From the UHGV virus genome UHGV-0128346: 30,017 nt of DNA. One strand, 5' to 3'. The notes under the pieces were generated by a model that saw only the letters and a program-made list of their open reading frames with translations, ran no database searches and was not told the origin of the DNA. Numbering within the stretch: the first letter of the stretch is position 1; the number at the start of each line of letters is the position of its first letter. The position numbers and the translations under genes were made by a program. The DNA comes from a virus. Below, one piece after another: positions 1-30,017 of the stretch.

Positions 1-49
1 CAGCCCCCTGTGAAAAAAGACACGGGGGCATTTCGCCCCCGCTCACGGA

Positions 50-1078
50 TTATTTCACCTGTACCACCACAAACTCATCCGGGTCCGGCAACACCATCAG
101 CGGCGCGGACTGCGTCATGGTAAATTCACGGGCGGGATCCCCTACCGTCAGCCAGTGTTTCGGATAACGGGAAGAGGCCACCACACCTTCGGACAACGCC
201 TGAGCATCCTGAATGGCACCGTAACAACGGATCCCATCTGCAGCAGTATTCCCCAGAACCAGCATGCCATCTGGAAGATAACGTTTTTCGATACCGTCTT
301 CTGCTATATAAGACGTTTTCGCCACCACAATGGCCAGATCGCCGTAATACCCCTTGAAGGACACCACTGCGCCCAGATCTTTCACTGCCGTTTCGAGTTG
401 AGAATTTGAACCGCGACGGGTATCCAGTTTTTCGCGGAACAGCTTAAAACCATTCAGAAGACGCCAGACGGTACCGTCCATAATGGCAATATTCACAAGA
501 CCGCTGGCCAGGTCGCAGTAGAGGTCAATATCATGTGTAGGATCGAACGTGTCACGATCCTGTTTTGACCACTCCTTACCACTACCCTGAGTGATGTTAT
601 TCTTCGTCGACCTGCCAAAATCGACCTCAATTTTCTCGAACTGGTCTCCTTCCATGGTGTATTTGCCATACAACACAGCATTTACCGCCTGCATTTCTTC
701 CACCTGGACAATCGCGTGCTCTTCCTGTTTGAGGTTATCGGTAATGATACGCAGACGGCGGTAAGCCGGATCATTCAGTTGAGATGGATCTTCACCAGGA
801 AGGCGCTCAACCGCCTGCTGGTAATTAAATTCGTGTTTCGGCTTGACGTAGCCCGGACGCAACACGCGGGTTTCACCACCACGATGACGCAGCACTTTTC
901 CTTCAACAACCGGGGAGACATAGGCCGCCACCGGCGTTTTTCCGGTAATTTTGTCCAGCATCACCTCTTCGGTATGGAAATTCACCGTACGGCGGAAAAA
1001 CAGCTCCAGAAACAGCGCACGAAATTTAACTTTTTGTTCGGTATAACCGAGTAACTGGCGGGTCGTAAACAATCCCAT
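50..1078 (-). CDS. E: Major capsid protein (lambda gpE-like)
   Basis: 342-aa ORF; recalled lambda gpE aligns along the whole length (shared stretches such as PGYVKPKHE, DPAYRR, EEMQAV, KLDTRRGSNS, GDPAREFTMxQSAPLM); last gene of the Nu1-A-W-B-C-D-E head module. Confidence 0.93.
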   Translation of the reverse strand: MGLFTTRQLLGYTEQKVKFRALFLELFFRRTVNFHTEEVMLDKITGKTPVAAYVSPVVEGKVLRHRGGETRVLRPGYVKPKHEFNYQQAVERLPGEDPSQLNDPAYRRLRIITDNLKQEEHAIVQVEEMQAVNAVLYGKYTMEGDQFEKIEVDFGRSTKNNITQGSGKEWSKQDRDTFDPTHDIDLYCDLASGLVNIAIMDGTVWRLLNGFKLFREKLDTRRGSNSQLETAVKDLGAVVSFKGYYGDLAIVVAKTSYIAEDGIEKRYLPDGMLVLGNTAADGIRCYGAIQDAQALSEGVVASSRYPKHWLTVGDPAREFTMTQSAPLMVLPDPDEFVVVQVK

Positions 1079-1135
1079 AAATCAGTTCCTTTCATTCAGA
1101 AATCAGTCAGGCCACCGCGGTGGCCTGATAACGTG

Positions 1136-1483
1136 TTACGGCAGCGCCGCGTGACTCAGGGCACTGCCAGCAAAGGCGTTGGCCTTTTTGTGTTCATCCA
1201 CACTTTCAGGCCAGTGGATTGCCTCCGTCGCAAAGGTTCCCGACTTGTAATACGTCAGCGCCGTCTCTGTGCCTTCAAGCGGCAGTACCAGTATGCCAAC
1301 CGCACTACCGGCTTTCTGTCCGTCCCAGACCACCAGTTTCCCGGTGGCTTCATCCAGCATCAGGGGCGTCAGTGCCGGTGTTGGCGAGGAAATCCCGCTG
1401 CTGCCTGTGGCGGTATGAGCCGGATCATTACCGGCAAAAATACGTACTTCCGCACGCTGTTCAGTGATGGTTTTCGTCACCAT
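1136..1483 (-). CDS. D: Head decoration protein (lambda gpD-like)
   Basis: 115-aa ORF with the recalled gpD motifs DPAHTAT, TPLMLD, LVxWDG, AVGIL, YKSGTF; sits between the C and E homologues. Confidence 0.9.
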   Translation of the reverse strand: MVTKTITEQRAEVRIFAGNDPAHTATGSSGISSPTPALTPLMLDEATGKLVVWDGQKAGSAVGILVLPLEGTETALTYYKSGTFATEAIHWPESVDEHKKANAFAGSALSHAALP

Positions 1484-1519
1484 ATTGTAAAAACCTCCTA
1501 TTGATGGTCAGCACTGACT

Positions 1520-3025
1520 TCATGGCATGGCCATGAGCATTTTCACGTCCGCATCACCGTCTGCTGACGTCTGTGCCACGCCACCCTGTACCGCTGCCGG
1601 TGAATGGTTCGCCATGAAATGTTCAAACATGGCGGTTGTGGATGCAGAGACCGGTTCTGCCTTACCTGATCCCGCAGCCAGCACAGCCCGGGCGCTCTCC
1701 ACTGTCATTCCCGGGCAGGCAGCCAGCTGTTCAGCCTGCGCCTCAGCCCCTTTTGCCTCATCCAGTGCCATGATCTGATCACGGAGTGATGGTCCGGCAT
1801 CCGCCTGCGGTGAAGCAGCCAGGATCGGGCGGGCTTTTTCCACCGTCATCTCCGGCATCGCCGCCAGCGTTGCCGCCAGTTGTTCACGACCGTTCGCTTC
1901 TTCACACGCCATAATGCGATCGGCTTCACTCTGCGTGGATGCCACCGGCTGCTGCGGTGCCGCCGCGGCCAGAATCGCCCGGGCCTGTTCAACGCTCATG
2001 CCCTGTTGTCCTGCCAGCATCGTGGCAAGCTGTTCACGTCCTTTCGCTTCCTGGCATGTCAGGATCCCCATCACTCGCTGGTTCTCCTGCGCGGCGGCTT
2101 CCGTTGCAGTTAATTGCGGCATAGTGCCTCCTCTGACATTACTGTTCAGCGCCGTGGCCATCACACTGATGGCATCCGACGCATTGATTAATTCATCCGC
2201 CAGCCCGGCCTCAATGCCGGACTGACCTTCAAAAACGGCAGCCTCTGTTCCCGTGACGGCATCAACAGACAGACCGGTATACATCGCCACTTTTTCGGCA
2301 AACATCCGGCGCGCCGCATCAATCCGCTGCTGCATGTCCTGGCGAACCTCTGCCGGCAACGCTTCAAACTGATTGCCATCCACCTTGTGCGCCCCTGAGT
2401 AAATCAGCGTGATATCCACACCGGCCTGCGCCAGATGACCGGCATAGCTGACATGGCTCATCATCACGCCAATGGAGCCGATACGGGATGTCTGGGTAAC
2501 CAGCCGTCGGGAGCAGGCCGACGCCAGCAGCATGGCTGCAGAACAGGCCGTGTCATTGCACAGTGCCCAGACCGGCTTCTGCTGACGGAGGCGGTAAATC
2601 ATGTCAGCGCAGTCAAACGCGCCGGCGGCCTGCCCGCCCGGACTGTCAATGTCCAGCAGTACGCCCCGCACCTGGCTATCCGCCATTGCCTGCTGAAGAC
2701 AGGCGACAATGCCGTCATAGCCTGTCATTCCGGAAAATGGCCGCATACCACCCAGCCGGTGCACCAGCGTGCCGGTCACCGGCAGTACAGCAATACCGTT
2801 CACCACCCGGTAAACACGGGCCGGTCGTTTACCTCCGGCCATGTACTCGTCCGTTTCAGCCAGCATTCCGGGAGCATCAAACTGTACCTGCTGTTGTGGT
2901 ACCGAAAGACTTGCTGCCCCCATCTCGCGCCCGAGCGCGCAAAAGAAAACCCGCGCATAGGCGGGCTCCAGAAGCAGCGGTTCATTGAATGCTGCGGCAA
3001 TAATGTGTGAAAGATTACGTCTCAC
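1520..3025 (-). CDS. C: Head maturation protease / scaffold (lambda gpC-like S49 peptidase with nested Nu3-like C-terminal scaffold region)
   Basis: 501-aa ORF in the C position between portal and D; the C-terminal third carries three tandem ~45-aa repeats (ExxGREQLAxxLAxxxxMTVExAR), consistent with a scaffold domain. Confidence 0.8.
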   Translation of the reverse strand: MRRNLSHIIAAAFNEPLLLEPAYARVFFCALGREMGAASLSVPQQQVQFDAPGMLAETDEYMAGGKRPARVYRVVNGIAVLPVTGTLVHRLGGMRPFSGMTGYDGIVACLQQAMADSQVRGVLLDIDSPGGQAAGAFDCADMIYRLRQQKPVWALCNDTACSAAMLLASACSRRLVTQTSRIGSIGVMMSHVSYAGHLAQAGVDITLIYSGAHKVDGNQFEALPAEVRQDMQQRIDAARRMFAEKVAMYTGLSVDAVTGTEAAVFEGQSGIEAGLADELINASDAISVMATALNSNVRGGTMPQLTATEAAAQENQRVMGILTCQEAKGREQLATMLAGQQGMSVEQARAILAAAAPQQPVASTQSEADRIMACEEANGREQLAATLAAMPEMTVEKARPILAASPQADAGPSLRDQIMALDEAKGAEAQAEQLAACPGMTVESARAVLAAGSGKAEPVSASTTAMFEHFMANHSPAAVQGGVAQTSADGDADVKMLMAMP

Positions 3026-4637
3026 GTGGTGTTGTCTCCTCTTCCGGCCTGCGACTCTCCGCTATCTGCTGCTGATACGCCTGCTCTATCCACACCGGAC
3101 GTGAGAGTCCGGCTTTTTGCCGCTCAGCAGATTCCCTGACCTGCTGGCGGAAAATGTCCTGATAATCCTCGCCCATCAGCGCCAGCTCTTTCTCATACGT
3201 GCTCAGTCCGGCCTCAATGCGCATCACTGATTCCTGGACTTCCTTGAGCCCGTCAATGGCCATTCTTCCGGCACCAATCCACTCTGCCCGTGACCAGGCT
3301 GATCGCGCCTGATAAAAATCAAAACGTGCCCGTGGCGGACGAATAATCCCCCGAAGAAGTGCCTCTTCCAGCCAGCAGGAAAACATCTGCGTGGCCAGCC
3401 GGGCCGCAATAAATTTTCGCCGCCCCATAAAATAGCGCCACGACTCATTGGCGGAGGCGCGGGCACTTGAGTAACTGACCTTCGAGTAATCACGGGACAA
3501 CTGTTCGTAGGAAACGCCAAGACCGGCGGCGATATACCGCAGCAGCGCCTGTTCAAGCGCAGAAAATCCATTGTCTGAATCCTGCGCAGTCTGTAGTTTC
3601 AGATCATCACCAGGGAAAAGGTGCGGAATTTTGACACCGCCCAGTGTCACGTTATTCGTGTCATACCAGCTGGAAAACTTCTCCAGAATATTAATAAGCG
3701 GATTATCCTTCTGCTCCTGTGGCGCGCCGGCGATATATTCAAAGGCCTTTTCGGTATCAAGTTCACTTTCAATCGTCGCTGCATACATCGCCTTCACTAT
3801 GGCCGACTGAAGCTGTGTTGCCTGCAGGGAATCGAGCATCTTCAGCCGTTCCATGACGCTGTAAAACTGATTAGCCCCACGGGTCTGCCCGTCCTCCACC
3901 GGCTCGAAAATATGCAGCATGGCCGGACGCCCGGTGGGAAGTTCACGCGGGATCCGTTCCCATCGTCCACTACCAGAGAACGGAAAATCATCCTCACAGA
4001 TATGGTACGCGACGGCACGGCCATATCGATCGACCTCCACACCGGCCCGCAGAAAACGGTTCCCCATACCGTGTCCAGGCGTGTCCACCCGTTTCGGACT
4101 CACGGCTTTAAAACGCGTACGGAATAACTGCGTGGTTTCCGTATCCCAGACCGGCTGCACAAAGATTTCGCCGTTAAACGCATGAACGCCCACACCTTCA
4201 CGGATAAATTCCGTGAACGTGCGTTTTCCTTCCACGTCGATCTCGCCAAACATCCCTTCGGCGTATTCCGACCAGGCCGCCTCCACCTCATCGACAAAGC
4301 TTTTTGCTGCGGTCTCCCGCATCCCCAGCCAGCGCCAGTTCGGACGGTAGCTGATCAGAAACATATGCCCGACAATGTGATCCTTATGCAGAGCCACCGC
4401 ATTAGCCGCTATTCCGTTATTGCGCACCAGATCATCTGCCCGGGCATTCCCCAGACGCAACGCGGGCAGCAGGGCCGCATCGGCACTCTGCGCCGGTGGC
4501 AACCACTCAGCCATTTGCCCGCCAAATCCTGCACCGCCCCCGTTGTAGCTGAGACTCTCACGAAGCGGAACGCCGTTCACATCAATCAGGACAGGCGTTC
4601 GTTTCATAACCTCACTCCCAGCGGACGACGGCGACAC
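3015..4637 (-). CDS. B: Portal protein (lambda gpB-like)
   Basis: 540-aa ORF, about the size of lambda B, between W and C in conserved order. Confidence 0.88.
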   Translation of the reverse strand: MSPSSAGSEVMKRTPVLIDVNGVPLRESLSYNGGGAGFGGQMAEWLPPAQSADAALLPALRLGNARADDLVRNNGIAANAVALHKDHIVGHMFLISYRPNWRWLGMRETAAKSFVDEVEAAWSEYAEGMFGEIDVEGKRTFTEFIREGVGVHAFNGEIFVQPVWDTETTQLFRTRFKAVSPKRVDTPGHGMGNRFLRAGVEVDRYGRAVAYHICEDDFPFSGSGRWERIPRELPTGRPAMLHIFEPVEDGQTRGANQFYSVMERLKMLDSLQATQLQSAIVKAMYAATIESELDTEKAFEYIAGAPQEQKDNPLINILEKFSSWYDTNNVTLGGVKIPHLFPGDDLKLQTAQDSDNGFSALEQALLRYIAAGLGVSYEQLSRDYSKVSYSSARASANESWRYFMGRRKFIAARLATQMFSCWLEEALLRGIIRPPRARFDFYQARSAWSRAEWIGAGRMAIDGLKEVQESVMRIEAGLSTYEKELALMGEDYQDIFRQQVRESAERQKAGLSRPVWIEQAYQQQIAESRRPEEETTPRET

Positions 4638-4810
4638 CGGGTTGTCCCCAGTACCGACTCCGCATCATTGATCGCCCGGTTAAGCTCATCCAGAGAAGCC
4701 GCCGTATATTCAATTCTGCGACCATCTTTCTGGACAGACACCACCCGTTTACCGGTTAATAAATCAAGGCGCGCCTGACGCAGCGCCTGCAGTTCAGCGA
4801 CTGTAACCAT
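4604..4810 (-). CDS. W: Head completion / head-tail joining protein gpW
   Basis: 68-aa ORF, same length as lambda W, with recalled motifs LTGKRVxxVQKDGRR and RRRP; overlaps the ends of A and B as in lambda. Confidence 0.85.
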   Translation of the reverse strand: MVTVAELQALRQARLDLLTGKRVVSVQKDGRRIEYTAASLDELNRAINDAESVLGTTRCRRRPLGVRL

Positions 4811-6764
4811 TCACTCCTCCGGACAGCTTCGCTGCCAGTTCTTTAAGGGTTGGCCGGGTCGTCTCTTCTTCCCGGGATTTTGCCAGTACAGCCAGATCAA
4901 GCTGCCAGCGTTGCACGGACACACGTAATGCCGCGTAGGCATACACCAGGCAGTCCAGCGCTTCGTTACGCCGCTTTTTGTTATCCCACAGCAGACGCAT
5001 CTTTCCTTTTTCCCACTTCTCCACAAGCTCTTCCGCGACCAGTTGCTGCGCCTCTGTCTGCGAAAAAATCTCCGGATCATCAGGAAAACGGATAGCATAC
5101 GACGTGGCTTCATCCACAGGCGTGGGATCGGCTTTCATACGGGCATAGAGAATTTCTTTTGCGGTGTCCGTCCCCACTTCACACAGATACACGCCCCGCT
5201 GATTGCGGGTTTTTGGCATGGTGATCACCGGCTTGCCATAGACAGATGCGCCTTTTACCGGCAGCACCCGGAAAACACCGTGTTTTTTTGACCTCTGATA
5301 AACGATTTCGCCATCGATCCCCCCGATGTCCCAGCAGACACGGGAAATGGTCATTTCGGTTCCGTCTGCATGGCGGTATTTTTTGTTGATCGCCGCATCC
5401 ACACGTAACAGCGTCTCTTCCTCATCGGGACGCCCCATAATGATGATTTTATCCACCAGAAAGGCTTCCTCTCCCGGAGCCCATCCCCAGACATACATCT
5501 CAAAACGGTTTCGCTGCGAGTCAATGCCCGCCGTCAGATAAACCACCCGGGCAGGCACCGCCGCCGTGTAACGCACAACCTTATCCATCAGCACCTGGTG
5601 ATCGAGTTTTTCGCCCACAGCCTCTTCCCAGGTCTCGCCCAGCGTGGTGTTCACAAAGGTTTTCAGGCCGTTGGGATCTTTCAGTGCATCCAGCCAGTCA
5701 TAGACAATCTGTACCCAGGTGGTGAACGGACTGTACGCCGTCCAGATATGGAAAGTGATGGAGCGCGGCGGCGGAATTTCATCACCCCGGGCGCTGAAAA
5801 ACATCAGGCCGTCACGGGTCCACATGCCCGTGTTTTCACAGATCCACCGCCCGTTACTCTGGTCAAGCTCAGACTGATGGATCACACAGCCATGATGCTC
5901 ACAAAGGTAGAAAACACTTTCTGGCTTATTCTTCTCCCACTTAAGACCGAAAGGCGAGGCATCATCGCCAAATTTCAGATACTGCTCCTCCCCACAGTGC
6001 GGACAGGGCACATAAAAACGCATGAAGTGTGCCGACTCGTTAGCGGCTTTTTCGATCTGGCAGGAGCCTTTGATTTTAGGCGTCGAGCCGCGAATGGATT
6101 TTGGCCATACAGAGCCCTCAATACGTTTATCCCCCAGCAGGGTTGGCGAACCCTCTTTTTCAACATCCGGTTCGAACGAGGAAAGCTCGTCATAACAGAC
6201 CACATCCACGGATTTTTCACGGTAGTTTTTTGCTGCCGCACCACCCAGACACCAGAACCCCACACCGGAGGAAAAACGCTTCAGGGTGAGCGTATTATCG
6301 CGGTGTTTTCTTCCGAACCATGGAGCCAGCTCCAGCAATGCAGGAACATCCCTTATCGTTGGCTCAACATGAGATTTCATAAAATCTTCAGCAGCTGAGT
6401 CCGTGGGCTGAAAAAGAAGGCTGTTGCGTGATTTATGCTCAATAAAATAAGCCTCCACTCCCAGCAACATCTTTGTATAACCAACACGGGCAGATTTAAT
6501 CAGGTTAACCGTGCGAATCAGATCGTTGCCCATACAGTTCATGATGCCAACCTGAAACGGCAGTGTTTCCCATCGCCCCGGGGTATAAGACGACTCTTTA
6601 GGAAGGTAATAATGTTTATTGGCCCACTGAACTGTCGTCAGTGGAACAGGAATAATGAGAGATAAAAGCCCTGTAGCTATCGCACCGGCTGCATTAGCTG
6701 CCTTCTGCGCGTCTGAAATCATCGATCCACCCGCCCACGTTTTCACCGGCCTTAGCTGCAACAT
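4794..6764 (-). CDS. A: Terminase large subunit (lambda gpA-like)
   Basis: 656-aa ORF immediately after Nu1, size and position of lambda A; overlaps the Nu1 3' end as in lambda. Confidence 0.93.
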
Positions 6765-7242
6765 TGGAGGCTTTCGCGATTTCAGTTTTCACCACATCAA
6801 GGTGTGATGGTGAAATGTCCGGATATTTACGCTGTAATGTCAACGGCACACGCACAAGTATCCCCGAAATCTCCTGTGCCACACGTTGCAGAATGAAGGT
6901 AAACAGTTCAGTTTCCAGCACTACTCCGTCTTCACGGGCATTTTTCAGTTCCTGCGCATCTGCCTGCGCTTTTGTGAGCCGGTAGCGTTCATAGTCAATG
7001 GTGCCGGGTTGTAAATCTGACTCCGCTGCCGCACGCAAATCGTCCAGTTCTTTGCGGAGCTTTTCGTTTTCGATATCAGTTTCCCTCTGCGCATACCACT
7101 GAATTGCCATGGCAGTATCAAATACAGATTCAATGCCCTTACTACCTTTGGAGGCGCAAGGGAGTCCCTGAGACTGCCAGCGTTCAATCGTCCGCGGGTC
7201 CACGTTGAAAATTTCGGCAAGCCTCTTTTTATTAACCTTCAT
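6694..7242 (-). CDS. nu1: Terminase small subunit (lambda Nu1-like)
   Basis: 182-aa ORF; N-terminus [12 protein letters not shown]...[15 protein letters not shown]...[28 protein letters not shown] closely matches recalled lambda Nu1; first gene after cos. Confidence 0.9.
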
Positions 7243-7404
7243 GAAAACAACCCATTATCAAATACAAGGCCCGACATGAAAACGCCAGAAAAAGGCATTT
7301 TCGGACACTTTCATGTCGGACCTTTACGGATGCAATATTAAAAAAAACAAAAAGTTATATTCGAGAAGTACCGACACGATTTTCCCTGAAAAATTTTCAT
7401 AAAT

Positions 7405-7440
7405 AGTGAAAAACCGCGAGGTCGCCGCCCCGTAGCCTGT
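7405..7440 (-). other. cos site (cosN); cohesive-end core GGGCGGCGACCT on the minus strand at ~7419-7430, cosB expected between here and Nu1
   Basis: Minus strand reads ACGGGGCGGCGACCTCGCGGTTTTTCACTATTTATGAAAATTTTTC, nearly identical to the lambda cos sequence as I recall it; lies directly upstream of Nu1. Confidence 0.75.
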
Positions 7441-7579
7441 TGGATCGCCGGAAAGGACCCGAAAAACGAGAATAATTATCACTTACAGCAAGAATCGAAT
7501 CTGATCTATTATGGTGCTTGCTATTATGTGCCGGCACAAGTGCGTCGTTTACCGTCATTTCACACAGAGGCATCATCAA

Positions 7580-7831
7580 ATGAAAATCAGAAATATTCTC
7601 GCTATCTCCCTTGCAACATCATCCTTCAGTTGCCTGGCATTTAAATCCTCGCCCAATGTGCTACCAGGACCAACGAATCAACTAACTGCGGTAGAAAGTA
7701 AAATTATCGGACATTTTTATGCCCCACACAGTGCATTACCCGGAACAACCATCACAGGGACATGTGACGCCTCCCCCGTCCCGGGATGCACCTGTCCGTT
7801 TTGTACTATGCTGCGTAGCCAAAACCGATAA
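7580..7831 (+). CDS. Hypothetical small secreted cysteine-rich protein (83 aa)
   Basis: In-frame ATG with GAGG ribosome-binding site; N-terminus MKIRNILAISLATSSFSCLAFKS looks like a Sec signal peptide; mature part has C-x-C-P-F-C; oriented opposite to the structural genes, next to cos. Confidence 0.4.
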   Translation: MKIRNILAISLATSSFSCLAFKSSPNVLPGPTNQLTAVESKIIGHFYAPHSALPGTTITGTCDASPVPGCTCPFCTMLRSQNR

Positions 7832-7892
7832 CATCCGCATTTACCTGGTATTCCATGATGAGTTCACGCAGCGACTGATAGAGGAAGGAAAG

Positions 7893-8072
7893 ATGGTTAG
7901 CAAAAGCAAGGCGCATTGCCGCCGCATGCTGCAGGCATTGCAACAGACGAGAGCAGGTATTTTTGACCAGTTGGAAAACTGCCAGCATACTTTGCCCGAG
8001 TATATCGCCATCTCATCGGAAACCAGTGCAACTCTTATTCATCGGGTTCCACTAGAGAAAAAGAAGAAATGA
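7893..8072 (+). CDS. Hypothetical small protein (59 aa)
   Basis: Internal ATG of ORF 7719-8072 preceded by a strong GAGGAAGGAAAG ribosome-binding site; the upstream part of that ORF overlaps the previous gene in another frame. Confidence 0.3.
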   Translation: MVSKSKAHCRRMLQALQQTRAGIFDQLENCQHTLPEYIAISSETSATLIHRVPLEKKKK

Positions 8073-8194
8073 ACAGTGAGGCGTTGTGTGGCATACAACG
8101 CCTTCTTCCATCATTCCTCGTCAGCCATGACAAAAATATAACCGCTGGCTCTTTCATTTTTCTCCTGCTTCCAGCCCCTCTCTACCTGGAAGCA

Positions 8195-8521
8195 TCAGGG
8201 ACGTGACGGCGTAAAGATAAATTGTCTCTTCACTCCCTGACAGGGACGATTCTTTTCAAATCGCCATTTCGCCATGGCCTTCACCACTTCATCACGAAAC
8301 AAATTATGAGGCTCTGAGCGGAGAAAAACGATCCGTGTCACAGTCCCATCAGCACCAATATCGAACTTAACCTCAACCAGCCCCTTGATATAATTTGCTG
8401 CAGCATATTCCGGATATCGTGGATACACCGTCACTAATTGCCGGGGCTCATCAGCTTTTTGCTGCGAGCATCCCACTGCTAGGACAGATAACAGAAAAAG
8501 TAGTAAAAGGCGTCTTTTCAT
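8195..8521 (-). CDS. Putative lipoprotein with TonB C-terminal-like domain
   Basis: MKRRLLLLFLLSVLAVGC is a lipobox signal; C-terminal part (VEVKFDIGADGTVTRIVFLRS...AMAKWRF) resembles the TonB C-terminal fold; AGGA ribosome-binding site. Confidence 0.5.
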   Translation of the reverse strand: MKRRLLLLFLLSVLAVGCSQQKADEPRQLVTVYPRYPEYAAANYIKGLVEVKFDIGADGTVTRIVFLRSEPHNLFRDEVVKAMAKWRFEKNRPCQGVKRQFIFTPSRP

Positions 8522-9001
8522 TTTTATTCCTACGGGTCTTATTCTGACAATATATCCTGTGTTCCAGACTGCCACATCACCACATCCTGTGCCATTATCT
8601 GACTCACATTACATACATCGCATCGGGATACAGTAGTAGCACTTTCTGTAATACAGCTTCCGGTTTCTTCCACCATCGCACCGGGATAAATCCGCGAATC
8701 ATTAACGCGGTAAAAACCCGGTGTGCATCGTTTTTAATTATTCCCGCACACTCACGCAGAAGGAATTCCCCGTCGGGCTACGGTCATGGTTAATGCGGGA
8801 ATACGGCGACGATACAGCGCAGCTAAAAGGGTAATGGACGGATAGACCGGTTTATTTCATTCTACAGGATTCTGAGTGTCCCCAACTCCCTCCAATCGTC
8901 TGAGCTCACCTGTGTAGTTTTAATTTTCATCAATCCATTTAACTATCGTTTAATTGTTGTCACATAGGATTCTGCCGTTTTTAACAATGCAGGATAATAA
9001 G

Positions 9002-9295
9002 ATGAAAAAAATGTTGTTTTCTGCCGCTCTGGCAATGCTTATTACAGGATGTGCTCAACAGACGTTTACTGTTGGAAACAAACCGACAGCAGTAACACCA
9101 AAGGAAACCATCACCCATCATTTCTTCGTTTCGGGAATTGGGCAGAAGAAAACTGTCGATGCAGCAAAAATTTGTGGTGGTGCAGAAAATGTGGTTAAAA
9201 CAGAAACCCAGCAAACATTCGTAAATGGATTGCTCGGTTTCATCACTTTTGGCATTTATACTCCGCTGGAAGCGCGGGTGTATTGCTCAAAATAA
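9002..9295 (+). CDS. bor: Bor-like serum-resistance lipoprotein
   Basis: MKKMLFSAALAMLITGCAQQTFTV...ICGGAENVVKTETQQTFVNGLLGFIT matches recalled lambda Bor almost residue for residue; opposite strand to the lysis genes, as in lambda. Confidence 0.9.
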   Translation: MKKMLFSAALAMLITGCAQQTFTVGNKPTAVTPKETITHHFFVSGIGQKKTVDAAKICGGAENVVKTETQQTFVNGLLGFITFGIYTPLEARVYCSK

Positions 9296-9326
9296 TTGCA
9301 TGAGTTGCCCATCGATATGAGCAACT

Positions 9327-9803
9327 CTATCTGCACTGCTCATTAATATACTTCTGGGTTCCTTCCAGTTGTTTTTGCATAGTGATCAGCCTCTCTCTGA
9401 GGGTGAAATAATCCCGTTCAGCGGTGTCTGCCAGTCGGGGGGAGGCTGCATTATCCACGCCGGAGGCGGTGGTGGCTTCACGCACTGACTGACAGACTGC
9501 TTTGATGTGCAACCGACGACGACCAGCGGCAACATCATCACGCAGAGCATCATTTTCAGCTTTCGCATCAGCTAACTCCTTCGTGTATTTTGCATCGAGC
9601 GCAGCAACATCACGCTGACGCATCTGCATGTCAGTAATTGCCGCGTTCGCCAGCTTCAGTTCTCTGGCATTTTTGTCGCGCAGGGCTTTGTAGGCGATTG
9701 CGTTATCACGGTAATGATTAACAGCCCATGACAGGCAGACGATGATGCAGATAACCAGAGCATAAATAATCGCGGCGACTCTGCTCACTGATCTATCCCC
9801 CAA
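9327..9803 (-). CDS. Rz: Rz i-spanin
   Basis: Near-identical to recalled lambda Rz ([20 protein letters not shown]...KYINEQCR). Confidence 0.95.
9386..9568 (-). CDS. Rz1: Rz1 o-spanin (nested in Rz, +1 frame)
   Basis: 60-aa nested ORF with lipobox LPLVVVGC and the proline-rich tract [15 protein letters not shown], as in lambda Rz1. Confidence 0.9.
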
Positions 9804-10318
9804 CAGGCTAATGCGCTTTCCTGGTCACGACGAATAACCTGTCCATAGCAGTTATTTGAACGTATGCGGCAATCGCGCCCACCATCTTTTATCCACCAGC
9901 GAATCGCCTCGCATGCACCTTTACGATCACCGGCATTCAGCCGCTTATAAAACGTCGACGGGAAACACTTACCGGGGCCAATGTTATAGGGACAAAATGA
10001 CGCGATACCCGCTTTCTGTGGTTCGGTCAGTGGCACTTTAATATTGCGCTCCACCCATGCCAGCGCCTTATCCCGTTCAATGGCGTTAACCTGGTCGCAT
10101 TTTTCCTTCGACAGTTTCATACCGGGAACAACGGGTTTTCCATCCACCACCGTGGCACCCCGACAGATGGTCCAGATGCCGGAACCATCGCGGTATGCCG
10201 TTGTGTGGTTACCTTCTTTTTCATCCAGAAACTGGTCGAGAATATCAGGCGCAGGCGCACCGACGGCAATCAGTGCCAGAACGGCAGCCGACAGGCCGTA
10301 TCTGATTTTTGCGTTCAT
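9785..10318 (-). CDS. R: SAR endolysin (phage 21 R-type lysozyme, GH24)
   Basis: 177 aa; N-terminal signal-anchor-release segment ([16 protein letters not shown]) then E-x8-D-x5-T catalytic spacing ([16 protein letters not shown]); paired with a pinholin upstream. Confidence 0.9.
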
Positions 10319-10423
10319 GGATATTTATCAGGATTTATCGGTTTCTGAACCCTGGATATGTTTATCTGTCCCGGCCTGTTGAATCAGGCAAGGAATAGTT
10401 AAATACAATAGAGAGGATTGTTT

Positions 10424-10696
10424 ATGGACAATAGCACCATTTCTCTACAGGAGTTGCTCGACTGCATTTCCAGGCTTCGGGATGATGTAAATGCCCTTAC
10501 TGTCGCATTTTCATATCTGGCATTCTCAATTCCCAAGGAACAAATGCAACCAACACTGGCATCGCTCCAGCTTGAATCAATCAATCCCAAATGGTCCCAG
10601 CAACAACAAAATTCTTTCAAGTGGCTGGCGGTATTACTGGAGGAAAAATATGCTGGTGAAATTACCATTTCGGCGGAGTCTTCAGTGAACCAGTAA
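10424..10696 (+). CDS. Hypothetical protein (90 aa), reverse-oriented insert inside the lysis cassette
   Basis: ATG with strong AGAGAGGA ribosome-binding site; lower GC than its flanks; possible TTGAAT/TACAAT promoter upstream; converges on and overlaps the 3' end of the minus-strand 114-aa gene by ~35 nt. Confidence 0.4.
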   Translation: MDNSTISLQELLDCISRLRDDVNALTVAFSYLAFSIPKEQMQPTLASLQLESINPKWSQQQQNSFKWLAVLLEEKYAGEITISAESSVNQ

Positions 10697-11006
10697 TTCT
10701 TCCCGGCAGTTTTCCTTTGTAGGTTATCCACACACTCTGCGCCTCTAAAATTATGGGGCGCTTTTCCGGCGACTGCTCATCCCCTCCACATAACCCGGTA
10801 GCAACATCCAGGAAGACCTGTCTGATGCTCCTTCTGGCTGCTGCCTCATAAAACTCCAGCGCGGCACCTTCAACACGGTCCAGCGAGATGTCCAGGTCAA
10901 AAATTTCACCGTCAAAGCGTTCTTTGTCCTGTAATGCTAAAGTTACCGTAACTTTATTCTCAAAATTGCGGATCCCTTTCACAATCATTTCATAGTTTTG
11001 GACCAT
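10662..11006 (-). CDS. Hypothetical protein between holin and endolysin (possibly YdfR-like)
   Basis: 114-aa ORF; its ATG is 4 nt after the holin stop with a GAGGAGA ribosome-binding site; same position as ydfR between essQ and rrrQ in prophage Qin, as I recall. Confidence 0.6.
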   Translation of the reverse strand: MVQNYEMIVKGIRNFENKVTVTLALQDKERFDGEIFDLDISLDRVEGAALEFYEAAARRSIRQVFLDVATGLCGGDEQSPEKRPIILEAQSVWITYKGKLPGRITGSLKTPPKW

Positions 11007-11010
11007 TATA

Positions 11011-11226
11011 TTACTCTCCTCTCGCAGCCTTTCTTCTGTCTTCTCTGATTTTGAAGTACAGATTCGTCAGATAAGTCAGAAAGCCCAGAACCAGACTTCC
11101 CAGTACACCAATCGCAGCCCACTGAGACGGACTAACCTGATCAAGCCATTGTAAAAACCAGTAGCCAGCACTGCCTGCGGAGGTGCCGTAGGCAATGCCT
11201 GTTGATATTTTTTCCATCTGATACAT
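11011..11226 (-). CDS. S: Pinholin (phage 21 S-type holin), dual-start MYQMEK
   Basis: From Met25 the ORF reads [66 protein letters not shown], essentially the S21 sequence as recalled; two closely spaced Met codons. Confidence 0.85.
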
Positions 11227-11356
11227 ATCCCGCCCCAACAGACCTGTGCTACCGGAAAGAAAAAAGGCCATCAGCAAAACTCTGATGGCCTGAATCACCT
11301 TTACCAGTCATGTATGAAAAAATACGCACAACCAATTGACAATAATTATCATTTTC

Positions 11357-11458
11357 ATTAAAAATACCGCGTAACATTCTTATTTCATGAAGAACCATAC
11401 CCGCCAGCAACCTGAGTAGCAAAAGCTGTTCATCCCCCATATTTTTGCTGGCGGGTTC
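11357..11458 (+). ncRNA. Candidate small RNA antisense to the late operon (promoter-like TTGACA-N17-TAAAAA at ~11327-11355, then 12-bp-stem hairpin 11390-11447 and U-tract)
   Basis: Promoter-like hexamers followed ~35 nt later by a perfect 12-bp inverted repeat (ACCCGCCAGCAA/TTGCTGGCGGGT) and TCTTTTTTCT; no credible ORF. Confidence 0.25.
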
Positions 11459-11682
11459 TTTTTTCTACTGCCCTCCTCCCCAGGAAAAGCATTTCATTCT
11501 TTTCTCATTAATCGTTACTGGAGAGAAGGCGGGAAAAAGCCAGCTCTTTGGCCCTAAATAACAGCATGGCTTCAGTCCATACAGAATCTGATTTTCCAGC
11601 TCACATAATAACCAGATGATGCAGTTGCAAAATCTGGCAACATCGGATTATTATGCGCCTGTGAAAATTTCTTCACGTTTTA

Positions 11683-11740
11683 TTCCTTGCCGCCCGTGCC
11701 TCCCAGCGCGGGCTTTTTTATCCAAAAAATACCCCTCCGG
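11683..11740. terminator. Back-to-back intrinsic terminators sharing a T6/A6 tract (plus-strand hairpin ~11683-11704, minus-strand hairpin ~11721-11740)
   Basis: GCCCG...CGGGC followed by TTTTTT on the plus strand; TACCCCTC-CGGA-GAGGGGTA preceded by AAAAAA on the plus strand, i.e. followed by U6 on the minus strand. Confidence 0.6.
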
Positions 11741-12028
11741 AGAGGGGTATCATACAAGGGGATGACCATGATGCATGGTGCCGGGTGCCTCCCGGTGAGT
11801 CCGGCATCAGCATACGAACCCGCGATTATCCCAGAACTGACTGCTGATTCGCCCCGCCGCTTAGGGGGATTCACCATGCGTTTTTTTATTTACAAACTCT
11901 TCGCCAGACAAACAACCATTAACTGGCTGAATTGTGAGGTATTTCAATTTTTAGAAAACTGACCAACCTCCGCTTATACGCCGGGCATGGAGCGGATACA
12001 AAAAAGCCCCGCAAAAGCAGATCAGAAG

Positions 12029-12069
12029 GATTCGTTGTAAAAAAAAAGCTGTCAGATTATCGCGCTAAT
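12029..12069 (-). terminator. Intrinsic terminator downstream of the beta-class methyltransferase
   Basis: Perfect 13-bp inverted repeat AGCTGTCAGATTA-TCGCGC-TAATCTGACAGCT, followed by a T-run of 8 or more on the minus strand. Confidence 0.7.
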
Positions 12070-12319
12070 CTGACAGCTACAGCAGGTATCCAAAAACATG
12101 GGTGGAAACAATAAGTGAGTTAAGAAGACACGGTGTCGGATTTTTACCGATGAGCCGTTGGCGTGGTCAACCGTGACTCGCTTGTATCAACGATGAATTA
12201 ATGAAGCCAATCCTTTGCAGGCTATGTACAACCCACCACATCAGCCCTGCTGCATTGCAGGATACACTGTATCTGTAATCATTATACGGCACAGACATCC
12301 CACCAATAATTGAATTAAT

Positions 12320-13381
12320 TCACAAAATTGTATTTGCTGATAACATACTGATTTCCTGGATGGTCTGATTAAACCGCTCTGTCTCAAGCTCAACACCTAA
12401 CGCCCGACGCCCCAGCGCCATTGCTGCTTTTATTGTGGAACCGGATCCCATAAAGAAATCAGCAACCAGATCGCCGGGTCGACTACTGGCATTGATTATT
12501 TGCCTGAGCATATCCGCCGGTTTCTCACACGGATGTTTACCCGGGTAGAACTGAACGGGTTTATGCATCCAGACATCGGTATAAGGCACGGAGACTGATA
12601 CGGAGAAATAGCGCCGGAGAGATTTAAACTCATCCAGCAATTCAGAATATTTGCGATTCAGTGAATCATAAGATGCCACCAACTGGTGGTGTGGTTGTTC
12701 CAGTTGTTGTTCCTGAAACTTCTCTGCCGCTATACGGGAAAACAGTGCCTGTAACTTCCGGTAGTCAGCCTCATTCGGCAACTGCCACTGACTGGCACCA
12801 AACCAGTGGGAAACCATATTTTTCTTACCTGTGGCTTCGGCAATTTGTTTTGCCGTTATACCCAGTTCGGCACGAGCATCCCTGAAATACGATATCAGCG
12901 GTGCCATTATGTGCTGTTTGAGTTCCCTTTCTTTTGCCACATAGCCGTCACTTTTGCCGCGATATGGCCCCCGGTAATGTTCAGCAAACAGAACGCGCTC
13001 TGTGGCAGGAAAATATGCGCGCAGACTTTCTTTATTACACCCATTCCAACGTCCGGACGGCTTCGCCCAGATGATATGGTTAAGCACGTTGAAACGTTCA
13101 CGCATCATGATCTCAATATCAGATGCCAGGCGATGCCCACAGAACAGGTAAAGGCTTCCGGCAGGTTTCAACACCCGCCAGAACTGGGCCAGACAGTGGT
13201 CCAGCCACTTAAGGTAATCTTCGTCCCCTTTCCACTGATTGTCCCAACCGTTGGGTTTCACCTTGAAGTAAGGCGGATCGGTAACAATCAGGTCAATGGA
13301 ATCATCAGGCAGGGACTGAATAAAATGCAGGCAATCAGCGTTGATTAAATCAATACTGTTTATTTTTACAGTGTTTTTCAT
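12320..13381 (-). CDS. DNA methyltransferase, beta-class (N6-adenine or N4-cytosine); motif IV DPPY near N-terminus, motif I FxGxG near C-terminus
   Basis: 353 aa; LIVTDPPYF at residues ~31-39 and DFFMGSGST near the C-terminus give the beta-class motif order; no adjacent restriction enzyme recognised. Confidence 0.85.
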   Translation of the reverse strand: MKNTVKINSIDLINADCLHFIQSLPDDSIDLIVTDPPYFKVKPNGWDNQWKGDEDYLKWLDHCLAQFWRVLKPAGSLYLFCGHRLASDIEIMMRERFNVLNHIIWAKPSGRWNGCNKESLRAYFPATERVLFAEHYRGPYRGKSDGYVAKERELKQHIMAPLISYFRDARAELGITAKQIAEATGKKNMVSHWFGASQWQLPNEADYRKLQALFSRIAAEKFQEQQLEQPHHQLVASYDSLNRKYSELLDEFKSLRRYFSVSVSVPYTDVWMHKPVQFYPGKHPCEKPADMLRQIINASSRPGDLVADFFMGSGSTIKAAMALGRRALGVELETERFNQTIQEISMLSANTIL

Positions 13382-13530
13382 GGATCAGTAAGCGTAACTC
13401 TGGTAGGCTCACTCTGCTTTTGCGCTAAAGCAGTGGGCCATGGTTCGCTTGTGACCAGTAAGCATGAGCGAATGGCTGGCAGGTGCTACCAACACCCACC
13501 AGCCGCCCATTTTCACAAATTAAAAGCCCT

Positions 13531-13725
13531 TCATTGCTGAAGGCGTCTGTAACAGCCGAACTGGTAATCTGCCAGCCCCGCCATAACCAGCTGGGTCAGT
13601 ATTAACTGACAGCGTTCGCGTGAAAGGTATGTGTTTTGTGCTATCTCCCCGACTGTTGCCGGTTTGCCGTTTAATTCATTAAAAACAACTTTCGCCGTTT
13701 CTGTCATATCTTGCTGTTTTAGCAT
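13531..13725 (-). CDS. Hypothetical small wHTH-like DNA-binding protein (64 aa)
   Basis: ATVGEIAQNTYLSRERCQLILTQLVMAGLA resembles a helix-turn-helix; ~150 nt upstream of the methyltransferase on the same strand. Confidence 0.35.
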   Translation of the reverse strand: MLKQQDMTETAKVVFNELNGKPATVGEIAQNTYLSRERCQLILTQLVMAGLADYQFGCYRRLQQ

Positions 13726-13840
13726 GTCTTTTTACCTTCATGGTTAACATGACATACCAATAACTCTTGTCTAAAAAGCCAGCAAGATAAAAAGTCAGTA
13801 TTCACGACCACCAGCGTGTTTACCGTACTGCACCAATGTT

Positions 13841-13870
13841 TAATTTATAAAAAAACCGCGAGAACGCGGT
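13841..13870 (-). terminator. Intrinsic terminator after the 176-aa cargo ORF
   Basis: ACCGCG-AGAA-CGCGGT hairpin followed by a U-rich tract on the minus strand. Confidence 0.6.
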
Positions 13871-13906
13871 AAGTATTGTTAAAAAAAAACAGTAATTTCA
13901 CTCAAC

Positions 13907-14437
13907 TTATTTAATACATTCTTTTGCTTGCGCATAATAAATTTTATGAGTATTAGCAAGCTTAACGAAGTTATACTTAACTGCCCCTAACAGGGTTCCA
14001 ACTCTTGTATGCCCTTCCATTAAATGAAGCCCTGTTGTATTACTTTTCAGCAAAGCTCGATCTATAAAAAATGGAGGTTCACACCATGTGCCAAAATTAC
14101 ACCAATGCGCTTTTATTTCATCATCCATAAATACATCGCCTTTACGGGTTGTGAAATCTTCAACGACCTCATGCAAAAAATCAGGGTAAGTAGCATTATC
14201 CCCGATAGTTAAAAAATTTTTAGTGGGAAGTTCAATCAATTTCCATTCGATTTGGTCAATATTAAGATCCCCATAAAGCTCCTGAAATCTGTCATAACCT
14301 GCCAATCCATAATAAATCTCCTGAATTACAGGAGTGGGGGCGGCGATAGAATATTGCTCACGAAGTATTCTTTCAGCCTCAGGAGCTTTAAATATGGGTC
14401 TTTCTGAGAAAATAGGCAAAAGATCTCGGTATAACAT
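13907..14437 (-). CDS. Hypothetical protein (176 aa), AT-rich cargo gene immediately downstream of PR'/tR'
   Basis: GGGGA ribosome-binding site 6 nt before the ATG; GC estimated by eye at ~36%, clearly below the surrounding phage DNA; flanked by intrinsic terminators; no signal peptide; no family recognised. Confidence 0.6.
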   Translation of the reverse strand: MLYRDLLPIFSERPIFKAPEAERILREQYSIAAPTPVIQEIYYGLAGYDRFQELYGDLNIDQIEWKLIELPTKNFLTIGDNATYPDFLHEVVEDFTTRKGDVFMDDEIKAHWCNFGTWCEPPFFIDRALLKSNTTGLHLMEGHTRVGTLLGAVKYNFVKLANTHKIYYAQAKECIK

Positions 14438-14450
14438 CCATATCCCCGTG

Positions 14451-14486
14451 TAAGAAAAAATAATTTAACCCGCTCGGCGGCGGGTT
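14451..14486 (-). terminator. tR'-like intrinsic terminator downstream of Q and the PR'-like promoter
   Basis: AACCCGC-TCGGCG-GCGGGTT hairpin followed by AAATTATTTTTT on the minus strand, ~110 nt after the Q stop. Confidence 0.6.
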
Positions 14487-14531
14487 CTTGGACTCATCAA
14501 CGGTAGACATACAAAGCCCATCGTTGGGAAA

Positions 14532-14560
14532 ATCTTATCCATATTTTTTGAGAAATGCAA
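14532..14560 (-). promoter_or_regulatory. Candidate late promoter PR' (TTGCAT-N17-TAAGAT, minus strand), presumed Q-utilisation region
   Basis: Sigma70-like hexamers with 17-nt spacing, 30-60 nt downstream of the Q stop and upstream of the tR'-like terminator; the lambda-style arrangement. Confidence 0.4.
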
Positions 14561-14591
14561 GCATCATGTCGCCATCTTCGGTGAAAATCAC

Positions 14592-15344
14592 TTATCTCGT
14601 CACCTTTCTCAATTGTGCTTCAGCGAATGCTTCTTCCTGCCAGCACTTTGTTACCAGTTTATCAATGACGTCTGCATATCCTTTGTACCACTGATAATCA
14701 GTCAGGTCTGGTACCAGCTTCTGGACATGACGTCGTGCCAGTGTGGTCGGTAAACGACTAAACCGGTTTCCATTGCAACGCCCACAAATCTTATAAACAG
14801 GCGCGCCATGAAGCCGGGTTCTTTTTTCATCCAGGACAATGCCTTTACCCTTACACCCTCTGCAAGCCGTGCTGACTTCTCCCTTACCATGGCAATGCTG
14901 ACATAATTCCTTCACCCACTCTTCCTTGATAACAGATTCCCCGCTTCTGGAGTGTTTCACCACTTCGCGCAATACACTATGAAATCCAGTACCAGCACAA
15001 TGCTCACAGCGAGCCTTACTTGCCGCAGACCTGGAATAATCAGCAAAGGCAAAACTCACAAGGTAAGGGATGATCTGTAACCGGGTTTCTTCACTCAATT
15101 TGTTCAATGTCGGGTTATCCATTGCCATCGCGTAATTGAGCAGACCTTCAATCGCAAACTGAGGATCCTGAACACCAACTTTTGCCAGGAATAAGGCAAA
15201 CCCAAGCGGTGCTTTCGACTGCACCATCCCCTGCGCAGCCATCACATCCGTAATCGTTAAACCACCTGAGCCTGTCGCCGGTGCGTCATCGCTCAATTTT
15301 GGAGATTTTGGGGAGTAATATTTTGGTAAGGCTTCAAGGTTCAT
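14592..15344 (-). CDS. Q: Late-gene antiterminator Q (lambda Q family, 250 aa)
   Basis: Matches recalled lambda Q: YYSPKSPKLSDDAPATGSGGLTITDVMAAQGM, FAFADYSRSAASKARCEHCAGTG, C-terminal ...VTR; Cys-rich zinc-binding motifs; same length as the Qin prophage homologue. Confidence 0.85.
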   Translation of the reverse strand: MNLEALPKYYSPKSPKLSDDAPATGSGGLTITDVMAAQGMVQSKAPLGFALFLAKVGVQDPQFAIEGLLNYAMAMDNPTLNKLSEETRLQIIPYLVSFAFADYSRSAASKARCEHCAGTGFHSVLREVVKHSRSGESVIKEEWVKELCQHCHGKGEVSTACRGCKGKGIVLDEKRTRLHGAPVYKICGRCNGNRFSRLPTTLARRHVQKLVPDLTDYQWYKGYADVIDKLVTKCWQEEAFAEAQLRKVTR

Positions 15345-15357
15345 GCTCGTTCTCCAC

Positions 15358-16353
15358 TTACGCCAGTACGCCTATTGCCAGCGCATGATCGATAAAACGA
15401 AATATCAGCTCCAGCTGGGAGCCATACATCTCTTCAAATGCCACGGTATCCGCATGCAGCTCGTCGTGATGCTTTCTGCACAAAGGCAACACAAAGAGGT
15501 CATGCGCTTTTGTACCCATTCCACCCTGACCATGGCCTATCAGGTGGTGGGGATCATCAGCAGGCTTTCCACAACATGCACACGGCTGTGTCTTAACCCA
15601 GCGCGTGTACTTTTCATTAACCCAGCGGCGACGTTTTGGGCGTAACATAAAAGACTCCGGCGACTCTGGCTCCACTTTCAGCGCCAGCACCTTTTTCGCT
15701 TTATCCTGGATAATGCTGGTGGCAGGAACCGAAGGAACAAGGTCACTCTCCCGGGTGACAGACGGCACAACCGGCTTCGGTAATCTCAGTGCCTTACGGG
15801 CTGCACTTTCCGGTAAGGCATCCGCCAGGTCATTACGAACCAGCCACCAGCACAGTTCCGGCATTGTCACTACGTGACTGTCATCAAAACCGAGATCCCG
15901 ACGCACGACAGATAACACCCAGTGGGCACAGTTATCCGTTGCCATTGATTCCAGCCGTTCCGTGAACTGATCACGCAACTGGTTATCGCAGTGCCAACAC
16001 AGACGAATTGCGCCCGGCGCGTGTCGCATTGTGGTCATGTTCTCGCTGTGCCAGTCGGAATGAGGCCACTGACAGCCCTTTTCACGAAGTAACCAGCTTT
16101 CAAGACATTCCACGCCACCAGCACGACGGATCACTGCCTCATTGCGGAACACGGCCCGAACGGCAGGATCATCCGCCAGCGGTTGTGATGCCGCCGGAAC
16201 GGCACCACTGGCGAAAGATGAATAACGTTCCGGCTCAGGCTCCAGCAGGACACGCCCCTGCATAAACAGGGGCATCAGCTCTGAACCTGGCCTGAACAAT
16301 ACGATCCCCATACGCGGGGCAATTTCAGGGGTCAGTAGTGCTCTCACGGTCAC
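15358..16353 (-). CDS. DUF968-like protein with C-terminal HNH-like Cys/His motif (YdfU-like)
   Basis: 331 aa; C-terminal CACCGKPADDPHHLIGHGQGG...CRKHHDELH; upstream of Q, as ydfU is in Qin. Confidence 0.6.
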   Translation of the reverse strand: MTVRALLTPEIAPRMGIVLFRPGSELMPLFMQGRVLLEPEPERYSSFASGAVPAASQPLADDPAVRAVFRNEAVIRRAGGVECLESWLLREKGCQWPHSDWHSENMTTMRHAPGAIRLCWHCDNQLRDQFTERLESMATDNCAHWVLSVVRRDLGFDDSHVVTMPELCWWLVRNDLADALPESAARKALRLPKPVVPSVTRESDLVPSVPATSIIQDKAKKVLALKVEPESPESFMLRPKRRRWVNEKYTRWVKTQPCACCGKPADDPHHLIGHGQGGMGTKAHDLFVLPLCRKHHDELHADTVAFEEMYGSQLELIFRFIDHALAIGVLA

Positions 16354-16354
16354 C

Positions 16355-17152
16355 TCAATGAACGGTATCGAGCAGCTTTAACAGCTCAGGGAATCGGGAT
16401 TCGAAGAAATGCGGCTGCGTCTCGCGCGGATTTGCAGGACTGGTGATGTTCTTGCCGAACATGCAGCCTTTCGCCGTCAGCGACCAGAATTTTTTGATGT
16501 TGTTAATCGCGGTACGGCTGTATCGTTCGCGTTGTTCAACGATCCCCAGCTTCACCATCTGGTGATATGCCTGATTAGCCGTCAGGCGGATACCATACTG
16601 TTTCAGCAGTGCACTCAGTGACAGTGTCGGGCGACTTGAGCCATCGTGTGCATCAGCAGGAGCATCAATGGCATAGCGCGGTGCCAGATTCGGTAAGCCA
16701 ACAGCCTCCTGGAGTTTCTGACAGGCACCAAGCACAGATGAGTTAGACAGGTTTAACTCCCGACGCATAAAGTCCAGCAGAATCACACCAGCCTGCATCT
16801 TGTCAGCAGCCTGTCCGGATAATTTTTCCGGTGCGCTGGTTACCATGTCGAAAGTACGGATCACCTTAAGATGGAATGACGGGCTTATCCACATTGCATA
16901 GGCATACACCAGTTCTTTGCAGACATACGTCCCCTGGTTATTTCCGCCACGAATAACGTTAACTGGCTCTATATTGACCGAGTTGCAAATCTGCAACTCG
17001 CTTATTAAACGTTCAGTTTGCTCATTGCGGAGCCAGAATGCAGGCTTATGCTTATCCAGAGAACCGGCAGCCCTGTGAAGATCGTTCAGGCTGTAACGAC
17101 CATAAGCATCACGACGAACTTCAATACCATCAATAACCATCAGATTATTCAT
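16355..17152 (-). CDS. KilA-N domain protein
   Basis: N-terminal VIDGIEVRRDAYGRYSLNDLHRAAG...KPAFWLRNEQTERLI is a typical KilA-N signature. Confidence 0.7.
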   Translation of the reverse strand: MNNLMVIDGIEVRRDAYGRYSLNDLHRAAGSLDKHKPAFWLRNEQTERLISELQICNSVNIEPVNVIRGGNNQGTYVCKELVYAYAMWISPSFHLKVIRTFDMVTSAPEKLSGQAADKMQAGVILLDFMRRELNLSNSSVLGACQKLQEAVGLPNLAPRYAIDAPADAHDGSSRPTLSLSALLKQYGIRLTANQAYHQMVKLGIVEQRERYSRTAINNIKKFWSLTAKGCMFGKNITSPANPRETQPHFFESRFPELLKLLDTVH

Positions 17153-17171
17153 ACTTCGTTTCTCCTCTTAA

Positions 17172-17561
17172 TCAGGCGGCTGCACCCGCCGTTTTCTCGT
17201 ACTTACTGATAGTGATCTCGACCTTCCCTTCCGGGATAACCGGTCCCCACTCCACCAGCATTCTTTTCACCTGACTGTCGTCTTCCCACACACCCGCGTG
17301 GGTCAGGGCGTCAAACAGCGCCTTGTTATAGTTGTCCAGATCGCGGATCCGGTTATCCGGAGGAAACAACACGATCTCCACTGAAGCAGGTGCCGACGTT
17401 GGTTTCGGCAGACGACGTAACTGCTCAACTATTGCTGCGCACGCCGCGCTCTGGAATTTTCGCCCCGCCGCGCTTATCAGGCTCTTACCAGCAAACGCCC
17501 CTTTGTTGGGGTGTCGCCAGTACGTGTTCACGCTGGGCGGAAAAGGCAGGATCAGCTTCAT
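17172..17561 (-). CDS. rusA: RusA Holliday-junction resolvase
   Basis: 129 aa with PFPPSVNTYWRH...DLDNYNKALFDALTHAGVWEDDSQV, matching RusA catalytic-region motifs. Confidence 0.9.
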   Translation of the reverse strand: MKLILPFPPSVNTYWRHPNKGAFAGKSLISAAGRKFQSAACAAIVEQLRRLPKPTSAPASVEIVLFPPDNRIRDLDNYNKALFDALTHAGVWEDDSQVKRMLVEWGPVIPEGKVEITISKYEKTAGAAA

Positions 17562-17884
17562 ACTTTCAGGCCCCTCTCATGTAACCAGTGGGCTGCACGC
17601 AGCCTTGCGTTTTCCTCACCGGCAAGCAGTGAGCGGATAATCCCGACCGCCTCGCTGTCGTCGTCCTTCACCGCGGTATGAAGCGTGATGCCCCGGGCCA
17701 CGCCACGCTTTATCGTGATGACGCCTTTTTTCTCCAGTGCGCGAAGATGCTCCACCGCTGCATTCACTGAACGGTATCCCAGCATGGTTGCCACCTCCTG
17801 ATTGGTTGGCGGGAAGCCACGTTCTTTCTGATAAGAAATCAGCATATCCAGCACCTGCTGCTGGCATTGAGTTAACGTCGTCAT
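17558..17884 (-). CDS. LexA N-terminal DNA-binding-domain homologue lacking the S24 peptidase domain
   Basis: First ~70 aa (LTQCQQQVLDMLISYQKERGFPPTNQEVATMLGYRSVNAAVEHLRALEKKGVITIKRGVARGITL) match the recalled E. coli LexA N-terminus motif for motif; total length 108 aa. Confidence 0.7.
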   Translation of the reverse strand: MTTLTQCQQQVLDMLISYQKERGFPPTNQEVATMLGYRSVNAAVEHLRALEKKGVITIKRGVARGITLHTAVKDDDSEAVGIIRSLLAGEENARLRAAHWLHERGLKV

Positions 17885-18534
17885 GCCGCCATCTCCCTGA
17901 CCAGTTTTTCCGCCTGCTGGCGAACCTGCACCAGAAAGGCTTCACCACATGCCTCAAGTTCATCGCGCCCGATGTAGCTGATTGCCGGTCCCTTCCAGGT
18001 CTTGTCGAAAACAGCAATAGCACCAGCGAAGAAAGCGCCTGTCGGCACCTGCTTCTCATCCTTCGGGATAAACCAGGCAGGCAGTTCAAAACCAATACGC
18101 CCGCGAATAAAAGCAATATGGTCCGCATCTTCCGGCCACCACACTTCGCTGGTGGCAGCTTTGATCAGGAAAACATAGCGCCCGCCCTTATCACGCATGG
18201 CACTGGCATGTTTCATGATGTAACGCATGCCGGTGATGTATTGCCCCTCATGCTGACTGGCGCGGCTGTATGGGGGATTACCAAAGGCAGCACCTTTAAG
18301 CTCCGCAAGACGTTCTGACCAGTCATGCGCCAGCGCGTTATCTTCCGCCGTGTAATACGCGGCACATTTGGCGTTATCACCGTCAGTAAACAGATCCAGA
18401 ACAAACGGGCCAAACAGGGTGTTAATTCCCCAGAAAATGTTGTCCGGCGTGCGCCACTGATCGCCCACTTCCTTCAGTTCATGGGCTGGTTTGTTCCGCA
18501 GTTCCGCCAGCGCCTGGCAATATTTATTACTCAT
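17881..18534 (-). CDS. Phage Dam-family N6-adenine DNA methyltransferase
   Basis: FGNPPYS catalytic motif; likely start at Met12, where the upstream stop and this ATG overlap (TAATG). Confidence 0.8.
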   Translation of the reverse strand: MSNKYCQALAELRNKPAHELKEVGDQWRTPDNIFWGINTLFGPFVLDLFTDGDNAKCAAYYTAEDNALAHDWSERLAELKGAAFGNPPYSRASQHEGQYITGMRYIMKHASAMRDKGGRYVFLIKAATSEVWWPEDADHIAFIRGRIGFELPAWFIPKDEKQVPTGAFFAGAIAVFDKTWKGPAISYIGRDELEACGEAFLVQVRQQAEKLVREMAA

Positions 18535-19028
18535 TAAGCCCCCACGTAATTCCCTGAGAGATACCACTCTTCACCTGATGCAGCCCGCTTACTGCTTTTC
18601 CGTAAACACCGTTCACGACGCGCCAGAAAATTGTTTCGTTCTGGCTGGGAGTGGCTTTCACGGAATGCCGCCATCCACACCGTTGCAGCACGACGGTATA
18701 AGCCCCTCGACTCCAGTTCTTCAGCCTGGCGGGTCAGGCACAAAATCACCCGGGGGTCGTTAGTGCCGACATAGAACTTGCGCACAGGTCTGGTTTCACG
18801 AACTGGTTGTGGTTCCGGCTCCTGCGCTCTCTCAGTCAGGCGCGAGAAATGTCTGCGTGTATCTCCTTCACAACGGTGAGCCACACGCCCACTCTGACGT
18901 AACTTGCTTGCTGACTGCAGAACGCGCTGCCGTGAGTAACCTGCAAAAGCATCCGCAATGTCTCCGGAAGTACACCCCGGATGGGCTTCAATGAATTTCT
19001 GAACTTCATTCAAAAGACTCATGATCAC
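18534..19028 (-). CDS. PerC-family transcriptional regulator-like protein (Pch-like)
   Basis: C-terminal RGLYRRAATVWMAAF...ERNNFLARRERC fits the PerC motif (G-x-[WY]-RRAA-x-x-W); start overlaps the stop of the replication gene (ATGA). Confidence 0.45.
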   Translation of the reverse strand: MIMSLLNEVQKFIEAHPGCTSGDIADAFAGYSRQRVLQSASKLRQSGRVAHRCEGDTRRHFSRLTERAQEPEPQPVRETRPVRKFYVGTNDPRVILCLTRQAEELESRGLYRRAATVWMAAFRESHSQPERNNFLARRERCLRKSSKRAASGEEWYLSGNYVGA

Positions 19029-20017
19029 CCCCTGAATCCTGCCGGGATCTGGCTGTAGTCCACGTTGTCGTAACTGGATTTGAAGTACGGATCTTCACGT
19101 TTTTCTGTGTATGTGCTGACGGACGGCGATAAGCGCAGGGAAAGCTCATCCCATTTTTCCCGCAGCTTCGACGGGCTGAGCACGTTACGGCACCAGAACG
19201 GATCGCGGCTGACGCGGCTGTACATCTCGCAGATTTGTTTGTGAGTACGACCATCCTGCACACACATCAGGCGAATTTCGTTTGCCCAGGCTGTCCAGTT
19301 CGGTTCTTTGGGACGAACCACCTCGCCGTCACATTCGGCAGCCTGCTCGTACAGGGCGATGATTTTTTTCCAGAGCCACTGTGCGCAGGTCAAATCATCC
19401 TGCGTTCCCCACTGGCGCTTTTTAGGGCTGAATACAACCGCATCAGGATGGCGAGTTAAAAACTCCTGTTCAGCCGTTTGCGTGTCCGGTTGCGAAGCGT
19501 CCGGACGAGAAGAGGTTTTATTCTCTGTAGTAATCTCTGTTGTATTCTCTGTAAGATCATTGGGCCATTTTGACCCGATGACAGCGTGTCGTTTTGAACC
19601 AATGGATCGTGTCATTTTGCGCCCATCCATCAGGTCACTTTGACCCGATGGAGAAGTGCATTTTGACCTGATGGATTCGTTCACTTTGACCTCTTCTAAA
19701 AGCTCACTTTCATAGTTGATCGTGTAGAAGTTGGTCATGTCACGCTTCGATTTATTGAGTTGCTCGCGACGCAAAACCCCAAGTGATTTCAGGCTTGCAA
19801 ATGTGCGTTTCAGAGTGGACTCTGACCAGAACGGAAACTGCTCCAGCCACTGTTCTGTCGTGTTATAAACCCAGCGAATTCCGCCATGCTCAGTGCCTGA
19901 ATTCGTTTCATTCAGCCAGTAATGAAGCTGCTGCAACACAATTGCCTCATTCAGACCAATACGGCATGCAAGATCACGATTTATCACAATGGGCTGGGAT
20001 GTCATTAACAGGCTCAT
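19025..20017 (-). CDS. Replication initiator (lambda O-like: N-terminal DNA-binding part, iterons within the gene)
   Basis: 330 aa; at least five ~16-bp iterons (consensus CAYTTTGACCYGATGG) lie inside the coding sequence next to an AT-rich stretch, the arrangement of ori-lambda inside O. Confidence 0.7.
   Translation of the reverse strand: MSLLMTSQPIVINRDLACRIGLNEAIVLQQLHYWLNETNSGTEHGGIRWVYNTTEQWLEQFPFWSESTLKRTFASLKSLGVLRREQLNKSKRDMTNFYTINYESELLEEVKVNESIRSKCTSPSGQSDLMDGRKMTRSIGSKRHAVIGSKWPNDLTENTTEITTENKTSSRPDASQPDTQTAEQEFLTRHPDAVVFSPKKRQWGTQDDLTCAQWLWKKIIALYEQAAECDGEVVRPKEPNWTAWANEIRLMCVQDGRTHKQICEMYSRVSRDPFWCRNVLSPSKLREKWDELSLRLSPSVSTYTEKREDPYFKSSYDNVDYSQIPAGFRG
19563..19715. repeat. Origin iterons (5-6 copies of CAYTTTGACCYGATGG at ~22-bp spacing)
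   Basis: Direct repeats read in the sequence: cattttgacccgatg, cactttgacccgatgg, cattttgacctgatgg, cactttgacctc, plus weaker copies. Confidence 0.65.
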
Positions 20018-20238
20018 GCCGCACCTCCGAGATGCTTCATGTTTTTTCCGGAGCGAAAGGCTATAAGCGGCATACTGACGCGGTAATTACGACCCAGCGG
20101 TTCACAAATCACCTTCTGACATTCACGGTCCACCAGGCTAACACGTAGAACATGCCCTGCAGGCGTGGTGTACCACTGACCGGGGCGAGGACAACGGAAA
20201 GTCTGATTGGTAAATCGTTTGAAAATATTCCGGATCAT
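20014..20238 (-). CDS. Hypothetical protein (74 aa)
   Basis: Both ends overlap neighbouring genes by 4 nt (ATGA), suggesting translational coupling in the early-right operon. Confidence 0.45.
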   Translation of the reverse strand: MIRNIFKRFTNQTFRCPRPGQWYTTPAGHVLRVSLVDRECQKVICEPLGRNYRVSMPLIAFRSGKNMKHLGGAA

Positions 20239-20780
20239 TTGCGCCCCCTTACCTCTGAAGGGTTCAGCGACAAATTTATGAGACTGGCCAGTAGCGCCGC
20301 GTCGTTGATGCGGTCATACAGACTTACAGCCAGCGGGGATTCGGCTTTTGCCAACATGGGATAAAGCTGCTGCAGCCAGACCTGATGAATTGATGAAATG
20401 TAGGAATAGAGAACGCTGGCGTTATGTGCAACGTCGCTCAGTACAGAGGGATTTGAAAGCTGTTTCTCCATCTGGTTAAAGGCATTGATGTATGCCTCTT
20501 TGAACCGGGCAGCACGTTTCCCCGTGAAGCCCATGGCAAGAAACGCAAAACCGTCGCGGGTGATTTGGTAACAAGGGAGTTTGCGGCCTGTGCAATCGGT
20601 GTAATCACTGGGCTGAAAATTCAGCTCAGTGAATTCAACAGAGCACTCAAGCGTCTGGATTTTTTGAATAACGTTTTTGTGCTGCTTGCAGAAATATTCG
20701 GCAACGGCCAAAGAAGAGGTAACAGCCTTCCCATGGATAACATCAATTTTAGGGTGAGTTTGGGTAGGGGTGGTTGCCAT
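20235..20780 (-). CDS. Phage regulatory protein Rha
   Basis: From the internal Met, VTSSLAVAEYFCKQHKNVIQKI...YQITRDGFAFLAMGFTGKRAARFKEAYINAF matches the Rha N-terminal domain; GAGGA ribosome-binding site 9 nt upstream. Confidence 0.7.
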   Translation of the reverse strand: MATTPTQTHPKIDVIHGKAVTSSLAVAEYFCKQHKNVIQKIQTLECSVEFTELNFQPSDYTDCTGRKLPCYQITRDGFAFLAMGFTGKRAARFKEAYINAFNQMEKQLSNPSVLSDVAHNASVLYSYISSIHQVWLQQLYPMLAKAESPLAVSLYDRINDAALLASLINLSLNPSEVRGRK

Positions 20781-20942
20781 AGTGACATCCTCATGTGCGA
20801 ATTTTGAAAACTCACCACATGGGACGCCAATCACAGAGGTGGTGAGACGTACAGGGTTGGCGTAACCGGTCGCACATGACCCCGGCGCATCTTTCGATGC
20901 CCCTGCACGCCCCACCATAATTTGGATGTGAGGAAACGTGCG

Positions 20943-20966
20943 CAAAAAAACCGCTGAAGCGCGGTT
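20943..20966 (-). terminator. tR1-like intrinsic terminator in the early-right operon
   Basis: ACCGC-TGAAGC-GCGGT hairpin followed by U7 on the minus strand. Confidence 0.5.
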
Positions 20967-21376
20967 ATGCGCATGTGCGAATTTCAGGACGCCAATCCCG
21001 GCACCCGCTTTATAAGGTGCCTGAACAGTGTAACGTCCCGGAATTGCAGAATCAATATGCTGGTGGTCCTTCACACTCAACAAAATCACGCCTGAATTTC
21101 CACAAAGGACTAAAGCACTCATGCGGGTAGTCTTTGCGAAGATAGATAACGCGCTGTGTTTCTGGCTCCCAACGAATAACATGGACATAAAGCCCTCTTC
21201 CGTCACGAAACCAGCGGTTAAGTTCCTGCACAACTCGCCCCCCACAGTCAGGTAAAGTTCTCTGTGGTTACTTACAGCCAGGTGATTTGGTAATCTGCAT
21301 TCATGCCGTAACAACAGGTGTTCAGCGACGCTGACCACCAGCTGTTGCGACAAACGGTTATTTGCCGTTAAACTAT

Positions 21377-21946
21377 TCATGCGTTAGTTTCTCCACAACC
21401 AGAAGCAATCGACGCCACGACGCCCGGAGCTGCACACTCGCGGGCGTTACTCTTTTCTGGAGCGCAGAAGATTTTGTAGACCAGTGCTGCATGCTCCTGG
21501 AGCTTCGAAATTGAAAGATACAGTTCGTCGTTAATTGCTGTCTTCTCATGCGGTTCCACTACACCGTCTTCGATTGCTGAACGAATCTGTCTGGAATAAC
21601 TGCCGATCTGTTCAATGACTTCCAGCAGGCGCTGGTTTATATCGGCGTTCTCTACTGCCTCAATTTCAGGAAGCGATACGAACACCCCACCAGCAGACTG
21701 TGCGACAGCATCCGCAATGTAGTGAGTGCCAGCCGCACGCTGTAAAACCATTGCCCATCCCAGCGGGAAAATCTGATCGCCATCTGCACGAAGGCGGTTG
21801 AATAATGCGTTCTCTGTTACATCCAGCCACTCAGCAGCTTCAGCGTAACCCCCCGGCAACGCCGCGATAGTTTTTCTGACAGCTTTCACGTACCACTCAG
21901 GCTGTTTTTCTACTTTCCAGTGATGCTTACCCACGGTTAGCCTCAT
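21377..21946 (-). CDS. CII/YdaT-like regulatory protein (189 aa)
   Basis: Immediately follows the Cro/YdaS-like gene, as ydaT follows ydaS in prophage Rac; weak resemblance to 186-type CII; family not confirmed. Confidence 0.4.
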   Translation of the reverse strand: MRLTVGKHHWKVEKQPEWYVKAVRKTIAALPGGYAEAAEWLDVTENALFNRLRADGDQIFPLGWAMVLQRAAGTHYIADAVAQSAGGVFVSLPEIEAVENADINQRLLEVIEQIGSYSRQIRSAIEDGVVEPHEKTAINDELYLSISKLQEHAALVYKIFCAPEKSNARECAAPGVVASIASGCGETNA

Positions 21947-21977
21947 CGTTCTGTGGTTAAAAATTGAAGGTGTTCTG

Positions 21978-22178
21978 TTAATCTTTCGGATAGATATCCG
22001 GTCTTAAGTCAGATTTCGTAATTGCACCTGACGTGCATTGCTCAAGTTTTTTAGCCAGCACAAAACTGGCTTTTTTATAACCATTGAAAACCAGCCGTAA
22101 GTAGCCTGGTGTTGAGCCAACTTTTCCGGCCAACTCGCCCTGCTGTTCTTTGGTTAAAGAGTCCCAATACGCTTTCAT
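21978..22178 (-). CDS. Cro-like repressor (YdaS-type HTH), 66 aa
   Basis: Internal Met of ORF 21978-22481; C-terminal ...CTSGAITKSDLRPDIY is typical of YdaS/Cro-like proteins; divergent from cI. Confidence 0.65.
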   Translation of the reverse strand: MKAYWDSLTKEQQGELAGKVGSTPGYLRLVFNGYKKASFVLAKKLEQCTSGAITKSDLRPDIYPKD

Positions 22179-22268
22179 ACAATATGTACCTCCGATATAC
22201 ATATTACATGATTGAGATGAACCTTCAAGATACTTGTACCCTATCGGTACAAAGGTTTTAATTTCGTT
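22179..22268. promoter_or_regulatory. OR/PR/PRM-like divergent control region between cro-like and cI-like genes
   Basis: 90-bp intergenic region with repeated TGTACC/GGTACA half-sites (e.g. TTGTACCctatcGGTACAA); TGTACC recurs at the PL-like promoter. Confidence 0.45.
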
Positions 22269-22943
22269 ATGAAAACAGTCCATGACATCCGGCGGTCTAA
22301 CGCCAGAAAACTGAGAGATGGTGTTGGCGGGAATTCTTCCTTTGCCACCATGATTGATCGCGAGCCAACCCAGACCAGCAGGTTTATGGGAGATGGTGCT
22401 ACTAAAAATATCGGTGACAGCATGGCACGGCACATCGAAAAATGTTTCGACCTGCCTGTCGGATGGCTTGATCAAGAACACCAGACAACAAACATCACAA
22501 AAAAACCTGATGTTTCAATTACTAACAAACAAATAACGTTAGTCCCTGTCATATCATGGGTACAGGCCGGAGCATGGAAAGAAGTTGGCTATTCTGAGGT
22601 TGATTTGAGCACAGCAGAAACTTATCCCTGCCCTGTACCCTGTGGCGAAATGACTTATATCTTGCGGGTGATTGGTGATTCAATGATTGATGAGTACCGC
22701 CCGGGAGACATGATTTTTGTTGATCCCGAAGTCCCTGCCTGCCACGGTGACGACGTTATTGCATTGATGCACGATACAGGCGAAACCACCTTCAAGCGAT
22801 TGATAGAAGATGGAACACAGCGTTATCTCAAAGCATTAAACCCAAACTGGCCTGAGCCTTACATTAAGATTAACGGTAATTGCTCTATAATTGGTACAGT
22901 AATTTTCTCAGGAAAACCAAGAAGATACAAAATAAAGGCCTAA
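22269..22943 (+). CDS. cI: cI-like prophage repressor (HTH plus S24 LexA-like autopeptidase)
   Basis: C-terminal half matches the S24 fold of recalled P22 C2 and lambda cI (ISWVQAG, GDSM, PGDMIFVDPE, TFKRL, LNPNWP, INGNCSIIG). Confidence 0.85.
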   Translation: MKTVHDIRRSNARKLRDGVGGNSSFATMIDREPTQTSRFMGDGATKNIGDSMARHIEKCFDLPVGWLDQEHQTTNITKKPDVSITNKQITLVPVISWVQAGAWKEVGYSEVDLSTAETYPCPVPCGEMTYILRVIGDSMIDEYRPGDMIFVDPEVPACHGDDVIALMHDTGETTFKRLIEDGTQRYLKALNPNWPEPYIKINGNCSIIGTVIFSGKPRRYKIKA

Positions 22944-22954
22944 TCAATATTTAT

Positions 22955-22978
22955 AACCTGCTTCGGCAGGTTTTTTTA
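22955..22978 (+). terminator. Intrinsic terminator after cI
   Basis: ACCTGC-TTCG-GCAGGT hairpin followed by T7, 12 nt after the cI stop. Confidence 0.7.
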
Positions 22979-22981
22979 TAC

Positions 22982-23015
22982 TTGACAATGTACCATTGAG
23001 ATACATAATGTATCT
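22982..23015 (+). promoter_or_regulatory. PL-like promoter (TTGACA-N16-CATAAT) with overlapping 17-bp palindromic operator AGATACAT-A-ATGTATCT
   Basis: Consensus-like sigma70 hexamers; perfect palindrome across the -10 element; position corresponds to lambda PL/OL. Confidence 0.6.
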
Positions 23016-23462
23016 AAAAGAAACATGCCACAGGCAAGATTAAACAAAATTTGGTTGTAACACGGCGTATGGCACATGCGTCGTTAGCGGTCTGGGGACG
23101 TTAAAGGGGACAATCCACTCCTTGCTCGGGCAAACAAACCAGGTAGCCGGAATGTGCAAGTCAATGATGATGCTGATAAGACGCCTAACCAGCGTGGCGA
23201 TTCGGTTTGACGCCTGGGAAGAGACCAGGACGCAACGATGAGAGCATTGACGAGCAAGGCATAAGTGCTGGTTCAATTCCAGACAGTCCCATTCAGATGG
23301 GAGGGTTGGGCAGGGAAAAGGTCCGTTCGATTCGGACACCGGCAATGCTCTCAGCGTTGTGGTGAATGCGCAGGCTGATGCGCGAAAGACATTGCAGCTA
23401 TTGCGGAAAAGAGCTGTTCGGCGGGGCAATTAAACGCCCGTATCTGGAGGTTAAAGAACAAA

Positions 23463-23738
23463 ATGAAAGTCCAGATTTTAAACAATAGTGGTGAAGTCGT
23501 TTGGTCATACGACATAGCCGCTCCTGTAGATCAGAGCGGCGATAGCTGGACCAATGGGAAACATCAGATTATGGCTGGAGTTGTATTCTCTTTACGCCGT
23601 GCTTTGGAACAGGCTGAAGTCTTTCCATCAGACCCTGAATGGAAATGGCCTTTTTCTATTTGTCCAAATTCGGAGAGTACATTTCAGAAAATTGGTCAGA
23701 AAGTCGCACTCGAAGAGCATCAGCCAACTGTTTCCTGA
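23463..23738 (+). CDS. Hypothetical protein (91 aa), first ORF of the early-left operon; not N-like
   Basis: ATG with GGAGG 13 nt upstream; acidic, no arginine-rich motif; 3' end overlaps the convergent minus-strand ORF by ~83 nt. Confidence 0.4.
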   Translation: MKVQILNNSGEVVWSYDIAAPVDQSGDSWTNGKHQIMAGVVFSLRRALEQAEVFPSDPEWKWPFSICPNSESTFQKIGQKVALEEHQPTVS

Positions 23739-23901
23739 TTTTTTCAGGTAACTCGTCGGCATCGCAGAAACAACAACGCTCGATCATGTTGAAAGCCGAT
23801 TCGTAGAACTGTTTCTGCTGAGTGTCGCTGAGACAGGAAAAGAGCGACGTTACGATGATTTTATTAATTGCATTATCAAGTTCTTTTTCATCAAAAGTCA
23901 T
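23656..23901 (-). CDS. Hypothetical protein (81 aa) antisense to the early-left operon
   Basis: ATG with AAGGA ribosome-binding site at 7-nt spacing; composition looks protein-like. Confidence 0.4.
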   Translation of the reverse strand: MTFDEKELDNAINKIIVTSLFSCLSDTQQKQFYESAFNMIERCCFCDADELPEKIRKQLADALRVRLSDQFSEMYSPNLDK

Positions 23902-24156
23902 TTGATTTTCCTTTTATGTATACGGGCTTAAAAGGATACCACCGAGCCTGAAGTGGTGAAAAGACAGGCACATAACAGCTAAGTATTTTCAACCAGAGAG
24001 AATCCTTAGCGTTGTGGTGAATGCGGCTCAGCGCACGCGGGTTAAGGTTGAGGCTGACAGTCGACCTTCTGTGGATACCCACCCGCCTGGTGTGCAACCT
24101 TCGCTAGGCACCGGGAGGCACCCGGCACCACAAGTTTATGCTGTGTGTAGTCCTGG

Positions 24157-24203
24157 CGGTACCAGTTTGTACCCTTGCTTCCGGCTGGTACCGTCCTTTT
24201 TTG
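24157..24203 (+). terminator. tL-like intrinsic terminator in the early-left operon
   Basis: 9-bp stem CGGTACCAG/CTGGTACCG with a 19-nt loop, followed by TCCTTTTTT. Confidence 0.55.
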
Positions 24204-24339
24204 CAAAACAGAGAAGAGCATCACCGGACGACGGGCTCATAACCCAATCCATCCGGGCGGCTGCCACCGCAGGTGTTCTTCTCTGTTTTGTGGAGAAACC
24301 AACCGACCTTGCAGGGTCGATATGATGAGGAGCAGCAAA

Positions 24340-24702
24340 ATGGCTAGCGAACGCAGTACTGATGTGCAGGCATTTATCGGGGAGCTGGACGGCGGCGTAT
24401 TTGAAACCAAAATCGGCGCAGTTCTCAGTGAGGTCGCTTCCGGTGTGATGAACACGAAAACCAAAGGGAAGGTCTCACTCAATCTGGAAATCGAACCGTT
24501 TGATGAGAACCGTGTGAAAATCAAACACAAACTCTCATATGTTCGCCCAACTAACCGCGGGAAAATTTCCGAAGAAGACACCACCGAAACGCCGATGTAT
24601 GTCAATCGCGGTGGTCGCCTGACTATTCTGCAGGAAGACCAGGGACAATTACTGACTCTTGCCGGTGAACCTGACGGAAAACTCCGCGCAGCAGGTCGTT
24701 AA
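24340..24702 (+). CDS. Hypothetical protein (120 aa)
   Basis: ATG with GAGGAG ribosome-binding site; first gene after the tL-like terminator and just upstream of the yfdQ-like gene. Confidence 0.55.
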   Translation: MASERSTDVQAFIGELDGGVFETKIGAVLSEVASGVMNTKTKGKVSLNLEIEPFDENRVKIKHKLSYVRPTNRGKISEEDTTETPMYVNRGGRLTILQEDQGQLLTLAGEPDGKLRAAGR

Positions 24703-24767
24703 TATCGTTCGTAATAAACTGATTATTTATCTCATCACTGAATATCTTTATATAGTGAGGACTTATT

Positions 24768-25592
24768 ATGTCTCAGAACTTAGACGCAACCGCAATTAAT
24801 CAAATCCATGCCCTTATTTCTGCTCAGGGTGTTAATGAAATTATCAGTAAGATTGGTGCCGATGCTGTGGCATTGCCTGAGAATTTCCGCATTCATGATC
24901 TGGAAAAATTTAATTTAAATCGCTTCCGTTTCCGTGGTGCACTTTCCACTGCCAGCATCGATGATTTTACCCGTTATTCTAAAGATCTTGCAGATGAAGG
25001 CACCCGCTGCTTTATCGATGCCGATAATATGCGTGCCGTCAGTGTGCTTAACCTGGGTACTATTGATGAGCCAGGTCACGCAGATAACACTGCCACTCTC
25101 AAACTGAAAAAGACAGCACCGTTCTCTGCTCTGTTGTCTGTTAACGGCGAGCGTAACTCCCAGAAGTCACTGGCAGAATGGATCGAAGACTGGGCCGACT
25201 ACCTTGTGGGCTTTGATGCTAATGGTGACGCCATTCAAGCAACAAAAGCGGCTGCGGCAGTCCGTAAAATCACGATTGAAGCAAACCAGACCGCTGATTT
25301 TGAAGATAATGACTTCAGCGGCAAACGCTCCCTGATGGAGTCTGTCGAAGCGAAAACCAAAGATATTATGCCAGTGGCATTTGAATTTAAATGCGTTCCG
25401 TTTGAAGGTCTGAAAGAACGTCCATTTAAATTACGCCTCAGCATTATCACTGGCGATCGTCCTGTACTGGTTCTGCGCATTATTCAGCTGGAAGCAGTGC
25501 AGGAAGAAATGGCTAACGAATTTCGTGATCTGCTTGTTGAGAAATTCAAGGACAGCAAAGTAGAAACCTTTATTGGTACTTTCACCGCCTGA
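24768..25592 (+). CDS. yfdQ: YfdQ-like protein (DUF2303)
   Basis: 274 aa, the length of E. coli K-12 CPS-53 YfdQ, followed by a YfdR-like HD protein; called from gene order and size as recalled. Confidence 0.65.
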
Positions 25593-25720
25593 TTTCATTA
25601 CTGCAAATGCCCCTGCGGGGGCATTTATGGAAACGTAATTAACTCAATAATCGCCGGATGGTGCGGGATTCCTTTTACCCGAATTCAGCGCGGTGCAGCG
25701 CATATAAAGTGGAGAACGAA

Positions 25721-26257
25721 ATGTCATTTATTAAAACTTTTTCCGGGAAGCATTTTTATTATGACAAGATAAATAAAGACGACATCGTGATTAACGATAT
25801 CGCGGTTTCCCTTTCAAATATCTGTCGCTTTGCAGGACATCTTTCACACTTCTACAGTGTCGCCCAGCATGCGGTGCTTTGCAGCCAGCTGGTGCCGCAG
25901 GAATTTGCTTTTGAAGCGTTAATGCATGATGCAACAGAAGCGTATTGCCAGGATATTCCCGCTCCACTGAAACGCCTTCTTCCTGACTATAAACGGATGG
26001 AAGAAAAAATAGACGCCGTAATCCGTGAGAAATACGGGTTACCCCCGGTTATGAGCACGCCTGTGAAATATGCCGATCTCATCATGCTGGCAACCGAACG
26101 CCGCGATCTCGGGCTTGATGATGGCTCTTTCTGGCCAGTACTGGAAGGTATCCCGGCAACAGAAATGTTCAAAGTTATTCCACTGGCTCCGAGCCATGCC
26201 TACGGGATGTTTATGGAGCGCTTTAACGAGTTATCGGAGTTACGCACATGCGCATGA
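25721..26257 (+). CDS. yfdR: HD-domain phosphohydrolase (YfdR-like 5'-deoxynucleotidase)
   Basis: 178 aa from the internal ATG with GGAGAA ribosome-binding site; HD motif ...HFYSVAQHAV...LMHDATEAY. Confidence 0.75.
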   Translation: MSFIKTFSGKHFYYDKINKDDIVINDIAVSLSNICRFAGHLSHFYSVAQHAVLCSQLVPQEFAFEALMHDATEAYCQDIPAPLKRLLPDYKRMEEKIDAVIREKYGLPPVMSTPVKYADLIMLATERRDLGLDDGSFWPVLEGIPATEMFKVIPLAPSHAYGMFMERFNELSELRTCA

Positions 26258-26610
26258 ATGTTTTCGAAATGGAAGGGTTTCTTCGCGGGAAATGTGTACC
26301 ACGAGATCTGAAAGTGAATGAAACAAATGCTGAGTACCTGGTACGTAAATTCGATGCGCTTGAAGCTAAATGTGCGGCACTGGAAAACAAAATAATACCA
26401 GTGTCAGCTGAACTGCCGCCAGCAAATGAAAGTGTTCTGTTATTTGATGCTAACGGAGAAGGCTGGCTAATTGGCTGGCGTTCTCTCTGGTACACCTGGG
26501 GACAAAAAGAAACCGGAGAATGGCAGTGGACATTTCAGGTCGGGGACCTTGAAAACGTCAATATCACTCACTGGGCAGTAATGCCGAAAGCACCGGAGAA
26601 TAAAAAATGA
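26248..26610 (+). CDS. YfdS-like protein (120 aa)
   Basis: Overlaps the previous stop; size and position match yfdS of CPS-53. Confidence 0.5.
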   Translation: MRMNVFEMEGFLRGKCVPRDLKVNETNAEYLVRKFDALEAKCAALENKIIPVSAELPPANESVLLFDANGEGWLIGWRSLWYTWGQKETGEWQWTFQVGDLENVNITHWAVMPKAPENKK

Positions 26611-26810
26611 GCGTGATAAAAACTCATACAGGAATTGTTATCACCCGAGACGGTCCGCAGGTAAAAAAACTGCACCAGACAAAGCGGATGTGGGTCGTCG
26701 GAAAAAACGAGTTTTACCACAAAGAAACCGGACGCCGCCACTTTGCAGAAAATACTCGCCGCCGACTGCTGATCGATACCATCAAGCCTATCGAGGTGAA
26801 GCATGTTTAA
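26607..26810 (+). CDS. Hypothetical protein (67 aa)
   Basis: Start overlaps the upstream stop (ATGA coupling); basic small protein. Confidence 0.45.
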   Translation: MSVIKTHTGIVITRDGPQVKKLHQTKRMWVVGKNEFYHKETGRRHFAENTRRRLLIDTIKPIEVKHV

Positions 26811-27051
26811 ACAGAACGAAAAATCTATCGCTCAAATTGCTGAGTATATCCCGCGTGCGTGCCGGGGTATGCAGTTGCAGGAAGCCAAAGCGCGCCTGGA
26901 GAAAAAAATTGCGCTCTATATTGATGACGGCTGTGATGCCGCCGTTCTTAACGCGGCGTTCGCACCAGCTCTTAACTGTCATACGCGAGAGTCTTTTTTT
27001 TCGTGCATCGCAGCGCAGATCCGTAAAGGAGGCACCAGTGAGCGAGATTGA
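26803..27051 (+). CDS. Hypothetical protein (82 aa)
   Basis: ATG overlaps the end of the previous ORF; competes with the long frame 26690-27823. Confidence 0.4.
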   Translation: MFKQNEKSIAQIAEYIPRACRGMQLQEAKARLEKKIALYIDDGCDAAVLNAAFAPALNCHTRESFFSCIAAQIRKGGTSERD

Positions 27052-27823
27052 CTATCAGGCGTTGCGTAAGGCAGCACAAAACTATCAATCGACTCTGGCG
27101 TGGTATCAGGAAAAGCCAGACAGTCCAAACGCTGAACAGGATTGTGATGCAGCTTTAGCGGCGTTTAAGCGAGAAATCCGTCATCGGGAAGTGGACATTA
27201 TCGCCGGGCTGTTGGATGAGCTGGACGAAAAACAGCAATACATCAAACTCCGCGACCAGGAGAACGAGGATATTGCGCTAACGGTAGGGAAGCTGAGAGT
27301 TGAGCTTGAGGAGACAAAATCAAAACTCAACGAGCAGCGTGTGTATTACGAGGGAGTAATCGCGGATGGAAGTAAGCGCATAGCAGAGTTGCAGACAAAA
27401 TCTGCACCAGATTCGTTTGGCATCATCGGTGAAAATATTCGAACACAGGACAATCATATAACGTCAGACCCTATGTTTTGTGTGTATCAAAAGCGCGAAA
27501 TCGTTGTTGATGCTGATTATGACTATGACCGGATTGTCTGGGTTGATGAAGATGGCAATGAAGCCAATAAACTCCAAAGTCGTCGTCTCGAACTACTTCA
27601 TGAAAACTTTCGGGAGCCACCAGAAAAATGGCGGCGCGTTGCTGTGAAAGATATTGATGAATTCGTTACCTGCTGTTTTACCGAACAGGGTTGTAAAGAC
27701 TACCTGGCAGCCAATGGTCACAATCTTCGCTTGCCATTTATATATGTAAAAAGCGGTTTCAGGAACGCTGAATATATCGGCATAAGAAACTGGCTTGCTG
27801 GCATTCGCATCAAAGGAGAGTGA
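27038..27823 (+). CDS. Ead/Ea22-like coiled-coil protein (261 aa, GTG start inferred)
   Basis: AAAGGAGG ribosome-binding site 7 nt before an in-frame GTG; central coiled-coil; C-terminal region resembles Ea22-family early proteins. Confidence 0.45.
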   Translation: MSEIDYQALRKAAQNYQSTLAWYQEKPDSPNAEQDCDAALAAFKREIRHREVDIIAGLLDELDEKQQYIKLRDQENEDIALTVGKLRVELEETKSKLNEQRVYYEGVIADGSKRIAELQTKSAPDSFGIIGENIRTQDNHITSDPMFCVYQKREIVVDADYDYDRIVWVDEDGNEANKLQSRRLELLHENFREPPEKWRRVAVKDIDEFVTCCFTEQGCKDYLAANGHNLRLPFIYVKSGFRNAEYIGIRNWLAGIRIKGE

Positions 27824-27824
27824 T

Positions 27825-28112
27825 ATGGCAACTTTGCAGGAATTAATCGACCTGACGCCAGAACAGGAAAAAGCGTGGAATCGCCTTGTGAAGGCTGTAA
27901 AGGATTTCAGGGCAGCCGGAGGAAAGTTTTATAGCGTCCTGGACACGCTGAGCGCATACAACGGCGAGCACGTTGCCAGCATTGATAACGATAAGGGCTA
28001 CCACACTGCAAGCGTCTATATGCCTAGCATTGATGCGCCAGGGCTAACCAGTTGGGCTGATGATTGGCACGGCATCACGCTGAAAGATGGCGTTGAAGTG
28101 GATGAGGACTAA
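27825..28112 (+). CDS. Hypothetical protein (95 aa)
   Basis: ATG with AAAGGAGAG ribosome-binding site immediately after the previous stop. Confidence 0.5.
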   Translation: MATLQELIDLTPEQEKAWNRLVKAVKDFRAAGGKFYSVLDTLSAYNGEHVASIDNDKGYHTASVYMPSIDAPGLTSWADDWHGITLKDGVEVDED

Positions 28113-28115
28113 CAC

Positions 28116-28856
28116 ATGACTACTTTTACCGACAAAGAACTGATTAAAGAAATCAGAGAGCGAATCGGCAGCCTGGACGTGCGAGACAATATTGAGCGCC
28201 TGGCTTATGAAATCGCACTGGCATCGCTGGCAGCAGTATCGGATGAACGAGCAGCCTATGAATTATTTATGGAGAAGCGTTTCGGGGAATCTGTAGATCG
28301 CCGTAGGGCAAAAAATGGCGATAGAGAATACATGGCATGGGATATGGCGCTTGGCTGGATTATCTGGTGTCACCGCGCCGCCATGCTTCAGGGTAGCCAA
28401 CCTGTAAGCCAAACTTACAACTTGCCAGAATTAATCGAAGGCATGGAAGTTTCCATTGATGTAAGCACTTGTGATGCTGATTTAGGTAATCGCTATTTCG
28501 GCACCGTCACCGAGGCGTTAGAACTTGATACAGCCAAGAATGGTTACATCCTCCTGGTTCAGGACGCAGAGCCAAACTTCGATGTAAATGGCAACTCTCC
28601 GGGAACTCCGGATAGTTGGGTTATGGTGCCGAAGAGACTAACAGCAGAGAACGGCGCTAAGGGGGTGCTATCCGGTGAATTTTCAGAAACTACGTTTATA
28701 AGCTGCCTGGAATGCTTTGGCGATGATGATTGCGATACCTGTGACGGGAGCGGACGTATTGAAATTAAAGTGCCAGTCACGTGGTCGACCATAAAATCTA
28801 TCTGGGATAAAGGTATCGAGTATTTTGCAGCAAAACCATCACAAGAGGTGAAGTGA
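28116..28856 (+). CDS. Hypothetical protein (246 aa) with C-terminal Cys-rich zinc-ribbon-like motif
   Basis: C-terminal CLECFGDDDCDTCDGSG; no family recognised. Confidence 0.55.
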   Translation: MTTFTDKELIKEIRERIGSLDVRDNIERLAYEIALASLAAVSDERAAYELFMEKRFGESVDRRRAKNGDREYMAWDMALGWIIWCHRAAMLQGSQPVSQTYNLPELIEGMEVSIDVSTCDADLGNRYFGTVTEALELDTAKNGYILLVQDAEPNFDVNGNSPGTPDSWVMVPKRLTAENGAKGVLSGEFSETTFISCLECFGDDDCDTCDGSGRIEIKVPVTWSTIKSIWDKGIEYFAAKPSQEVK

Positions 28857-29428
28857 TGAACAACTTAATGATCGACCTTGAGACGATGGGGAAAAATAAG
28901 GATGCACCGATCGTTTCCATTGGCGCGGTGTTCTTCACTCCAGAAACCGGAGACATCGGACAAGAATTCTATACGGTTGTTAGCCTGGAAAGTGCTATGG
29001 GGCAAGGAGCTACACCTGACGGCGATACCATCCTGTGGTGGTTGAAACAAAGCCCTGAGGCACGAGCTGCAATCTGTATTGATGATACTTTGTCGATCAG
29101 CGATGCTCTCTCAGAACTAAATCATTTCATTAACCGGCACGCAGCCAATACGAAATATTTAAAAGTCTGGGGTAACGGGGCCACCTTCGACAACGTAATT
29201 TTACGTGGAGCTTATGAGCGAGCAGGACAAATCTGCCCGTGGGCATACTGGAATGACCACGATGTACGCACGATCGTTACGCTTGGGCGTTCCATCGGAT
29301 TCGACCCCAAAATAGACATGCCTTTCGATGGCGAACGGCACAACGCCCTGGCCGATGCCCGTCATCAGGCAAAATATGTTTCCGCTATCTGGCAGAAATT
29401 AATTCCTGCCACCAGCACAGAATTATGA
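28853..29428 (+). CDS. DEDDh-type 3'-5' exonuclease (DnaQ-like)
   Basis: Exo motifs IDLETMG (D-x-E), WGNGATFD and HNALADA (H-x4-D). Confidence 0.8.
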   Translation: MMNNLMIDLETMGKNKDAPIVSIGAVFFTPETGDIGQEFYTVVSLESAMGQGATPDGDTILWWLKQSPEARAAICIDDTLSISDALSELNHFINRHAANTKYLKVWGNGATFDNVILRGAYERAGQICPWAYWNDHDVRTIVTLGRSIGFDPKIDMPFDGERHNALADARHQAKYVSAIWQKLIPATSTEL

Positions 29429-29464
29429 TTTTCCCGGGTGCAGCCGGTTTTGATGGAGAAAATT

Positions 29465-29746
29465 ATGAACACCTTGTTTTTACTGATGGCTGAATTCAAT
29501 ACCCCTAACATTGAACTCTCAGCAGTTAGCCAAAAGTACTTTGGCATGAGTCCAGCCACGGCAGAAGCAAAAGCAAACGCTTGTAAGTTGCCCGTTCCAA
29601 CATATCGCATCGGCACATCACAAAAAGCAAAACGTTGCATCAATATTCAGGATCTTGCGGAATACATAGACAAAAGACGAGAAGAAGGACGTATCGAGTG
29701 GGAACAGGTCAGAACAGGCAAACAGAAGGGCAAAGAACATCACTAA
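29465..29746 (+). CDS. PrtN-family / excisionase-like DNA-binding protein
   Basis: ORF track begins at a GTG; an ATG with GGAG ribosome-binding site lies at 29465; KLPVPTYRIGTSQKAKRCINIQDLAEYID resembles PrtN/Xis-like winged helix; last gene of the early-left operon. Confidence 0.45.
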   Translation: MNTLFLLMAEFNTPNIELSAVSQKYFGMSPATAEAKANACKLPVPTYRIGTSQKAKRCINIQDLAEYIDKRREEGRIEWEQVRTGKQKGKEHH

Positions 29747-29750
29747 AGAA

Positions 29751-29776
29751 AAAACCCGCCTAAAGGCGGGTTTTCA
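29751..29776. terminator. Bidirectional intrinsic terminator (AACCCGCC-TAAA-GGCGGGTT)
   Basis: 8-bp stem flanked by an A-run upstream and a T-run downstream on the plus strand; serves the xis-like gene and the convergent small gene. Confidence 0.55.
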
Positions 29777-29793
29777 AAAAGCACCAGCTATGA

Positions 29794-29967
29794 TCATGCT
29801 ACTTTGCGACGACGAAGCTTACCCTGCTGCTCTTTACCAGAGACAGTAGCGTGAGTGAACGCATTAGGAGCAGCCTTCATCAGAACTTCAACAGCAGCCC
29901 CCATACCTGCGAATGCTTTCATTGTGTCGAACTTAACCTGTGGCTTGGTTGCTTTTTGATCTTCCAT
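29794..29967 (-). CDS. Hypothetical small protein (57 aa), convergent to the early-left operon
   Basis: Below the ORF-track size cutoff; translated by hand as MEDQKATKPQVKFDTMKAFAGMGAAVEVLMKAAPNAFTHATVSGKEQQGKLRRRKVA; GGAG ribosome-binding site 8 nt upstream; own terminator. Confidence 0.3.
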   Translation of the reverse strand: MEDQKATKPQVKFDTMKAFAGMGAAVEVLMKAAPNAFTHATVSGKEQQGKLRRRKVA

Positions 29968-30017
29968 AGAAAACTCCAGAAGCTATACCGAAAAAATTCC
30001 TGTTGTTTACTCATCAT

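Follow-up and report, generated by a model that had tools for sequence, protein, structure and literature searches.

The closest described relatives of the element analyzed here are the lambdoid-prophage RNAs known as STnc100, EcOnc27 (sRNA103) and PasD. STnc100 is among the "sRNAs" most often annotated in bacterial genomes, without assigned function (PMC9029176), and no target or phenotype has been established for it (PMC12370729, PMC9029176). In one study, variants adjacent to stx2 outranked all other genomic predictors of HUS (PMC12711010). On Northern blots, EcOnc27 appears as bands of 235 and 247 nt (PMC4104026). Its Hfq-CRAC peak, mapped by anchoring coordinates on the Sp5 homologue, reaches from inside helix P5 of the fold described below to the terminator, and the Hfq-crosslinked fragment of the EHEC homologue begins at P5 and ends with the U-tail. 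In RIL-seq PasD is abundant, and its stability is Hfq-dependent (PMC8550237); Zhu, Shabalina and Storz describe it as structurally homologous to STnc100, in a text with no mention of DicF, dicB, kilR or a pseudoknot (bioRxiv 10.64898/2026.05.13.724894). Based on the present analysis, a single RNA domain defines the STnc100/EcOnc27/PasD family. Added here are the recognition of this covariation-supported, pseudoknotted domain as the family's defining core, a sub-threshold subfamily located in early-left operons, the assignment of the dicF-dicB leader of the K-12 Qin prophage and of the kilR leader to the same fold, and the modular nature of the domain, which is combined with different Hfq-type 3' modules including a DicF-like one. 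The fold is present in K-12, and the role of the domain is therefore testable in the genetically best-understood system.

The window is the whole 30,017-nt stretch of the virus genome UHGV-0128346. It holds two complete units of the family, a canonical STnc100 unit in the late region and a diverged early-left unit fused to a DicF-like module. Both contain the same 22 nt, CACCGGGAGGCACCCGGCACCA, exactly: at 24109-24130 on the plus strand and, as the reverse complement and thus in sense on the minus strand, at 11776-11797. The earlier note on this DNA had reported this identity between plus- and minus-sense RNAs; the minus-strand copy is real, its position having been given 9 nt too low (~11767-11788). 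Among 100 dinucleotide-preserving shuffles none matched the 22-mer, even when up to three mismatches were allowed. Both copies are in sense relative to local transcription, the plus strand carrying cI, the PL-like promoter and yfdP-like genes, and the minus strand the late genes for Q, methyltransferase, holin, endolysin and Rz. That the element is common to an early-left and a late transcription unit, and that an intrinsic terminator lies downstream of each copy, was also correctly seen; the gap is 24 nt in both. The 22-mer is not the free-standing motif it had been taken for, however, but the 3' part of a domain of ~125 nt.

This domain is a compact pseudoknotted RNA of about 115-150 nt, built from helices P1 to P5, and the 22-mer is its 3' core. 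Read 5' to 3', the 22-mer comprises CA, the P5 hairpin (CCGGG-AGGCA-CCCGG) and CACCA from the 3' strand of the closing helix P1, onto which P5 is directly stacked; the CACCA pairs with UGGUG ~100 nt upstream. The positions coincide with upper-case consensus positions of the Rfam STnc100 model. Covariation supports P1, P2, P4 and P5: in a model-fitted alignment of 56 distinct but related, non-independent sequences, 98% of cells are paired, both sides change in 15 of 24 pairs, and the covariation score is 0.536, compared to 0.174 for shuffles (none of 500 reaching 0.536) and at most 0.156 when partners are slid. At the center of P5, 38 of these sequences have a G-C pair and 18 a U-A pair, none a broken one, and the split across 154 domains is 126/28; outer pairs of P1 alternate between A-U and G-C. 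The pseudoknot joins the J2/3 segment with the P4 loop, an interaction absent from the Rfam structure line as printed. Its positions are fixed across the family while the sequences differ and stay complementary, with 59 distinct complementary sequence pairs and a complementarity score of at least 6 in 86% of cases, compared to 18% with shuffled loops. Invariant nucleotides occupy the junctions and loops (AAU, GCGG, CGCGG, AGGCA). The compensatory changes in P1, P2, P4, P5 and the pseudoknot bear out the suggestion of an element working at the RNA level.

The same note had also allowed for a DNA element. Such a site could serve as a linker for recombination where modules meet, or could bind a protein and be kept identical by gene conversion. 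The flanks are indeed highly mosaic on both sides, related phages have mosaic joints at ~23939 and ~24154 beside the early-left element, and the 22-mer lies at a moron insertion hot spot. Yet a DNA site explains neither the compensatory changes (G-C to U-A in P5, P1, pseudoknot), nor the orientation that is strictly that of transcription, nor the conservation of the partner motif UGGUGAAU ~100 nt away, and we regard it as very improbable. A regulator site coupling the two operons is likewise not what the identity reflects. Among loci ascertained through the 5' motif only, the 22-mer is exact at 91 and has one mismatch at 19; the two copies are identical because the segment is near-invariant across the whole family, and not through anything specific to this phage.

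The late unit has the following features, where R1 denotes our own covariance model of the domain, built in this analysis.

11720-11908, minus strand: STnc100 unit consisting of domain, spacer and terminator (Rfam RF02076)
11766-11884, minus strand: domain copy, P1-P5 with pseudoknot (R1, 101.7 bits)
11869-11879, minus strand: 5' strand of P1, GCAUGGUG (11879-11872), then the invariant AAU (Rfam structure)
11806-11848, minus strand: pseudoknot, AUCAGCA at 11848-11842 (J2/3) and UGCUGAU at 11812-11806 (P4 loop)
11776-11797, minus strand: 22-mer, with P5 at 11795-11781 and the 3' strand of P1 going on to 11773
11722-11751, minus strand: intrinsic terminator, hairpin 11751-11728 and U-tract to 11722 (terminator scan, fold)
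11692-11713, plus strand: convergent terminator (terminator scan), positioned like AsxR/AgvB-type convergent sRNAs (PMC4104026)

The unit matches RF02076 over its full length with 114.5 bits (E 1.3e-24), well above the gathering score of 47, and the terminator is included in that model. The minimum free energy (MFE) fold of the domain recovers P1, P2, P4 and P5; in P1, GCAUGGUG at 11879-11872 pairs with CACCAUGC at 11780-11773, and the two pseudoknot strands form a perfect 7-bp complement. Located between a DNA methyltransferase moron (13381-12320) and the holin gene (11298-11011), the unit occupies the interval from the Q/moron region to the lysis cassette where STnc100/EcOnc27 is expected. 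It shares the 22-mer, P1-P5 and the terminator type with STnc100/EcOnc27/sRNA103 of the EHEC Stx2 phage Sp5, and with EcOnc27 the placement between moron and lysis genes opposite a convergent terminator (PMC4104026, PMC12711010). PasD1 and PasD2 of EPEC, compared by description, likewise lie in a prophage late region near Q and holin (PMC8550237). A promoter candidate, TTGAAA-18-GTTAAT at 11947-11918, was read by eye and matches the consensus weakly. On the plus strand, AsxR and AgvB gave no Rfam match.

The "third copy" proposed earlier belongs to this convergent terminator. The sequence is present at 11707-11692 of the minus strand, but GGGAGGCAC is all that it has in common with the 22-mer, and it does not belong to the family. 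It forms the stem-loop of the plus-strand terminator, 11692-11713 followed by T6, in which R1 finds no significant match. In related phages the corresponding hairpin reads GGGAGACGC, and the resemblance is hence not conserved; it is a chance likeness within the terminator.

The early-left region contains a second unit together with its presumptive promoter.

22982-23026, plus strand: PL-like promoter TTGACA-16-CATAAT with operator-like palindromes (promoter scan, 11 of 12 matches)
23989-24204, plus strand: STnc100-like unit, domain plus DicF-like 3' module (Rfam STnc100)
24007-24140, plus strand: domain copy (R1, 71.4 bits)
24012-24022, plus strand: 5' strand of P1, UUGUGGUG, then AAU; pairs with CACCACAA
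24044-24101, plus strand: pseudoknot, AAGGUUG at 24044-24050 and CAACCUU at 24095-24101 (P4 loop)
24109-24130, plus strand: 22-mer, with P5 at 24111-24115/24121-24125; the 3' strand of P1, CACCACAA, at 24126-24133
24134-24202, plus strand: DicF-like 3' module, with a single-stranded seed at ~24134-24154, terminator stem at 24155-24196 and U-tract at 24197-24202

In a local search, the unit aligns with STnc100 over its full length at 40.0 bits (E 4.1e-7), below the gathering score of 47. It differs from STnc100 further in belonging to a PL operon, between cI/PL and the yfdP-like genes and so outside the location typical of STnc100/EcOnc27, and in carrying a DicF-like instead of the canonical 3' module; PasD, by comparison, is described in late regions only. 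The MFE fold of the domain again recovers P1, P2, P4 and P5, and P1 has UUGU/ACAA where the late copy has GCAU/AUGC, a compensatory change. The region 23989-24204 is 98-99% identical in SfV and further phages. A 281-nt query of the unit with short flanks matched 2687 of 5426 complete E. coli genomes, with at least 80% of its length matched in 1829 of them. The promoter scan revealed nothing convincing directly upstream of 23989, and the PL-like promoter ~1 kb upstream likely drives the transcript; its ATGTACC..GATACAT repeats also occur in the cI/cro intergenic region. A supposed further family copy in the PL leader was rejected: the 21-nt repeat at 23350-23370 has just the P1-5'/P2 motif in common with the domain and scores just 6.5 bits with R1.

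Open reading frames run across both units, at 11877-11680 on the minus strand (65 aa) and 24014-24325 on the plus strand (103 aa). Both begin at (A/G)UGGUGAAU, read the 22-mer in the same frame and translate it as part of ...TGRHPAP..., and the early-left one is called a hypothetical protein in RefSeq. The idea that these are genes is scarcely credible and was discarded on the indel pattern (domain lengths vary from 110 to 150 nt without 3-nt periodicity), on the intrinsic terminators that both frames run through, and on the frameshift marked by RefSeq in a 99% identical copy; moreover, the variation consists of compensatory base pairing and not of synonymous change.

The 3' module of the early-left unit links the family to DicF. 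Its terminator has an 11-bp stem (24155-24165/24185-24196), and the fold of the module reaches a z-score of -3.0. The DicF model RF00039 scores 15.7 bits at 24142-24196 on the plus strand (E 1.5), far from the gathering score of 48, and the segment 24134-24202 is accordingly DicF-like and not a member of RF00039. It has UGGCGGUA(U/C)CAGUUU and the overall hairpin in common with DicF; upon alignment with K-12 DicF, the terminator arm and the start of the loop are homologous, and UGCUGUGUGUAGUCCUGGCGG is identical to a DicF-like RNA upstream of kilR (L168), with which the module shares its seed region. The seed differs from that of K-12 DicF, and the targets, judged from this difference, would therefore probably differ as well. 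The domain also has a large sister subfamily. The K-12 Qin dicF-dicB leader (MG1655 1649450-1649587) scores 60.2 bits with R1 and 34.4 bits with Rfam STnc100, and the equivalent leader upstream of kilR in Rac-like prophages has the same fold. P5 is CCUGG/CCAGG here and P1 has ~20-22 bp; the domain is placed downstream of the DicF terminator and ~25 nt upstream of the dicB or kilR Shine-Dalgarno sequence, with no terminator after it. Like the early-left copy, these leaders belong to an early-left, repressor-controlled operon and adjoin a DicF-type sRNA. The order is reversed, however: in the window the domain comes first, followed by the DicF-like module and then yfdP.

The note had suggested examining the position of the 22-mer relative to terminators in related prophages. 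A terminator occurs within 160 nt of the 22-mer in at least 137 of 157 unique instances, at a median gap of 29 nt. The tie to terminators is genuine for most of these instances, but more than 10 unrelated terminator types are found downstream of the same 22-mer, and the terminators form the 3' ends of the respective units, as exchangeable modules of sRNA-like units. The tie does not extend to the sister subfamily upstream of dicB and kilR, where no terminator comes after the domain. Processive antitermination in the manner of HK022 put, with read-through of terminators in both operons, would draw on the orientation of the two copies, each in sense within an operon that has to pass terminators, on the lack of a recognized N homologue among the ORFs scanned around PL, and on a conservation strong enough to suit binding to a conserved host machine. 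Like put, the domain is a cis-encoded RNA element that precedes terminators and occurs in two or more phage operons. But put consists of two stem-loops and acts near the promoter, while the RNAs of homologues terminate at the first terminator downstream of the domain (EcOnc27, PMC4104026). Neither blastn-short and motif searches of HK022 22000-34000 nor R1 detected similarity to put; lambda and P22 lack the family, the sole R1 match in lambda (15 bits) lying in the ori iterons. In Qin and Rac, the DicF terminator precedes the domain. At the late copy, 2.7 kb past Q and PR', polymerase has already been modified by Q. Among the terminator types compared, no conserved alternative pairing of the domain with the terminators was found. 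Complementarity of GGGAGG to CCUCUC, considered as anti-terminator against the terminator 5' arm, is confined to the commonest terminator type and missing from many others. The antitermination role raised by the note is, on this evidence, highly unlikely.

We consider it reasonably probable, by analogy with the homologues, that the STnc100-family units act as Hfq-associated prophage sRNAs in which the domain is a structured scaffold. The layout of a unit is a 5' structured domain, a variable single-stranded spacer of 20-30 nt and a Rho-independent terminator. [quoted passage not shown] The spacer could serve as the base-pairing region and the invariant pseudoknotted domain as a stabilizing or factor-binding scaffold. 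The terminator might in addition keep transcription that is unmodified from reaching the lysis or early-left genes beyond it.

Certain properties of the domain point in another direction. The compact pseudoknotted fold with its invariant junction and loop nucleotides would suit a cis-regulatory RNA, riboswitch-like or a protein-binding leader, which would sense a ligand or factor and control the sequences downstream, via the terminator in late and SfV-type units and, in the leaders of dicB and kilR, at the level of translation or processing. Two kinds of "expression platform" accompany the domain, a terminator ~25-30 nt downstream or the Shine-Dalgarno sequence of a toxic gene ~25 nt downstream. 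In the early-left subfamily the 5' strand of the pseudoknot has a competing local partner, AAGGUUGA pairing alternatively with UCGACCUU (24062-24069) as in the MFE fold, and in several late variants, as read from the sequence, the 3' strand of P1 can pair with a downstream repeat of its 5' strand. The dicB/kilR leaders, with their ~20-bp P1, their proximity to the Shine-Dalgarno sequence and no terminator, fit a cis role better. Nonetheless, no mutually exclusive pairing with terminators is conserved, the dicB Shine-Dalgarno sequence is not obviously sequestered, Q-modified late transcription ignores terminators anyway, and the neighboring genes point to no ligand candidate; we therefore see cis regulation as unlikely overall, if deserving of some weight.

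An RNA processing and stability module, in which RNase III acting on a long P1 and RNase E entry would free the adjacent sRNA and uncouple or dampen the downstream genes, finds its best case in the same leaders. Their P1, as read from the sequence, has a length expected to suit RNase III and delimits the domain exactly, with the DicF terminator on one side and the ribosome-binding site of dicB or kilR on the other, and both this enzyme and RNase E are required for DicF maturation (bioRxiv 10.1101/2023.04.14.536235). Within the window, the A/U-rich AAGUUUAUG is found between P1 and the DicF-like seed. However, P1 has just 7-9 bp in late and SfV-type copies, the mapped RNase III site of dicBF is upstream of DicF and outside the domain (bioRxiv 10.1101/2023.04.14.536235), and recognition by RNase III has no need for an invariant P5 and invariant junctions, leaving this explanation distinctly improbable. 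The ~35 invariant nucleotides and the pseudoknot exceed the needs of a stabilizing scaffold, which suggests a specific partner, a ligand or catalysis. It is conceivable, although rather unlikely, that the domain belongs to a pseudoknotted class of functional RNA not described before, regulating in cis upon sensing a ligand or a protein, or else acting as a catalytic or processing element, at two prophage control points. These would be the pre-lysis cassette and the early-left operon near DicF-type sRNAs, DicB and KilR, K-12 included; the output would be a terminator or a ribosome-binding site, and the hosts would be lambdoid prophages of Enterobacteriaceae.

Members of the family are flanked by Q, methyltransferase, Stx2A or TerB at one end and by nanS-p or holins at the other, the genomic site being the one described for convergent Hfq sRNAs (PMC4104026). 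K-12 CPS-53 (the yfdP region) is without the element. A genome-wide taxonomic scan with a 14-mer returned true members at 5 of 80 loci, all from Enterobacteriaceae, most matches occurring by chance in high-GC genomes. Candidate motifs for a CsrA site, a sigma-54 promoter, a kink-turn and an SRL mimic were dismissed as not conserved or out of register, and ARAGORN predicted no tRNA or tmRNA genes in the window. The late region may hold one further, degenerate member in tandem, to be regarded as tentative.

12277-12121, minus strand: possible degenerate tandem family member (R1, 15.6 bits; rough E 0.03)
12078-12047, minus strand: the candidate's own terminator, then U9 (terminator scan); the whole element spans 12047-12277

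P2-like and P5-like hairpins of this candidate can be read from the sequence.

The 22-nt sequence CACCGGGAGGCACCCGGCACCA, which occurs exactly twice in the window (24109-24130 on the plus strand and 11776-11797 on the minus strand), forms the core (hairpin P5 and the 3′ strand of helix P1) of a conserved RNA domain that contains a pseudoknot, and the identity of the two copies arises from the near-invariance of this segment across the family. The exact repeat described in the earlier note is real, its minus-strand coordinates having been placed 9 nt too low. It is the sole long inverted repeat connecting the early-left and late regions, and shuffled sequence gave no match to it, even with three mismatches tolerated. 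The late copy lies inside a full-length match to STnc100 (Rfam RF02076; 11720-11908, minus strand) with a score of 114.5 bits (gathering threshold, 47), in which the 22-mer is aligned to the best-conserved block of the model. The early copy lies inside a second full-length STnc100 alignment (23989-24204, plus strand), obtained in a permissive scan at 40 bits (E 4e-7), below threshold; it is a new, unannotated family member. In the Rfam structure, CCGGG-AGGCA-CCCGG forms hairpin P5, and the CACCA(UGC) after it pairs, as 3′ strand of closing helix P1 (8 bp), with the 5′ strand GCAUGGUG, which is situated ~100 nt upstream and followed by AAU. P1 of the early copy (UUGUGGUG/CACCACAA) shows a compensatory change compared to the late copy. 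Since a known RNA family explains the repeat, it does not represent a new kind of element.

The exact 22-mer is found in at least 120 IMG/VR loci, with very diverse flanks on both sides. In nearly all instances UGGUGAAU is present 75-110 nt upstream, pairing with CACCA and 1-6 further variable base pairs. To escape circularity, members were re-ascertained via the 5′ motif alone: the true members so recovered comprised 91 with the exact 22-mer, 19 with one mismatch, one with a 1-nt deletion and one in which the segment was lost by deletion. RNAalifold on 27 diverse representatives (alignment A1) returned P1, P2, P4 and P5, and a covariance model built from A1 (R1) was used to align 56 distinct sequences from 62 matches (A2). 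In A2, 98% of cells are paired, and both partners vary in 15 of 24 pairs; the covariation score of 0.536 compares with 0.174 in shuffles (none of 500 reaching 0.536) and at most 0.156 with slid partners, figures that lean towards structure in that A2 was fitted to R1 and its sequences are related. Action of the repeat as a DNA site is unlikely. So is coding: the mechanically called ORFs spanning the RNA domains and terminators (24014-24325, plus strand, 103 aa; 11680-11877, minus strand, 65 aa) are rejected as genes because domain lengths of 110-150 nt show no 3-nt periodicity and the intrinsic terminators lie inside the ORFs. Such calls over the RNA element are probably a systematic misannotation. 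The 103-aa ORF has a RefSeq annotation as hypothetical protein; in a copy with 99% identity it is marked 'frameshifted'.

Two units in the window are complete, and there is perhaps a third, degenerate one at 12277-12121. The region 12047-12277 (minus strand) contains this weak STnc100-like domain (15.6 bits with R1), with P2-like CCUGC..GCAGG and P5-like UCGG-UAAAAAU-CCGA, and a strong terminator (stem of 13 bp, then U9) comes after it. This domain may be a tandem family member, either decayed or distinct. Related phages commonly have tandem copies, up to six of them in one locus (L151).

In essentially every member, J2/3 (the segment immediately 3′ of P2) can pair with the apical loop of P4 to give a pseudoknot, while the sequences involved vary between members: AUCAGCA/UGCUGAU in the late copy and AAGGUUG/CAACCUU in the early copy of the window, and elsewhere CUGGUGU/ACACCGG, CCAGUC/GACUGG, CAGUUAA/UUAACUG, AGACUGACAAA/UUUGUCAGUCU and UGCCAGGUCG/UGACCUGGCA. 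The 154 unique domains contain between them 59 distinct helix sequences, and 86% reach a score of at least 6, as opposed to 18% with shuffled loops. The pairing is absent from the structure line of the Rfam STnc100 model as printed by cmscan. In the early-left subfamily, the 5′ strand of the pseudoknot has a rival local partner (AAGGUUGA/UCGACCUU), and the MFE fold takes the local pairing.

Both copies are followed, as had been proposed, by an intrinsic terminator, with a gap of 24 nt in each case (terminator scan and fold):

24155-24196, plus strand: early-left terminator stem, with U-tract at 24197-24202
11751-11728, minus strand: late terminator hairpin, with U-tract to 11722

Of 157 unique 22-mer instances across the family, at least 137 have a terminator within 160 nt (median gap, 29 nt). 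These terminators are of many unrelated types and serve the units as exchangeable 3′ ends. Complementarity between the invariant GGGAGG and the 5′ arm (CCUCUC) is confined to the commonest type, so there is no general anti-terminator design.

A search with GGUGAAU...UGGAGGCACCA revealed at least 120 additional loci. In these, P5 reads CCUGG-AGGCA-CCAGG through a compensatory G-C to U-A change (middle pair G-C in 126 and U-A in 28 of 154, with no mismatch) and P1 is GAUGCGGUG/CACCGCAUC, extendable to ~20 bp. In this sister subfamily the domain is placed directly 3′ of a DicF or DicF-like terminator, ends ~25 nt before the dicB (MKTLLPNVNTSEG...) or kilR (MIAHHFGTDEIP...) Shine-Dalgarno sequence, and has no terminator after it. 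The domain between dicF and dicB in the Qin prophage of E. coli K-12 MG1655 (1649450-1649587) has an R1 score of 60.2 bits and a below-threshold Rfam STnc100 score of 34.4 bits; its P1 extends to ~20 bp, from just past the DicF terminator to ~12 nt before the dicB Shine-Dalgarno sequence. No description of a dicF-dicB domain structure was found in the searchable papers, and the pseudoknot and the link to dicBF/kilR leaders are both additions to that literature. With one fold coupled to either a terminator or a ribosome-binding site as output, a cis-regulatory role as a riboswitch-like or protein-binding element is kept alive, if at a rather low probability.

The spacer and terminator after the early 22-mer (24134-24202, plus strand) resemble DicF (UGGCGGUACCAGUUUGUAC against DicF UGGCGGUAUCAGUUUUAC), and the seed region UGCUGUGUGUAGUCCUGGCGG is identical to that of the DicF-like RNA upstream of kilR in the Rac-like locus L168. 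The early-left unit is thus a chimera, an STnc100-type domain joined to a DicF-type 3′ module. In each of the loci L168, L188 and L212, late-type copies are found on one strand and a dicB/kilR-type copy ~10-12 kb away on the opposite one, a layout that the window shares. Directly upstream of the early-left unit lies a hairpin (ACCACCGAGCCUGAAGUGGU then GAAAAGACAGGCAC; 23934-23969, plus strand) that is kept, loop changes aside, in other SfV-type loci and occurs also in L168 upstream of the DicF-like RNA; it partially repeats sequences within the domain (direct repeats D2 and D9).

In Sp5 of EHEC Sakai, the STnc100-type domain is located ~100 nt downstream of stx2B. EcOnc27 of Sp5 gives Northern bands of 235 and 247 nt, the longer form being destabilised without Hfq (PMC4104026). 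Anchoring the coordinates of that study on AsxR (~±4 nt) would place the start of the 80-nt Hfq-CRAC peak of EcOnc27 inside P5 and its end at the U-tail, with the spacer in between. Each unit would most likely yield an Hfq-associated RNA ending at its own terminator, with the variable spacer as the pairing region and the domain, which has ~35 invariant nucleotides, as a putative scaffold. A processing role of the domain seems less probable still than the cis-regulatory one. No function has been established for STnc100 (PMC9029176, PMC12370729). PasD has been reported as its structural relative in a preprint that makes no mention of DicF, dicB, kilR or a pseudoknot (bioRxiv 10.64898/2026.05.13.724894).

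The short convergent sRNAs AsxR and AgvB end opposite STnc100-type units (PMC4104026). What had been taken for a third copy of the motif is a plus-strand terminator positioned in this same manner opposite the late unit. It closes a candidate short convergent sRNA (11625-11719, plus strand) that occupies the position of the EHEC anti-sRNAs and has no Rfam match:

11625-11654, plus strand: promoter-like TTGCAA-18-TATTAT
11692-11713, plus strand: terminator, then T6, by terminator scan

The window is an SfV-like lambdoid prophage that over 23700-24500 shares 98-99% identity with SfV and phage vB_EcoM-720R4. Its units are set among the following features:

15344-14592, minus strand: Q, then two small ORFs
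13381-12320, minus strand: DNA methyltransferase moron, then holin, endolysin and Rz
22269-22943, plus strand: cI, with its own terminator after the gene
22982-23009, plus strand: PL promoter (TTGACA-16-CATAAT), a strong consensus match

The promoter is assigned as PL from overlapping palindromes common to the cI/cro intergenic region. It is followed on the plus strand by an ORF-less leader of ~450 nt (23016-23462), a 91-aa ORF, a convergent 81-aa ORF, the early 22-mer and yfdP/Q/R/S-like genes. The late 22-mer lies between the methyltransferase and holin genes. Assignment of the copies to early-left and late transcripts is reasonable, except that the late copy is 2.7 kb from Q and does not lie in a promoter-proximal leader. 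Antitermination of the put type is unlikely. No N homologue was recognised near PL, and the leader could therefore be a structured regulatory one. It contains tRNA-like T-arm fragments (no tRNA by ARAGORN), a 20-nt long-range inverted repeat (23233-52/23340-59) and the motif GUGGUGAAUGCGCAGGCUGAUGCGCGAAAG, a repeat of the P1-5′/P2 start of the STnc100-like domain with 90-100% conservation in Klebsiella, Salmonella and Erwinia phages. Portions of it match unannotated DNA of P1, P7, D6 and SJ46, and the 'tRNA-Arg' of Salmonella phage SPN9TCW. The two convergent ORFs (23463-23738, plus strand, phrog_3195; 23901-23656, minus strand, phrog_3311) overlap by 83 nt and match PHROGs of unknown function at full length, the latter in the position of sieB-type morons in lambda, P22 and Rac.

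The family is absent from lambda and P22 and from the HK022 immunity region, and the element is absent from K-12 CPS-53. Among 80 genome loci hit in a 14-mer scan, only those of Kosakonia, Pluralibacter, Citrobacter, E. albertii and E. coli are true members. Of 5426 complete E. coli genomes, 2687 are matched by a 281-nt query (23960-24240) made up of the early-left unit with short flanks, 1829 of these over 80% or more of the query; the late variant of the window matches 437 genomes. Elsewhere in the window, a mechanically called ORF of 381 aa contains a tandem pair of RNAs (20835-21020, minus strand), a C4 antisense RNA (75 bits) and the Hfq-binding isrK (62 bits), an arrangement resembling the antirepressor control modules of P1 immI and Gifsy-1 isrK-anrP.

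Follow-up and report, generated by a model that had tools for sequence, protein, structure and literature searches.

Probable accessory genes of the early left operon next to xis in a lambdoid Escherichia coli prophage with no recognisable Rec module

Which genes fill the distal part of the early left operon in a lambdoid phage with no recognisable recombination (Rec) module, and does any of them take that module's place? The question is raised by positions 27038-29428 of a 30,017-nt stretch of the virus genome UHGV-0128346 (this whole stretch is called the window below), whose closest DNA matches are mEp460 and mEp460_4F5. The window has a lambdoid organisation, with a cI/cro immunity region, an early left operon that ends in xis, a nin region, Q, lysis genes and λ-like head genes, and its positions 27000-29800 recur with 100% identity in four complete E. 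coli chromosomes, that of strain K-15KW01 among them. In K-15KW01 the int gene of the matching prophage lies at the opposite end, adjoining dusA. Four ORFs are packed tightly on the + strand of the block and encode an Ea22-like protein, a 95-aa protein, a 246-aa protein and a DEDDh exonuclease; the coordinates of the block and the gene types that a sequence-only reading had given for it held. Their intergenic spacing of -14 to +3 nt is consistent with a single translationally coupled operon. We consider it likely that the block is a distal, non-essential accessory segment of the early left (pL) operon of a Rec-less lambdoid E. coli prophage.

The early left transcript that runs through the block presumably starts at a pL-like promoter, TTGACA-16-CATAAT (positions 22982-23009, + strand; 11/12 matches in a consensus scan), an assignment made from the λ-like layout; the site lies just 3' of a terminator and a cI-like repressor gene (22269-22943) that carries a Peptidase_S24 domain. 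Three named + strand genes follow. The first (24340-24702) encodes a 120-aa YfdP-family protein that has no match in a Pfam scan; the identical gene in K-15KW01 carries the PGAP name YfdP, and it is 62% identical to gp39 of phage LLS. The second, yfdQ (24768-25592), encodes a 274-aa DUF2303 protein (PF10065, E = 2e-92) that is 57% identical to LLS gp38 and matches PDB entry 9o7m, "YfdQ Protein", at E = 1e-44. The third, yfdR (25721-26257 as started by PGAP, in an ORF open from 25658), encodes a 178-aa HD-domain 5'-deoxynucleotidase that matches phrog_318 at E = 6.5e-111 and, weakly, the Pfam YfbR-like and HD families; its name is that given by PGAP. Next come three small overlapping + strand accessory ORFs (26248-27051), for a 120-aa DUF551 protein (26248-26610; DUF551 E = 2.7e-4), a basic 67-aa protein (26607-26810) and an 82-aa protein (26803-27051). 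They belong to phrog_583, phrog_1226 and phrog_1344, each of unknown function in PHROGs, and mEp460 carries the same trio. Downstream of the block, the last gene of the operon is xis (29465-29746, + strand, as started by PGAP, in an ORF open from 29438), which encodes a 93-aa PrtN-family excisionase (PF11112, E = 4e-23; phrog_1300, "excisionase"), and a terminator scan places a bidirectional-looking terminator 3' of it at 29750-29775. A transcript begun at pL once the phage infects or is induced would pass through yfdP-yfdQ-yfdR, the three small ORFs and the four coupled genes to the PrtN-type excisionase.

The claim that the region has no recognisable recombination module of the Red, RecET, Erf or Sak4 type was borne out by Pfam, PHROGs and tblastn alike. 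Pfam searches of the early left, immunity, replication and nin ORFs tested gave no RecT, Erf, Rad52/Sak, Sak4, Gam, Abc2, SSB, NinB or NinG, and neither a PHROGs scan of ten early left ORFs nor an NCBIfam scan gave any Rec-type protein. Ten reference Rec proteins (λ Exo, Bet and Gam; P22 Erf, Abc1 and Abc2; Rac RecE and RecT; HK620 Sak4 and SSB) found nothing in the window by tblastn. These sequence-level searches were confined to the window, which stops short of the tail end of the prophage and contains the entire early left operon, where known lambdoid Rec modules are located (PMC12315714). The slot for such a module is taken here by yfdP-yfdQ-yfdR, and of proteins with a canonical link to recombination, only a RusA Holliday-junction resolvase of the nin region (17172-17561, - strand; PF05866, E = 6e-15) was found in the window.

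Rec-less, Chi-rich lambdoid phages have been defined as a class by Zheng, Casjens, Davidson, Amundsen and Smith (2025; PMC12315714), with LLS as the type phage and a Chi criterion of at least 8 sites in the active and at most 6 in the inactive orientation; in their model, tested on LLS, the many Chi sites recruit host RecBCD. On its sequence the present prophage fits this published LLS/ST64B/SfV/mEp460-like class without a Rec module: the layout is lambdoid, no annealing protein, Exo/RecE, SSB or anti-RecBCD gene was found in the window, and its Chi sites number 9 active and 3 inactive (active orientation calibrated on LLS, which has 20 active and 3 inactive). Twelve sites are present where 1.07 are expected, a number reached in none of 100 shuffles, and Chi is the most frequent octamer of the window when the strands are pooled. 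Eleven of the sites are clustered among the genes for lysis, nin functions and replication (9893-21694), at 9893, 13496, 13808, 15844, 16115, 17252, 21335 and 21687 on the active - strand and at 15715, 18148 and 21059 on the + strand. The remaining active site, 5'-GCTGGTGG-3' on the - strand (29409-29416), is inside the exonuclease gene, 12 nt from its 3' end, and LLS gene 34 carries a Chi at the same position. LLS also lacks an annealing protein, Exo, SSB and an anti-RecBCD gene, has a DUF968/HNH protein and DNA methylases in its nin region as the window does, and shares with mEp460 and the window the order yfdP-yfdQ-yfdR ... exonuclease-xis; Zheng et al. do not treat this nuclease as part of a Rec module (PMC12315714). 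The two differ in the type of xis, which in the window is of the PrtN family, in the place of int, which the matching K-15KW01 prophage has at the opposite end, and in what lies between yfdR and the exonuclease gene: two small ORFs in LLS and six in the window (those for the DUF551, 67-aa, 82-aa, Ea22, 95-aa and 246-aa proteins).

Three of these extra genes vary among close relatives. In a survey of 62 IMG/VR loci, a single closely related lineage rather than independent evidence (exonuclease at least 96% identical, at least 8 kb of upstream sequence), xis is present in 62/62 and yfdP, yfdQ and yfdR in 56-61/62; the 95-aa gene occurs in only 2/62, the Ea22 variant in 9/62 and the modules of the 246-aa protein in 16-34/62. 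Beside near-constant yfdPQR and xis genes, those for the 95-aa protein, Ea22 and the 246-aa protein are variable add-ons.

The block does not, as the sequence-only reading had supposed, stand where λ has exo-bet-gam. Judged by gene content and position, it is the counterpart of the λ exo-xis ("ea") region, in which ea22 lies between exo and xis, and of the ea region of P22: these regions, like those of P27 and HK620, lie directly upstream of xis, are expressed early and carry non-essential mosaic genes. The same types of gene coexist with full Rec modules elsewhere. In P27 a λ-type exo occurs together with a 95-aa gene that is 99% identical, with this Ea22 C-terminal domain and with a protein that shares the leader of the 246-aa protein; HK620 has a Sak4 module alongside Ead/Ea22, a small ORF and a DUF551 protein; and P22 has Erf alongside eaA-eaD. 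The ea region adjoins the Rec module in λ, P27, P22 and HK620, whereas in the window it adjoins yfdPQR, and orf60a, orf61, orf63, orf73 and ea8.5 are absent from the window.

The first gene of the block (27038-27823, + strand) has a GTG start and an AAGGAGG ribosome-binding site and encodes a 261-aa protein of the Ea22 family (PF13935 Ead_Ea22, E = 2e-24, residues 2-119), as the sequence-only reading had it. Over residues 1-120, its N-terminus and coiled coil, it shares 54% identity with λ Ea22, and the last 8 residues are also identical; apart from those eight, no similarity to the λ-type Ea22 C-terminal domain, a solved NMR fold, was found in the protein. Its acidic C-terminal domain (residues 121-261) is instead of the P27 or "V3" type and is nearly identical to that of P27 Ea22. 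Ea22 of λ and Stx phages biases development towards lysogeny, and Ea22 variants have been described (PMC10834534, PMC7093339). The second gene (27825-28112, + strand) encodes the 95-aa protein, a member of phrog_2821 (E = 7e-66) that is acidic (pI 4.5, net charge -9) and 99% identical to gp07 of Stx phage P27. The 54 clusters of its family come almost entirely from named Enterobacterales, with 63-99% identity across Escherichia, Salmonella, Klebsiella, Enterobacter, Citrobacter and Cronobacter. Members have also been found in an ICE-like element and in the nin region of one phage.

The third gene (28116-28856, + strand) encodes the 246-aa protein, also acidic (pI 4.5, net charge -17), which has no Pfam, NCBIfam, PADLOC or PDB match. 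Module boundaries drawn from tblastn against phages, alignment of relatives and searches with representatives place a leader at residues 1-40, a helical module at 41-94, module A at ~95-160 and module B at ~165-246, with a GNSPxTPDxW linker between the last two. Modules A and B match separately in 1770 clusters, and relatives of the modules are fused to DUF551, Ead_Ea22, the DUF550 pyrophosphohydrolase, the restriction alleviation protein Lar and ASCH. To go by these matches, the protein is a mosaic of freely recombining modules, of the EaA/DUF551 class with a leader plus shuffled modules; the DUF551 proteins of P27, HK620 and mEp460 have its leader and linker in common, and it ends in a zinc-knuckle module in place of DUF551. 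The Cys-rich C-terminal motif seen in the sequence-only reading is in place in module B (C197-x2-C200-x5-C206-x2-C209, followed by DGSG). Relatives conserve it to 90% or more, it does not vary in the module alignment, and it can be read as a DnaJ-type CxxCxGxG zinc knuckle. Module consensus and profile searches gave sub-threshold matches only, to proteins with CxxCxGxG-type motifs (GRXCR1/2_C, E = 0.0096; Anti-TRAP, 0.044; PDB 1exk, 0.14). We note that two database names for the protein are not supported. PGAP calls its C-terminal part DnaJ, but neither the protein nor fragments of it match Pfam at E≤10, the J domain included, and there is a single CxxC-x5-CxxCxGxG unit rather than four CxxCxGxG repeats; GenBank calls an identical protein DUF551, but PF04448 gives no match, although DUF551 is present in relatives with the same leader. 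The exact 246-aa protein is present on 257 contigs, which together with conservation of the 95-aa family over six genera indicates that both genes are real and not chance ORFs.

Neither of these two proteins is similar to any characterised protein, in agreement with the sequence-only reading. Structure prediction, which had been proposed for both, was run, but the AlphaFold2 models (pLDDT 52.7 for the 95-aa and 37 for the 246-aa protein) are unusable, and either protein might yet share a fold with, for example, an annealing or an anti-defence protein. An anti-defence or host-takeover role, for example as acidic DNA mimics or as inhibitors of restriction or abortive infection, is plausible for one or both, though on balance improbable; it is compatible with the accessory segment proposed above and would specify only the accessory function. 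Pointing towards it are the strong acidity of both proteins, their place in an early operon, their sporadic occurrence among otherwise near-identical prophages, the presence of the 95-aa family in an ICE-like element and a phage nin region, and the fusion of relatives of the 246-aa modules to Lar and a MazZ-like dNTP pyrophosphohydrolase. Against this, neither protein resembles a characterised one, Ea22 C-terminal domains are typically acidic too and have a known phenotype that is developmental and not one of anti-defence (PMC10834534), and the structural models lend DNA mimicry no support. PADLOC, which models defence and not anti-defence proteins, matched neither protein to a defence family.

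The last gene of the block (28856-29428, + strand) adjoins xis, as had been stated, and encodes a predicted 3'-5' exonuclease of the DexA/Rv2179c (DEDDh) family. The product has 190 aa from the ATG at 28856, which overlaps the TGA stop of the preceding gene, or 191 aa from a GTG at 28853. Its residues 3-180 cover profile positions 1-177 of the 177 of PF16473 (E = 7e-75; 251 bits, with a gathering cut-off of 27), and D7, E9, D112, H162 and D167 (190-aa numbering) align with D7, E9, D119, H186 and D191 of T4 DexA, to which it is 29% identical and whose extra loops it lacks. It also matches PDB 8kel and shares 82% identity with LLS gp34, whose annotation reads "DnaQ-like exonuclease". The same domain occurs in other lineages next to recombination proteins: it is contiguous with Erf-SSB in one locus (L145) and with Sak4-SSB in another (L143), and in a third (L141) it is part of an 823-aa RecE-like/Rv2179c fusion. 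ε34-type Rec modules likewise contain a DnaQ-type nuclease (PMC12315714). The window enzyme has no adjoining annealing protein or SSB and no RecE-like fusion, and with such kin and no annealing partner it looks like an orphan nuclease of the Rec-module type.

Could this exonuclease, possibly with YfdP and YfdQ, form a non-canonical recombination system in place of Red? YfdQ might be an unrecognised annealing or scaffold protein, or the exonuclease might shorten 3' overhangs and so let RecBCD load onto phage DNA ends. The association with Erf, Sak4 and RecE-like proteins just described favours the idea, as does the acceptance by Zheng et al. of DnaQ-type nucleases into Rec modules where they directly adjoin the other Rec genes (PMC12315714). 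So do the linkage of the exonuclease to yfdPQR in 56-61 of the 62 close loci and in 11 loci of other species, the deposition of a YfdQ homologue as a 36-chain assembly (PDB 9o7m), and the position of Chi within the exonuclease gene that is common to LLS and the window. However, phage ArgO145 has yfdP-yfdQ-yfdR in addition to a full Rec module of its own, a DnaQ-type nuclease near int often accompanies a Rec module in the same genome, and 3'-5' exonucleases usually inhibit homologous recombination (all three points in or cited in PMC12315714); six unrelated accessory genes separate the exonuclease from yfdPQR, and no sequence similarity to annealing-protein families was found. We therefore regard a Red replacement as unlikely.

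Less likely still is that the enzyme is an HREX-type prophage defence that selectively degrades the hydroxymethylcytosine DNA of superinfecting T-even phages, like EcD: it shares its family with T4 DexA and E. coli EcD (PMC12153337), is close in size to EcD (189 aa), is 39% identical to a 189-aa IMG/VR protein that fits the published EcD cloning primers (reverse primer one base off), and conserves the catalytic residues and W132 (counterpart of the 5hmC-recognition residue W152 of DexA), but the defence variant is marked by loss of the tetramer-forming Asp (D90 in DexA, A78 in EcD; PMC12153337), which the window protein keeps as D83 and the EcD-like protein replaces with Ala, S80 is also kept at the position of DexA S87, the column of DexA D169 (5hmC recognition) holds Ser in one alignment or Arg in another and nothing acidic, in a segment that aligns poorly, and the gene is in the pL operon, should be repressed in the lysogen, and is preceded by only a weak 9/12 promoter-like site of a kind that is rarer here than in shuffled sequence.

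The accessory-segment reading is the one we prefer, and under it the four genes are ordinary shuffled accessory genes beside the excision gene of λ-like E. coli prophages. Homology identifies their products, and the functions given here are predicted ones; the 95-aa and 246-aa proteins may modulate host physiology or defence and not DNA recombination. Recombination for replication and packaging would, by analogy with LLS, most likely be carried out by host RecBCD and RecA at the many correctly oriented Chi sites, with the phage RusA presumably resolving junctions. Prophages of 11 other species that have the exonuclease and yfdPQR and no Rec match carry 0.77 Chi/kb, with 74/89 sites active, and loci in which the exonuclease abuts a Rec protein carry 0.16 Chi/kb, in a comparison of 11 with 6 loci. 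The missing Rec module is an instance of a phenomenon already described (PMC12315714) and not new to this prophage. There is a slim chance that the exonuclease is no passenger and is the single phage-encoded recombination function retained by Rec-less, Chi-rich lambdoid phages; if so, the conserved four-gene backbone yfdP-yfdQ-yfdR ... exonuclease would be tied to the RecBCD/Chi strategy of these phages.

The four ORFs of the block at 27038–29428 lie on the + strand exactly as they had been described. The first (27038–27823) starts with GTG at 27038, has the ribosome-binding site AAGGAGG and encodes a protein of 261 amino acids (AAs) whose likeness to Ea22 is borne out by its assignment to Pfam Ead_Ea22. 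The next two ORFs, at 27825–28112 and 28116–28856, encode proteins of 95 and 246 AAs, and "uncharacterised" remains the right word for both: they belong to no Pfam, NCBIfam or PADLOC family and match only PHROGs of unknown function. The last gene, from 28856 or 28853 to 29428, encodes the DnaQ-like exonuclease (190/191 AAs), a Rv2179c-like DEDDh protein (Pfam E=7e-75), and its ATG at 28856 overlaps the stop codon of the 246-AA gene. From yfdR to the exonuclease gene neighbours overlap or are at most 3 nt apart (intergenic spacing –14 to +3 nt), the pattern of a putative translationally coupled operon, with a strong promoter-like site at its start (22982–23009, directly after the cI-like repressor gene) and a PrtN-family excisionase (xis) gene at its end (29465–29746; Pfam and PHROGs). 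An internal promoter for exonuclease-xis is down-weighted, as its sole candidate is a 9/12 match of a class that is rarer here than in shuffled sequence; Rfam found no non-coding RNAs within the block.

The sequence-only reading of this block was correct in its observations and partly right in its interpretation, in that the phage recombination genes (the "Rec module" of annealing protein, Exo, SSB and anti-RecBCD genes) are absent and a DnaQ-like exonuclease is present, but it mis-framed the position by placing the block where λ has exo-bet-gam. The block instead matches the exo-xis or "ea" region, since λ ea22 is located between exo and xis, and similar genes stand beside Rec modules elsewhere. 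Stx phage P27 carries a λ-type exo plus a 95-AA gene 99% identical to that of the window, the C-terminal domain of its Ea22 is essentially identical to residues 121–261 of the window Ea22 protein, and its leader+DUF551 protein has residues 1–40 and a GNSPxTPDSW linker in common with the 246-AA protein. In HK620 the Abc2-SSB-Sak4 module precedes Ead/Ea22, a small ORF and a DUF551 protein, and the P22 ea genes follow Abc2-Abc1-Erf-Arf. Because the same kinds of genes are found in these three Rec module phages, the block genes are not a substitute for recombination functions. Residues 1–120 of the window Ea22 protein are 54% identical to λ Ea22, and its apparent mosaicism matches the published picture of Ea22 variants, in which the N-terminus and coiled coil are common and the acidic C-terminal domains differ (PMC10834534). 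The last eight residues (AGIRIKGE; window 27800–27823) are identical in λ, P27 and the window, though the C-terminal domains differ, and this shared end resembles a conserved joint for recombination at the boundary of the gene. Deletion studies in λ and Stx phages indicate that ea22 favours lysogeny (PMC7093339).

The claim that no RecT/Erf/Bet recombinase is recognisable withstood searches with Pfam, PHROGs and reference Rec proteins. No Pfam match to RecT, Erf, Rad52/Sak, Sak4, SSB, Gam, Abc2, NinB or NinG was found among the ORFs tested (early-left, immunity, replication and nin regions), a PHROGs scan of ten early-left ORFs found no recombinase, and tblastn found no match in the window to λ Exo/Bet/Gam, P22 Erf/Abc1/Abc2, Rac RecE/RecT or HK620 Sak4/SSB; RusA is the only canonical recombination-related protein present in the window in these scans. 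As far as sequence methods reach, a recombinase thus appears to be missing. The literature already accounts for the absence of a Rec module: of 314 enterobacterial lambdoid phages, 68 lack one, almost all of these 68 show strong enrichment in correctly oriented Chi sites, and host RecBCD improves growth of the type phage LLS (Zheng, Casjens, Davidson, Amundsen, Smith, Genome Res 2025, PMC12315714, who cite an earlier observation by Bobay et al. 2013). The diagnostic Chi test for this class gives a positive result: Chi occurs 12 times in the window where 1.07 sites are expected, a count of 12 was reached by no shuffle, 9 sites are in the active orientation (judged from LLS) and 3 in the other, and Chi is its commonest octamer when the strands are pooled, as reported for LLS and P1. 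The LLS early-left order is yfdP-yfdQ-yfdR, two small ORFs, a "DnaQ-like exonuclease" (gp34), xis and int; the window shares this backbone, with 82% identity between its exonuclease and gp34. This prophage adds a further member to an established class. We note that an active-orientation Chi lies 12 nt from the exonuclease 3' end in both phages (window 29409–29416; LLS, locus L004, 28771–28778), a position common to the two genes despite only 82% protein identity.

The backbone and the block genes behave differently among 62 IMG/VR loci with an exonuclease at least 96% identical and at least 8 kb of upstream sequence, which are one close lineage whose counts are not independent samples. The same xis is present in all 62, yfdR in 61, yfdQ in 57, yfdP in 56 and any reference Rec protein in none, while 246-AA modules occur in 16–34, the Ea22 of the window in nine and the 95-AA gene in two. 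Thus the three patchy genes are optional cargo on a conserved backbone that includes xis and yfdPQR. At least 80% of the block is present in five of 5426 complete E. coli genomes and pieces of it in 3186, and the accessory genes of the window belong to known mosaic families and are nearly identical to genes of named phages.

The 27000–29800 region has matches at 100% identity in four complete E. coli chromosomes, among them K-15KW01, whose prophage sits between zur and dusA; the nearest named phages of the window are mEp460 and mEp460_4F5. No intact copy of the whole window is present in complete E. coli genomes (the top match has 83% coverage at 96% identity), which makes the window itself a patchwork of known pieces. 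The K-15KW01 prophage (loci L002 and L035) has xis at the zur end and the integrase gene at the opposite end adjoining dusA, so that the whole prophage separates int from xis; the stretch from xis to zur holds a gene with a Panacea (antitoxin-like) domain and two small genes. Outside the block the window is typically lambdoid, with head/terminase, lysis, Q, nin, replication, CII-like regulator, cro/cI and early-left genes. Its nin region encodes RusA, a KilA-N protein and a DUF968/HNH protein (15358–16353), the last of which LLS encodes too, and two DNA methyltransferases, of N6/N4 and Dam type, are encoded on the – strand at 12320–13381 and 17881–18567. Rfam matches to C4 antisense RNA (75 bits) and IsrK sRNA (62 bits) at 20835–21020 (– strand), inside or just upstream of an Ash/Rha antirepressor-like gene (20235–21380), suggest that this lambdoid phage may carry a P1/P7-type antisense immunity element. 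A match to the sRNA STnc100 (Rfam, 114 bits) lies at 11720–11908 (– strand) between the lysis genes and a DNA methylase gene, and an unusual, moron-like 126-AA ORF with a TonB C-terminal domain (E=1e-12) lies at 8195–8575 (– strand) between the terminase and lysis regions.

The 246-AA protein is a chain of independent modules, as found by tblastn against phages, by alignment (A1) and by an exhaustive search of 1.84 billion representatives. These are a leader (residues 1–40) that is also present in HK022, SfV and P27, a helical module (residues 41–94), module A (about 95–160), which is found in some Salmonella phage "EaA" proteins, and the zinc knuckle module B (about 165–246). Modules A and B were matched separately in 1770 clusters of proteins of 109–442 AAs; the domains among 104 relatives scanned include DUF551 (22), Ead_Ea22 (12) and the DUF550 dATP/dGTP pyrophosphohydrolase (8), with Lar, ASCH, DUF3850 and DUF5490 in one relative each, and P22 EaA is composed of leader, DUF550 and DUF551. 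The Cys-rich C-terminal motif noticed earlier does exist (C197-x2-C200-x5-C206-x2-C209-DGSG); its conservation among relatives is 90% or more and it does not vary in the module alignment, and the 50%-cluster representatives listed share at least 70% identity in module B. Module B has only sub-threshold likenesses to CxxCxGxG-type zinc motifs, namely the DnaJ Cys-rich domain (PDB 1exk, E=0.14), Anti-TRAP and GRXCR1/2_C. In the PDB nothing significant was found for the 246-AA protein, the Ea22-like protein or the profiles of the 95-AA protein and of module B; Pfam on protein fragments at E≤10 was equally negative, as were NCBIfam and PADLOC apart from weak DEDDh matches of the exonuclease. Three public annotations of the 246-AA gene are rejected: the RefSeq/PGAP name "molecular chaperone DnaJ", given to a 165-AA part of the ORF, as there is no J domain or Pfam support; the GenBank name "DUF551 domain-containing" for an identical protein, which Pfam does not back; and the PGAP split into a pseudogene and a 165-AA gene (L002 8117–8857, equal to window 28116–28856), as the ORF is continuous and 257 contigs carry the full-length protein.

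The 95-AA protein is acidic (pI 4.5), and its family comprises 54 clusters whose named sources are nearly all Enterobacterales. AlphaFold2 models of this protein (pLDDT 52.7, 30 sequences) and of the 246-AA protein (pLDDT 37, 31 sequences) are unusable, the alignments being too shallow and too similar. The 95-AA gene is mobile, since it is found beyond lambdoid exo-xis regions too. One homologue lies in an Enterobacter element with integrase, DnaB, Hha and TraG genes (L031 5001–5357), and another in a Cronobacter prophage, in its nin/late-early region, where a RuvC-like gene and the gene for a 411-AA DUF551 protein flank it (L033 5001–5300). Both the 95- and 246-AA proteins are abundant in prophages of pathogenic E. 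coli, including Stx phages, and are mis-named in public annotation.

The window exonuclease is homologous to T4 DexA (29% identity, PDB 8kel), with all DEDDh residues conserved, and is an orphan. In a scan of one genome per species, which gave 48 exonuclease loci, exonucleases at least 62% identical to it are mostly accompanied by yfdP-yfdQ-yfdR and by no Rec protein. In the 53–62% identical group the exonuclease gene directly follows Erf-SSB (L145, a gammaproteobacterial MAG, 8880–10552, Pfam-confirmed) or Sak4-SSB (L143), or the domain is the C-terminal part of an 823-AA protein with a RecE-like N-terminus, followed by xis and int (L141, Escherichia ruysiae, 8081–10552). This adjacency and fusion make the family recombination-associated in other lineages, an association that Zheng et al. 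likewise note for epsilon34 (PMC12315714). The 10.5 kb upstream of the exonuclease contains 0.77 Chi per kb in the yfdPQR/no-Rec loci of 11 species (74 of 89 in active orientation) versus 0.16 per kb in Rec-adjacent loci, which independently replicates the published association on a small scale. YfdQ (DUF2303, 24768–25592) matches the PDB entry 9o7m "YfdQ Protein" (E=1e-44), for which no descriptive paper was found; its 36 chains indicate a large homo-oligomer or filament. Zheng et al. contend that neither yfdP nor yfdQ is a recombination gene, since both occur in phage ArgO145 alongside a full Rec module (PMC12315714). We consider it rather improbable that the orphan exonuclease, by itself or in concert with YfdP/YfdQ, supports recombination that depends on RecBCD and Chi. 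A role in anti-phage defence (HREX) is down-weighted: EcD, a homologue from E. coli, cuts 5hmC DNA and thereby protects against T4, which is attributed to loss of a tetramer-forming Asp (DexA D90, Ala78 in EcD; 2025, PMC12153337), and a 189-AA IMG/VR protein recovered through the published EcD primers, with 39% identity to the window exonuclease, has Ala there, whereas the window exonuclease keeps the Asp (D83) and so fails those authors' own marker for the defence variant. In the poorly aligning segment around DexA D169, the window residue is Ser or Arg depending on the alignment, not an acidic one.

Overall the case is routine, a further representative of a phage class already described, and its value lies in pointers for experiments. 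The exonuclease occurs in three contexts, as an orphan next to xis, directly adjoining Erf-SSB or Sak4-SSB, and as part of a RecE-like fusion. [quoted passage not shown]
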